From Tubulanus polymorphus (Eukaryota > Animalia > Nemertea), in assembly GCF_964204645.1 (NCBI RefSeq), contig NC_134036.1, forward strand, positions 9,651,859 to 9,715,858: a stretch of 64,000 bases of DNA. Reading direction: 5' to 3'. Each line of letters begins with the position of its first letter. Within the stretch, counting starts at the first letter, position 1. A program made the translations under genes and the position numbers. Below the pieces are notes generated by a model. It had not been told where the DNA came from and ran no database searches. It was given only the letters and a program-made list of their open reading frames with translations. Positions 1 through 64,000 of the stretch are shown here, in pieces.

Positions 1-365
1 TTTAAAGTCCATGTTATGGATAAACGTGTCCTGGTATGTGGGGTATACAGATCGTCAAATGCACTAAATGCCCACATGTCTGGCCTTGCCCAAGAAATAA
101 ACAAAATCATAAATTCAGTAGACTATCCGATTGTCATAGGTGATTTGAACATTAATTGGCAAAATTCTGTTAATCATAAGAGAGTATACTCCTGGTTCTC
201 TACATTAGATTTAAAACAGATTCAACATGAAGTAACCACAGACTATTGAACAAATATTGACTTAGTTCTAACGACGTCACCAGAAAACATCAAATGTCTG
301 TCAAATGAGTACTTGAATGTTACTTTTCTGACCATAAACCAGTTGTATTAGATGTTAGATAAATG
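1..365 (+). pseudogene. C-terminal part of an apurinic-type (EEP) endonuclease domain, probably the Helentron/Helitron2 Rep-helicase-endonuclease tail; disrupted
   Basis: ORF 16-249 has VYRS...IVIGDLNINW...Q..EVTTD. Past the stop the sequence continues as T-N-I-D-L and F-S-D-H-K-P-V. GDxN, IDL and SDH are EEP motifs. An OB-fold gene follows, as in Helentrons. Confidence 0.6.
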
Positions 366-1098
366 ATAGTCTAATGGTCATAGAACAGTATTTCAAATTT
401 ATAAGGAATTTTTCAGTTGTAAATGTCATAATATGAATTATTTACCACTTCTCTGGTAAACTGATACATTCCATGTTTCTTCTATTGTAGGTGCCTACCA
501 TTAGTAAACTTTTGGAGGACAAGTCCAACACCAGTGCACCTTACTCGAAATGTATAAGAGTCAAGATCATAAAACTACTGCAAGACAAAATGGCTGTTGC
601 AGATTCAACAGGATGTATGAAATTTATGCTACATTGTCAAGAAGAATGTGCACGCCTTAAAGAAAATCAAGGACTTCTCAAAAATTACAAATTCCGTTAT
701 GGAGTGGGTTCTATTGTGGAAGACACGGTGATTGGACAAACATCTGTACCTGAAGAACCAGCAGATATCGAAAAAAGAGCCTCTTTGTTAATAGATCCAC
801 CTTCATCACCGACAGTGCAAATTTCAGTAGCAAAAGGAAGTCCAGTGAAGTCTAAGGTGACAGTCCATGGAACTGTTGTTCAGGTATGTTAGGCATAATA
901 CTCAATACCCGTATTCAATTATTGAAATCTAGATCTCCATGTCCTCTCGGCTGTAACCGAAAACCCGATCTCAGTACGGAAATGAACTGGCCGCGTATTT
1001 TCTGTAGTGTGAATGCAGATTCGGCACTAAGCTAGCCGCGTATTTGCATCCTTGTAGTACAAAACACTCTTCGGCACCAGCGAAGTACGGTACTATGA

Positions 1099-3477
1099 CG
1101 GTTCCTGAACTTCGCTGAAAAAGCTGAAACACTGAAAAGCTGAAACGCTGAAATAAAAACGCTGAAATTTCAGGGAATTTCCGAAAAACGCCGAAATTTC
1201 AGGGAATTCCCGAAAAACGCTGAAATCGTGCTAGGTACCGACAATACACGTTTTGAAATTTTTTCCGGGCCGGTGTCCGCTGACGAGTCCTGAACCGTGT
1301 TTTATGCTCTACCTTCGGTTACAGAGACATGCCTTAAGGTCGTCGTCATGATCGACTTGATCGATTGCGGATTGCGTGGATTGTTAGATGTGTTTTTTGC
1401 CATAGTTTTATGTGCATATACCGGTACGATCTAACAATGAAGTTATCACTTCATTTGAATAAATTCTTAATCACAGTAATATTAATTCACAATATTTTTT
1501 CTTATGTTTGGTGATTTCTTGCAACTTATCATTGCCAAGTCTCATACAAGTAGTAGCTGAATGAAAGTACAGTTAGGCTGAACCTGATAACCCAAATTAA
1601 GTGCTAGCATGGAACTAATGATTATTTTGATTCTATTTTCGGTGTCATTGAAATTCGTTAAGAAAGGTTCAACCGTCATAGTATACTGTACTTAGCATTG
1701 CTACAATTGGGTGCCATATTTCTACAATTTCTACAAGGAGGAAGGAATCTTTAAGTGTCTTTGTTCCCGGGTAGGGTACGGGGTAAAACCTGGTTCACTT
1801 TCTCTTTCGACTTGCCGGAGACTACTATCTGCAATGTATTGCATGCTTTGATGTGTCTGGCCTATAGGAGTCGAACGATATTTCTTCCCCATACACAGAC
1901 TTGGCTTTAGTGTAGATGAAGGCTAGGCACTGCACATTGTGGATTGACTGGAACTCTTAACTCACAAAATTAAACGAGTCAACAAGAAAGATCCAATAAT
2001 TGGACATTTGTCTAACTATATTATTTAACAGCTTGAAATAAAACATAACACATTCTGCAAGAGTATACGAAGGAAATCAGTTCTTACATTATATCAGAAT
2101 CAATAGTTCGCTTAACTCTGGCTAGAATTCTGGTTCCATTGCTTCATATTCTAATGAAATCCACTAGTATACCTTAGAATATCGCTTAGCTTAAGACTAA
2201 AAATTTGGTACCAGGAAACAGGGAAGAAAAGTGGGTGTACTGTACATCCGCAATTGACTTATTTCTCTCAGGTTGAATCAAGTTATTATTGAAATAGCAT
2301 TCGAATAGCCATTTTATTTTTTTAAAAATTGTGTCGTTCAGCTATCCTGCTGCAAATTTCGCAGTTGAAGTTTACTGGTGCCATCTGATTTCTCAGTATC
2401 TCAAAAAATTTGCACATTCTAAGCCTGAATCTAAAAATAGAAAAAGGTGCATTTTAGTCGGATATAAAAGAATAGTGGCTAATGCACCCTGGACTATATA
2501 GCCCATGGGGTGGGCCTAGTTTGAAAGCACTGAGGTCCGAGAGAACAGCACTTAGTAAATAAATACTGAAATTAAACTTACAAAACACCCAGTACTTGAG
2601 ATGATGTACTTGACAAGAAATGTCACCAGCTAAGCAAATCAACTTTGTCTATGACTCCTCCTTTAATAGATTCAGTAGTAGTCTAAAAATAAGAATCGGT
2701 ACATTTTTCTAACAGTTGGTATGTCATTTCTTCAAAAAAACTAATTATTATCACGCCACAGCAAATAAATTATTCACAGTTGTTGAATGGTTAGCCCGAT
2801 TTAGATTAATTGGTTGACGCTAATCAGTATGACCCATACGTAGGGGCCTACTGCATGCCATTGGCGTCAATCCATTCCATTCCATTCCACAGTGAATTAA
2901 AAAGAAATTTAGTTAGATCCCTTTTGTACAAAAGCTGCATCATTTATATAACTAGCTGTCAAATTTAATTTACCTCCTTCAGAGAATACCATAGTGACAT
3001 AGTCCGTCGCCCATCAACGTGTTGACAAAAGAAAAGTTGCTGCATGTTTTATACATGAACGTTCAAATAAGATATTTTGCGTCTTGCAGGGAATATTGAG
3101 CATAGTGTTAAAGTTGGCTTGCACGGTTTGTGAATGGGTTTTCCTCATTATGCTGCCTGTATGCATTAAAAATCCGGATTTCAAGCGAATTAATTTGTCC
3201 AACAAGTGGCCCTCTAGAAGTATACTCCACACATACTGTCCATGCATGTCTCTGTAACCGAAGGTAGAGACTAAAACACGGTTCAGGACTCGGCAGTGGA
3301 CACCGGCCCGGAAAATATTTCAAAACGTGTATTGTTGGTACCTAGCACGATTTCAGCGTTTTTTGGGAATTCCCTGAAATTTCGGCGTTTTTCGGAAATT
3401 CCCTGAAATTTCAGCGTTTTTATTTCAGCGTTTCAGCGTTTCAGTGATTCAGCTTTTTCAGCGAAGTTCAGGAACCG
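1099..3477. mobile_element. Non-autonomous MULE (Mutator-like) DNA transposon
   Basis: ~235-bp TIRs (1099-1332 and 3244-3477, CGGTTCCTGAAC.../...GTTCAGGAACCG) with internal GCTGAAA subrepeats. Perfect 9-bp TSD GTACTATGA at 1090-1098 and 3478-3486. No transposase inside. Confidence 0.9.
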
Positions 3478-4347
3478 GTACTATGAGCACCAAATCTCAT
3501 GTGAACTCGGCTATAAAGCTAGGGGCACATCAGTGTATCTTAGCGCCCAATCGCAACAATTTAATTTTCCAGCGACTTTATACACCCAATTGTGAACAGT
3601 CACACATAGCAAATGAAGCATTTTTAAAATTCAATCGCTCAACAAAATACATTTATTACACGCAGACAAAATGATCACCGGGATAAATAATCTGCCAAAA
3701 ATATCAAATATGTTTGATACAGGCAATTCGTCGTGTGGTTGAGTCCGCCAATGAAATCGCCGTCACTGAACAGACATACAGCTGATTTTGTTGGGCGTTT
3801 TATAAATTTGCCACTATCACGCAAAGTAATATGCTCGTGTCCCCCTACCTTAATAGAGTGGCTTACCGTAACAACAATAACCACAGATAGCGCCTACACA
3901 AACATTTTACAGTGTTTGCATGTTACCTAATGTGTCTTCATTTGTTACATACATATTCAAACCATGCTTATTTTTTTAAATGTTTTATAGGATGAGTTGC
4001 CACGTACAGTTTTGTGTGGCCCCTCTGAAATACCAATTCGTACCATAACTATACAAGATGAATCCAAGCTGGAGACAAGATGGAGACGTTGATGTAACAT
4101 TATGGAGACAATTTTCCTAGACTGATATCGCGACAGGAAATCATGTTCTGTTTAAAAACCTTACTGTATCTTCTTTTAACCAAAAACCTGTTCTAGCTAC
4201 TACCGGAGCTTCATCATTTGAGGTAAGTATTTTTCTACTCTTGTGACTAATGGTCACTAACTAAAGGGAGTGGACATTAGCGAATACCCGTTTATATACG
4301 TATGTATATAAACGCGTATTCGGGTGAAGGTCAGATTGATTTGAGCT

Positions 4348-4745
4348 CAGGGATGAGATGCAGTGAAAAAGGTGAACATTTCTCAAAAGTACATTTTCCT
4401 ATTAAAATTTGAAAACTACGGAAATTTTTTTGAAATTTCTTGTCATCAGAAATAGTATTTTATATGTCCTTTGTAAAAAATTTTGTTTTTAATATGAAAA
4501 ATGCATCCTCCTGGCAGGAATTCGGACTTGAAGGCATCATGACTCACCATCGTATGAAACCCTGCCACACTAGCCCGTAGTTACATGTACCTACTTGCAC
4601 ATTTAGGCTAGTGTGACAAGGTTTTGTGTCATGGCTGAGAGTAGCAATACCATCAGGTGCCAAGGGAGGATGAAAAAAAATTGAAAAATCCTGGTTTTTA
4701 GAAATAGGCAATGTGATGATTTCAGAATCTTGCATCTCATCCCTA
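4348..4745. mobile_element. Possible hAT-like MITE
   Basis: 14-bp inverted ends AGGGATGAGATGCA / TGCATCTCATCCCT. No 8-bp TSD visible. Confidence 0.3.
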
Positions 4746-5745
4746 ACAGCATACATTTCTCTTACAGGGTAAAATACATATTGAACACTAAACCTCGCCA
4801 CATACATAGCCAAGTTTAGTCTATTCGGTGCAAACTTTTATCAATCTGCATAATGATTACCAGCTCCGATAATGCCATTATGAAATTACCCTGTTCCCTA
4901 GATAGCACTTATGCATCGCAAATTGAAAGATGGTTGTTACTAAAATTGTTGAATATTGCTATAACTTAACTCCTTGGATTTAAATGCTTTTTGATTATCT
5001 TTGTAGAAGACTGAACCTCCTACTATTCGTAAGAAAGATTGTTCTCCATGCCGTAGAAGTTGAGGTAGACGGCTATATTGCATTCCTCACCAGTGCTTCA
5101 GATAATCAAGATTGCGACGATTTCACGTCAGTCAAAATGTATAAAAAGGACCTTGCCAAGTACCTACAACAACCAACAATTCAGTCATCTGATATCGTGC
5201 CAATTCTACTACTTACCTTAAGAGTGGCAATAAAAGGTTGTACTGCAGAGCCAATTGCTGCCTCATGCAAGCAGGATACCGCCAAATCTTGTACCTCTAA
5301 TGATGCCAAGTCAGCATCAGATATAAAAAAAACAACTAAATCTTCAACTCGATCTGAATCTCTTGCTTCAACTGCATTTCCAGATGACCCACCAAGGAAA
5401 AACTTATTCCAAAAAACTGTCAAAAAAGCTCTTGATTGGGTTGAATAGTAAGAGAAGTCATAATTTCATAGCATGAGGCAGCATTGGATGAAGCTCTTAG
5501 TTCACATCATTAAAACATTCAACACCCCAATCGTAGGTAAAATTGTTATGTTTGACATATGCTTGTGTCATTAATTGCATTTTTTTAAACATTTTGTTGT
5601 CTTAAAGCAAATCGGGTCATATAAGCGACCAATTTTAAACTACGCCAATGTGATTAAAAGTTTTCTGTGAATCTACTAAAATCAGTATTTTTCACTCGAC
5701 CTACAGTAATTTTTGCCATGCTTATTATTATGTTATAATTCTAAA

Positions 5746-5890
5746 TTTTGTGGTTACAAAATGTGTCCTAGCAGACACAAATATTTCAGTTATGTGTATA
5801 AGTGGCACTGATGTATCTTATTTTATGGTTACAAAATGTGTCCTAGCAGACACAAATATTTCGGGTATGTGTATGAGTGGCACTGATCTC
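5746..5890. repeat. Tandem duplication, ~75-bp unit x2
   Basis: tggttacaaaatgtgtcctagcagacacaaatatttc...gtggcactgat occurs twice. Confidence 0.85.
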
Positions 5891-6929
5891 TTATTTTGTA
5901 TTATATTTCCTAATCATTTTTTCGAATATTTTCATCTTGACAAATTCTGAACCTTTTCGAACTTCATCCAGTTTTCATATGCTGCTTTCATTCTTCAGTC
6001 TGCTGTGTCATCTCTATATTATTCAAATGGACTAAAACGCCATTTATTCCTTTTCTACATGTACTCAACTAAATAACTCCAATAGTTGTCATGTAGTTCA
6101 TGGTACTATGATTTTTAGGGAAAGAAAACATTTACTATTATTGCATTTACCTTGACGCATGATTTATACATCATAAGTTAGATACTTGTAATTTGCTGCA
6201 CTTTAAGGCCCAGACACGCTGGGCGATTTCGCCGGTAAAATTGCCCACTATGTCCAGGCCTTTACTCGATTGTTAAGTTTTATGCAGTTTCATTTTTATA
6301 TAGAGATGTTTGTAAGATAACAAACTAATAAATCTAAAATATCTACAAAAGATCACCTTTCTTTTCTTAAGTTCCTTCTAGTCAAACATTCTAAGAAGTA
6401 CCACTTCTTATCCTGTCATTCTGTTTTTAAGAGGACTTTGTTCCCTATCAGGGGCCATTCATTAAATATGTCTGCATCTAGCAGCTGAAGGAGAGAAATT
6501 TGTTAATTGGAGGTTTCATAAAATAACCCAAATCTTCCTATGCACATGTACTAACCTAACCTAAAACATGTACTAACCTAAAAACTTCATAGATGGCGCT
6601 CAATGTTGCACTTCTTTTATAATTTGAGAAACAAAATGAATTTGAATTTCGTAAATGTGGTAACAGTCTGCTAGCAATAACTTGCCTCCATTTGTGTAAT
6701 TTTCGAAGTCTAGCCAGTTGTGTCAAATCTATTACATAAGCTAAATACAAACGAACGTCCTGTTTTAAAGTTTCTTTCTAGTTTACTCATTTGAACGAGA
6801 CCTTCATTCATTTTGCAGGATGCAGGAGAGGCTAGTCCTATGTCATCCAACCTGTCTGAGTCAAATTAAATGCGATATATCATGGCCTGATTATTTTACT
6901 AATATGTTTTAATTCATTCCACTTTATCA

Positions 6930-8090
6930 CAGACCAACATGTTGCGCCTTCCAAATTTAAACGCCACAAGCTTTTACATGAACAGCATTTTACAATGCTT
7001 TCACAACTTGTTCAGATAATGAAGAGTGTTTGAATTCTTGTCCTCAATTAGTCGATCTTTTAACTTTTGAAACAGATAGGGAGGAGGGGCTTTTTAAGGC
7101 AGCTTCCAGTTACTTTTCAAGTGCTCTTCACTAAAGATGTATTAGACATTTTATTTCCAACATGAAAGAGGTTGTAAAAAAATTAAATATTGATAATTCT
7201 TCAAAAAATTACCTGATCAACCAGGTCATTGGTGACAAAGATACCCTTGGTTTGATTGACTGTACAATTAACGAATTTGATTTAAAACTTCAGGAATTGA
7301 TTGATACTTGGTCAGATAGTAATGTTAAACCATTTATTCAATATTTAAGAAAGCAAGCCCCTATTGTGAAATCCTGCATGATATCTGATGTGAGAGTGAA
7401 CGGTGGAATGGGCTATCCTCCATCAAAATTTTATACTAATATATCAGAGAGCACTGATGCAAAGCTCAGAAGGTGGTTCCAGGGAAGAGAAATGGGTGTG
7501 GCTGCATTTGTAAAATCAATGTTTAAAATGATCGGAGCTGAAAGGGACGAAATTTTAAAAGCTTATGCCGGTGTTTCAGAGTTGTATTCAGTACGAGAAG
7601 AATTTGAAAATGTCTTAAATTGTTCCAATATCTTTAAAATGAATCCGAATGAAAGACTTAGATTTTTAAACGATGTGAATTCAAAGTCAATGCACGAGTT
7701 ATATGCTTTAAGCCAAAATAACCAAACATTGACTTTCAGTCACGGCCTGTCAGTGGATTCTCTTGCAGCTAGGGATTTGTATTGTATAAAAATCCACTAG
7801 GCAACCCTTAGGGGTATTTGGAACAAAGCATCGAAACTTTTATATTCTAGTCAAACATATATAGCCAATTCTCCTTCTCTGGATTCAAGTATACTTAGAT
7901 TTAGCGTAATTAGTGAAAGTTCACACGTAAATCACCAGGTGTCGTATAACTTGAAAATAACCAATGTTCATGTACTTGCAAACAATATAAATTTCATTGT
8001 TTGTGCTCGCACAACATTGCGGTGTCAGAAAAAAATGGCTTTCTTTCACAAATCCTTTCTTGGCACAAAAAAATCAGGGAAAAAATATGA
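6930..8090 (+). pseudogene. MULE (MuDR-like) transposase pseudogene with SWIM zinc-finger remnant
   Basis: TDREEGLFKA..YF..ALH*RCIRHF (second Asp plus CxxH), then ORF 7162-7800 with GMGYPPSKFYTNISES (catalytic Glu motif TNxxES), then a frameshifted CxC...CxH SWIM motif at ~7965-8020. Confidence 0.75.
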
Positions 8091-10804
8091 CATTATTATA
8101 GTGTGTAATGGGTAGTGTAGTGTGATCTGCGTGCATTTGTGGCCAGCTTACACATCACATTGTTCATTGGGGTTTGGTCCAACTAAACGTTCCGCACTGA
8201 CTAAAAATTAGTAATAACTTTTTAGAAATGGCCAGAATTTTAACTTTAATTTTTTTTTAAACGGCTGTTAAGGCTTCATGTTTCGTCTGCAATTCACTGC
8301 AAATAGTTACGCAACTACGCACATTTCAGTGTTTTTGGCAGCTGTACACTCAATCGGCACCGTTCGTGACTAGCTTCACTGCGGAATTATCATTATTTAA
8401 CATCGCCATATCACATCATCAACTTATATTGTGCTTTAAAACCCTAACAGCCGAAATAATTGAAATGCACACACGATTTCTATCATTGAAAATTGAGAGA
8501 GTGGCCATGTTTGTGTTCTGCTGCTTCGCGTAAATACCGCGCGGTGGCGCAACCGCGCGGAGTGGGGCCGTTACGTCTAGTTTGCTGCTTGTATTTCCAG
8601 GTCATAAGAAATTACAATTTATTACAAATTCTATCGAACAGAAAACACAGCGTTCATCTTCTGCTACGATTATTCAGCCTATTTTCATGTCAAACGTGCA
8701 CGCGTTACAGCCTCACCCTTAGTAGTGTACTGTACGAGCTTACGTGTGTGTGTGTGGTGTAGCACTCCGCGCGCAGGTGGAGGCCTCGTGTAAGTGAATA
8801 TTCTCTTACAACACCTCAATTTCAATCAAAACAATCACCGGTTATTAAAATGAGACAATACCTATGGCGGTTGTGTGAAATAATTACATCCTTACCAGCA
8901 ATGAGCATTTGAAATTCGCACGTATACGGCACTAGTCCAATGAAACTTACGCCAGTCTATGGCTTTCCCATAATTATTTTAGTAGCGCCGGAATTCCCCG
9001 TATAACTTAAAAACAGCCAATCCCATTCGCTCGTAGAGACGACGCCCCCCAATCGAGGTCATTGCAATTTTATACGCGAGAGCTAAGAATTTCCCCGCCA
9101 AAAACGCGTTTTTCGTAGAAGTTTTACTCAGTTGACCATGTCATCGATGGAGGTTCGCCATGTTTTCAATCGCATCGATTATACGTCGTTTAAGCCGAGA
9201 ACCAATGAAACAAATGCTCACATAAAAAAACGTACCGCGATTTTACATGAATTGGCTCAATTCCAACATCTATTCATTTTGTTAAGGTAATGATGGACAA
9301 TTTATGGATCGATTTTCAGTTCCGTCAACTCATGCAGTGAATCAAACGCTGAATCTAAACTTAAGATATTGGAAAACTGTTATGCAATTTGACTTATAAA
9401 AAGTTTTATTTTTGATGCAGTAATCGTTTATTTCTTTAGGTGTGGTGATTGTTTTTTTTCAAAAGTAGAGGTTCTCTTCATTTCATGCTAGACAACGTGG
9501 CTTTTATTACTGTTATTGTTTACGTCTAGCGGGAGACATTGTCTGCGCATGAGCAGTTCTCGTGTGAACAATAAATTGGGCTTGCTGTCATCGATTCAAC
9601 TGTCAATGTCAGTTATAGTTAGTAATAGCTCTACGGTCGTGGTTGATCAATTTGAACATATTTGAACATCCAAGAATCTCCATGAACAGTTTACAAGCCG
9701 ATCGTTGATTTATTACTCTCAATTTTATTGAATATAATTGTTACACGGGATTTGACGACTTTGGTTTAGTTTTTTTCCCTATAAATGCCCAACCAGTACA
9801 TTTAAATCCCATCATAGACCCTTATCACCAACGATTAGGAACAGACTCCGCCTTTACATTTGTTGCCGCAACAGTCACTGTTAATGCCACAAGTGGTCAT
9901 CTTTCCAACGCACTCGTTAACTCCTGCAAGAATTTGAAGATATTTCCTTATAGTGAAACTCTTTCTAATTTAGATTTTGTCAATCATTTAACCCCTAGCC
10001 CGGATGTACGTAGTATCGGCAATTATCCCGACGACGAGGATGATGGGTACACCTCTCGTTTTCGTCGAATATTTAAACAATGAAATATATACATGAGTTT
10101 TGGAATACATATATAAGAACAACATTAAAATAATGTTGCGTGCCAATTAAATCGATTTTTATCAGAATATGATATTATCTTTGAAAAAAAGTTCTTCAAA
10201 TGAATTCGATTTATCGATTAAACAACTAAATGTTTACCACTATTGTAACTTTAATTAAAATTATTCATAACATCATCTTAATTGTGTATCGTTTCCCCAC
10301 TCGTCACTCACCAAATGACCCGAGACCGTAACCAAACGCAAGGATAGCACAAATACGATATGTCAAACCAGCAAGCATTTTCGTCACCTGGAATAATAAT
10401 GAAACGAAGTAAAGGTGACGTACTTAGTTGGAGGAACTGATCATAAAGGTAGCTCAAGGAACAGATAACGTGTTTACTTTTATCGTTGGAAACACACTAT
10501 GAATCGATCATGAATCGATGTTAAAATGTCTCCTCAGTTCTTTACAGTGAGGAAGGATAAAGCAATGATTAATTTAATCGATACATGTTTGTTATATTTG
10601 ACAAATTTGATGCTAATTTGAATGGGTCAATTCATTTTCTAGTAATGTGACTTCCCGTGGTGGAATGTTTTCTGTCTCCCGTAGTGGAATGGCCGCATCA
10701 CTTGTTTTTGGCACCATAAAAACACAACAAAAAGTTTTCGCCCCTTGCTTACGTGTGCGCCGGGTGTCAATCTGAGCATTAAAACAATTGCAATCCTTAT
10801 TCAT

Positions 10805-11325
10805 CGTTTGCAGTTAGTCCAAAATAATGCAGCTCGTCTCATTACAAAAACTAAAAAGTTTGACCATATTACTCAAACTTTGGTTAAGCTTCATTTGCTT
10901 CAAATTTTCTGCCCGTGTTGATTTTGAAATTCTTCTTCTTGTCTATAAGCGTTTGCCTTTCTTGCTCCTGCTTATCTTGAATCACTAGTCACTGTTTATA
11001 AGCCTGTACGGGCACTTCGTTCTGGTCAAAACAAAACCCGTCTTATTGTTCGTCTTATTGTTCTCAAATCGTTCTTTCGGTGACCGTGCCTCACCAACTG
11101 TGCTCCTCAACCAACATCCGTGAAAGTCCCTCGGTTGACTCTTTTAAAGCTAATCTTAAAACAAACCTTTTTAAAAAATCGTATTGTTCCTATCTAAAAT
11201 TGTACAATTGTTTTTAAATACGCTGCATATGTTTTATAATGTAAAGTGCTTAGATTATGATTTTTAGTTTAAGCACTATATAAGAAAATAAATTATTTTT
11301 ATTATTATAATTATTATTATTATTA
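10805..11325 (+). mobile_element. 3' end of an L2/CR1-clade LINE
   Basis: Translates as LQLVQNNAARLITKTKKFDHITQTLVKLH...ILLLVYK...PAYL...YKPVRALRS...SFKANLKTNLF, followed by AATAAA and an (ATT)n tail. Confidence 0.8.
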
Positions 11326-12401
11326 CAACTTCTGGCTGGTGCTAAAACTCTATCTGGCTGGTGCCCTAGCTACTGTCGTAGCTATCTTGTGTAAATAGTA
11401 TTGTTTGCTTCTCGTGGATGACAATCTAGATGACAACTTCTCTTATAACTACTGTTGAGGAACCGATTATAATCAAATGCTTCTTGATGATGGGCGCCGA
11501 TGAGCGAATTTGAATGAAACAACTCCCCTTTTCTAAAGAAGAAAAATAAGTTACTATTGTGACTTTTGTATGGGCAACTTAGCACGACAGCGATTAACAC
11601 ACGGACCACCGAAGGAGAATATTTGATATAACGGCGTTATGTTTTCTATCCAAAGTCAGGCATTCATTTCGTTCAATAATCACACAATTTCTCCCGTTCA
11701 AAGCGTTACAAATTAGTCCAATCTATTCTTCATAGCATTAGATTAAAATGTCCGTCGTTTAAATTGTAGAAGTACTTAGATTGTATTTCGTTACTAGACA
11801 GTATGATATTTAACACATTATCAATCATAAATCACTCGCTATCAACAACGTATGTTATGTACATGTAATGTACGTACAGTCCACCTTCGTTTATGTTCCG
11901 AATGCCGTGTTATATATAGGAACCGAAACCGAACACTATGTATAAATGAATCGCTCATTAATTTTGCATGAATTACCCCCTTCTCTCTCCCCATTTATCA
12001 CCCTCCACCCCCTCTCTCTCCCTTCTCATGTCTGGGCAAGCAAATTCAGCGTCACTGAGAGTAATAGGAAAAGTAGGCTTTCATACCAGAGGTCGTGAGG
12101 TCGAGACACCCCTCATCACCACAAGTAATTTTTTCCCCTAATAAATGGCAGATAGAAAAGCATTCTTAGCAACAATTAATAACAGAATTAAAACAGCAAA
12201 AAACAATTTGAAATAAAAAAGTTAGTTGACGTTACAAAAGAAATTGAACACAAAATATTGAAATTAGAAAAGATGAAAACTAAATATGGAGAGAAAGTAT
12301 CAGCAAATTAAGAAATAAAAATAAGTTTAGAAAAATTAATTTTTTTTTGCTTTTTCCAAAAATAAACAAACTTTTAAGCGCTAATAAAATGATAAAATTG
12401 T

Positions 12402-12800
12402 TCAATATTAAAAGTGTGAGCAAAGTGTGAGTAAAAAAAGTTCGATTTTCAATATTAAAAGTGTGAGTAAAATAAGTTAGATTTTCAATATTAAAAGTGT
12501 GAGTAAAGTGTGAGTAAAATAAGTTAGATTTTCAATGTTAAAAGTGTGTGTAAAGAGTGAGTAAAATAAGCTAGATTTTCAATATTAAAAGTGTGAGTAA
12601 AGTGTGAGTAAAATAAGTTAGATTTTCAATATTAAAAGTGTGAGTAAAGTGTGAGTAAAATAAGTTAGATTTTCAATGTTAAAAGTGTGTGTAAAGTGTG
12701 AGTAAAATAAGCTAGATTTTCAATATTAAAAGTGTGAGTAAAGTGTGAGTAAAATAAGTAAGATTTTCAATATTAAAAGTGTGAGTAAAGTGTGAGTAAA
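12402..12800. repeat. Minisatellite, ~47-bp unit (gattttcaatattaaaagtgtgagtaaagtgtgagtaaaataagtta), about 8 copies
   Basis: Directly visible tandem array. Confidence 0.9.
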
Positions 12801-12815
12801 AATTTTGCTATATAA

Positions 12816-13513
12816 ATGAAAGAAATGGAATTTAAAATTGAAATAAAAGAATTTAATGAATTATTTTCACTATTTAAAATTAAAAATTGTATCTCAGCAA
12901 AAAATCTAGTGTATGGAAGACGATATAAAATTGATAATATTACTGTAATTAATCAAATATTATTAAATGAAACATATTTAATTACCGATCTAATAGATAC
13001 TTTAGATAATGGTGCCAAAAATCCTAAAATATTTAATACAGTTTTCAATTATAAAGGTTATTTAGATGAAAACATAATAAATATTCTTAAATTTCCTTTT
13101 AATGAAAGAGAAAGTGATATAATACTTTCAAAAGGTAATGATAGGATAGACTTAAGAATTGAAAAACGACAATTATATTATTGTAATTTTGATAATAAAC
13201 AAATTATTTATAATGAAAATACATCAAATATTGAAATTCAATGTGATTTAGAAAAAACTATAATTCTTTTAAAGATATTGCAATTCAATGTGATTTAGAA
13301 AACAATAATTCTTTTAAAGATATTGCAATTCAGTGTGATTTAGAAAATAGTAAATCTTTTAAAGATATTGCAATTCAATGTGATTTAGAAAATGAATTCA
13401 AAAGATTTAATCCTAATGAAAAAATTCATTGTTATTGCGGAGGTAAATATTCAAAATCACAAAAATCAAAGCATTATCAAACAAGTAAACATAAAAACTG
13501 GTGTAAAGAGTAA
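12816..13513 (+). pseudogene. Polinton-like hypothetical protein whose C-terminal zinc finger is detached by a ~44-bp tandem triplication
   Basis: ORF 12816-13298. The unit attcaatgtgatttagaaaa...aaagatattgca repeats at ~13237-13392. Downstream reads NEFKRFNPNEKIHCYCGGKYSKSQKSKHYQTSKHKNWCKE* (CxC...H...H finger). Confidence 0.55.
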
Positions 13514-13584
13514 CAATTCTACATTAAAAATGAATTAAATATTCAAATAATTATTGAATTAAGTTAAATGATTTAAATATCTAA

Positions 13585-14412
13585 TAGACTGTTAAAATGA
13601 TAATTTGTCAGACTGTTAAATCATAAATTGTTAGAATGGTAAAATGTTAAATTGTTAGACTGTTAAAATGTTTGACTGTTGAAATGATAAATTGTTTGAC
13701 AGTTGAAATATTAGATTGTTAGACTGTTGAAATGTTAAATTGTTAGACTGTTAAAATGATAAATTGTTTGACTGTTAAAATGATAAATTGTTTGACAGTT
13801 GAAATGATAAATTGTTTGACTGTTGAAATGTTAAATTGTTTGACAGTTGAAATGATAAATTGTTTGACAGTTGAAATGTTACATTGTTAGACTGTTAAAA
13901 TGATAAATTGTTTGACTGTTAAAATGATAAATTGTTTGACAGTTGAAATGATAAATTGTTTGACTGCTGAAATGTTAAATTGCTAGACTGTTGAAATATT
14001 AAATTGTTAGACTGTTGAAATGTTAAATTGTTAGACTTAAAATGATAAATTGTTTGACTGTTGAAATGTGAAATTGTTAGACTGTTAAAATGTTAAATTG
14101 TTAGACTGTTGAAATGATAAATTGTTTGACAATTGAAATGTTAGATTGTTAGACTGTTAAAATGTTAAATTGTTAGACTGTTGAAATGATAAATTTTTTG
14201 ACTGTTGAAATGTTAAATTGTTAGACTGTTAAAATGTTAAATTGTTAGACTGTTAAAATGATAAATTGTTTGACAGTTGAAATGTTAAATTGTTAGACTG
14301 TTAAATTGTTAGACTGTTAAAATGCTAAATTGTTCGACTGTTAAAATGATAAATTGTTTGACTGTTGAAATGTTAAATTGTTAGACTGTTGAAATGTTAA
14401 ATTGTTTGGCTG
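13585..14412. repeat. Minisatellite, ~24-bp unit (aaattgttagactgttaaaatgtt), more than 30 copies
   Basis: Directly visible tandem array with variant units. Confidence 0.92.
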
Positions 14413-14531
14413 TAAATTTAATTGTTATTTGATTTAATCATTTAAAAGTTTAATATTTTAAAAATGATTATAAAACATTTAATAAAAAACTAGCAAATAT
14501 TTATTAATTTTCTAATTTCTTTCTTAAATAA

Positions 14532-14762
14532 ATGGATGGTTTCATTCCAACTGGGAAAAGTGATTTGAAACATTATCTTGTAGCAGGAGGATTAATATCG
14601 GCTGCGCTTTATTTATACTATGAGAATATTAGTAAGGATTTGATGAAAGAAAATATGAAGTTGAGCAAGAAATTAAAGAAGTTAAATACTAAAAACGGAA
14701 ATAATCATAAAAACGGTAATAATCACAAGAAAGTTGTTGAATCAGATAAAGAAGGGAATTAA
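14532..14762 (+). CDS. Small membrane protein (TM helix plus basic tail), Polinton-like
   Basis: Starts in ATAAATG; hydrophobic segment YLVAGGLISAALYLYY. Confidence 0.45.
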   Translation: MDGFIPTGKSDLKHYLVAGGLISAALYLYYENISKDLMKENMKLSKKLKKLNTKNGNNHKNGNNHKKVVESDKEGN

Positions 14763-15069
14763 TCTAATAAAATCTTTTTCTAATGAAATGAATGAAAATA
14801 TATTAAATTTGTTAAATCTTATTTACAGAAATCAAGAGAAAATGAAATTAAGTATGATGATTTCAGGGTTACTTTCCTTTTCAGTTTATAGTTTGAAACA
14901 ATTGTTTCATTTTTATGATGATTGTAAAATAAAATATATTGAATTGAAAAATAATATCAATTACATTTCAGATAGAATGAATAATATTAAAAGATGTGAA
15001 ATTTGGAGTAAAAAATACAAGACGGAAAAAGGATTTAGAAATCATAAATTCAGGCATAAATTAGAATGA
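14734..15069 (+). CDS. Hypothetical protein with a hydrophobic segment and a degenerate C2H2 finger
   Basis: C-terminus CEIWSKKYKTEKGFRNHKFRH resembles CxxC...H...H with one Cys lost. The start codon is uncertain. Confidence 0.35.
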   Translation: MLNQIKKGINLIKSFSNEMNENILNLLNLIYRNQEKMKLSMMISGLLSFSVYSLKQLFHFYDDCKIKYIELKNNINYISDRMNNIKRCEIWSKKYKTEKGFRNHKFRHKLE

Positions 15070-15211
15070 TTAAATGAAAAATCAAAGTAAAGGAATGAAA
15101 AATCAAAGTAAGAAAATCTCATTTATTGTGTAAAATTGAAATAATTTGAACTACAACTAAAATTAAACTAAAATAGACAACTTTGTTAATCTAATGAATT
15201 TTTAGTTATAT

Positions 15212-15353
15212 TTTTGTTGAATTGTAATTAAAGTTAGTTGCAACTATCTTCAACTAGAATTTAACTAGAATTGAATGAAAAATAAAAAAGATTAACAGGC
15301 CAGTTAATTTAGTGAAGATAGTTGCAACTAACTTTAATTACAATTCAACAAAA
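15212..15353. repeat. Perfect 41-bp inverted repeat with a 60-bp spacer
   Basis: 15212-15252 ttttgttgaattgtaattaaagttagttgcaactatcttca is the exact reverse complement of 15313-15353. Confidence 0.9.
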
Positions 15354-17935
15354 TTCCATACATAAGCTATTTAATTATAATATATGCCATTGGAGGGATC
15401 AATATATTTGATACATCCAAGCCGGTTTTTATGAATTGAGCCAATTTGACCGTCGGGTTTTTCAAAATAGCGAGAGTAATAAAGGTATTCAAAGAAGAAT
15501 AGTTTAATGGGGTCCGTCAAGTAAAGTACAATAAATGGGATTCATTGAACATTTAAACACAGGTAAAATTGGCCTTTAAATATTGCCAAGAACGAGATGA
15601 AGATGCATAGATATGTGGTGGAAACTGCTATGGATTGATATTAATATTACAGCAATCAATGATATATGAATATTATGTTGATTAATAACTAAATCTGCAT
15701 GAGATATCGAGATTTCTCGCGTCTTCGGTGTACTTTATTCTAAACAGCTGATGCCGAACCCGAATGAACAGATTCATTTCACGCTCATTGATTGTAAATT
15801 ATTTACCAATTATCCAAGCTCAAATATCCCAGCGTTCCCTGTTTGTCATAAAGAGTTTTTTTTTCGTAAACATATAGAAAGAAGCAATTGACTTTAAATA
15901 CGCTTGTTTTAAATTGTAGGTAACGCAACATAAGATCTGTTATAATCTATGAAACAATATACCATATTGTGTAAAATGTCATTTAACCAAAAAACCATAC
16001 GGTATACAAAATTCTCATTAATGCACATTTAATAATAATTCCATGTCTATCCATAATTACCATCCCATCCGTCACTTACTTGAGGTTTCGTCACCACTGC
16101 TGATGCTATTATGATGGATCGTCAGAGTTTGAATGCAAATATGAATATATATAGAACTGACGTCGATAATGTTTGCACATCTTTTCCTCACACTATTTGT
16201 TTATATCTTCCTGATGATGACATTCCTGTTCAAATTTTAGGTAACTCGAAACCAAATTTCAACAAGCGATTTATTATGGAATGCGTTCAATATATGCATA
16301 TTATAGTTGGGGAGCTAGCTTGCATTTACACTATTCAGCCCAAAAGGTTCACCTACAGCAATTGATGAGACGATAATAGGTGCGAGTGAATGTAAGGCAC
16401 ATCTTAAGTTGTGCATCATCAGAGGAAGGCCCTGTTAGTCCCCCTCCCCAAAAAGAGAAATATCAAAAAGCACATTTATATTGGAGATGTGTGTCCAAAA
16501 GGCAAACTTACTGGGAAGTGTCCGTACCAATTCAGTAGTAATATATTTCACTCCTAAGATTTTCACTCTACAATTTTATTTTCAGCATTAAGCGAGATAT
16601 ATAGGGGGTAGATTTAGGATTTGTTCTGAGCATTGAACCCAAGCAAATTTCTTTTGTTCATTAAACTCACAACCATTCACATTGAATCAATGTAGGACCC
16701 AACATTCTTCAGAGAGTTAAGAGTTAATGCAACCGTCAATCGCAACTCTATACCCGTCCTCCACAGTCAATCAACTCTCAATTGTGTCCTATCGCCCAGC
16801 AATCGACAGCATATTACCCAGATTCAACGACATTAAACCCAGAAATCGACAGAATTTCAAGAACCCCAAGGGTCCAACGCTAGGTAATTGGTGGAAATAT
16901 CCATCGCCAGGAAATAATTGTTTTAATTTCTCTGTAATTTGCCGGGATCGACATCATATCACCACCGGATGGCACAATAAACCATTAAGTAATTCCGATT
17001 AGTGGGCGTTCTTAGCGCTACCCGGCCACACCCTTCAAGAAGCTGATTACTGCTAACTATCGACGAATTCTAACCAACTTTAGAGCAACTGACCCCCGGT
17101 GCGTCGATACGCTCAACAAAGAAACATAGATTAAAATTGTCCTGTTTTTATCTGTCAATAAAACCAGTTTCACAATATTGAGGGTTTATATGGTTTCAAT
17201 TAAGGACCCATTTCTACAGTTGTTTCGTTCCACATGTCTCTGATGCAAACAGTTTGACTTTTAATCCAGTTCCTCCGTTTTGTCGGTTTAACTCTTAAAT
17301 CACAGCTATTAGGAACTAATTTGACTTTGCATCCAGTCCCAGACATGTTTAGGTTTTTCTGACATGAGAAGGAAAACGTTAATTAGTCGAATGATATCGG
17401 GTGCTGAATTTTCAGCAACATATTCCAGACGAAAAAGTTTCGTATTTCACCCGTTTCCACTCGGGATTCAAGTACTGAAATTTACACCTGTTATGTTAAG
17501 AGCATTGAATAGAAAATCAAATAGTATATTTAATGTATGAAGTGCAAAATTAATGGGCGAATTTTCAGCATAAAGGTTCCTATACTTAATGCAGCACCGA
17601 ACTTTAACTATACGGCAAACCGTTAGTAGATAACGTACATAGTGTGAAACAAAGTGGCCGATGACCATACCGTGTAGTTTAGTAAGAGATTTTAAGAAAT
17701 TACTCCCCGCTAAGCTATTTTTATCGTTGACGTTCCCGGGTGAAAAACAAATATCGCCATCCATCGATTCGATAAACCCGGAAGTAAGAGTAAACGTCAA
17801 TATCGAGAAACTAACCCTTCGTACTTCTCTAATATTTGTCTCGAGCTCAAATATGAACTAATTGAAGGGCTCAAGTCCGATATACGTCAAAATAGAGCGC
17901 TATGCGTAAAGTCAATTGAGTAAATCGGTTGTTTA

Positions 17936-18082
17936 TTTGTAATTGGGGTCGGCAGGTAGACACTACACGCAATACGTCGTGAGCTGTCGATGTGAGTATT
18001 CCCCTGCTGTTTATCTGTAATCGGGTCGGCAGGTAGACACTAAATGCAATACGTCGTGAACTGTCGATGTGAGCATCCCTTT
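17936..18082. repeat. Tandem duplication, ~78-bp unit x2
   Basis: gggtcggcaggtagacacta...gcaatacgtcgtga.ctgtcgatgtgag occurs twice. Confidence 0.8.
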
Positions 18083-18948
18083 ACTTTTGCACCGTAGTGT
18101 ATCCAAGTCTATGAAACTCTCGTCGTTTTACATCTATTTTTGTATGAGGGATCGACTGGTACAAATCGTTTTCAAAAATCATATTACAATAAAATCATGT
18201 TGTTATAATTCTTGGTATCGTTTCATATTATTTTATTCATGTCTTTTGCTTGCGGCTGCCACCGATTTTTAGAGGTTTCGGGATGGTTGATATGAAGACT
18301 TATAAATATCAGCGTTTGCGCGACAACAATAGTAATGCGTCTAATTTATCTGCTGCGGCTGTTGCTGTTGCTGCTGCTATTTGAATCATTAGTTATGCGA
18401 TATTACTTCGAATTCGGTAATAATCTGTTGAAAATGTGATTCATTGAGTGCATTGCGAACTTGTCCCAGATTATTTTTTTCGATAATTCGATTTTAAACG
18501 GATTTGAGTTAGGCCTACTGTATGGACATATTGATTTCATAATATTCATTTCATACGGTAGGGCCTACTGGTTTGTGAAATGCATTAGTTCCGGAAAAAT
18601 TGAGATGACGATTGAAATAGTTGATAACCATTGTGAATAGTTAGTTCTAAGATTCGTATTCGATTTCGGGGCAATCGTGTAAACAGATTTTGAAAAGTTA
18701 ACCGATGAAGGATTTGAATTACTGCATAGAAATACGTATCATGTAAACGAGGACTGGTAGAATATCTGATATTACATATACTTCGTATATTAGCAGAGCT
18801 GCCAACTGTTTCTGATTTTCAGTATGTTCGTTACTGTTTTGTCCGGTCGGCTATTTGACGCTGTTTTGTTTTTAGTGATACACCGGTCACAATCTTGTCC
18901 CGAGTCGTTGATAAATAAATGCGTTGACAGGTCCCTGGCGAGAGAACG

Positions 18949-19477
18949 TGTCCGTTCACAAACCCAAGTACAAACTAGGACGCTGGAAATTTGACTGAAT
19001 ATAATAATAGTAAAACGAATTTTATTTACTGGTACCTTGATAAGTAATCTAAGCTTTCCAGTTAAAACACAGTCCAGTTTCTAACTCTAAGTTCCTATTG
19101 TACTGTCCTGCTGGTAACCCGTCCTGAATCAAGTCCCAATCAAGTTTCTATCAAGTATCTATCGAGTGTCTATCGAGTTTCTATCGAGTGTCTACTCTCC
19201 CAAGACTGCGGGCACATTTTATAGAAAGAACGGCATTCCTAGAATACCGACTCTCCCGCTCGACTTTTGGCAAGAAGCAGCAACCTTACTGACATGACTG
19301 TTTTGGTCATGTAGAATTTAGCCTTAATGATTCGCTAATCTAAAATTATTTGGGAAACTGATTTGCCAGAGTAACTATTCTTTTGCCAATCCTCCTGTCA
19401 TGACGCGGAATGATTTACTTACTCCTTGCCTATCATTGTTGAGAGAACATACATTTTCTGCGAGTTACCAACGGACA
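18949..19477 (-). mobile_element. Possible solo LTR
   Basis: TGTCCGTT...AACGGACA 8-bp inverted ends (TG..CA). AATAAA on the minus strand near 19021. No matching TSD. Confidence 0.35.
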
Positions 19478-20904
19478 TATACAACAACAGAAACTTTAGA
19501 GAGCTAGTATTAGCATTTACCACAAATTAATGTTCATCAAACTTAAGCGATTATAGAGATTTTGTTCTTAATTAACATCCAGGATACCCAAAAATTAAAT
19601 ATATTTTATATTTTCAAAACTTAAGTATTCGTCTCAAATTACGGTAATGCTCATTGTTTCTATTTTTTTAATTATTAAAAATACTTTTGCTTTGGAACTT
19701 CATTATCATTCTTAAAATCATTCTATAACTGTTATACTAATTTTATTACGATACGGGATAAAGCGAAACAACAATGTCTCCCCATACTTCCGTTTTTCTT
19801 TTTATAGAAAGTACTCGGGAGTATCATGAAGTAACAGCATGATCCTTCCACCAGCCACATTATTAATGTACCCCATTGGTCCGTCCCAACCGAACTATTC
19901 TTAAGTTTTATAAAGAGATTCTGAATGTTTGCCAGATATCGCAGCAGAAGAACCGAGAAAGAATTTTTTTACACCAGACTGATTCATGGTCAGCGCTGAT
20001 AGATCAAAGCATCAAACAACAACCTGCTTACTACATGGTTTGTTGTCTGACTCCCATTAATAACCACCAACACATTCAGAGATCAACATTACAGACATTT
20101 TCTAGCCTACTATCGGTACGAATCGACACATAGCGCCATCTCTATCCAGCCTCTGGCAGTTGCACGACGTTACATCCATATTTGGCACGCTGCGTGTTAG
20201 CGAGCCGCAGTTGTTGAATTCGGTTCGTTGTGTGAAGCAGCGTGGTGGTTGCGGTTGGAATTCGTACGAAAGATGACATTAATCCAAGACTAACATACCG
20301 CGATCGGAATTACATCTATTTGTTTGGATGCGGGAGTAAGGTGGAAGTGAAAAAAATGAGTTAACGAGTCTAAAGTCATGTCATGTCATGTGCGACGTAT
20401 GGCGTCGTGACTGACTACTTAGGCTGCTGGGCGCTATTGCACTTTCGTACCCCCCTCCCAAAAAATTTTATTTCAGCATATTTATTATCAGGGAGGTCTA
20501 GGGATTCAAAATCAGTAACTTTTGACCCAAAAAACTTACTTTTTCTAGGTTAAAATTTTGTTATTTTGGGCCCTAAATCGCGTGTAAATTCGCCGATTCG
20601 CGACGTCAACAACGCCATATTGGATGTCAATCAAAGTTGCTAACCCTCCACTGAAATGTCATGACATTAAAAGTTTGCAAAAACCATGTTTTCAAACATA
20701 ACCATCTCTGAAAATAACGCATATGATTGCATTATTTTAATACTTAGCTATTGATTTAAAGATGCTGTGATGAAGAAAAGTTATGTACCCAAAAACGAAA
20801 TTTTTTCAATTCAATTCAATTACCATTAAACATTCTTTACTATCCAGGAATATCCAAATTTGGAACAGTTTAACACTCATACACTGGATAAACTTTGATA
20901 CTCA

Positions 20905-20950
20905 CAAGAGCAAGCTTTCACCTACATTCTGTAGGCGTCGTCAGGCTTAA
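20905..20950 (-). ncRNA. Minimal hammerhead ribozyme motif in the Penelope 3' region (pLTR)
   Basis: Minus strand reads CTGACGA-C-GCCTACA-GAA-TGTAGGT-GAAAGCTTG: CUGANGA core, a 7-bp stem II, GAAA, and palindromic AAGCTT. Such minimal hammerheads are established features of Penelope elements. Confidence 0.7.
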
Positions 20951-21038
20951 TGTTGACGTCATCAGATGGGACGTCACAGCCGGATCTCGTCAGCTGGTCT
21001 GTGAAGGCTCCCGCGCGCCATCTGCTACCTTAAGGATG

Positions 21039-21496
21039 TTATTCCATACAGGGGGTAGAGCAAATCTCCCAGTCTTTATTCAGCGTGGGGTGTCTCAGGT
21101 ATATGTAAAATGACTCCTGAACACCTCGTTCGAACCACCGGGATTCCACCGTCAAAATGTCTGTGTTGCCTATATCAACAGAGTGATCAGGATTGTCAGT
21201 ATGGATGTGTTGGGATACCTCTGACGTCACAGAGCTAGGTCGACGGTGTTCACCAAACCCTGCTCTCAAGGAGCGCTCAGTTTCACCAACATAACTCGCA
21301 TCGCAAGATTCACATTTAACATGGTACACCGGTCCTGTAATGCGTTCTTTAGGTACCGGGTCCTTCGGTCTAACTAATAACTGGCGTAACGTGTTCACCG
21401 GTTTAAAATACACACTAATGTTGTGGTCTTTCATCACCCGTCTGATTTGTTCAGACATGCCCTTCACATATGGTACTACGACCGATCTCTTACGCG
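21039..21496 (-). pseudogene. Penelope GIY-YIG endonuclease domain
   Basis: PYVKGMSEQIRR...GPVYHVKCESCDASYVGET...ES.YI...PTLNKD. Confidence 0.88.
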
Positions 21497-22324
21497 TGTC
21501 ACGAGGGTCCGTGGAAAACCCCAATAGGATATCCGATAGCAGAGAATCAACAACGGACGACAAGAATTCTTAAATTAAAACAAAACGAATTACAAATTTA
21601 TTCCAACGTAACTTCTACAGTTAATTAGAATGGAGTTAGAGTTAGAGTTTGATCACACTTCTCCAGTAGTGAGCCGTGATGGTATCCGAGTGAGACGTGA
21701 CCTTGATGGGTGCACACTGATCAACGTATGACGAGTCTCCCAGGATATTGCGAATGTTGACGACCGTCCGTTAGTAACTGAAATATCAGGCGCTCAGACG
21801 TTAACCGCACTAACTGACGTAGCTTGAGTACGGGAGGTTTCGAGACACGCACTCACTTGACGTATCTGAGTGGATATAATTCACAAACTAAAAGACAACA
21901 ACAATTATTGTTACGACATTTATAAGGGTCATAAACCCTGCAAACCAAACGTGCGTCTCAATTGTAATGTTATTTGATTATAATACAAAGATTTATCCGA
22001 AGATAGAACAATACAATGGTTTATCTATTAAGCAATTTGCTTGGAATGATTATTAAGAATGAACATTAGAATAGTTCAACTTACCCCGTGAACAGCATAC
22101 ATGTGTTACTATACTACACCCAATACGGTGTCCTAACAGCTGAACGGGTTTGTCGTGTCTAGTGAAACGACGCTTAAACCAAATCTTATATAGAATTGAC
22201 CGCTAGGGTTGAATGGTCACATTGAGAAAGGTGCGCCGATCCCAACAAACACACAGCTAGCTATAAGCTATGCATGCATGCAGAATGCATGAATATATGA
22301 AGTTATGAATGCAAGGTCGTGACA
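21497..22324. mobile_element. Solo LTR (828 bp) inserted in the Penelope ORF
   Basis: TGTCACGA...TCGTGACA ends. Perfect 5-bp TSD ACGCG at 21492-21496 and 22325-22329. Penelope coding sequence resumes on both sides. Confidence 0.9.
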
Positions 22325-22329
22325 ACGCG

Positions 22330-23218
22330 GAGCCTGGGTGTCTCGCTTATTTCTGACTACAGGTTTGGGCTTCGGAAGCATGGTGACTTTGTTGAAGACC
22401 CAATTAGGGTAATCATTCCATGAGAGAACCTCCTTAATGTGTTGTTTCTCCGACTGTCTGTCACTATCATCACTAACTATGGTGTCAGCCCTGTGTAGAA
22501 GGGTTTTAACTACACCCCTTTTGTGTTCTAACGGGTGGTTGCTGTTGAAATTTAGATATTGGTCAGTGTGTGTGGTTTTTCGGAATACTTTGGTACGGAT
22601 CGACCCATCCTCATTGATGACCGCATATGTGTCGAGAAACGCTAGAGCCCTCTATACACTGCAAATCTCTAGATCGGCTTGTGACGAAGCCTGTAACTCG
22701 ACCTCACCCTCGGTAGTCCATTTAATATCACCATCAATGCTGTTTAAATGGTCAGTGAAATACTGAGAAGAACACTTCTTAAGTACTGTGCAAGTATCAT
22801 CTACATACCTCTTCCATATACGTGGCGGATGGAGGGCAGTGGCGATGGCTTTCTGTTCAAAGTCTTCCATATACAGATTACACACGATTGGTGAAACTGG
22901 GGAGCCCATGGCTGCTCCGTGGATTTGAAGGTAGTACTGACCTTGGAACATGAAGTATGTACATTTTAAACAGAGGCTCAGTAGTTTAATAATGTCATCT
23001 ATACCGATGTGTGAACGTTCAAAAAGAGTATCATCTGCCTCTAATCTTTGGCTAATTATCACTAGAGCTTTGTCTATAGGGACACTAGTAAAGAGGGCCG
23101 AAACGTCATATGAGCGTAGTTCTTCATCATCATTAATGACTAGACCACAAACTTCCTTCGAGAACTCAGTAGAGTTTTTAACATGATGTATCGTCTTCCC
23201 TACTAAGGGAGATAAAAT
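22330..23218 (-). pseudogene. Penelope reverse transcriptase and thumb region
   Basis: ORF 22652-23275 carries the YVDD motif; a disrupted continuation runs to about 22330. Confidence 0.9.
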
Positions 23219-23247
23219 CATCGGTATAGATGACATTATTAGACTCT

Positions 23248-25752
23248 CTAGTACCTTCTCCCGTAACCCCCACACACGTACGGGCGATCATAACTGTGGC
23301 ATTTTTTGGTGGTCGGTAAGTCTCTTTTCGTAAATTTTCGTTACAACCCAGAATGCAATAGAATATGCTTTGCATTTCAGACAGTATCAAACTACACAAG
23401 TAACATATTCCACACCAAAAAGATTGTGTTAAGTAATTAGTTAAGTGAGTTAAGTAATTAGTTAAGTGGCTTTCATGTTATCTCTTACTCCTACGTCTGA
23501 TATCTGGTTGTTTTCGTTACGGCGCATTATTTCTTTGAAGGACAATGCATACCACATTTCTTTAACCCGAGATATTTATATATCGTAAAGTCCAATGACA
23601 TACTGGTGTTCGTAGACCCATCAATGCCGATAAAAGCGAGACCATAAAAGGCAGACCATAACCTGGACTTGTTTTGAAAAAAAAACGGGGACAATCACCG
23701 TTTAGTTTCGTTTTTTTGGTCACATAAGCATAAATCATGAACAGTGCAACCTCAATGATGTCCACATGGCAAATAGTAACAATTTAGTTCACTATTACCT
23801 CTTCAGCACAAATAAACTGGAGAAGTATCCTGGAGAAGTATCCAATATCTATGGATATATATTAAAATAACATACAAAACAACTCATTTACATTTCGCCA
23901 AATAGTTTTTTTTAAGGAGCGGTGTAGCACAAAAGAAGGCGGCAAAGTTCCATTTGGTTCCTTTCTATCCGCACAATCATGTATACTCCAAGTAGGAGTA
24001 TACATGATTAGTTAACGACAACAATTCCTTTGCTGTACTCACTTTATTGGGCAAAAATGATACCTTGTTTTTCATTATCAAATTTCCTGGTAATTACAAA
24101 ACAGGTAAGTGTTGATATCTGTTTCAATTTATATAAATGTCATAAGTGTTATGTCCATGCCGGTGTCTGCTCGTCCCAGTTGTGCTCGGGATTCTGACTG
24201 CTTCTCCTGTTTTTTCTCCTCCGGCTTGGGAACAACGTTATTTGCTGCTCGGGCACGATCGCCGTTTACGTACGGCCGCACTTCTGGTGATTCACGAATC
24301 CATTCGGCGGCAATCAGAGGTGCACGTTTTCCGTGGCCGTTCTCTTTTCCTTTGCTTTTTCTACATTACCCCAGTCAGAGGTCAGCGCCTGGCACGGGCT
24401 CTGCTAGATAGGGACAAATACGAGAATGGTCATTGTCGGGTTTGCCATTTTTGCGTAGAATTCTTGGGTCGGGTCTTTCGCGTCAGGTGATTGTCAAGGC
24501 GACCGACTAATTTCCCACACAGAGGACGCGGGCGATGCCTGGACGCCGACGCTCGTAAGCTGTCGTTTCAATGCTTAGTGGCGGTGGTTTCGACGAAATT
24601 CAACCGAACCGGCTGCGAAGTGTACACTCGAATGGCTGACCGCCTCTGTGGCTCCTGCTATGGTGAACCTAGCGACTTCTTTGCATGGAAGTCTTGCTGC
24701 ACATTTCACGAGAAAAATTCTTGCTTGTCTAGTCCGTTTTAATCTTTCTTTCGTTGTATTCAGAACAATTAGCATGAAAATAATTATGTTCAAACTTGTT
24801 CAGATTCATAACATACAACCGGGATACGTTCAAATCCATGCTCACTGTCTCTTGCTTCCGTGTCTCTGGAGGTCACGTCCTTTCTAGTACCTTCACCCGT
24901 AACCCCACACACGTACGGATGGTCTTCACTGTGGCATTTTTGGTGGTCGGTAAGTCTCTTTTCATTAATTTTCTTACACCCCAGAATGCAATAGAATATG
25001 CTTTGCATTTCAGACAGTATCAAACTTCACAATATTAACTTACATATTCCACACCTAAAAGATAGTGTTAAGTAATTAGTTAAGTAGCTTTCATGTTATC
25101 TCTTACTCCTACGTCTGATATTTGGTCGTTCGCGCATTAATTCTTCGAAGGACAATGGATACTAAATTTCTGTAACCCTCAACCCAAGATATTTATATGT
25201 CGTAAAGCCCAATGACATACTGGTGTCATAATGACATACTGACCATCAATGAAGATAAAAGTGATAGAGGCAGGCCATAACCTGGACTTGTTTTGAAACT
25301 ACGGGCAAAAACACTGTTTAGTTTCTTTTAGTTTATTGGTAACGCATAAATCATGAACAGAGCAACTTCAAGGTTACATATACATAGAATATTCAATGAA
25401 GTCCACATATGGCAAATTTCAACAATTTTGTTTGCTATTACCTTTTCAGCACATATAACCTGGAGTAGTATCCACTATCTATGGAATTATATCAAAGTAA
25501 CATATTATACACAACAGCTTATTAACATTTCGCCTAATAGTCTTCCACGGAGAAGCGTAGCACAACAGAAGGCGGCAAAGTTCCATTCGGTTTCTTTCTA
25601 TCTGCACAATACTTTATACTCGTACTCCTACTTGGAGTATACATGATTAGTTAACGACGACAATTCCTGTGCTGTACTTCCTTTATTGGGCAAAAATGAT
25701 ACCTTGTTTTTCATTATCAAATTTCTTGGTAATTACAAAACAGGTAGGTGTT
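23248..25752. repeat. Diverged direct repeat pair of ~865 bp (23248-24113 and 24884-25752) around a ~770-bp GC-richer spacer
   Basis: Colinear matches from ctagtaccttc.cccgtaacccc through to gtaattacaaaacaggta.gtgtt. Confidence 0.88.
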
Positions 25753-25789
25753 TATTTTATCATTTTCAATTTAATATTATTTCCTCCAT

Positions 25790-26430
25790 TCGTGTTGAAA
25801 AATACATCCATTTTTGGAAATATTGGCCGCTTTAAGCGAATGTGCCAGCTGCTTGGCCTGCACTGCTGCTTTGCGCGAGCCACCCATTTCGCGCAGAGCC
25901 GACGTCAACAACTTCCTTTTGTCGATGGGGCAAAACCTCTGCTTGTTCGGAAACATCTCCCACCGAATTGTGTAGTAGCACTTGCTCATGAGGGACGACG
26001 AGAGAATCTGCCCCTTCTTGTCGTGAATACGTATTTGCTGCTTGATTCTCCGACGGCCATCATGAACGGTCGAATGTTTTTCACGTAAGACCGTGTAATC
26101 TTATAGATCTTTTTCGGTAGCAGCATCTGCTGCAGCTGTCTTGTTAGTGATTATCTTAACAAGCGAGACGATTATCTTAACAAGCGAGACGATTATCTTA
26201 ACAAGCGAGTCGATCGGGGAGAACGTTGAAATGTAACCCTGGTAAGCGATTGATAGATAGATAACTTACGTCGACTAGGTCGTTTTTGTCGCACTTCCGC
26301 TTTCTTGAAATGATACAGATCGATGCGGGACGGATCGCCGCCCCTCTTCTGTTCCTAATCACGATCGATAACATCAGAAAGTTTCTCGCCATCAATTGCA
26401 AATTTTAAAGGACCTGTCTTTGGCCCTCGA
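25790..26430 (-). pseudogene. Tyrosine recombinase (Crypton-like/YR) pseudogene
   Basis: Ordered motifs across frames: ARNFLMLSIVIRNRRGAAI (box I Arg), IITNKTAAA (HKT-like Lys), YVKNIRP..KYVFTTRRG, RKLLTS...AKQLAHSLKAA (box II). A 21-bp tandem triplication at ~26149-26209 lies inside it. Confidence 0.55.
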
Positions 26431-27721
26431 CGATCTCATTCACGACGATACGCGATAAGGCAATAACGACTAACAATGTGAGCGCGTAGTTAAGCAAGGG
26501 CGCGCTATTTTTAACTTTCTGATCGCGTGACTTCATGACGTCACGAGGCATAATGCTAGTGAATAGGAAAATCTACGGTTTTTAGTGGCATGTTTCTTGC
26601 GCTATTTAGCATAATCGTCCCCTGCCAGATTGCAAATAACATTCAACTGGCCTGGCTCCACCGCGCTAAATTTGCCGTTTTTTGAAATTTCCCCGACGTT
26701 GTCGCCTGTCCGGCTCGAAAGTCTAGCGATAATCGGACGACCTATGTGTAAGTATACCACCAAATACATCAGGAAATACTTAATCTGAGGATAAGAATAA
26801 TTATATCTGTAAACATAGCGCTGAGCGTGAGCTTATCTAGTTTTAATTGATATATTTTAAGTGGTGTTTTTGTAACCGTATCGCTGAGAAATCGTGTCGC
26901 TCCTAACCCGGAAATAAGTTTTAGTCGATTTCGATCATCATTCAAATTTGCAGTATCTTTATCTTTATAGGCCTTGCCTCATTTGAACACCGAATTTAGT
27001 GATATCCATGAGAGATAATTCATATTGAATCGTATGTTCAATAGTAGAGAGGCCTGATTCATGTCCAAAAGCAAAGCCAAATCAAATAGTAGTCCCCTTT
27101 TAGACTTTCTGTTCGAATATCCACTTTTCTCTTTCAGGATATTTTTCGTCGTTTAAATTCCTACTGTACTCATAAAATAAGATATCGTCTCGTGAGGTAG
27201 GCTCAAAAATCAGTCATTTTTCAAATCGAAAACTTTTTCTTGGACTTTGAAATAAAAAAATTGATCAATCATGCATGTAACTTCAATAATTTCAGATTTT
27301 TCGTGGTCCTTCAGTGGCAGGCTGCCGTCGGGTGGGGCCCTTCAATATCGTCTAGTGAGGTAGGCCGAAAAATGTATTTCATACTAAAAAGTTCTCCTCG
27401 GGCTAAAAATTCCTTGATTAAGCTGTACTTTTGTTTATAATTTCAGATTTTTCGCAGTCGCAGTGTCAGTCTATACCAAAAAGTTAAAAATTCCTTGATT
27501 AAGCTGTAGTTTTTTGTTTATAATTTCAGATTCGCAGTGTCAAGAGTCCAACCGCAAGTGTTGATATTGATATCGTTTAGACTGCAGCCTGGCCATATTT
27601 TTAATTTAGTCAGGTGAGGTAAACCAACAATTTAATTTCGTATGCTAAGTTGAAAAACCATCTCATGCTTACAAATAAGCGGTTACTTTGTTACTTGAAT
27701 TGGCATGATTTCAATTTCAGA

Positions 27722-30700
27722 ATGGCAGAAAATTTTGACAGGAAAGTTGGTCAAGGCAAACGTAAGCTTTATTATGGGTCCAACCAGAAAAGTAAGAAAA
27801 ATAAAGCTAAAGTAAAAAAAATGATCGAAGCAAGTACGTATATCAATACAATTCTTTTTATGTCCCAGTAGTTTCATTCTTCACTCCCAAAATGCCAACT
27901 ATGAATCATGCCTATGCCTCGGCTGTGCCCATTGCATTTTGCTGGCAAGTTAGTTATTCATGAATAAGGTATACATTTTCGATTTTTGATTTGTAAGTAT
28001 ATTTGTTAAAAATATAATCTATAGCTGCATTCAAATGAGAGTGAAAAATAAACTTTGGAATTTGTTATTTAAATTAAGTGTTTATTTTCTGATTGAATAA
28101 AAACAATAATTATATTTTCTGACTTATTTTCTGACTTTTTAAGTTCTGATTTATTTTTCAAAAAGGAACTGATTTCTAAACATGCTCTGAATCAAAGTAT
28201 CTAGGGATCATGAAGATCTTAAATGGCAATTCTCAAATAAATGTGTTTCGTGTATAGTCTACTCCTGTTGTGCCTATTAACCCATTCCCCCCTAAGCCAA
28301 TATCAGTATTGAAACATTAATAAGAGTCTCGTATGTATTCTTGGAAAACAGGCCTCAGGTTTACAATGTATACAATGCACATGTTCATATTTAAGAATTG
28401 TTCAGAAAAAGGAGGTGAAGTAATTATATTATGATGACTGCCAGTGAGTGAGACTGAGAATTTGAGGGTTTATGAGTGACAACAACCCACAATAACAAAA
28501 GGGTAGAACTCTCACCACTATTCCATTGGCATTTATCTGGATTGTTGTTAACTACAAACTTAAGAACTCAAATGAACCCTAGCAAGTGTAAAGACACAAT
28601 GTTCTACGTATAATGTTATTGTGGGTCTTATATTTGAAATGGAAAGAAATTATGATAAAAATGGTTAGGTAAGTTGAATTATATTTACTAACTGGTGACT
28701 AATACTTCCTATTTATGAATATATGGATTAATGAGAAAACAACAAAACTAAATTAATTAGTACCATATGTACACTTCCATTGATCTTTTATTTCAACTGA
28801 TAATGATCGACATTGGTTTATAAATGAAGGGACTCGTATGCATGAAAATTAATTCATTGAAATTGATTGTATTTTACCATCTATTGATTCAATAGGAAAT
28901 GCAAAATGGGGAAATACGAGCCTATTGAGTGAAAGTGTGTCTAGCCAGTTTTCTCCTCAATCGCAAACTTCATTTGACGAAAAAGAATCAAATATTCAGC
29001 CTCCATTTACCAGTACTCCATTTACGTCCCCTGTTATGTATGTACCAAGTACCAACGTTGAAACATCTGTACCGACCTATCATTTCAAAGAGGATCGCAG
29101 CTGTCAAACGGAGAACACTGCAACTGAAAATAAACAAGAAATTAAGATCAAACTACTTGAGTCGAAAATGAGACAGATAGAAAGTGAGAAATTGGTTTTG
29201 CAATCAGAAAATGTAAATTTAGCAGAGCAAATCAAAATTAAAGATCAGAAATTAGAAGAGTTACAAAATCAGATATTGCAATACGAACAATATGAATCTC
29301 TAATCAGAAATAAAAGCTTATTAGAAATATGCGGAGGAAATATGAATAGCATCTTCGATGCTCGTCACTTAACGAAGTCTCGCCCTGAAAAGTTTTGCAA
29401 ATTGAGCATCCCTAATGTCCCATCATCAGCGGCAAGTTCCCAAACTCTAGAAGCTCGAGCATTGACAATGAAAAATGTATTAGACACAATATCAGCTAAA
29501 CCAATCAATTCATATCAGAGCAGCATCACGCTTTAAACATTTCTATCACACAATCCCAAATTATCTAAATCTGCAATAGACCATTCTCAACAATTACATC
29601 TACTCAAACCATTAACCGCATCGCAATCTGTTGAATTAAAACTTGCTCTGCGTCTGCCGATGAGACGACTTTTCGACTTGAAACGGGTTCTAAAAAGCTA
29701 TGGAACGCCAATCTTTCCATCTGCAAACAAAATCCGACAAGAGATCTTGCAGAGGGGAAAATCTTTCACCCCCTATATCACTGTAGGCCAAACAGAATTA
29801 GAAGTTAATTCGAGAACCCATGAAAAAAAGACAGCTCCTCATGCAACTCTGACCAATTTGAAGTTACAAATTCAAAGAACTGTACAAAATCTATCTGACC
29901 GAAAGAAAATGAGTTTTCATCCAAATTTTCACAATGAAGTTTGGGTCAAAGTGGGTATTGACAAGGGAGGGGGTAGTACAAAAATGATATACTCGGTTAT
30001 AAATGGGGAAGGGAACAACAGTGCAGATGCCAGCGAAATGATTGGCTATTTTGAAGGCACTGATATTGTTGAGAATATGAGAACGGTATTCGGGATTTTC
30101 AAAGATGAAATCGATGCTAATGATATCACTATATCAACAATGATTGATAATAGAAAATTAGATTTGCCTGTTAGGATGTTCCTCATTGGGGATTATGCAT
30201 ATCTGTGTAACTGCATGGGTCACCAGGGGCCCTCGGCTACCTATCCCTGTTTATGGTGCCAAGTAAAACTTGAAGATCTTAGGAAAAAGAACAGAACACC
30301 ACACAATCCATCTTCCCATCCATATCAAAACCGTACTATCGCATCATATCTCGAAAATTCATCAAAATCACCACAATCATTCGGCCCAGAAACCTTGAGT
30401 ATTTCATCATCAATGCTATTCAAACCATCAGACATGCTTCATCTCGTTCCTCCAGTTCTCCATATTTCCCTAGGATTAGGCCACCGTTTCTTTGAGATGA
30501 TGGAAAACAAGTGCAAAGAACACGACCAGACAAACTTAAGGGAATCGAACCCTGAATTAAACAAAAAATGGCAAGACCAATCAGAAGTAGTTTCAAAATT
30601 AAGACTAGAAATCGAATCGAAACAATTGTCTTTTGAATCATCCAGCCAATTACTTAATCTCATGAAAATTTCCCACCGTAAAGATTCATCGGTAATTGAC

Positions 30701-31617
30701 TGCACGGCATCCATCTGCTTCATTCGCTCTATTGAAAATGCAAACCCAAATGAATATACATACTGCGTAGATTGCAACTTACCCTTTCATAAACAATGCG
30801 TATCGAATCCTGATGAATTTAGGTGTATAGAATGTTTTACTGGTCGCAAACCATCAGCAGATTCTATCATAAAAAAACAAAACATCATCATCACAAAGCT
30901 AAAAAAAGACATCTCAACTTTGAAAACACAAATAGCCCCGGAACAATCTCTTCTGAATGAAATTTTCAAAGAAATTAATAGTATTCAAGGACCGACCCAA
31001 AAAAACTCAACAATATCCTATCTGAGATTGGTATTGATCGACAGGCCTACCATTCGAATAGTTTTGTCGGCAATCATATCCATAAAATGTTCAAAATCGA
31101 TGAATCAAAAGGAATCAATAATCCGCGTAAATTATGTGAAGCACTAGAATTTGACCCAGCTACTCAGTCATTATTCCAACTTTTGTTTGAGAAATTTCAC
31201 TCAATCTATACATTATATACGGCAAACCGTTTCCTTGAAAATTCTGAAGTTGAAGAACTAGGTAGGCTTTGTGATGATTTCGGTATGTGGTATCCGAACG
31301 CGTTTCCGGACACAAACATCACTCCGAAAATGCACATGCTAATTTATCATGTACCAGAATTTGTTCGTGTCTGGAGGACAATTGGCATGTTTGGCGAACA
31401 AGGACTGGAATCTAAACATGCTAGTGTCAATAAAGATGGACGAGTTTATTGCACTATAAGGGACAATATTCTACGAACCAAGTTAATCTTCATTAATCAG
31501 GGTCTATATACTACGAAAACGCTAAGTATCGAAACTGTTCCACGCAAATGTCTGTGCGGTGGATTTTTTATAACTAAACAAAATGAACGAAAATGTCAAA
31601 AATGTAGTAAGAGCTAA
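27722..31617 (+). pseudogene. RAG1/Transib-related DDE transposase with an internal PHD-type finger (copy A); nearly intact
   Basis: Putative exon 1 27722-27833 (gtacgt donor) and acceptor caatag at 28895. ORFs 28925 and 29660 are in one frame separated by a single TAA. One frameshift in the A-run near 31000. Motifs WVKVGIDKGGG (D), FLIGDY (D), GHQGPSATYPCLWC, PVLHISLG, FVGNH, ITPKMHMLIYH, GMFGEQGLESKH (E). Confidence 0.8.
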
Positions 31618-31697
31618 ATTTTCAATCAAGTACCAAACATCTAGGCCTATACTTTGTTATGTGCATTTTCGGAGTGATAGTAATATTTTCACCGTGA

Positions 31698-32124
31698 TGT
31701 CTGACAGTAGAGAAGTGGATGGGAAATGGGCAACTTTATGGTTTTTAAACCATAGAGTTATGTTCGGGTTTATTCCCTCCCGCTCGCTCTACTGTCAGTC
31801 TATTAACTATTAATGTATTCTGTCTATCTATGTCTGTCTATGTCTGTCTATATATCTGTTTGTCTGACAGTAGAGAAGTGGATGGGAAATGGGCAACTTT
31901 ATGGTTTTTAAACCATAGAGTTATGTTCGGGTTTATTCCCTCCCGCTCGCTCTACTGTCAGTCTATTAACTATTAATGTATTCTGTCTATCTATGTCTGT
32001 CTATGTCTGTCTATATATCTGTTTGTCTGACAGTAGAGAAGTGGATGGGAAATGGGCAACTTTATGGTTTTTAAACCATAGAGTTATGTTCGGGTTTATT
32101 CCCTCCCGCTCGCTCTACTGTCAG
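31698..32124. repeat. 163-bp tandem repeat (~2.6 copies); each unit is a ~98-nt hairpin plus a (TGTC/TATC) microsatellite
   Basis: Units start at 31701, 31864 and 32027. Each has CTGACAGTAGAG...CTCTACTGTCAG ends with central ctttatggttt/aaaccatagag. Confidence 0.9.
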
Positions 32125-33898
32125 CCGTAGCCTATAGTCCTATACGAATAAAGTAAACAATTAAGATATAATCTGCTTACCAGTTATTACTTCGTACATG
32201 GGGCAGGGAGGTTAAAAAATCAGAATTTCGTGCTTACGTCTGTTCGTAGGCCTATGAGATATTGACTTACCGAGATATAACTGTGGCCACAGCCACATTA
32301 TCAGCCAAATCATCTTTCCTGTTGGTGAATTCCATCCTTTTCTTAAAACATGAAATTCTGGTCCACTTATTTTCGACTGGAAAGTCTTTACGGCATAGCC
32401 AATCTGAGTTCAGTCCTGGTACAGTCTGCAATAGACCTATATTCGGATAAAAATTCATGTCACATATTCTGCCGAAACAGCTTCGGTGCATTAGGCCTTT
32501 TCATTTCAAAGTATCAGCATGAACTTTTTAGTATTGTGGAGCTGCGGTGACCTACGGCTACTACACCAGGTCCAGTCCTCCAGGACAGGAGGTCTTTCGA
32601 GTATCATTTTACTATTGAATGTCGAATTATCTGCCATTATACAAAGAGAATCTACCATACCTATTTATCATTTTGCGTAAAGAAATGGTTCAGGTGGTTT
32701 TGGTAAGCTACAAAGTCAACTAAAAGCCTACACACGTATCAGCAGTACTTACTGTCAGCTGGTCAGTCGACTCGAGAACCCGGAAATAGAACAGAAATAT
32801 TGCATTTCAGAGGCAAATACAGCATCTATCGTACGCATTTACACCAATTAAGCCATCGTTATGTTTCCTTCATCTGTTGCCAATATCAAATATGATATCG
32901 TATGCACATAATCCAGTGTTATCCTGTGAAATCTTTGAATTTGACGTCAAAAATTATTGAAAACATCGCCGACGGCGGCCATTTTAGGAAAATCACCACC
33001 AGGAGGACCACTGCGTATTTTTATAATGAAATATGATTTTATCAATCTAAAAACCACAAAAACATATTTCCTAAATGAATATCTGTTAAAGATTTAGAAT
33101 AATGATTGAAAATTCATATTATGACACACAGCGCAGCGCAAAAATATAATCAGCAAGTTCACGCACGGTAACTAAGGACGCGCACGTACGCCACTGTCAA
33201 GGGTCAAGGTCAAATTCAGCTGAAAGCTTGTACACTCGTGCCTTTACTTCACCAAGCTTTTAGCTCAGTAGAAAGTGGCTGACGTCTTGCGCTCGGTCGC
33301 CCTTTCCAGTTGCCGCGTAGTCACGTCTTTCGTAAACGAATGGCATACTTTTTTTGCGACCGCTGCCCGTTTTTCGTAGCTCCTCGTCGCTGACCCGCAG
33401 TTGGCAACGTTATCCGTCTTCGCCACGCATAAACAGGAGAAACTTCTACAAACCAAAAAGGTAAACTTTTAAAGTCAGTATTTTTGTTCCAAATATATTA
33501 ATTTATTTGTTATTCCATTTATCACTGCACAACATTAATCAATAAGCTATCATTAGCTAACCAGACAAAATCTCATAATCTACTTGTATTAGAATTCCAA
33601 ATTTTCAATTTAATATTTTACAGTAATTGATATTTTTTATGCAGAGAAGACAATTGTATATATATCGTGAATCTTGAAACCGACAACTGTTCGTGTGAAG
33701 TAAAAAGGTGAGTAGGCCTAAATAAAATCTCATAATTTTTTTCTCTCAATTACATTAAGAGCAAACAAAAAATACTCTGCCTTATTTCACCGACCTGTGT
33801 GATTTTAACGAATAAAAGTGAAATATAAGATATATACATGCGTGCGGTATACATTTACAATAATTTTCCGTTTTCTTTTCAGGTAACGGTACATACAT

Positions 33899-34890
33899 TC
33901 AAACAAGCCTTTTACACTTTTTACAATGTCGAGTGTTATCTTGACTGATGTAAAAGCCACCACACTCGCATTTTCGTTTCGTTGCTTCGGATTTTGGTGG
34001 TTTTGTCGCGTAAAGACCTTGATTGATGAATAGATATTTAGTTCGCAGAACTTGATCACGGACTGTACAGTAGATTCTGTTGTCTCTGTTCACGCTTGCG
34101 TGTTTACCTTCAAGTCATTGCTCACCGAAGAGCCCCAGAGAACCCCACATATCAACAAAATCAGGAGCGTGGTAAATAAGTATATGGAGTTTTGGCGTGA
34201 TAGTGGAACTAGGAAATGCGTCGGTGTAAAATCGTCCGAAATCATGACACAGTTTACGGAATAAGGACTTTTCATCTGCTGTGAGAAATCTACATGCCGT
34301 GTATAGCGCATATAAGTTACTAAGTCTCTCGAATAGCTCGAGAAATTTCGTGTAATCATCATCAGCATGACCTGAGAGAACACTACATAGTTTCTGTGGA
34401 TTGTTGGATTTGTCATCATTTTTGAGCATTTTATTTATATAGTTTCCAACAATGCAACCACCATAGTACGCTTGCCGATCAATACCTATTTCGGCAAGAA
34501 TTTCATTTAGCCGTTTTGTAACCGGCCCCATTGATGAATTAACAACTTTGAATATTTCCTGTAATTGGTTTTGAGCTTCAGACAATCTCGATTTTAGATC
34601 AGCTAACTCAGATTTCTTTTCCGATATTTCTTGAATTTTCAGCTTGATAATATTATCCGCTGACATAGTTTTCCCCGTACAACATTCCATACATTTGAAA
34701 TTAGCTGTAGGTCCAAATATACATTGCTTGTGATAGGGGGAATCGCAATCAATGCACTCAACAAAATCATTTTGTTTGGCATTCGGAATGTTTCTAATCA
34801 AACAAATCTTTGCTGAACAACTAATAACACAACGACCCTTTTTTGGATTGTTTTAGAAGGTCAACAGTTTGATTAAGAGTGACAATCATT
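33899..34890 (-). pseudogene. Second, diverged RAG1/Transib-related transposase (copy B); C-terminal part only, cut off at the Polinton junction
   Basis: CSAKIC..VECIDCDSPYHKQC..FKCMEC, EIGIDRQAYYGGCIVGNY, ITPKLHILIYH, LFGEQ*LEGKHASVN and KCECGGFY..HCKKC are all colinear with copy A. One in-frame TGA. Confidence 0.85.
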
Positions 34891-34995
34891 TCCTTGTACT
34901 ATATTTTTTATTAAAATTGATTTTAGAAGTTCCATGATTTAAATGTTATTCATATATGTGAATATTTTAAGAGTAATAGGGATAATAGGCTTTCG

Positions 34996-35595
34996 TATCA
35001 ATTTTACTATAACATATTACAACCCCATTTTGGAGAAAAAAATATAGAAATATTATATCTAGATACTGACAGTTATATATTAAAGATAAAAAGTGATAAT
35101 ATAAATGATGATTTAAAAATATTAAATCATCATTTTGATTTCAGCAATTATCCCAAAGATCATGAACTATTTAGCAATGATAATAAAAAAGTTCCTGGGA
35201 AGTTTAAGGATGAATTAGGTGGTGAAGAAATGATAGAGTTCATTGGTATTAGATCTAAAATGTATAGTTATAAAACTAAAGAACATGAAGCTAAAAAGTT
35301 AAAAGGAATAACCAAAAGTGTAGTAGAAAAGAATATTCATTTCAAAGATTACATCAATTGTATATTTAATGAAGAAGTTAAAAAACATAAGATGAAATGT
35401 TTAAGATCTGAAGATCATGAAATATTTATTGAAGAAATTGAAAAGATAAGTCTAAACCCATTTGATGATAAAAGATATATTTTAGATGATGGAATCCACA
35501 CAGTCGCCTATGGTTGCAATTTAGATGAATATATAAAATTCAAAAGAGAAGAAACAAAAGAAAATGAAATTATGAAAAGGATTCTAACGTGTTAA
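34996..35595 (+). pseudogene. Protein-primed family B DNA polymerase, C-terminal third only
   Basis: YQFYYNILQPHFG..IEILYLDTDSY..FDFSNYPKDH.LFS..NKKVPGKFKDE..EFIGIRSKMYSY..KKLKGI..KISLNPFDDKRY. Confidence 0.93.
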
Positions 35596-35623
35596 TAAAT
35601 TTCAATAAAAATTTGTATAATAA

Positions 35624-35965
35624 ATGGAGAGTAAACAAGTACACAGTGAATTCTTAGATAGAATTAAAGATACCACAAATGTAAAATCTGTAGATTATAA
35701 ATTCAAAAAGTTAACAGAATTAACAATTCACAAGAAATATTTAATTACTAACATTGAAACAATTACTAATAAATATGGAGATAAATTAGTAATTCATTTA
35801 GAATATGAAGGATTAAAAGGAAATAAATATAAATTCAGAACTTATTTACCAGATAGATTTCATAGATTATCAAGTGAAGATCTAGAAGAATTATGTTCTG
35901 GAGATTTCTATTTCGTATACAAAGGTAAGAATGAAAAAGGGCACCATGAAATAGATTTCGAATAA
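35624..35965 (+). CDS. Small Polinton protein, possibly an OB-fold ssDNA-binding protein
   Basis: Intact 113-aa ORF with TAAATG start, directly after pPolB. Pattern FKKL..L..KKY.I..TNKYG..L...YLPDRF. Confidence 0.6.
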   Translation: MESKQVHSEFLDRIKDTTNVKSVDYKFKKLTELTIHKKYLITNIETITNKYGDKLVIHLEYEGLKGNKYKFRTYLPDRFHRLSSEDLEELCSGDFYFVYKGKNEKGHHEIDFE

Positions 35966-35982
35966 GAAAATATGTAAAATAA

Positions 35983-36741
35983 ATGGCGGAATTAAAAGAA
36001 TACAGAATATTTGTTGATTCTAGAAGGCTTACAAATTATAAATCACATAATTTACTAGTACAATTAGATAGAGAATTTAAGAATTGTGTTGATTTAAAAT
36101 TAGTAAATATAAGTTTATGTAATTCTTTTTACAATGTATCGGATAAGTCTATTGAACATAGAGTCTTTTTAATTTATGATAGAAATAAAAGTAAATGGTT
36201 TCATCTTTATCTTAAACCAGGATTATATAATTTAGAAACATTAGCTCAAGAAATTAATAGAAGAGCTCGGTTGAAAATGGGTGCATCTGCTGGATTTGGA
36301 TTAAGACTGATTAAAAGTGATAGTTCTGATAAAATAAGAATAAAATTAGGTAATGAAGATCAACATCAATTTCTAGTTAAAAAACCTTTAGCTAAAATTT
36401 TAGGAATAACCCCAGATGTAAGGATACGCAATGCTGATGCTACACCAAATATAATGCCTTTTACACATTTTTATATTTATTGCAATTTAATCGATCCTAC
36501 AAAAACATTCGAAGCAACTAAAGATATAACTTGTAATTCTGGTTTACTAAACATTTTACCATTGAAGAATGTTAAAGAATTTGGAACGCAAATAAATTAT
36601 AATTTAACAGAATGTGATTTCAAACCATGCATTCCTCGTTTTAATAATTTTAGATTAGAAATTAGAAATCATAATGGATACTTAATTGATTTAAATAATT
36701 TCCCTGTAATTTATGAATTAGTTATAAGATGTAGAGAGTAA
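35983..36741 (+). CDS. Minor capsid protein (penton)
   Basis: IFVDSR...NSFYNV...LKPGLYN...YIYCNLID...LLNILP...LEIRNHNGYLIDLNNFPV, the pattern of Polinton/PLV single jelly-roll pentons. Confidence 0.75.
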   Translation: MAELKEYRIFVDSRRLTNYKSHNLLVQLDREFKNCVDLKLVNISLCNSFYNVSDKSIEHRVFLIYDRNKSKWFHLYLKPGLYNLETLAQEINRRARLKMGASAGFGLRLIKSDSSDKIRIKLGNEDQHQFLVKKPLAKILGITPDVRIRNADATPNIMPFTHFYIYCNLIDPTKTFEATKDITCNSGLLNILPLKNVKEFGTQINYNLTECDFKPCIPRFNNFRLEIRNHNGYLIDLNNFPVIYELVIRCRE

Positions 36742-36755
36742 TTTTTGATATATAA

Positions 36756-37097
36756 ATGAATATAACTGTTGGACCGAGTATATGTTTTGGGTTTGATTTT
36801 AAACATGGTAAAGAAATGAGAATTAAACTAAATGATGTAATTACTGATATAAAAAGTAAATCATTTAACAATGCATCAATGATTGATAAAGAAAAGTATA
36901 ATATAGAAAAAGTAATTGATTTAATTAAATCACCTTTAGAATATTATGAATTAAATGAATATGGAATTATTGATGATATTAAAAACATATTATCCAAAAT
37001 ATATGATAATCATAAAACTAGTAATAAAATAAATGTTGAAATAATCATTACTAAGTTAACTAAATATTTTGATGATAGTAATTTTTTTGATAAATAA
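36756..37097 (+). CDS. Hypothetical Polinton protein
   Basis: Intact ORF with TAAATG start, tightly packed. Confidence 0.6.
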   Translation: MNITVGPSICFGFDFKHGKEMRIKLNDVITDIKSKSFNNASMIDKEKYNIEKVIDLIKSPLEYYELNEYGIIDDIKNILSKIYDNHKTSNKINVEIIITKLTKYFDDSNFFDK

Positions 37098-37319
37098 ATG
37101 AGTGATAATAAGTGGATAATAACTGGATTATATAATGGCGCATTACTATCAGTTGGAACTGTTGGTTATTCAATGGTATTAAAAAAAGTATTCAAAATGG
37201 GAAGTGTTAATGTTGATAGATTTGATATAAATGATATTTTAAAGTTAACATTAGCAGTTACTTTATCTAATTTAACTATTGATTATTTGGAAAAACAAAA
37301 ATATATTCCTCCCATATAA
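37098..37319 (+). CDS. Small hydrophobic Polinton protein
   Basis: Abuts the upstream stop (TAAATG); two hydrophobic segments. Confidence 0.6.
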   Translation: MSDNKWIITGLYNGALLSVGTVGYSMVLKKVFKMGSVNVDRFDINDILKLTLAVTLSNLTIDYLEKQKYIPPI

Positions 37320-37343
37320 ATGTGTAATTTTTTTGTTAAATAA

Positions 37344-37766
37344 ATGGCTTCTGCAATTATAACTATTATAGGATCAGCAATTGTTAACGCTTTAGCATTT
37401 ACTGGTGGTGGATATTTATTTAAACATATTGATAAAAATAGTTCATTAGGAGAACAAAGAAGACATAACTTAGCGTTAGAGAAATATAATAAAGCTGCAG
37501 AAGAATATAGAGAAAAGAGACAAAACTATATGGATTACATCAATAAAGAATTATATGATCAGAAGATTTCACACAGAGATTTTCAATCAGTTGATGATGC
37601 AATGAGTTTATATAACGCAGTAACCAATAAAGAAAAATTACATCTATACAAACCTAAATTATCAGATTATTATACCCCAAGTAAAGAACAACAGAAATAT
37701 GAAATAATATGGATTTTAGGTGGAACAGTTATTGTTATATTTGTTGCTTATAAGTTTACTAATTAG
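37344..37766 (+). CDS. Membrane protein with N- and C-terminal hydrophobic helices and a central coiled coil
   Basis: MASAIITIIGSAIVNALAFTGGGYLF...RHNLALEK...IIWILGGTVIVIFVAY. Confidence 0.7.
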   Translation: MASAIITIIGSAIVNALAFTGGGYLFKHIDKNSSLGEQRRHNLALEKYNKAAEEYREKRQNYMDYINKELYDQKISHRDFQSVDDAMSLYNAVTNKEKLHLYKPKLSDYYTPSKEQQKYEIIWILGGTVIVIFVAYKFTN

Positions 37767-37785
37767 TAATTTTTATTCTAAATAA

Positions 37786-38214
37786 ATGGAAGATAAAGTT
37801 GATAGTATTGATATTATTCCTCATGATATAAATAAAACTAAATTAAAAACATATTTAGAAAAACAAATATTAGAATTTGAAAGTGACTTAAAGATAAAAA
37901 AGAAAAAATATTTAAAAAGTAAAATTATATATTATTTAATTATAAGTGGTTCGGTTACAATTAGTTCTGTAATAAAATTTTTAGCAATATTTAGCCCATT
38001 AACACCTTTAGCTATATCAATTGGTGTATTAGGATTAAGTTCTTTAACCGGTATAAGTTCAAAATTAAATATAAAAAGTAATAAAGAAAAAATTAAAACT
38101 AATATAAAAGAAATTAATAAATTAAAGAACACACTAGATTATATAATAAGTTTAAATGGTCATATAACAGTTGAAGAACAAGATAAATTATTAAAAGAAT
38201 TAATAAATTATTAA
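37786..38214 (+). CDS. Two-TM membrane protein
   Basis: Central hydrophobic hairpin flanked by Lys-rich coils; TAAATG start. Confidence 0.65.
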   Translation: MEDKVDSIDIIPHDINKTKLKTYLEKQILEFESDLKIKKKKYLKSKIIYYLIISGSVTISSVIKFLAIFSPLTPLAISIGVLGLSSLTGISSKLNIKSNKEKIKTNIKEINKLKNTLDYIISLNGHITVEEQDKLLKELINY

Positions 38215-38230
38215 TTTTTTAATTATATAA

Positions 38231-39619
38231 ATGGTAGATAGTTTTCCAAAAGCTTTCCAATATAATAAATCAATTAAATATAATATTCCAGCAATAGATT
38301 TTAATAATGATATTACATATAGAAATGAAGTTTTAGATTCATTAACTAATTTAGAAATTTATGTTACTGAAACTAATAATTTTAATGCAAAGATGGAAAA
38401 TATATTTCATATATATTTAATTAATTTTAAAAAATTGAAAGATGAAAAACAATGGTTATTAAAATCTAATATGAAGTATTGGCAGAATCAATTAAATTTT
38501 GCTGTTTATTGTGCAACAACAGGATGTGGAATAAGTTGGAATGATCATTTGAATAATTCTAAATATAAACTAATTCAAAGTTTATTTAGATTTCATACAT
38601 ACTTTCAAATCAGAATAATATTAAATGAATTAGAGTGCGCTTTACCAGGATCTAGGTATTTCAAAGAATTAGATAATAATATTAATTTATCAAAGTTTTA
38701 TAAAATTTGTAATGAATTTAATATAGATATAAATAATTCTGATTTTAGAACAAAAATTGGAACAATAAGATCACTTCCTTGCCCTAGAAAGATTGCAGAA
38801 TATTGTGCACTTCCCATACCATCTAATAGTTTTTATAATATCTATAATAAAAAATTAGGTTATGGTAAAATAGAAACAAAGGATTTAGAAACATTAAATT
38901 TCAATAAATTACCGAAATTTTATGATAATTTAAAACAAGAAAACAATAATGGTTGGGTTTATTTTATTTTAGAAAATAGTGAAGGTTTTACTAAATCAGG
39001 TATAGAAAGAATAAATCAATCTATTAGAACTTATTTGATTTGTATTCTAGGATCACAAGTTGAAACAAGATCCCCGATAATTGGAAATTTGAATACATCA
39101 TTCGATACACAAAAACAATTTAAAGTTTTATTTGAAGATTCCATACATAATGATAAAAATAGATCGATTCCAGAAAACATTATAAGATATCAAAATTATT
39201 TAGATAAATCTCATGTAAGACTTAATTATTGTATAGGCCCTAATCTATTAATTATTTCTAATGATTTAGTATTAAAGATGGGAAACATAATTGGTTATAA
39301 TAATCTAATTAAAACTGCAACAATAAATAATTCATTTGGATTGAATGATATAAATAAAAAGATTATTACTGCTCCAAAATTAATGGAAGGTGAAAAAAAT
39401 AAAAAACACATTCAATCAACAGAAACTAAAATTAAGAATATTAAATTGGTTAATGATTCTAAAATAAAAGATTACAATACATCAGAAAATAATAGAACTG
39501 ATACAATTCAACATGATATAATTAAACTAAATGATGATAATAAATCCCATGAAAATACTAAATTAGCTATAACTTGTATAGGAATTGTAATCGGAGGAAT
39601 ATTATATTTTAAATTTTAA
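38231..39619 (+). CDS. Conserved-looking Polinton protein of unknown function with a C-terminal TM anchor
   Basis: Intact 462-aa ORF; WQNQLNFAVYCATTGCGISW.DHL...FRFHTYFQIR; ends LAITCIGIVIGGILYFKF. Confidence 0.75.
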   Translation: MVDSFPKAFQYNKSIKYNIPAIDFNNDITYRNEVLDSLTNLEIYVTETNNFNAKMENIFHIYLINFKKLKDEKQWLLKSNMKYWQNQLNFAVYCATTGCGISWNDHLNNSKYKLIQSLFRFHTYFQIRIILNELECALPGSRYFKELDNNINLSKFYKICNEFNIDINNSDFRTKIGTIRSLPCPRKIAEYCALPIPSNSFYNIYNKKLGYGKIETKDLETLNFNKLPKFYDNLKQENNNGWVYFILENSEGFTKSGIERINQSIRTYLICILGSQVETRSPIIGNLNTSFDTQKQFKVLFEDSIHNDKNRSIPENIIRYQNYLDKSHVRLNYCIGPNLLIISNDLVLKMGNIIGYNNLIKTATINNSFGLNDINKKIITAPKLMEGEKNKKHIQSTETKIKNIKLVNDSKIKDYNTSENNRTDTIQHDIIKLNDDNKSHENTKLAITCIGIVIGGILYFKF

Positions 39620-39635
39620 TTTTTTTATTATGTAA

Positions 39636-41102
39636 ATGGATGTAGAAGGTGAAGAAGATTATTAAATGGGAGAAATGGGAAATAATAATGAAGGATATAT
39701 TGATGATGATTATAATGATGCAGAAACTAATATTGATAATAATGATGAATCAGCATATAATTCTAATTAAGCAGATAGTGGTTCTAAAGGTCAATCAACA
39801 GATGAATTTGATAGAAGAACTAGATCGAGAATAAATCCTGAAAATGAAAATCCAGATTTAGTAAAACAAAATTTAGAATATAATGAATTTATGTATGATT
39901 TTCAACATGTATTTAAAGATTCTGGATATAATATAAATGCCAGAGGCGCTAGACTTTTAGTACAAGAATTAAAATTTTTAGATGGTGAATATTATTATCG
40001 TTTGAAAGATGATTATTATATTGATATCTCTTATAAAAAACAAAACAAAATATTAGCAGAATCAACTTTGCTTAAGTCTGACTCATTACTATCTAGAATT
40101 AAGAGAATAAGAAATAGTAATGAAATAGAAGATGTAACACAAGAAGAAATTTTTAAAAATGAAAGAGTATTTAAACAAAGAATTAATGAATTATTTGAAA
40201 CAATCGATAATAATTTAGAAACAGAAACAACTTCTGAACAGAATATAACTTCCAAAACTAGTAAACTTAAATCAAACACTGAAGTTCAAACTGAAAAACT
40301 TTTACCGAATGGATTACTTGATGCAACAGATCAAGAAATAGAAGCTTTAAGTATGTTTTCTAAAAAAACAATTTGAGAAATAATAAGTATACGAGATGAA
40401 GCTGATAAAATTGCTCGCGAAAAACATATTAGATATAATAAAATTAAACCTTTAGAAAATAAATTATTTGACACCAGAAAAGAATTAGAACAATTAAAAT
40501 TAGATAGAGAATTTAAAGTTATTGAAGAAATTGAATTTAAAAAAAGAAATGCATATTTAGAAAAAGAAATTGATGATTTAGAATATAACATAGAATTTCA
40601 GAAAGAAAAAATGAAATTATTATTAAAATCATACGATTATTGTATTAATAGATTAAAAGTTGTTGTTAAAGAGTTAATACTAAAACCAAATTCTGACATA
40701 TCATTAAAAGATAGAATAAAATTATTATTTTAGTTTGAAGGAATAACAATTCTTTCAATTCTAACAGCTGTAACTATGTTATTTACAACAATTGGTTTAG
40801 CTATATCAAATGCTTTAAAATCTACTCCTACTCCAAATAAACCAGATAAACCTCCAGGTAATAATTCTATACAAGATAAAGTTAAAGATGGTTTAAAGAA
40901 ATTAGCAAAATATTTATGGGAACTATCTAAAAAATCTGCTGCAGCACTACCAGGAGTTATTGCTTCAATTGTTGGTTTTGTTTTAAAATCTGCAGGTAAT
41001 ATTCTTAACTTTGCTGCTGAACATATTATTTTATTTTTAATCACAGTTGTAAGTGCTATTATTTTTGGGTTAGTAAATATGATATCAAAAAAAATCAAGT
41101 AA
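39636..41102 (+). pseudogene. ~488-codon acidic/coiled-coil protein with C-terminal hydrophobic helices; four in-frame stops
   Basis: ATG at 39636 (TAAATG) and ORFs 39891 and 40776 are in the same frame. Stops TAA, TAA, TGA and TAG, with no frameshift. Confidence 0.75.
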
Positions 41103-41144
41103 ACCATGATAAAAAATAAATAATTAATTTTTTTTGTTAAATAA

Positions 41145-42392
41145 ATGAGTGGGAGTTATATAAGTCCTTCTAAGATTTCTAGAATATCTAACGCTATTAA
41201 AGCAGAAAGATCACATCATATAATTACTCATAACCCTTCAAATATTAATCCTGATGAAACTTTATACGTTAGAATCCCTCGATTAACACAAAATACTTTT
41301 TATGTTCCAAATAGTATTTATTTATCAGCTGATATAAAAGTAATCGGTAATAATAATAATTATGTCGTTGATAATGTTGGAAGATATTTGATTAAAAAGT
41401 TAACAATAAAGATTGGTCCAGAAACAGTTTTCTCATTAGATGATTATAATTTATTTATGCATTATAAAGATTTATGGTTAACTAAAGAAAACAGAAATAA
41501 TATGATATTTCAAGGAATTCAATCAGAAAACCAAAATAAATTAAGATCAGAAGCTAATAGCGCAATATTAACAAATGATGTAGATAAATTGATAAAAAGT
41601 ATATATGGAAGCAAATATAAAATTCCATTAGACTTTGAATTGATAAATAATAATGCGCCTTTATATAAATACGCAATTCAAGAAGATATTATATTTGAGA
41701 TAACATTTGCTCTTGTAAATGAAATTGTAATGTCTAGCGTTAATAAAGATATGAGTTATAAATTATCGAATATATGTTTAGAATATGATACAGTAACTGA
41801 TGAAAATATTGCTAGAACAATTCAAACTCAATACAATCAAGGATTTTCATTATTATATGATTATATTGATAAATTTAAAACTGTAACTATTAATGCAAAT
41901 GATGAAATAATAAATGAGAATATTAACTTTCCTAGAAGATCTATTAAAGGTATATTAATATTTTTTACTATTGGAACGTATACTAATGGCGCAATAAATG
42001 TTGATAATTATTATAATCCTGAAATAACAAAAGTAGAAATAACTATCGAAGGTATAGCGAATAAAGTATTTTGTCAAGGAATGAGAATGATTGATCAATG
42101 GGTAGAAATTAAAAAACATTTTATGAATGAAAAAGTAAAATCATTTGAAAATTGTAACATTAATCAAATTGACTATTATACTGGTAATAAATATGCATTA
42201 TGGTTAGATTTTAGAACAACTGAAGATAACTTATTACATGGTTCTGGAAAAAAACTACAAAACACTAAAGATGGAATACAATTATTCATGACAAAGAAAA
42301 AGGGAATCAAAAATTTTTAAATGCACATTTATATTATATCTGACGCGCAATTAAATATTGTAAATTCACAATTAGATAGTGTTATGTATTAA
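41145..42392 (+). CDS. Major capsid protein (double jelly-roll) with a premature in-frame TAA near the C-terminus
   Basis: Size, position and beta-rich pattern (HNPSNINPDETLYVRIPRL...VVDNVGR..IKKL..Y.IPLDFE..YNPEITKVEITIEG..LWLDFR..LHGSG). After TAA at 42318-42320 the frame continues MHIYIISDAQLNIVNSQLDSVMY*. Confidence 0.75.
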
Positions 42393-42424
42393 AATTTTAA
42401 CTTTAATAAAAATATATATAATAA

Positions 42425-43396
42425 ATGGAAGGAGGTAAAGTATATAAACATATTCCATACATCGATACACATGAAAATAATGATGGTTTATATTATGTAA
42501 TACCTTGTAATATAGCTTTGATATTTGATCCTATTTTTAAAAATTATAAAACTAAACTGATAGAAATCAATAATAATAAAAGTGGTGTTGTTAATAATAG
42601 TGTAATTGATAATAATGTAATACCTACTACACCTGTAATACCTACTACATCTGTAATACCTACTACTACATCTGTAATACCTTCTACATCTAATAACGTA
42701 ATACCTTCTACATCTAATAACGTAATACCTACTACATCTGTAATACCTACTACATCTAATAACGTAATACCTTCTACATCTAATAATGCAATAATATTAA
42801 ATGTTAGTGAAAATAGAAATTATTGTGGTTATTGTAATGGTGAATTTTCAAACGCTCCATCAAATTGGAATAAACATATGAATACAAATTCACATATTAC
42901 TAATGTTATAGAACGTGTTGGTTTAAGAGAATTTATAGAACACCCATTTAGATATGTTACAAAGTTTGTTTCAAATAAAAAAGTAAATGGTGAAAAAATA
43001 TATGAAGATTTATTATTAGCAACACCTAATAAAGATGAATTAGATTTAACTGATGCTAATGAAATATTAGGATCAAACACTGTAGATGAAATATTAGGAG
43101 CAAACACTAATAAAGATGATAATGAAAATGATGCCATACACCCACATGATGATATAGTTACAGTTAAACATATTGATAATAAAGATTCTATAAAACTTAA
43201 AGTAGAAAATAATGATAAATTTGATTGGATGAATAAGTTTAAAAATGAAACAACTATTGGTGGTGTGGTAAAAAAGGTGAAAAAGGTGAAAAAAAATTAT
43301 AAAGATGTTGGTGTAGATTCGGTAGAGCATTTAAATATGTTGTTAGCGTCTGATAGTGAAAGTGATTCAGAAATTGATTATCTAAAACTCGAATAA
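42425..43396 (+). CDS. Protein with VIPT(T/S)SNN repeats and a C2H2-type zinc finger
   Basis: Coding tandem repeats at ~42612-42790; YCGYCNGEF....NWNKHMNTNSH. Confidence 0.7.
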   Translation: MEGGKVYKHIPYIDTHENNDGLYYVIPCNIALIFDPIFKNYKTKLIEINNNKSGVVNNSVIDNNVIPTTPVIPTTSVIPTTTSVIPSTSNNVIPSTSNNVIPTTSVIPTTSNNVIPSTSNNAIILNVSENRNYCGYCNGEFSNAPSNWNKHMNTNSHITNVIERVGLREFIEHPFRYVTKFVSNKKVNGEKIYEDLLLATPNKDELDLTDANEILGSNTVDEILGANTNKDDNENDAIHPHDDIVTVKHIDNKDSIKLKVENNDKFDWMNKFKNETTIGGVVKKVKKVKKNYKDVGVDSVEHLNMLLASDSESDSEIDYLKLE

Positions 43397-43462
43397 TAAA
43401 GGTTGAAAATTGTATAAAATAATAGTAAATAAAAAAAGGGTTTTAATTATTTAAGGTATCTA

Positions 43463-43560
43463 ATAGGGTATCAGGTATTAGGGTACCAGGTATTAGGGTA
43501 TCAGGTATTAGGGTATCAGGTATTAGGGTATCAGGTATTAGGGTATATAATAGGGTATCT
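43463..43560. repeat. 15-bp tandem repeat (ggtattagggtatca) between the convergent gene blocks
   Basis: Directly visible, about 5-6 copies. Confidence 0.85.
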
Positions 43561-43581
43561 AATACATAGGTATACAAATAG

Positions 43582-44196
43582 TTATTTTATAAATTTATAT
43601 TCATAAGGAAATTGTAATCTCAGTAATAATTTTGAACCTTTATTATTTTTTAATTTATTCATATATTCATCATGTAATTCAGTAGGTATAATTTGATTTT
43701 CTTCCAATGATTGTTGCATAGATTTTCTATCTTTGTTGTAGAATAAAACTAGAAATCTTATATTCTCTCTAAAATCTTTCACAATTGAATTATATTTCTG
43801 ATTTAAAACCCAAGTTGTTATCCCAAAATGTCTTCCAGAGAAAGCTAAATAACATAACTCACTTTCTCTAATTTTAGAATCATGTAAATTTGCGCAATCA
43901 TCAATAATAAATAATGTATTTGATCCTTTATAAATATCTAATACAATTTTTATACAATTATCTAAATTTTCTTTTACTGTTTTAGGGTCTAATATAATAA
44001 ACTTTTTTATCTTAACTATATCTCTATTATATGTTTTATTCATTTCATATGTAGGACAGAATAATATTATATTATCAAAATGATTTTTATAAATAGTTTC
44101 TAACAAGTCTAATATGAAATGTGTTTTACCACAATTTGTAACTCCAGTAACTAAGTTCAATGTATGTGGTTCAAATATAAATAAATCTTTATTCAT
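43582..44196 (-). CDS. A32/FtsK-like DNA packaging ATPase
   Basis: Walker A GVTNCGKT, Walker B FIIDD, SGRHFGIT..LNQ. Confidence 0.92.
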   Translation of the reverse strand: MNKDLFIFEPHTLNLVTGVTNCGKTHFILDLLETIYKNHFDNIILFCPTYEMNKTYNRDIVKIKKFIILDPKTVKENLDNCIKIVLDIYKGSNTLFIIDDCANLHDSKIRESELCYLAFSGRHFGITTWVLNQKYNSIVKDFRENIRFLVLFYNKDRKSMQQSLEENQIIPTELHDEYMNKLKNNKGSKLLLRLQFPYEYKFIK

Positions 44197-45277
44197 TTAT
44201 TCTTTTAATTTTACTAGATAAAATCCATTCATTAAATTTATCATCATATCCTTTATATTTCACCAAAGAATACTTTTTTCCTTTAAGAGTTTTTGTTTTC
44301 AATACTTTTTCTATTTTGTATTCTATTTCATCTGGATTTGGTACTAATGATAATTCTTGTTCATAAAAATAACCTAATATTTCTTCATCTTTTAAATCTT
44401 CTAATTTATAAACAAATGGTTTAGTTAATATTATCTTTTTAATTTTAAATATTTCTTCAGTAAAATTAGGGGTATAACCTTTATAAAATGTTTTTCGATA
44501 TTTAGAAATTCTAACGTGTTGTCCTATTTTAAATTTAGGTTCACCGAAATCGTGTGTAACAAATGCTCCATATAAATTATTCCAAACTATTTCCGAATTA
44601 TCTTCTTGTCTAGCTTGTATGGGTTTCATATTTATAGAACTATGTTTAGAATTATTATAACCTTTCACTAAATCATCTAACACATCGATATATTTATATG
44701 TTTCATTAGCGGTGAAATATTTCCACATTCTAGTTTTCAATGTTTTATTAAATCTTTCTATAACAGATGCTTTTTTATCTGAATGTGTTGAAAAATATTC
44801 TACATCGTTATCAGTTAATAGTTTTTTAAAATGTTTGTTATAAAATTCTTTACCTTCATCAAATTGTATCTTATCTGGGATAGCTTCTTTGAATATAGAT
44901 TTAAAAGCATTTGTTACTTCTATACCAGTTTTATTTTTAATCGGGATACTCCATGCGTATCTACTGAATATATCTATAACATTCAGTATCCAGAAATATC
45001 CTTTGTTATATTCTTCTAAGTTTTTCATATCAATTAAATCAGCTTGCCATTGTTGGTCAATATATGAAACCATAACTTTTCTTGTTAAATATTTTTTATC
45101 CATCTTTTTATGAATTTGATATGTGGGTTGATTTTGTAACCATGATTTTAATTCACTATATTTTATATCACTATTATCGGATTTAATTTTATTCCATAAT
45201 TCTGAAACGTTAGAATATGATACTTCACTTTCTGGGTTATAATATAAATCTCTTAAATATTGTTCTTTTTTCATCAT
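44189..45277 (-). CDS. Retroviral-like (rve, c-int) integrase with a C-terminal chromodomain; intact
   Basis: WQADLIDM (D), IDIFSRYAW, QFDEGKEF (D), ERFNKTLK (E), YNNSKHSSI; chromo-like YKIEKVLK..YSLVKYKGY...NEWI. Confidence 0.95.
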   Translation of the reverse strand: MMKKEQYLRDLYYNPESEVSYSNVSELWNKIKSDNSDIKYSELKSWLQNQPTYQIHKKMDKKYLTRKVMVSYIDQQWQADLIDMKNLEEYNKGYFWILNVIDIFSRYAWSIPIKNKTGIEVTNAFKSIFKEAIPDKIQFDEGKEFYNKHFKKLLTDNDVEYFSTHSDKKASVIERFNKTLKTRMWKYFTANETYKYIDVLDDLVKGYNNSKHSSINMKPIQARQEDNSEIVWNNLYGAFVTHDFGEPKFKIGQHVRISKYRKTFYKGYTPNFTEEIFKIKKIILTKPFVYKLEDLKDEEILGYFYEQELSLVPNPDEIEYKIEKVLKTKTLKGKKYSLVKYKGYDDKFNEWILSSKIKRINE

Positions 45278-45280
45278 ATT

Positions 45281-45640
45281 TTAATCCATCAATAATATTT
45301 TAGATTTATTTTCATTTGACTTATTTTCTGGTGGTTTATTGTCTGTACATGGATAACTAAGTTTCCGATCATCTTTATCGTCAGATTTGAATTTTGATTT
45401 GTATATTACACCGGATAATATAATAACTGTTACTAACCCAATTGTAATATATAAGTAATTATTTCTTCCACTATTAGAAGAATTAGATGGATTATTATTT
45501 GAATCAATACCAGGTGATTCATTTATATCAGTTAATTTCTTTTTCTTAGCTTTTTTTAATTCTGAAGATCTTTTTCCTAATTCTCTTGCCCATTTAAATT
45601 GTTTCTCGGATCTAGCCTTTTTCTTAACTCCATCACTCAT
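45281..45640 (-). CDS. Basic single-TM protein
   Basis: Lys-rich N-terminus and YLYITIGLVTVIILSGVIY; overlaps the upstream gene end at TAAATG. Confidence 0.65.
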   Translation of the reverse strand: MSDGVKKKARSEKQFKWARELGKRSSELKKAKKKKLTDINESPGIDSNNNPSNSSNSGRNNYLYITIGLVTVIILSGVIYKSKFKSDDKDDRKLSYPCTDNKPPENKSNENKSKILLMD

Positions 45641-46241
45641 TTATTTTTGTCAATTTTTGTTCTGATTCATCTTCTGTTTCACTGTTTGGTTGTAGTACAG
45701 CGTCATCTGTTTCGTTCTTACCTGATTTATATTCCATAGGCTTGATATTCGAAAATGTTATAACTCCAGTAGAAATCAATGTCATAACCGATCCTAATTG
45801 AAATGAAGCATAACCGACCCATTTTTGTAATTCAGTCATAACTAAGTAGTCATTTTTCAAATCACTATATAATTTATTTTCATCATTAATTGGCATTACC
45901 TGGTTACATAACTTAGAATAACATTTGATAATACCATCACTTATAGAGTCGTTTATTCTAGCTAATCTTGACTCTTCATAAATCTTAAAATATTTAATTA
46001 CTTTATCGGGTTTCATAGAGTCTAGTTCTTGAAAAGTTATTATTTTTCCTAAGAAGTCCTTAGATTTCCCGCCAGCAATTAATAATTCAAGATGATGCTT
46101 ACAATATAAATAGTATTCATAATCTATATTGTTATTAACTTGAGCACAATTAGTTGCAACTGTATCTTTATTATCACTTATACCCAAATCATCTAATGTC
46201 TTTTCAATATCAATACTATTCTTATTAGATTTCTTTGACAT
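45633..46241 (-). CDS. Hypothetical Polinton protein
   Basis: Intact 202-aa ORF with TAAATG start. Confidence 0.7.
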   Translation of the reverse strand: MSKKSNKNSIDIEKTLDDLGISDNKDTVATNCAQVNNNIDYEYYLYCKHHLELLIAGGKSKDFLGKIITFQELDSMKPDKVIKYFKIYEESRLARINDSISDGIIKCYSKLCNQVMPINDENKLYSDLKNDYLVMTELQKWVGYASFQLGSVMTLISTGVITFSNIKPMEYKSGKNETDDAVLQPNSETEDESEQKLTKINE

Positions 46242-46652
46242 TTATATTAGAGAAAAAAAGCAAAAAAAATATTATAAGTATTCTTCAAATGATACTAGCT
46301 AGTTAAAGCTAAAGAATTCTAGTATTAGTTATTGTTTTTTTAGTATTTTTTATTTGTGATATAAAGTATTCTTTTTGAAAAGAAAATATTAAAAATATAA
46401 TAGAATTCACTAGCTAGTTGAAGTTATTGTTTTTTTATTATATTTTATCTAAATTCTATTTGATATCACCATGTGGGTGCCGTACGGCACCATCTCACTA
46501 CTTTTGTTTATCTATAGGAGCAGTAACTATAACTGTCCAGATAAGTCATTTCGGATTCTTGATGATAAATCCTAAAACTGAAAATAAATTCAAAGAAACG
46601 ACTGGTGGAAATATTATTTCATAAACACATATATTTATTATGTAAATTTTAG

Positions 46653-46817
46653 CGATCAATAGTAGAACAATGGAGAACAATAGAAATGCGGTCCAATCGG
46701 ACCGGTTATTGCGCAATACTTAGTTATATTTTTATTCTAACAACGATCAATAATAGAACAATGGAGAACAATAGAAATGCGGTCCAATAGGACCGGTTAT
46801 TGCGCAATACTTAGTTA
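46653..46817. repeat. Duplicated ~75-bp module (period ~91 bp) with palindromic motifs
   Basis: cgatcaata.tagaacaatggagaacaatagaaatgcggtccaat.ggaccggttattgcgcaatacttagtta occurs twice. Confidence 0.85.
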
Positions 46818-46892
46818 ACAGTAAACAATACAATATTAAAACAGATATATACAATCGAGATTTTTGATATCTAAGACCTTCAGTATTATAAT

Positions 46893-47309
46893 TTATAATT
46901 TTGTCCAGAATTCTTTAATTACTGGATTGTTTCCAATCATTTCTTCAATTTCTGTTAAATGTCTTACTACTTCACTAAATGCTAATCCTAATATTTTGAA
47001 TTTTTCATATTTTATTAATCTACCTACTCTTCTCAGTTTTCTTTCAAAACCAGCACTGATATCTCCACTCATTTTCTTAGTTTTCGATTCTTTGAGTCCC
47101 AACAGCAATTTGAGTCGCGTTGCTGGTAATTTTGGTAATTGTAGTTCGCGCGGTAATTGTTTATTATGTATTACATCACTCAGAGTTTTCACCATTTCTT
47201 GATGATAGTCAAAATGTTCTTGTAATGTTTGTGAAGTTTGTTCGTCAATTACGAGAGTTTTATCCTCCATTTCTATTGATTCCACTATCCAGTAGCAATC
47301 GTTCCTCAT
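46893..47309 (-). CDS. Hypothetical protein; may be the 3' part of a longer or spliced gene
   Basis: 138-aa ORF without the TAAATG context. Confidence 0.4.
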   Translation of the reverse strand: MRNDCYWIVESIEMEDKTLVIDEQTSQTLQEHFDYHQEMVKTLSDVIHNKQLPRELQLPKLPATRLKLLLGLKESKTKKMSGDISAGFERKLRRVGRLIKYEKFKILGLAFSEVVRHLTEIEEMIGNNPVIKEFWTKL

Positions 47310-47700
47310 CCGTTGGTTGGCTTAGAATTTCTGGTTGATCTCTGTATTCCATTTTAATCTAAAAGATGTCGTGAAAATGAATTACTATACTTAAATATGT
47401 TTAAAGGTTTCCCTACTTCATAATAACTACAAAAAACGGTACTTACATTTAGATTTAGAACTGTAAACTGTGTTTTGAGAGAGAATATCCAATACGTACT
47501 ATGTATGTGAAAGTTGATTTCTAACTGCCGACGTGGCGCACGTTCGACCAAACTAATTACTTCTGCACAGATGTTCTTTATGATGAAGTTAATTAATTCT
47601 TTAGAATTGAAAACAAGATATATTTGGCAACATATGTTTTAGTAGTAAGCAAAAGCTATGTATTATATACATACAAAGCTCAAATAGAATTGCCAGCTTT

Positions 47701-48369
47701 CTAACCACTGATCAAAACCTCAGAATGCGGTTGATTATGTGAAATACTATTCCATAATTCAACAAATGTCTTTGCTTTATCCAGTTGATCTAAATATAAC
47801 TGTAAATCTAGTTTATTGGATTTAATAATGTTTTCCTTCTTTTCTAAAGGTCTTAGATTCTTCCAATTCCAAATAAGTTTTTTATTGTATTCATCATTCA
47901 TGTCAAATTTAGAAATCGGCAACACGCGATCAATATGAAAGTATTCACCATAATTATCTATATTCATTTTATCATCGAATTGATATATTATCCATGATTT
48001 GAGAAATTCATCTGAACAACCCAATAGATTAGATAGTGTTTCTGAATGTGTTTCTTTGTTGAATAATTGTGTTATTCTAGTCCTTAAGCATTGTTTCAAT
48101 CTAAAATTAAGATCTGTTTGATATCTTTCTCTCATATATTTTGTCATATAATAATTATAATGTTTTATATTATCTTCTCGATATTGTTTGGTGTATAGTT
48201 TAGCACAAGTTTTACAACAATTTTGAAAACCATCTTTGCTAATCTTACGCTTACTAAATTCTGTTATAGCTAATTTATCTAATTCACATTTAGAACACTT
48301 CTTGTAGTATATGTTTATAACGCCAGTGTTATTTGTAATATTGATAGTTTGTGGTTGTTCTGGTTCCAT
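47701..48369 (-). CDS. Zinc-ribbon plus HNH-like endonuclease of the type common in large DNA viruses (NCLDV)
   Basis: KKCSKC...F.K..CKTC, LRTRI...LLGCS..FLK.WI..QF...NYG..HIDRVLP...WNWKNLRPL..EN..KSNK. Confidence 0.7.
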   Translation of the reverse strand: MEPEQPQTINITNNTGVINIYYKKCSKCELDKLAITEFSKRKISKDGFQNCCKTCAKLYTKQYREDNIKHYNYYMTKYMRERYQTDLNFRLKQCLRTRITQLFNKETHSETLSNLLGCSDEFLKSWIIYQFDDKMNIDNYGEYFHIDRVLPISKFDMNDEYNKKLIWNWKNLRPLEKKENIIKSNKLDLQLYLDQLDKAKTFVELWNSISHNQPHSEVLISG

Positions 48370-48448
48370 TTATTATACGTATTTTTTTACTAAATTGGTT
48401 AATAATTTTAGAATCCTCTTCCATTTCTTCGACCAACGTCATCCTTTT

Positions 48449-48688
48449 TCATTCCTCGCTGCTTTTGATAAGTTCTTTCGATTCCTTGATATCAAATTCC
48501 TCAACGTATTGTTCATTATTTGGGTCATTATTCCATAATTCAATAAATTTCTTTCCCTTTGTTAACTGTTCTGAATACTCTAGTTTCAATTTATTCTCTA
48601 AATGTGTTATAGTTTTATTGTGTCTTGCTTTTTGAGACTTGTCTATATCGATATTACATGTTGGGCAGTAGTATTTATTTGCTTCCAT
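48449..48688 (-). CDS. Small zinc-finger protein
   Basis: YYCPTCNI....KARHNKTITH. The frame continues beyond the TGA, so the stop may be premature. Confidence 0.55.
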   Translation of the reverse strand: MEANKYYCPTCNIDIDKSQKARHNKTITHLENKLKLEYSEQLTKGKKFIELWNNDPNNEQYVEEFDIKESKELIKSSEE

Positions 48689-48768
48689 TTTAATACTATA
48701 TTTTTTATTAAAATTGATTTTAGAAGTTCGATGATTTAAATGTTATTCATATATGTGAATATTTTAAG

Positions 48769-48949
48769 AGTAATAGGGATAATAGGCTTTCGTATCAAAG
48801 GTTGAAGGGGCGAGTGAGTAAAAATGAAAATAATAATTTATAGTTGAATTAGGAGTGTGCGCGACTAATTCAACTGTAAATTATTATTTTCATTTTTTAC
48901 GAGCTCGACCGTTCGACCTTTGGTATGAAAGCCTATTATCCCTATTACT
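48769..48949. repeat. 181-nt imperfect terminal hairpin at the Polinton right end
   Basis: Arms of ~84 nt. The outer 23 bp are perfect (AGTAATAGGGATAATAGGCTTTC / GAAAGCCTATTATCCCTATTACT). 12-nt loop gagtgtgcgcga. Confidence 0.92.
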
Positions 48950-49872
48950 GGCGTCGTGACTGACTGACTACTTAGGCTACTGCACACCCAGCTGAATCTG
49001 GTAAGCACTTACTTCAATTATATGGTTCCTGGGCCGTTTTTGAACCGATCCCCCTTAATCCCTGCCAATTAATTTAATTTCAAACCGTCAGATTATGATA
49101 AATTAATTTTGAAACTAATGTTTTTCTGGTTGTCAGACCGTCTTAATGATCTCCTTTGGGCGAAAATAGGATGTGCTCAATGGTTTCACATGCTTTAGAA
49201 ATTCTGGGGTCCCTTAAGTAAAAAAGTCTAACGTTAGTTTAGGCTACAGCACACTAATCTGCCGTGTATTGAGCGTACGCGGCTTTGTTCACATGTGTCT
49301 AGACAAGGTGACCTCAATTCAGCAGATAAAGAGTGACATGAACTGAATCGATTTCCTTACTACCGCTGCCGGTGAACTCGGCACAAACGCGCTTGCCTGG
49401 GGTTGCCAAGGTTACCAAGGCTGGCTACAAACAAGCCGTAGCCCAGGCCTATAGGCCCTACGCCTTGATAAAAGCCAGTTAGATGGCATATGATAGGCCT
49501 ATGAGTAGGCATATATTAGGCTAACCCCAACGACGTGTATCCGGAAATGAGCGCCCTCAGTCTTCAGTAATTTCGGAAGTTTTTTTTACGGCCTCTCCGC
49601 GGTCGTGAAGGGAAATACCTATTCGGACTAGCTTAAATTTGAAAAAGGAGAGGTAGGTTGGTATTTCCTGGGAATTCCACGGAAATACGCGAAGTTCTAG
49701 GATGTAAAAAGTTTGTTTATAAACATTCATTCGCTATTGGAATACGATCGTTGATGAAATATCAGCGATTTTTGGAAACTCGCTCGCATACACATAATTT
49801 CGGAAATCGCATACCCGGTTATTCTGGCTCGTTCACGTAATTTCGGAAGTTCCGAATTTATGTATAGGCCTA

Positions 49873-50358
49873 ATGTCTATTTCAAAATGACTTGAGAGCA
49901 TATCTGGTGGCCTAGGTCAGTCAGTTTTGGTAGTACATACTTGATAGAAGTCTTATTAGGAACAGAATGCATTGGCAGCTGACCTAAAATATCATTTTTT
50001 ATTTCACTTTAAACTGTATTGAAGGATATCCAAAAAATCTGTATTGAGAGGGGTTCCTGAGAGAAAAGAGACTCCATGATTTGAAAGTTTAACAATATGT
50101 CTCCATGCCTACCAACTGAAGTTTGGTACGTAGGCATGGAAACATATTGTTAAACTTTCAAATCATGGAGTCACTTCTCTTCATTTAACCCCTTTCAGTG
50201 AAGACTTTTTGGATATCAATGGTTTCAAATGGATTAAAAACGATATTTTAAGTCGACTGCCAGTCCTTTCTGGTCCTAAAGACATCTATCCTATGTACTA
50301 CCAAAACTGAGTGAGCTAGGCCACCCGGAATGCTCTCAAGTCAGGTTGAAATAGACAT
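49873..50358. mobile_element. Fold-back palindromic element (MITE-like) flanked by TA
   Basis: ATGTCTATTTCAA...TTGAAATAGACAT. Arms stay complementary over ~240 bp to a centre near 50115-50125. Confidence 0.75.
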
Positions 50359-50751
50359 TAGTTGGTATTTGTGTGTGTTTTCTCGGTATTCTCGGTATCA
50401 TCAAACAGGCCTTTTTTCTGAGATAATTGTCGCAAAAAAGTGCATATTGAAAGCAAATGCTAATTGAATCTATCATTTTAGCCCCAGAGCCTAGGCCTAT
50501 AACCTAAGTTGATGTCATACCTCTATTAAAACATAAGATTTAATGTCATTCGCAAGATTAATTATGTTATTGTCGCCTTGGAATGAACAACCGAGAGGTG
50601 CCTGATCGCCATATTTGTTCGACTAATCTCTTTTCCATATCTGTCAAATTCCATTCAGCCTGTGGAATGTTCATGTCATATAACTGAAATTTGTAAAAAA
50701 AAGAAATCATCACATAGGCTACAAGCAGATATAAAAAAATTAACTAGGGGA

Positions 50752-50966
50752 AAAGCACATTTCGACCCGAAAACGTCGTTCAGCGCGAGAAAAGACGTTT
50801 TCGTATCAAATATTCCCCCTATCAGAAAAACGACAATGTCGATGCGTAAAAGCGCTCAAATCGTCAGGAAAGCACTTTTCGACCCGAAAACGTCGTTCAG
50901 CGCGAGAAAAGACGTTTTCGTATCAAATATTCCCCCTATCGGAAAAACGACAATGTCGATGCGTAC
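50752..50966. repeat. Tandem duplication, period ~117 bp
   Basis: aaagcac.tttcgacccgaaaacgtcgttcagcgcg...gtcgatgcgta occurs twice. Confidence 0.88.
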
Positions 50967-52297
50967 CTATTGAAGTAGAATGTCTATATCATTTTCGGTT
51001 CCGTAGGCCTACCCAACTATGTCCATTCCGCTGAACAATTTCTTCATTCTGTCTTAGGCCTATGGAAGCGCCATCTCTTCCATCTGTGCCGTTGAACAGC
51101 TCGAGCAATTTTTAAATGAATCCATTAATCGTGTGCATCGGGTCGATTGCCATATATATTGGTAAGTGTCAAATCCATGCATGTCGAATAGAATGGATTA
51201 ATTTTTGATTCCACAAACATGTCTAAGATTTCCTAAAACACGAAAAATCTGCCATATTCTACATAGCATTGATCGAATACCAGTAGGAAGATGATGGTAG
51301 GTATATGACTGACAGAAAAGGCTTTCGGTGTTTGGAGTCTGCTCGATAGCCCCACATCTCGTTAGGGTTACGTCTCATTGGTCCCACAATTTTGACTTAT
51401 GAGAAATGTGACCAATGACATTTTTCCAGGTAGGCCTATTTGATATGAATCGTATTATGGGCTTGTATTCGATTAGTGCACTTTAAAAGCAAGTCATCTG
51501 TTTTGCGTTGCAGTGTCATTCTTTCTTCTCGATCTTCCGAGAATCAATTTTCATCGTCGCCAATGAAGGGTCCTATGTCTATGTCCTATTCATGGTCTTG
51601 AGGAAAATATATGGTTAATAGAATATTATTAAAATGAATTGACAGGTGTGTTTAAATTTCAAAACAGAATTTTCACTTCTCTAAGCTTCGATTTTGATGA
51701 CACATCATTCTATTCAATAAATTATGATGCAATCCCTGATGAGTATCAAAAGAGTGGTCGTTAAACGCATGCCCAAGGCATACAAGATGTGACGTTGATT
51801 GACGAAAAATAAAGAAACATGCGCCAGCACGCCCGGTTGACTAACTTCGGAGCCCCAGGCCAGGAAGGCACGTGTGTTTGTTAAACTCATGTGTGTGACG
51901 TCTCTGTGCATGACAGATGACGTCACGCAGTACAAACATGGCCGCCGCGTTTTGTGATTAAAAACAAGTTTAAAGGACGATCATAGATGAAATATTTGAA
52001 CATCTTGTAGTATAAAAAAGGTGAGACCGCCTAGTGATTTACCTAAAGTTTTAAACCAAACTTTAAATCAGGCGCCGAAATCAATTCTTATAATATCAAT
52101 AGAGAAAACTGGGTGCATAGAATGTAAGATTCTGAGCACTGGGAAAAATCGAGCTAATTATCTACCAAATCAATTATGAAATTATTGCAGGAGGGGCCCG
52201 GAAACTACACATCTTAACAATAACATTTCTTAAACTATTTTAATTAAGCTACCCGCTATTCAAAATTATGTGAATTATTATTCATCGCTAATATACT

Positions 52298-54746
52298 CCC
52301 AGTCAACATTTTTAGTCGGCCCGACGTCCAAATAAAGTTGGCAAAATCAGTTCCTCGACCGTTTGCCAACCTCACCCGACTCTTTTCTGACCATACCCCG
52401 TCCATATTTGTCGATTCCCCGACCATTTGCCAACCTCATCCGACCGTTTTCTGACCAAACCCCGTCCATATTTGTCGATTCCCCGACTGTTTGCCAACGT
52501 CATCCTGGAACTGAGTTTGAGGAACCTCTTCCATAAGATACATGAGACAACTATAGAGAATTACATGTACAAGTCGTTTCCTTTAGTAGCAAAACAAAAA
52601 TCAATACATAATTTTAAACAGTTTACATAGATTTTGAGATAAACTATAAAAGTAAATATAGCTGCAAAGCAGCGATAACGGGTTTTCTGGATGCATGTGA
52701 TCGAAAGGAAAAATTAATTACCGGGTATTCGATGGAAAAAATAAAATGAGATGATTTGGATATTATCGGAGCAATCCTCTTTTTGGTTGAATGGTCTAAC
52801 CCCAGTATAGTCCACCGTGATTTGGAAATTCTCGGAGCCCTCCTTTATTTACTTACTAAATGACGTCACAAACTGTTATTTCGCCGGTGCTTGTTGTCTA
52901 ACAATTCAATTCAATTCTTTATTTACAGTAACCTAATAAGTAATTTTAAGTTTCAAATAGGATGGAAAGTACATTCAGACAATCTGTTGGTTCAGAGAAA
53001 CCGTTATTACAGTATCAATTTATACATTTCGTTTCGAAGCTGTCAGTTGCCGAATCTGAATGAAGATGAATTTTATTTGACGAAATGGGCGGAAAATATA
53101 TAACAATAATAATCAACAGAATTTCAAGAGGGTTTTCGACGAAAGTCAGAAAACCCTGATAAAATAGAAATTTACCGTCGCCATTTTTCAACTTGATAAC
53201 TCGCCGATCATATAATATTTATATAATACCAAGTCGTTTGAAAAGCATTTCTTCGATTGATAACAACAATTTTAAACTATTTTTAAGACATTATTAACAA
53301 ATAAACAAAGCAATATATGTATGATTAATGCCTGAATGATATGCACAGTTAGATGACTCATCTAAGTGTTTTTTAAGAATTTTAGAAAAATCTACACTTT
53401 CTTTTTCTGATAAATATCACATAGGCCTAATACAAAAATAAATCCTTTCATACTACATATAAAATGGTAAGATCTATATTAAAGCAGGGGACACAAATAT
53501 GAATTGTTATGGTTTCAACTGCTGTCTAATTCTTTGCCAAAAGTACAGAATCATTAGAATTTTAGCGTGTTTAAGCCAAAGTTTGATGCATCCCCAATTA
53601 CCTCATTCGCCGCTTAACCATTGTTTGAGTCATTTATGAGAAGGGATCACCGTACAGCTTCTAAAAATGTCACCAGTAAATAAGTCCTGACTGGATATCA
53701 TCGAGTGAAGCTTCGGGATGTGGAATATCACACTCTCCGACGTTGTACTGGTGTAGAACATGCCCCAACATCCTTTCCTCACGAAATTTCTCGATTGCTG
53801 TGACAAGCCTAAAAGGAAAATAAACTGGTTTAATTAATAAATTGTATTAACTTCATAGAGATCATAGTAATGAGTCAGTTTAGGTCTAGCTTAAGTCTAT
53901 TCTTTTCGTCTGGGATCGCGATTTTTGGGGATATTTCTCATTTTCAGTCAAACAGCGTAGGCAGCAGCCAAGCACTAGCTCAAAATGCACTTAAACCTGA
54001 TGATGTATCCATGATATCAGCTATTAAACCTGAGTCAATCAATTTGTAATCATTACAACATAATAGTTGTAATAACCTAATCATTTTAAGTGTTATTTTA
54101 GGAATAAAATGCATTGAATTTGATGTTGCTTCAAAAAGGCCTTAAAATTGAAGCAACTCAGCCGCAAATATCAAATACCAAGTAAATACAATTACACTTA
54201 CCGATTGTAACACTTGTAATTACACTTGTTACAACTAGAAGATTGATGAATAGCAATTTTGATAACAAAGAATACGAACAAAAGAGCGAACAGAATGGAA
54301 CCAATAACAAAACTTTCAATTTTTTATTCAGTTTAACAACCTTTTTTAATAACATATAATCAAACGTATACGTGTATCATTGATTAATAACTGAGGTATT
54401 GATATCGTCCTTATTTAAATAATTCTCAAATGGGGCGAAAGAGGGCACTACCATCGTGGTCGGCATAAGGTTAACGGGCCAACGTTGGCCCGACGACGAA
54501 AAGGTTACTGTATATAAAGAATTAATAATTTTGAAACAAAACTACGCTATACATATACCTACATAATATTTACTATCATATATTATGCTAAAATTAGAGC
54601 GAATGCATCAGAAACAAGTATTTTCCCCGCAGAGGTCGGCGTGGAAACGTCAGCCCGACGGCGAAGCCGACTTGCCGACCCACGTCCAAATGCCGATTTC
54701 GTCTGACTCAATGCCGACGTCGGGCCGACTGGAAATGTTAACTGGG
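52298..54746. mobile_element. Non-autonomous TIR element with CCC termini (CMC/EnSpm-like)
   Basis: CCCAGTCAACATTTTTAGTCGGCCCGACGTC matches GACGTCGGGCCGACTGGAAATGTTAACTGGG in inverted orientation. Subterminal CCGAC repeats. 2-bp CT on both flanks. Confidence 0.65.
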
Positions 54747-55119
54747 CTATGACATACTATCATTGATCATTACCCATACTAGACGTTGTGAGTACTAAAC
54801 TGATGAATGTAACCTCATCTTTTTCAACGAATGGTTGACGTTCACCTTACCTTTTCTATAACAAATTACAATTTATTCTACTTGTGTTTCGACTGATATT
54901 TGATACTCATTAAAATATGTTCCATGGTAAAAAGTCAAGAGATCGTAGACTCACTTATATCAGAGTCAGAGTCAACGAGATTTACTCTTTTTCATCGCAT
55001 GCACCTTTTATTGATCTTTACATCTTCAATTGGTAATTATCTCCTAAATCAACGTACCTATTGTTATGGAGCCTAGATTTCATGATGATTAGGCTGCTTA
55101 TTTTCAAAATTGTCGATGT

Positions 55120-55950
55120 AATTTCCATATATTTAAGGAAAGCCATATTGAGAAAGAGATGAATGCTTCTTCCAGCTGAATTGCCAATCCCTCGACAGTG
55201 GCTTTATATCACCTTTTGTAAAATAGAGCCCGTTTAAACAAATGGTTTCGATATCTCTTGAGATATTTACGATGGGACAAATCTCTGTTCTTGGTATTTG
55301 GATTATGATAACTTGATTTTCTCCTTGCCTGTTATTATACTGCTTAAATTTGTCAGCCAAGTTCCAATTTGCAGTAAGATTATGGTCACTAATATTCCTT
55401 TCTAACGCAAGATAGAATCAGCAAGGTCATTTTCGGTGCAGCAGAAATACGTATGCATTTCGAGCGCGAACATACGTGGTCCTATTTTTATCTCCCTTTC
55501 ATTAGAATGCCGGCCAACGATGCATTCTCGAGGTATGCTACCTGTACTGATTTTTTCTAGCACTTCACGTCCTTTGAAATCTAGACAAGAAAGGAACTCT
55601 AGGGTGATAAGCTTTGCAGTTGTGGCTTTGTCATAATTAAAACCAAGACAATATTTATCGTATACCATTCATCGCTGTAGCAGGACAGCGATTCGTCTAA
55701 CATTCGCTCGGTTGCAATTTAATGAGAAGTCCTACTCAAAAGTTTTGTCAAGTTCATTGCGTGACCATTGTTCAATGGTATATCCTTGGAAAGATGCACC
55801 TACCCTCAGGGTCCCGGTTCTTGTATTATTTTCTTCCTCGTGTACTCTTCCTACCCAGTGACATTGTTGCCGATCCTGATGTTTTGAAATGTAAGCAACA
55901 ACAAACTTCTTTTGAAACATAGAAAGCATCAACTTTGTGATCCAAGGGTC
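55120..55950 (-). pseudogene. Endogenous viral element: degraded L (RdRp) gene of a non-segmented negative-strand RNA virus (chuvirus/Mononegavirales-like)
   Basis: In order across frames: FQKKFVVAYISKHQ; GYTIEQWS..LDKTFE*DF; MLDESLSCY; IVGRHSNEREIKIGPRMFALEMHTYFCCTENDLA (pre-motif A KERE.K..R.F); RQGENQVIIIQIP (motif C GDNQ); GLAIQLEEAFIS (motif D). Motifs A and B appear deleted. Confidence 0.8.
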
Positions 55951-58639
55951 GTACTCTTTTGGCTCATTTGCTAGTTGCTATATCTTTCTAAATCTCGCCT
56001 TTTCGCCAACCGTCGGGTGGCCCCAATGCCGCTATAGACCGAATGCCGCCATAGACCGAAGATTTCGCTGTGGAAATAGTAAACGCTTTCCATTTCACTA
56101 AACGTATCGAGAATGATTAGTCGTCCATTTTGCTCGTGTCGTCCACAATTCTTGCACGCCGAGTGTAAAAACCTCGTATTTCCTTTCTCCCTATTCACTG
56201 TCGATTACCCTGTTGAAAATTGATTCCAGCTTTAAACTGGCCGAATACCATAGGCCTATACTTAGCAGGGATGAAATGCATGTGGACGAAACGTAAACAT
56301 TTCGGAAAAGTATGCTTTAACAAAATTATAGCTATAGACATGTTCTATGATTGTGGTGAGTTTTAAGGTCATCGCTTTCTATATGATTTCAAATGTTCAC
56401 CAAGGTGTGTTGAATATCGGAATTTTCTGTTGGGCATTTCAAACCATCGGCGTGGTGTCTCTGGACCTCTTAGATTAAATTGAAATCCTAGTGGAGGTTC
56501 TTTCACGAAAAAAAGATGTTGTATTAACGATTTAACTGATGTTCTATTCATTGACGGCTGATATCATACTAGCAATAGCCCTGGTATGAAATGAGAACAT
56601 AAAAAAAAATTGGAACATTAATGATACAAGTACCCAGACGAATGCAAAATGTTTTTACAAATGTTTTACAATAGTTATATGGCAGCTCTACATTGATCCG
56701 AAATTATACCTTGTTTCTCATCAAATCTCCCTTAGGCCATGTGAAGGGCAAAATATGGTCATTTTCTGGAGTTTTTTTAAAGAAAAAAGTTCATTGGTTC
56801 TCAAGGATTCTTTAGTTTTGTCTTCCTAGTACATGGAGGTCATTCATTTATTACGTACGCATGAGGGAGGAGGGTATGGGTCAATGCAATTGCGCATGCA
56901 GGCGTGCCGCTACCGCCCCAATTACACACACTTTTTGACAGAATAAAATAGAACATAATAAAATGAAATAATTGAAATTAGCTTGGATAGAAGTTTTTGA
57001 AACACGAATTATTATTCATAATTTAGTTAGCCGACTTACTTTTGTCTTTGTACTGAATGATATGTTGGTCCCCTCTTTTGTTCATCTTTTGCGTGAAAAA
57101 CAACATCATGCAGGCCATTCCATTTGCTTTTGTGAATTTTTCTCTCATGCACGATATAAGGGAATTGCTTCACTATTTTTGCTTTGCATGTGATTTTAAA
57201 TATTACTACGTTAAGACAGTAGAGGACCTTTCTTCAGGCAGAAATTTTGCTATATTTGTCGTAACCTGTCCCCTAATATGGCCTCGTCGCATTTGGCCCC
57301 GAGACACGGAAAGTTAAACGTGCAGCTATTTTTGTCATGTCCTGCTGTGTACATCCTCAACATTTATGTATCGAGTCGACCGCATGTTAACAATCAGCGG
57401 AAAGCCTATAAAAGTAAGGGAAATTGTCTCGTAATCACAATTCTTCAAAACTCATCATCAACATCCGTCAATCTCGAATAAGTGTGATCTGGTATATCAT
57501 TAGGGCTGCGTTTCTTTTTTCGTATTGTTAGTTTGGGTTTGGGTCCAGGATCTCTTTCCGATATTCGTCGACAGAACGGTTGAGCTTGTACTGAAAATCA
57601 TTTCTCCAAGAGATCGTAGTTTTGATCGAATCGCCGTCCTGTCATGGTTAGTTTGTCTGCTTCTGTGATATAAACCTTTGCGTTCAAGGTTTTTCTAGCC
57701 CATCTCGACGGGAAAACGGACGCTCCGAGGAACACTTGCTTCTTGGCTACTGAATTCGCGTCAGCGTTGTTCAATATGTGTATTGTTCACGCCAGACGGC
57801 CAGCTGAAGTCTTTGCGTAGATCACATTATTCGGCAGTGAAACACTGATCGATCTATTCGCCGACTCGCTGTTATTTGTGTTAGTGTAAATGCGATCGGT
57901 ATCACCAACACGTCTTACGTCCACCTCCACATAAAACCTCTTCTTCCTACAATTCCGACAGTCTCCGCAATTACACCGAATGAAAACGCTAATGACACGT
58001 GGTAGTTTTTCCTCATGATTCCAATGTTACCAGCATATTGGCAGAGCAACTCATTGTATACGCAGTGACATAGACTTATAACGACAAGCGCCAACATCTT
58101 CCTTGCTTGTTGTTTATCGGCATCGCCAGGAAATATATCATCGGAACAGTTGACCTTCATACCTGTGCGGAATTGGCTCTGTCCTAAGTGCACGGTGTCG
58201 GCCAATCATTCGCATCGCTAGTCTCTTGATAGCCTTCTTCGCACTGGCTCCAACACTTGTTGCGTACTTGAGGCGCAGACCTAACTCTCTGAGATCGCCG
58301 CCTATTTGCTGTCCTATTGCCTCTTGCTGAAGGGTTCATGAGGCGCCCTGTTGCTAGTACAGTTGGGGTGTCCTACTGGATGGGACCTCTTGTCCTTTAT
58401 TACGCAGCCGTTACCGGTTGGACAGAGTTTTGTCTGTAGGGGGCTCCGATGATCACGTGTTTGTCGGATTGGTCCGCGCGGAAGATACGAATTGATTGAG
58501 ATGCGCTTTGTCCCATATTTTGTAGTCCGGTGATAATTATGCTATTCTATCGACAATCGACGTGTGATGATTTGGCCTGCTCCTGGTGGTGCTTGGCTTT
58601 CTGTAGTAACACCTGTCTGAATGGTGTATACTGAATGGG

Positions 58640-58900
58640 GAGCCCCTATGAGAAATAGGCTTCTGGCTTCATACCTTTGTTGGCACCTGACTGCTGCGGT
58701 TTAAACTGTGGCATTTCTGTAACCTCAACAAACATATTGCATTTATATCCAATAAACACCTTGAATCGTGAAGACTCCCTAGCACATAATGTTAATGTTC
58801 CTTCGTGGTAGATGCCTTTGCCATATTTTAAAGTGGAGAAAGAGACGAATGCTTCTTCCAGTTTCATTGGCAATCCATCGGCTGTGGCTTGGTTATATAT
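58640..58900 (-). pseudogene. Second L-protein fragment (motif D region)
   Basis: ATADGLPMKLEEAFVSFSTLKYGKGIYHEG fits GLxxKxEExxxS....YGKxxY..G. Nucleotides are similar to ~55150-55205. Confidence 0.65.
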
Positions 58901-60119
58901 ACCTTTTCGTGAGCCGGTTTCCGGATTTTGAGGTTTATCTCGAAATCGCATTTTCCTGAGTTTACTCGAACCTTTTTTTCCTTAAACAAGTCCAAAGAAA
59001 AACACAAATTCAATATGTGTAAAGTTTAACAAGTTATCACTAGGCATCATGTATCAGTAGGCTTTCTAACTCAAATGTATGCATAGGTTAGCCATGGGAA
59101 AGTGAAGGTGGGTCCATTTTAAAAACATAGACTTACCTAATCATAATGAGAGGTACTAACCATTTTGTCATTTGGGTCAATGGGAATTTGATTAATAACT
59201 CTGGACGTTTATAATTCATAGCAACCATTGTTTTTTCTAACCCGTGAAGTGGTTGTAATTGTCCAGGCAATAGTTTTATTACCCTAATACTATATTTATC
59301 AAGTCCACAATTAAATTTTCATTGAAAAGGATTCGAAGATCCGACTTCAGAGCGGAGGCTAATTTTTTTTTTGATGTACGATGAAAATGGCTATAAGTTT
59401 CAAATATCCGCTATGAAAAGTTTCAATTTAATTATGTTTTTAAATATATTTTATTCATAAAATGTGCATTGTACATTAGCGTGCGCAAAGTTTAGGTGAA
59501 TAATGTATATATTTGTATGCATTGTACTTTCAAAGTTTTACTGTCCTGTTCAAGTAAATTGAAATGGAGGAAGTTATTTCGATCTATTTACAGATCTTAT
59601 CACGCCTTATCTAAACTAGGATGGAATTAGTATCGGCACTAGTGTCAATGTCGCTAGCCTCTACTATGGTACAATATATTAATTAATCAAATCAGCTGCT
59701 ACAGCTTTATGCTGCTACTTTATTTCCAATCTTGAAACCTTAGCATCCACAAAATACACCGACAATTTTTTGAGTTGATCAGAAAAACCAAGATTTTGGG
59801 GTACATTTAACCCCCGGTAAACCATCATATACACAGCAACCACCTCCTACCGCCAGGTTTTCACAATGTACATCTCTATACAAATACGTAGTAAAACACC
59901 AACAATACACCGCCATACACTCTATATATACCGTTTAAAACGTTCTACACCCATGTGGGCGGTATATAGAGAGTTCACTGTTCGTTGTTTCAAACACTTC
60001 TTGCTCGTTGCATTTGAGTTCCCTGTTTATTATTCATGAAAAAAGTTGCTGACAAGAACTATTATGGCTACCATATCTTTGTATAGAGGTATTTTACCTG
60101 CACTTTCTTTGTCCTCAGC

Positions 60120-60300
60120 GATCTCCTCCAAATGTGTCCCCTTCACAACAACTAGTTGTCCATTTTGCCACTCGCCTGTGTTGTCTGGTAATATATAGTA
60201 TTGTCTGTGCACCTTGATATCATAACCCATGGTCTTGCATAGACCTATTCAATATCTGTGACATTGAACTGTAATGTCACTTTGAAAATCTGTACCACTT
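60120..60300 (-). pseudogene. C-terminal fragment of a tyrosine-recombinase-like protein
   Basis: LCKTMGYDIKVHRQYYILPDNT resembles the MGHDIxVHRxYYRLP motif of invertebrate YR-like transposon proteins. Confidence 0.4.
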
Positions 60301-63300
60301 GTTATTACCACTGAATTCTCGACAAGTTGTTGTGCCACAAAGTTCTGCTAGTAGTTGGTGTGTGACTACTTTTTCCACCAATGGTGTTGACGGGCTTGTT
60401 CATTTGGGTTGTCCTCAGCTTTCTCCTTTCTGAGGGTAATATAAGTTATAACAAGTTTTCTTATAGAACCACACTACTTATTTTCTTCGTCTGCTTTATC
60501 GCCCAACCCTCTTTTTGTACTCTCTAACTTCAAAAACCTTAGACTTATATACTAATTTGTACGTTCCTCACATTCCTAAACCATTTCCTCACCCGCTTCT
60601 ACCCTTAACCTATTTGGTATTTTTAATACCCGCTACTTCCATTATACTCCGTCCTGATCCACGTTAACAATCCCATAAAAACTCCTTTTATTTTAGATAT
60701 AGCTACTAAATGATCTTCCGTCTTTCTCACAAACTTCCAATTAATCAGAGCCATTTACCTTCAGTAGTGATTTAATAACATTCGTCACCTAAATTGGTTG
60801 TATGACATTCAAACAAACTGGGTCTGTAAATCACTTCTTTTGGGTCTGCTGAATATCAAATAAGTCTGGATCGGCATACATTTTCCTTAACCATTTAACA
60901 AGTGGCGTCAAATTAGGTGTATGAAAAATGAGGCATGAGGCACTAGTAGGTAGTTATGAGATCTTGAAGACCACGATACCCCATTGTCTGAATGGGGTAT
61001 CGATTGTTCCCGGATTCTAAACCGGTGAAATATGAAACATCAAAACAGTGTTGTCATATCGCGGAAAGACGGAATCGCTGAAGTTTCCAAAAACGCGGAA
61101 TTTCTTCGTTTTTACTTTAAATAGTAAACGGGTTTTCCCACGGGGATACCCACTGTCGGACAGGGCACCGGACCGATCGATGCAACGACTTAGGTTCGAA
61201 TCCCATTATTTGCAGGCAATTTTATATGGAATTATTATATTACGATACCGTTGACTGGCTGCCACCTGTAGGAGAAGTCAGAATCAAGTGAGGTGAAAGA
61301 GACCAGGCACCTAATGTCTATTTCTATTAGGCAAACTTCGGTTATCGAAGTTCATCGACTTTTTGAGAACTTCAGACACGAATATTATCAGATAAATATT
61401 GAGCACGTTCGCCGTGTCGGACCGTAGTTGTAGATGGTTGCAAACATGAAATCCTACGACCAAACAAGTACCGGTTCAAATTCTTTTGAAATTATTATAA
61501 TTTTACGGCCGTCCAGTACCGGTACCAATAAGATTCTTTTGGTCCAAATAATCAGCATAGGAACATATATGTTATAGCAGTCACAAAGTAAACATGAAAA
61601 AAACGAAACCATTTTATAATCTTTCATATCGTTTAATTCTAAAAGATAAACCACATTATTTCGCTTATAACAACAATGTAGACATACAATACGCATGAAC
61701 AATCCTAAGCCAGAATGAAATATACATAATGTCTATTTATTTTCGTCTGACATCGATCCAGTTCCACAGTTGTGAGTTAACTCTGAGTTACTTAGAATCA
61801 ATTCATTTCCAATGTTTTAAATCCAGAGACCAGAGTCAAATCTTAACTCGGAAGTGAGTCCTGGAGAATCGCCCATGGTGTCATCACAAATCCTACGTTT
61901 ACGTACCATCGATTTGTATTCCTTCAGTTAATGCAGCGATACTCTGTATCACTGAATTCGCAAAGCACGTATTGCCTAGGTTAAATAGGTAAGCGATTTT
62001 TCCTACCGGCCACAGTTAGGTTTTGCACTGCGCATGTTCTGAATATACCGAAAGTAAACAAACCGTGACGTGCGCGGAAGTAAAGCACATGGCTAGTCAA
62101 AAGTCAATTACAGTGTCAATAGGTATACGTTATTCTGCGATGATAAAATCGAAATTTTAAAGTTAAAATCTAAAAAGATTTCCGATCCGTTTCCTTCTAT
62201 GACAGGTTGTAAATAATGAGACAAAAATTTTGATTTCCAATCAAAATTTAGAATTATCTTTCGGTTTAAAGTATGAGGTAGATAACCACATGGTACCATC
62301 GATAGCAATATTTGCATTCCTCCTAGAAAAGAAATAACAGAACTGTATATTGATATTGATTAATGTTCATTTATATATGGGTGCTTCTGTCTTAACAATC
62401 AAAGCACAAAACATGACTTTGACCCTCCCTGCAATTACTAGCCATAATTCCCTTGGTACATTGTATATTCTTTTGGTCTTTTTAATTTATCTCACCTAAA
62501 TCTATTCAATTTATACTTACCCAATCAGAAGACTTGCCATTTTCATTTCCACAGACATTGCATATGTTACTTATATCATCTAGGATAAAAGGAGAAAGAT
62601 AGCCAATCAGTTTGTGTAAGCCTATACAGCATTAGTTTTTTTCTTAGCAATTTGTGAGTTTTAACAATGAAGATTATTCTTATTAAGGTCAGCTTAGCCA
62701 GCTAATCTTCAAGTTGCCCATTGTTCATATGAGATTGAATCTCTATCATTTAGCGTTGTTTTGTCTACGTAGCTTCCGGCAGCGTTGTTCAACTAATTGC
62801 AAAATTTGCTATCCAATTTCTATGGACATATAAATGGATGGGGGTATGAAATAAGTAATTTCCACTGGTGGTAAAAGCATGGGACGATTTACGCTGTGAC
62901 TCCACTGGAATTCTACGTTTAAGTCATGTAAATATGTAAGTGATATTTTGGACTATGGCGCAGTGCTTTTTTGTTTCGCAAATCGTCAAAGTTACGTCAC
63001 ACTAGAGCCACGGCTATGTCGATGAACTGCCTTGATGCCCCAGCATAAGCAATGGATGTTTTCGATGAGAAATAGCCTCAACATATTCTGTTTGACTACA
63101 TCCTTCCACGCCTATCATTAACTGTCCAGACACTCGATCTATGTATGAGGCCGATAAATTTCTGAACTATACCATCCAACCTTGCTCAAACATCTTCCAA
63201 GGAAACTAAACGCAACTTGCATTTTTGGAGGTTGAACCAAATTTTGCCGCGCAACACCCGTCCTGAAAGTTTTCCTTAGTAGCGGTTGACAAATATTAGA

Positions 63301-64000
63301 TAAAAATTATAACAGTGACTGTACCGACCTGCTAACCATTATGGTTTTTTCCGGTGAATGGTTACGTATATTAAAGTAAAATTGCGGTGTTACGTTTTTC
63401 CAGAAATGCTACCTATTTGATTTAAATTCTAAATCCGAGAAATCTTTTTCCATAAGGTAATAAATATCATTTTTACACAAATAGAGATCGTCGTATTGTT
63501 CATTTACTTGCTTTTGCCGTAAATCACGCCATAATAAATTGTTAACGATCTTTGGTGGAACACTGACTACTTTGTGACCCGCTTTTGTAAAGTACCACTA
63601 GCTACAGCTATCTATGTATAACCTATAATGGCGTCTGGTATGGATAATTCTGTCATGTCTGGTGCCGAGTTCTCTTCAGATCCATCATCTCAATCTGAGC
63701 TTAGTGACGCACATGATTCTGAACTTGGGACGGAAGGTCCCATCCGAAAAAAAAAACATTTGATTTTGATAGATGAATAAGATTTTGGTGTATAGTATAG
63801 TAGGAAACTACTTATTTTTCATGAAAATTTCCAGTTGAAAGGTTGGTTCCTTAGAAATTTCTGAAAATACTTAAAACATAAGTAGCGCAGTTTTCGTAAC
63901 TCTGCTGTGCCCGGGCGTTCGCTAGACGGGTCTGCCTAGGCCAACCGCACTCGGGTAGTTAAATCGGCGAAGAGACACCTGTCTTCCCAGGAAAATTAAT

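Follow-up and report, generated by a model that had tools for sequence, protein, structure and literature searches.

The locus described here bears on whether animal Polintons live as autonomous viruses, as transposons or as parasites of larger viruses; it lies in a 64,000-nt stretch of the ribbon worm Tubulanus polymorphus genome (NC_134036.1, positions 9,651,859–9,715,858; hereafter the window, to which all coordinates refer). A first-pass annotation had proposed, from TAAATG recurring at its gene starts, that the Polinton in this window is a virophage-like parasite of a pox-like virus. Our analysis bears out the basis of this proposal, in that the motif is real, clade-wide, non-compositional and laid out in two parts like a poxvirus late promoter; the choice of helper fared less well, as iridovirus-like genomes are about as rich in TAAATG. 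The reading we favour, which we credit with an even chance of being correct as a whole, is that of a multi-copy Polinton that uses T-N8-TAAATG as a promoter for a large cytoplasmic DNA virus infecting the same host, with a pox-like virus the likeliest candidate, and lives as that virus's virophage-like parasite.

The Polinton is multi-copy, damaged and integrated, and it encodes a double-jelly-roll capsid, penton, A32 ATPase and integrase. Its extent and ends, and a second relative in the window, are as follows.

34972–48949, unstranded: integrated Polinton/Maverick, 25% GC in a host of ~37% GC; left end truncated and rearranged
34897–35001, + strand: direct copy of 48694–48798 (105 nt) reaching 30 nt into the terminal sequence; a normal left end would be inverted
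48769–48949, unstranded: terminal palindrome of 181 nt (AGTA...TACT), the true element end by folding and reads
12060–15353, + strand: second relative, non-autonomous, that shares this terminus and has T-N8-TAAATG at three starts (12145, 12816, 14532); position of the right boundary approximate

The terminal palindrome folds at −69.9 kcal/mol (z −19.9), and 1320 and 482 DNA reads exit at the right end (48949/48950) into unlike flanks. The AGTA...TACT right end is supported by these reads, the left end is rearranged, and a search for a target-site duplication found no duplication in the flanks. Most DNA reads placed on the Polinton are 90–99% alike, not identical; the reads show many insertion sites. 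Contigs of X1–X4 span nearly the whole Polinton, with many variants. In the window copy most of the polymerase gene is missing, and three genes are interrupted by stops or a frameshift. Its genes are listed below.

34972–35595, + strand: C-terminal remnant of protein-primed DNA polymerase B, 44–46% identical to long polymerase ORFs of relatives L020 and L023; start outside the window
35624–35965, + strand: 113-aa protein, TAAATG start with A-run upstream; homologue in L001
35983–36741, + strand: minor capsid (penton) protein, TAAATG start with A-run; best fold match mavirus penton (E 1e-11)
36756–38214, + strand: four small genes (113, 73, 140 and 142 aa; starts 36756, 37098, 37344 and 37786), all with TAAATG and T-run
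38231–39619, + strand: conserved Polinton protein of 462 aa, TAAATG with T-run; 25 homologues among the loci compared
39636–41102, + strand: broken gene, TAAATG with T-run; in-frame stops at 39663, 39768, 40374 and 40731; 53% identity to a 485-aa L001 ORF
41145–42320, + strand: double-jelly-roll major capsid protein, TAAATG with T-run; fold match E 2e-11
42425–43396, + strand: repeat-containing protein of 323 aa, TAAATG with A-run; weak match to a zinc finger
43582–44196, − strand: A32-like packaging ATPase, TAAATG with A-run; PF04665, E 1e-9
44189–45277, − strand: rve integrase with chromodomain (PF00665, E 2e-9; PF00385, E 8e-5); start context TAAAAT-ATG
45281–46241, − strand: two genes of 119 aa (start 45640) and 202 aa (start 46241), both TAAATG
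46893–47352, − strand: gene frameshifted near 47283, TAAAATG start; closest named homologues are ribbon-worm gene models
47701–48369, − strand: Endonuclease VII/HNH-like protein, TAAATG with A-run; phrog_1035, E 2e-14
48449–48688, − strand: zinc-finger-like protein of 79 aa, TAAAATG start

The polymerase remnant gave no direct Pfam or PDB hit, and the L023 polymerase protein matches PF03175. The penton is a single-jelly-roll protein by fold match (model pLDDT 82), and among the four small genes the 73- and 140-aa products are kept across the family. A stop at 42318 leaves the major capsid protein shorter than its 414–415-aa relatives; the fold matches listed for it are giant-virus capsids, its sequence relatives are Polinton-like, and a search of viral_contigs found no capsid relatives. 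The search for an adenovirus-type cysteine protease found no protease family among the window proteins (the left part of the element is missing) or in the 19 outgroup ORFs scanned. Likewise, no poxvirus-derived genes were identified in the window or clade ORFs scanned, and no poxvirus RNA polymerase subunit in the ORFs scanned by Pfam. The genes had been described as intronless with gaps of 0–45 bp; gaps in the + strand block indeed measure 0–42 nt, but the right-end genes lie 79–651 nt apart. The window genes are probably intronless, to judge from uninterrupted ORFs that match those of relatives.

TAA directly precedes the ATG at all 14 starts for which TAAATG had been reported, and the three T-runs quoted as examples match the sequence exactly. 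One of these ATGs (39636) opens the gene holding four in-frame stops. A T-run of at least five nucleotides ending near −12 is present at only eight of the 14, the other six having an A-run there. The idea that A-run promoters mark non-structural genes was rejected: the penton promoter is of the A-type, as is that of the capsid in L008, L012 and L013. Among 16 gene starts tested, 14 have TAAATG versus 1.4 expected when each 40-nt upstream region was shuffled, so the enrichment over background holds, and only 32 of the 492 other ATGs in 34972–48949 do so (Fisher p 3.5e-14). A 17th gene, 47352(−), was recognised through homologues and stands outside this test. The three genes of the 17 that lack TAAATG have TAAAATG (47352(−), 48688(−)) or TAAAAT-ATG (integrase, 45277(−)). 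The fuller motif is T-N8-TAAATG, with T at −12 in 14/14 starts versus 9/32 non-start TAAATG sites.

This motif extends well beyond the window copy. It occurs at 53/58 conserved starts in one Polinton capsid clade spanning 20–44% GC, and at 0/186 starts in four outgroup sets; starts that are orthologous between relatives do not count as independent observations. A quick capsid tree, for which 56 of 84 sequences provided a capsid ORF aligning over 300 residues, places the T-N8-TAAATG clade as 15 capsid rows with SH-aLRT 99. Across 64 TAAATG starts (14 in the window and 50 in L001–L013), T occupies −12 in 61 and −13 in 46, within a tract at −15 to −12 that peaks at −12, and relatives with at least 30% GC keep the T at −12 in 20/21 starts.

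These counts bear on the alternative that the Polinton is an autonomous nuclear element read by host RNA polymerase II, its motif being a lineage-specific initiator, a translation context or an overlapping AATAAA polyadenylation signal in a genome that is compact and AT-rich. The copies do reside in a nuclear genome, the integrase bears a chromodomain and one right-end gene has homologues among ribbon-worm gene models. However, T at −3 (54/58 clade starts) runs counter to the purine found there in 154/186 outgroup starts and is contrary to a Kozak context, and the TAA is the upstream gene's stop in only 2/63 cases, which speaks against TAA-ATG gene overlap. An AG within 12 nt upstream is found at 7/64 starts. 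On these counts, the motif is not accounted for by AT content, stop-start overlap, splice acceptors or Kozak context. The polyadenylation variant can point to AATAAATG at 33/64 starts, but AATAAA is lacking at the other 31, and the motif also precedes genes without an upstream neighbour on the same strand. The fixed 8-nt spacing to the T is promoter-like, and a TATA box abutting the ATG would put the start site inside the gene by Pol II geometry, as described in the available text of PMC5294985. Compactness was dropped as an argument against Pol II because outgroup Polintons are equally compact. Depletion of polyadenylation signals does not tell the readings apart: AATAAA is observed 50 times versus 45.6 expected in window genes, and outgroups are not depleted either; the early terminator TTTTTNT stands at 19 versus 48.6 in the clade and 6 versus 6.6 in the window, with A5 runs likewise depleted, and central regions of poxviruses show little TTTTTNT depletion. 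Overall, we consider transcription by host Pol II unlikely.

Alternatively, the motif could be a relic of a helper-dependent ancestor, with present copies spreading otherwise or all dead. The lost polymerase, the three damaged genes of the window copy and the 90–99% likeness of most reads would fit such decay. Against it stand the 14 intact starts, the many insertion sites and the retention of the motif by accessory genes (the L001 kinase, for example) and by relatives with 52–77% capsid identity. Motif integrity across diverged relatives and accessory genes therefore argues for continued selection, and we regard a relic as very improbable.

We compared the motif with poxvirus promoters. TAAATG opens 130/343, 61/190 and 34/68 starts in poxvirus loci, with a T peak at −13/−14, versus 27/316 in other large-DNA-virus loci; this pattern agrees with the available text of PMC11980589 and PMC5294985, and according to that of PMC12917281 it is the poxvirus polymerase itself that recognises the TAAA initiator. 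As far as these three sources describe poxvirus intermediate and late promoters, the Polinton promoters resemble them in TAAAT(G) overlapping the start codon, the two-part layout, a tract rich in T or in A located one helical turn upstream, tight head-to-head pairs, and the TAAAATG and TAAA(A)T-ATG variants. Head-to-head TAAATG pairs are 19, 28 and 30 nt apart here, 15–27 nt in poxviruses and at least 50 nt in iridovirus-like loci. The near-invariant Polinton T differs in lying at −12, one base closer than the chordopoxvirus −13/−14 (orthopoxviruses have T at −13 in 8/10), in being stricter than in any poxvirus group sampled, and in an extra preference for A at −6 and −4. Because the start signal resembles poxvirus late promoters, the Polinton likely borrows the transcription machinery of a large DNA virus, and would be a virophage-like parasite transcribed by that virus's polymerase.

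The promoter signals are mixed as to the helper. A core-only classifier assigned 13/14 window and 37/47 relative promoters to pox classes, but it has two pox classes versus one iridovirus class and called 46/115 iridovirus promoters pox; the whole-promoter classifier called pox for 8/14 and 32/47, and positions −6 to −4 alone sent 10/14 window promoters to iridovirus. Profile correlations are 0.53 with chordopoxviruses, 0.43 with iridoviruses and 0.27–0.41 with entomopoxviruses. The helper in the same mechanism could instead be iridovirus-like, or belong elsewhere among the nucleocytoplasmic large DNA viruses. TAAATG opens 45/99, 34/87 and 37/117 ORFs (about 40%) in invertebrate-iridovirus-like loci, and AA at −5/−4 is found at 32/61 Polinton starts versus 17/139 in chordopoxviruses and 111/115 in iridovirus-like loci. 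TAAATG starts were also found at 3/6 in L157, which carries an NCLDV capsid, and 7/16 in L109, and the L001 deoxynucleoside kinase matches only iridovirus-like loci (30% identity) among the viral loci compared; a further search with this kinase returned no named virus. Yet the iridovirus-like TAAATG starts are strict AATAAATG (44/45, 32/34 and 36/37; 111/115 versus 32/61 here), no more than about half of them carry T at −12, and they favour A at −9 (82/115 versus 24/61). Iridovirus-like genes also have long gaps and 3′ hairpins (60% of 70), both of which the Polinton clade lacks (hairpins at 13% of 70 genes, versus 3–11% of pox genes); hairpins are lacking in outgroup Polintons too. Literature searches on iridovirus TAAATG promoters and marine-invertebrate poxviruses found nothing relevant. 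We consider a non-pox helper rather unlikely. A pox-like helper, at even chances, is our best guess from promoter sequences and not a result, because TAAATG is about as common in iridovirus-like genomes, the T lies at −12 and the classifier is split.

Under the favoured pox-like reading, T-N8-TAAATG would serve as a promoter for the RNA polymerase of the co-infecting helper, which would begin transcription within the AAA of TAAAT and, by slippage, produce a poly(A) leader, putting A in place of T at −3 on the mRNA. The A-run and T-run versions may correspond to intermediate-like and late-like classes. Integrated copies would be largely quiescent as long as no helper is present, and infection by the helper would set off replication, packaging and a new round of integration; that the Polinton protects its host is speculation. 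If this is true, endogenous virophage systems of the mavirus type occur in animals as well as in protists, and the motif at the start codons could foretell which large virus each Polinton clade exploits. A clade-specific, helper-type promoter makes the status of animal Polintons directly testable and leads one to expect a pox-like virus in some marine invertebrate lineage. More tentatively, and with doubt outweighing belief, animal Polintons of this group may be endogenous virophages, each clade tuned to the late promoter of another large virus and its copies waking on infection as inherited antiviral agents. The TAAATG clade would be matched to a pox-like virus that awaits discovery in marine invertebrates, and its sister group, where TATA(G) adjoins the ATG and a VLTF3-like gene occurs, to an asfarvirus-like virus; the VLTF3-like matches at two sister-group loci are weak (E 6e-4 and 4e-5) and below the cut-off.

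Among known systems, the element is closest in content to Polintons/Mavericks (Polintoviricetes; adintoviruses, PMC8502044), with which it shares a pPolB (here a remnant), rve integrase, A32 ATPase, double-jelly-roll capsid, penton and multi-copy presence in an animal genome. It differs from the adintoviruses as described there in the cysteine protease, which was not found in the window Polinton, and from outgroup Polintons in its T-N8-TAAATG starts; the word "promoter" does not occur in the main text of PMC8502044, and literature searches for such a motif in Polintons found nothing relevant among the results listed. The entomopoxvirus-associated PLVs (PMC11296320) are likewise Polinton-related and poxvirus-linked, and two of them are divergent members of a Maverick/Polinton capsid clade. 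By description they are set apart by residing in occlusion bodies and by an adenovirus-type protease and a tyrosine recombinase or no integrase; the main text of that paper contains no promoter analysis. PgVV Gezel-14T (bioRxiv 10.1101/2022.07.28.501842) is, in its available text, a Polinton-like virus with giant-virus-dependent transcription and a shared promoter motif, but it has an algal host and a tyrosine recombinase, and its AAAATTGA motif, of the early mimivirus type, is confined to five genes. Mavirus and the Cafeteria EMALEs, as far as PMC8547959 describes them, are similarly integrated and intronless, with rve/pPolB and a start motif proposed for reading by a large virus; they differ in their protist host, known helper (CroV) and TCTA motif, the window element having an animal host and a Polinton-type capsid. 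EMALE types carry different motifs (PMC8547959), and promoters in common with the helper are a feature of mavirus-type EMALEs as well as of PgVV (PMC8547959; bioRxiv 10.1101/2022.07.28.501842).

The island of 25% GC at 34972-48949, set in host DNA of about 37% GC, is a Polinton. Its features, together with those of a relative elsewhere in the window, are as follows.

Features of the window Polinton and its non-autonomous relative
34972-48949: Polinton, encoding the five products below
rve integrase with a chromodomain
A32-like ATPase
double-jelly-roll major capsid protein, modelled at pLDDT 84 and with a fold match at E 2e-11
penton, with the mavirus penton as best match
protein-primed polymerase, C-terminal remnant only
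12060-15353: non-autonomous relative that shares the Polinton terminus and has three more motif-bearing starts

No protease was found in the window Polinton, and this copy is damaged: the gene at 39636 contains four stops, the stop of the capsid gene comes early and the gene at 47352 is frameshifted. One Polinton gene shares 69-93% identity with its nearest named homologues, all of them Tubulanus polymorphus gene models, which points to a ribbon worm as the probable host. A 181-nt palindrome (48769-48949), of which the reads include shorter variants, forms the right end; the left end has undergone rearrangement. Adjoining this left end, at 34115-34852, is a transposon-like gene of the host, and a related one with a DUF1280 match lies at 28853-31617. 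On the minus strand, we take the fragments at 21039-23287 to resemble a retroelement reverse transcriptase and endonuclease.

Copies of the element have spread. In raw DNA reads (run X7), 1320 + 482 reads exit the element at 48949/48950 into dissimilar flanks and depth is 250-1580 inside it versus 45-70 in the adjoining flank; the family therefore has many insertion sites. Because 686 reads match the outer ~63 nt of the terminal palindrome alone, the same terminus is evidently used by other elements. The relative at 12060-15353 also contains 47-bp and 24-bp tandem arrays and a 41-nt perfect inverted repeat. In run X4, unlike runs X1-X3, contig depth over 45500-48690 greatly exceeded that elsewhere in the element; short derivatives or RNA could account for this, and it is not evidence of expression.

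All 14 gene starts listed as TAAATG in the first-pass annotation were confirmed, and the motif is a real feature of this Polinton, opening 14/16 tested genes versus 32/492 other ATGs (p 3.5e-14). The genes at 47352 and 48688 start with TAAAATG and the integrase with TAAAAT-ATG. The upstream T-run described for many of these starts was present at eight of the 14, whereas the other six have an A-run. An invariant T at -12 (A of ATG as +1) had been missed; it occurs at 14/14 starts and at 9/32 non-start TAAATG sequences.

Capsid relatives comprised the best 80 of 175 confirmed loci from a metagenome scan and three more from a genome scan. TAAATG opens 50/56 ORFs in relatives L001-L013, with T at -12 in 47 of these 50 starts and in 20/21 in loci of 30-44% GC. 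Together with L014 and the window element, they form a 15-row clade (SH-aLRT 99 in a quick tree of 56 rows). An accessory deoxynucleoside kinase gene in this clade (L001:10340-10981) has the same kind of T-run TAAATG promoter. No poxvirus polymerase subunit was detected among the ORFs put through Pfam. The first-pass annotation had raised the occurrence of the motif in other Mavericks as a concern; among homologue-aligned starts, TAAATG is restricted to the clade (53/58 versus 0/186 in outgroup Polintons), the four outgroup sets having been taken from 43 of 69 non-clade loci with near-duplicates, short loci and seven loci with TAAATG starts excluded. Two of these seven (L032, L070) are partial loci with capsid identity of 52-58%, L080 falls outside the clade on a long branch, and L046, L049, L052 and L056 are absent from the tree; the motif may thus be present in more than one lineage. 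AAAATG, not TAAATG, opens genes in the AT-rich outgroup Polintons L017, L018, L020, L024, L025, L054 and L082. Another outgroup element encodes a 1209-aa helicase-like (AAA_30) protein (L043:9967-13596) in place of the polymerase of others.

AT content was rejected as the cause of the motif because GC-richer relatives retain it while AT-rich outgroups lack it. TAA-ATG gene overlap, proposed earlier as an alternative, explains little, since TAA is the stop of the upstream gene in only 2/63 cases. Among the 64 TAAATG starts of the window and L001-L013, a splice acceptor (AG within 12 nt in seven) and AATAAA (in only 33) were likewise rejected. Under the Kozak rule a purine is expected at -3, and outgroup Polinton starts match this (154/186), whereas clade starts have T there (54/58); that host Pol II transcription accounts for the motif is unlikely.

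Overall, the motif is probably a promoter for the RNA polymerase of a helper, that is, a co-infecting large DNA virus. The helper polymerase would initiate within the AAA and add a poly(A) leader, resulting in A at -3, and the A-run and T-run promoters could represent two temporal classes. This class is mostly retained among close orthologues. We give very little credence to the motif being a relic. Infection by the helper would awaken integrated copies, a behaviour that PMC8547959 describes in mavirus-type elements.

A sister Polinton group (L057, L068, L016, L015, L074, L072) has TATA, often TATAG, near the ATG, within 22 nt in 20/24 starts versus 5.2 expected. This resembles the asfarvirus late initiator, given as TATA in part of PMC7163114. 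Weak matches to the late transcription factor Pox_VLTF3 were identified at L057:6543-7052 and L068:5082-5579; with the TATA starts, they support the helper-promoter mechanism at the family level. Our literature search, with subscription journals mostly outside its coverage, returned no paper on the TAAATG motif in Polintons; promoter analysis was absent from the available main text of an entomopoxvirus-PLV paper (PMC11296320) and was not found in the accessible portions of bioRxiv 10.64898/2026.10.13.758929 or PMC8502044.

According to excerpts of PMC11980589 and PMC5294985, vaccinia late promoters have TAAAT(G) at the start codon and a conserved T ten bases upstream amid Ts, and intermediate promoters have TAAA with A-rich sequence upstream. 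Passages of PMC12917281 describe the viral polymerase as reading TAAA, and those of PMC4542343 list many conserved fish poxvirus genes that have TAAATG. Among the loci compared, most with virus group labels inferred from homology (for L247, a named entomopoxvirus helicase gave an identical match), TAAATG opens 130/343 and 61/190 ORFs in chordopox-like, 34/68 in entomopox-like, 16/57 in metagenomic pox-like and 27/316 in other large-virus loci. Four metagenomic pox-like contigs (L301, L249, L252, L268) have TAAATG at 4-7 starts each; one of them, L301, also has a type II topoisomerase and an entry-fusion match (G9/A16).

The motif scan unexpectedly recovered L095, which we take, from its Pfam content, to be invertebrate-iridovirus-like. 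In loci of this kind TAAATG opens 45/99, 34/87 and 37/117 ORFs, almost all as AATAAATG. Across L095 and L205-L239, ~40% of ORFs start with strict AATAAATG, frequently with A at -9, and ~60% of genes end in a hairpin; our literature search found no description of such starts or ends in iridovirus-like genomes.

A promoter classifier with two pox classes and frequent errors assigned the core (-22..-7) to pox in 13/14 window and 37/47 relative promoters, and the whole promoter in 8/14 and 32/47; when given only the final three bases, it chose iridovirus for 10/14 window promoters. For the pox-like promoter initially proposed, the core, hairpins and gene gaps speak in favour and the last three bases against. 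By resemblance and exclusion, a large-DNA-virus promoter is well supported, with a pox-like one favoured but not settled: we put the chances of a pox-like helper at about even, and some other large virus is a distinctly lesser possibility. Public data contain divergent pox-like helicases in abundance, and 16/20 of those checked lack a virus name, which makes a so far undescribed virus a plausible helper. The T peak lies at -13/-14 in chordopox, at -12/-11 in the comparison locus L279 (7/9) and at -12 in the Polinton clade. Hairpins follow 13% of 70 clade genes, compared with 3-11% in pox and 60% of 70 in iridovirus-like loci, and head-to-head gaps measure 19, 28 and 30 nt in the clade, 15-27 in pox and at least 50 nt in iridovirus-like loci.

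Follow-up and report, generated by a model that had tools for sequence, protein, structure and literature searches.

An imperfect 181-nt fold-back forms the end of a multi-copy Polinton family in the nemertean Tubulanus polymorphus

The window analysed here is a stretch of 64,000 nucleotides from Tubulanus polymorphus (contig NC_134036.1, positions 9,651,859 to 9,715,858 of the forward strand), and all coordinates count from its first letter. A low-GC block from ~34.9 to 48.9 kb is the Polinton copy in this window. The block opens, on the forward strand, with the C-terminal ~197 codons of PolB (35002..35595); this copy lacks the 5' part of the gene, and the remaining piece is 79-82% identical to the ends of relatives of 1,319-1,365 aa. 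A likely major capsid protein is encoded on the same strand (41145..42320), with 420 relatives and a weak match to Pfam Capsid_N (E 0.0095, 16 bits, below the cut-off of 24). The reverse strand carries an A32-type packaging ATPase (43582..44196; Pfam Pox_A32, E 1.1e-9, 38.6 bits, cut-off 22.8), an rve integrase with a chromodomain (44189..45277; Pfam rve, E 2.4e-9, 37.8 bits, cut-off 32.6; Chromo, E 8e-5) and, just inside the TIR, an endonuclease VII/HNH-type nuclease ORF (47701..48369; PHROG 1035, E 2e-14). The hallmarks of a Polinton are thus present in the form of a protein-primed PolB gene (its C-terminal part), an rve integrase and a packaging ATPase, and the named relatives come from insects and molluscs. 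No maturation protease family was found among the 20 ORFs scanned, part of the element being missing from this copy. The same 20 ORFs include no HUH Rep/NS1 nickase; the endonuclease VII/HNH-type ORF is present.

Only a remnant of the element survives here, bounded on the left by a 105-bp piece of TIR (34897..35001, forward strand) that is identical to 48694-48798 at 104 of 105 positions and is joined straight to PolB. The piece is inverted relative to an intact left end, stops 30 nt into a hairpin arm and carries the same minority letters as the right end of the window copy. Breakage in the host driven by the palindrome, a tandem deletion or a head-to-head intermediate could each have produced it. 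Because the left end is rearranged, with a TIR piece joined directly to PolB, no TSD of the 5-8 bp expected of a Polinton can be read in the window copy, and the right-flank sequence has no match left of 34897. Just left of the remnant lies an ORF on the reverse strand (34115-34690) with no clear family in Pfam or PHROGs; its C-terminal motif is one that we take to recall Transib/RAG1-type transposases. Just inside the right end, at 48371-48719, some reads skip ~320-340 bp (72 reads, two joints) and others show a 315-bp go-back (27 reads). Palindromic repeats are also found between the convergent gene blocks of related Polintons (L002 3720-3837, L008 3163-3275 and L001 9173-9340).

The extreme right end of the element, where the forward strand has its 3' end, is an imperfect hairpin of 181 nt (48769..48949). 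It consists of an inner arm (48769..48852), which is a second, partly degenerate copy of the terminal sequence, a 12-nt loop (48853..48864) and an outer arm (48865..48949), which is the true terminal sequence. The arms form 75 Watson-Crick pairs out of 84, with five G.T pairs, four purine-purine oppositions (G.G and G.A) and one extra base, and the outermost 23 bp of the stem are perfectly paired. A hairpin of this length, with ~84-nt arms, a loop of 12 nt and 23 perfectly paired outermost bp, had been claimed in a preliminary description of the locus, and both its coordinates and its anatomy were reproduced. The same description had called several arm differences G-T compatible. That holds for the five G.T pairs of the window copy, but two of the five are not the majority state of the family: the letter giving a standard pair is carried by 79% of reads at 48792 and by 55% at 48841. 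The window contains the terminal 9-mer AGTAATAGG four times, where 0.47 occurrences would be expected.

Long fold-backs are not rare in the window, where a self-BLAST gave five self-palindromic matches at four places, the terminal hairpin among them. At 49870-50361, 0.9 kb outside the Polinton end, there is a 505-nt, 80% self-palindrome with an inner hairpin of 88-bp arms (50025-50217); it is likely to be a foldback element or a set of nested MITEs, and served here as a control. Two 234-bp inverted repeats (1099-1332 and 3244-3477, 96% identical), 1.9 kb apart and with short internal repeats, are likely to represent a TIR transposon.

Folding of the 181 nt both as single-stranded DNA and as RNA, which the preliminary description had called for, gave structures far stabler than shuffled sequence. 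The predicted DNA fold has -69.9 kcal/mol (z -19.9, equalled by 0 of 200 shuffles) and the RNA fold -118.4 (z -19.8). In the predicted fold, the 3'-terminal base is paired and the template continues beyond it. The forward strand folds better as DNA than the other strand (-69.9 versus -56.8), whereas two control fold-backs are strand-symmetric (-66.5/-68.0 and -43.0/-43.3). All nine non-standard pairs are of G type on the forward strand, whose 3' end is the terminus, and this trend is opposite to that of the neighbouring genes, which are C-rich on the same strand (skew -0.11). G-type mismatches are relatively stable in DNA. Four control inverted repeats in the window have G-type to C-type ratios of 6:6, 5:1, 7:2 and 6:1, and a sign test for polarity gives p values from 0.004 to 0.06, varying with the way in which events are counted. 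The strand polarity of the mismatches is suggestive; it was not accepted as proof of selection, since control repeats are skewed too.

Copies of the element were assessed from raw DNA reads of the same species (run X6, ~12% of the run) and from contigs of X1, X2 and X5; in the mapping, 57 of 8,565 reads fit two places, and related copies are counted repeatedly. At the terminus, 2,781 reads of X6 (2,058 and 723) leave behind 48949/48950 with an agreement of 0.33-0.35. This low agreement indicates varied flanks, which makes the final nucleotide of the outer arm the true terminus of many insertions. Read depth is ~780-1,240 inside the element and 40-80 in the flank, a contrast that puts the element at no less than ten times the copies of the flank, which is itself variable. 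The hairpin is the end structure across a multi-copy Polinton family. The preliminary description had named its absence from other family copies as grounds for rejecting the proposed reading; in the reads it is family-wide. At 48887 and 48893, 770 and 898 reads leave inward while sharing the outer arm, with agreements of 0.73 and 0.82. These are sister subfamilies with different inner stems. Stem length varies further among the joint-letter classes, of which 12 out of 33 are listed: nine of the 12 (70 reads) have shorter stems in which a similar G-rich loop is retained in the same direction with its closing pair reversed, and two (7 and 24 reads, 31 in all) are copies without the inner stem and loop.

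The two arms vary in step, and the compensatory changes that the preliminary description had proposed to look for are present. Forty of 76 variants are listed, 27 of them in the arms once 10 sub-terminal, one loop and two flank variants are excluded, and all shares are taken per column in one run, not per molecule or phased copy. Among the 12 listed inner-arm variants, seven are matched by an outer-arm variant with which a standard pair is regained. When variants were placed at random, the mean was 0.73 such matches and the highest count in 20,000 draws was five; with the registers slid, 0-3 were obtained. Three of the other listed inner-arm variants repair mismatches of the window copy and two are without a listed partner. 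Partner shares are 0.50/0.52 at 48779/48939, 0.48/0.46 at 48784/48934, 0.32/0.35 at 48793/48925 and 0.31/0.24 at 48843/48874; they differ by up to 0.26, and the two variants without a listed partner are among nine inner-arm variants at paired positions. Insertions of 3 nt are paired as well, at 48828/48879 (435 of 910 and 454 of 995 reads, or 0.48/0.46) and at 48831/48883 (90 of 981 and 118 of 1,364 reads, or 0.09/0.09). A block of mismatches at arm positions 35-49 persists between two co-varying stems.

Polintons/Mavericks carry TIRs of 100-1,500 bp at both ends. A TIR of ~375 bp (48575..48949) can be inferred here from PolB homology and a step in read depth. It would comprise the hairpin, an 80-bp spacer and first codons held in common with PolB. 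A 79-aa ORF on the reverse strand (48449..48688) matches the N-terminus of full-length PolB relatives with its first 40 residues. The window has two regions similar to those relatives, one at 34990-35589 and a second, corresponding to their first 33-56 residues, on the reverse strand at 48688-48530 (28 of 42 residues identical). The ORF starts with the zinc-finger-like N-terminus of PolB and then diverges, apparently because the TIR reaches into the start of PolB. Depth steps from 864 to 1,448 (ratio 1.67) at the inner edge of the N-terminal match, and 645 reads leave before 48575 with an agreement of 0.94. These data point to a TIR extending inward from the tip as far as the start of PolB, so that at left ends the sequence would continue into PolB from 48575. 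A TIR edge at 48734, before which 616-652 reads leave, was also considered and was rejected, PolB homology and the depth step placing the edge near 48575. As the hairpin is the outer half of the TIR, it is probably located at both ends of the element. Depth at the inner-arm junction is 0.75 of that at the terminus, where 0.5 would be expected if one end only carried the hairpin, and no class of outward-leaving reads appears between 48575 and the hairpin among the loose ends listed. An intact left end is spanned by no single read or contig of the species.

A related terminal sequence is found at 12060..12105 on the forward strand, at the start of another low-GC insert, and has no hairpin after it (the predicted fold of this region has -10.0 kcal/mol over 201 nt). 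It is identical to the outer arm at 39 of 46 positions and to the inner arm at 35 of 46. Since this terminus is closer to the outer arm and lacks the hairpin, the outer arm appears to be the conserved end and the inner arm its drifting partner. The inner arm has lost letters that are common to the outer arm and the 12060 terminus, and its use as a second internal priming site, one of the roles first suggested for it, is thus doubtful. The insert itself (12060-15400) contains tandem repeats (12385-12801 and 13585-14427) and overlapping inverted repeats (15184-15353). At the protein level it resembles neither the Polinton nor any of 254 stored proteins, and it is possibly a non-autonomous element that uses the same integrase.

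Beyond this species, exact or degenerate terminal patterns gave 0 stretches in viral_contigs and metagenome_contigs, and protein-led scans found no relatives in viral_contigs or genome_contigs. In the 23 metagenome loci with relatives the terminus is absent, apart from a single chance 9-mer in L020, and the six of them scanned for inverted repeats have no comparable hairpin at an end.

A flip-flop origin had also been suggested for the hairpin but is not supported. No flop population is visible in the diagnostic A>C changes, in the joints or in the loose ends. A full flop requires three A>C changes, and there are three A>C places in all, two of which are listed elsewhere; this leaves one unlisted place at 5% or more, so that the required changes cannot all reach that level. 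Among the 15 of 31 joints listed, none is an opposite-strand joint at the hairpin base, and among the six of 179 loose ends listed, the smallest of which has 485 reads, none has varied flanks before 48769. If the classes listed are the best supported, flop would make up less than ~17% of the ends of integrated copies (485 versus 2,781 reads).

The N-terminal part of the polymerase was approached through a PolB relative that is 81% identical (P0121), of which an N-terminal part of 315 residues was modelled with 57 sequences (mean pLDDT 83). Compared with 48,161 chains, the model matches the little-finger/PAD domains of Y-family polymerases at Z 8.1, 8.0 and 7.7 (for the best, rmsd 3.1 over 103 aligned residues) and viral OTU domains at Z 7.2 (rmsd 3.8, 108 aligned), Z values of ~7-8 being middling when taken alone. 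In BFVD it matches the PolBs of adintoviruses and MELD viruses (E 1e-16 and 2e-11), and a pairing of terminal-protein and vOTU domains in PolB is described in the accessible part of PMC11071308. A PDB sequence search with a PolB relative returned only two weak zinc-finger matches. The model suggests that terminal-protein-like and vOTU domains are kept in close PolB relatives, and thus that protein priming is retained in those relatives.

Polinton replication has so far been a matter of models; in the one given in the available text of bioRxiv 10.64898/2026.07.28.741278, two far TIRs pair and protein priming follows. A more local arrangement is the one preferred here, tentatively and with a little less than an even chance of being right: the hairpin may be a single-stranded DNA fold-back through which the displaced strand acquires a duplex origin locally, for protein priming as well as end repair. 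The covariation of the arms, and the fact that the 3'-ending strand folds better, support its being a DNA end structure. In this scheme, pPolB would start at one end and displace a strand, the 3' end of which would pair with the inner arm 100-180 nt away, not with the far TIR many kb off. The folded end would then present the terminal sequence as a duplex for the second protein-primed strand start. The fold would also shield the terminal sequence, and a trimmed 3' end could be refilled from the inner arm. As the hairpin would be copied straight through by protein priming, there would be no resolution step, no flip/flop isomers and a single orientation. Occasional arm-to-arm copying together with selection would produce the paired changes, and selection would account for the survival of the mismatched middle between the co-varying stems. 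There is a precedent in Streptomyces telomeres, where one palindromic 3' end serves both protein priming and fold-back repair (PMC5449611, in the portion available). Two points tell against such a local origin, namely the copies without an inner stem and loop and the 12060 terminus without a hairpin, and the reading of the fold as selected is weakened by template switching from arm to arm, which yields the same covariation without selection (PMC8604942, accessible part).

Self-priming, which the preliminary description had raised, is unlikely but accounts for several features of the end. The folded 3'-OH would be extended by pPolB, and a hairpin-closed or head-to-head intermediate would be resolved by a nuclease of the element without inversion. 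The same model has been proposed for elements of Halocafeteria (bioRxiv 10.64898/2026.07.28.741278, available text). A paired 3'-terminal base with the template continuing beyond it has the shape of a primer, the 3'-ending strand has the better fold, and the inverted TIR piece at 34897-35001 is arranged as a head-to-head remnant would be, although palindrome breakage in the host explains that piece equally well. No flop population is seen in the reads. Flip-only resolution exists in autonomous parvoviruses, however, and the absence of flop is therefore compatible with self-priming. The retention of terminal-protein-like and vOTU domains by close relatives of the polymerase, predicted from the model, also weighs against it.

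The candidate nuclease lies just inside the TIR, and PolB relatives have a weak Endonuclease_7 match (E 0.0002-0.01, below the cut-off), both of which would suit self-priming. In the related Polinton L002, however, the nuclease ORF is placed elsewhere (5568-6083, between the integrase and the next gene), as is typical of mobile nucleases, and the ORF at 47701-48369 is possibly such a nuclease. One nearly invariant position in an alignment with 14 relatives is changed in that ORF, which may be inactive in the window copy. HNH inserts also occur in the pPolB2 of nematodes and oomycetes, for which terminal hairpins are not mentioned in the available portion of the source (bioRxiv 10.1101/2023.08.22.554363).

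It is also doubtful, to a similar degree, that the hairpin is neutral, that is, that the terminus was duplicated as a fold-back a single time and the arms have since been kept alike by template switching with no selection on structure. Copying is the simplest way to obtain transversions and 3-nt indels in pairs, and template switching is described as homogenising arms in the accessible part of PMC8604942. The related 12060 terminus without a hairpin, the widely variable stem length and the further fold-backs in the window would all fit a neutral origin. Unselected copying should, however, erase the mismatch block at arm positions 35-49, and the direction of the loop is constant although template switching inverts spacers as well. 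The nine mismatches, moreover, are all of the stable G type on one strand.

A combined scheme, in which this lineage keeps its terminal protein and yet self-primes its second strand by 3' fold-back, with its own nuclease resolving the intermediate in a fixed orientation, has a rather low chance of being correct. If true, fold-back self-priming with a retained terminal protein would be a hybrid of adenovirus-like and rolling-hairpin replication.

Selection of the fold for integrase docking, excision, packaging or end protection, and not for priming, is improbable, even though the mismatches of vaccinia hairpins serve virion maturation and not DNA synthesis (PMC8956199, available part). The hairpin does abut the integration joint, and both an integrase and a packaging ATPase are encoded by the element. 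Retroviral-type integrases and A32 ATPases, however, work on duplex ends, and such substrates would not select strand-specific mismatches.

A structured non-coding RNA, or a precursor of small RNAs, transcribed outward across the end has very little to recommend it. The RNA fold is better on the forward strand than on the reverse (-118.4 versus -90.3) and includes five G.U pairs, but two of these are not the family majority, the adjacent genes read on the opposite strand, and the six weak Rfam matches are all far below the gathering score (the best with 32.8 of 80 bits). G.G and G.A mismatches, which suit DNA no worse than RNA, count against it too. Scarcely credible, finally, is a 181-nt MITE that inserted independently at the end of the Polinton. 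The preliminary description had named a free-standing unit with a TSD as grounds for rejecting its reading. The size is MITE-like and the ends are inverted, but the unit is not flanked by a duplication, depth is 2,550 at 48760-48769 with reads passing from the inner arm into the Polinton, and no varied-flank class precedes 48769 among the six of 179 loose ends listed, the smallest of them with 485 reads against 2,781 at the outer end.

Compared with known systems, the element is closest to Polintons/Mavericks with a pPolB2-type polymerase, the animal forms of which are also called adintoviruses. Its PolB, rve-chromo integrase, A32 ATPase and likely capsid are alike, as are the 5'-AG terminus, the TIR, probably of a few hundred bp, and the presence in relatives of terminal-protein and vOTU domains and an HNH-like insert. 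As a point of difference, the outer 181 bp of the TIR are themselves palindromic here; the terms 'hairpin' and 'palindrom' are absent from the accessible portions of PMC8502044 and bioRxiv 10.1101/2023.08.22.554363. Terminal palindromes have been described in endogenous virophages (subtypes 1, 2, 5 and 6) and PLV subtype 4 of Halocafeteria seosinensis. In the available text of that report (bioRxiv 10.64898/2026.07.28.741278), hairpin priming is proposed, accidental annealing is named as the alternative, and the palindromes, 52 nt long in subtype 5, are found preferentially with non-pPolB replication genes. As in those protist elements, the palindrome here lies inside the TIR and adjoins the insertion joint, and an rve integrase is present. 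Here, however, it is 181 nt long and imperfect, belongs to a pPolB element whose relatives appear to retain the priming domain, covaries at the level of reads and has a fixed orientation. Terminal palindromes in related elements have thus already been published, and subscription journals or Repbase notes may describe cases in animal Polintons.

The telomeres of Streptomyces (Tpg/Tap), which cap a linear replicon with protein, are a functional analogy only. There, too, the 3' strand folds on terminal palindromes, and fold-back extension repairs truncated ends (PMC5449611, in the part available). In Streptomyces the palindromes are short, several in number and closed by GNA loops; the primase is a dedicated one, and the ends are patched after initiation at internal sites. 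The Polinton, by contrast, has a B-family polymerase and, at its end, a single long stem closed by a 12-nt loop. The hairpins of parvoviruses and poxviruses resemble this end in being incompletely paired terminal fold-backs. Poxvirus ends are covalently closed. The Polinton end differs from those of both groups in that no flip/flop isomers are seen, no HUH Rep was found in the 20 ORFs scanned and both arms are laid out in the integrated state. That mismatches can matter in a terminal hairpin is reported for poxviruses in the accessible part of PMC8956199.

A conserved fold-back in the end, together with a priming domain that appears to be kept in relatives, suggests that the origin of a Polinton may be local and single-stranded. 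The 181-nt end is a short natural substrate with which protein priming and self-priming could be told apart in vitro. It also extends the terminal palindromes of protist virophages and PLVs to a pPolB element of an animal host, and runs against the proposed link of such palindromes with non-pPolB replication.
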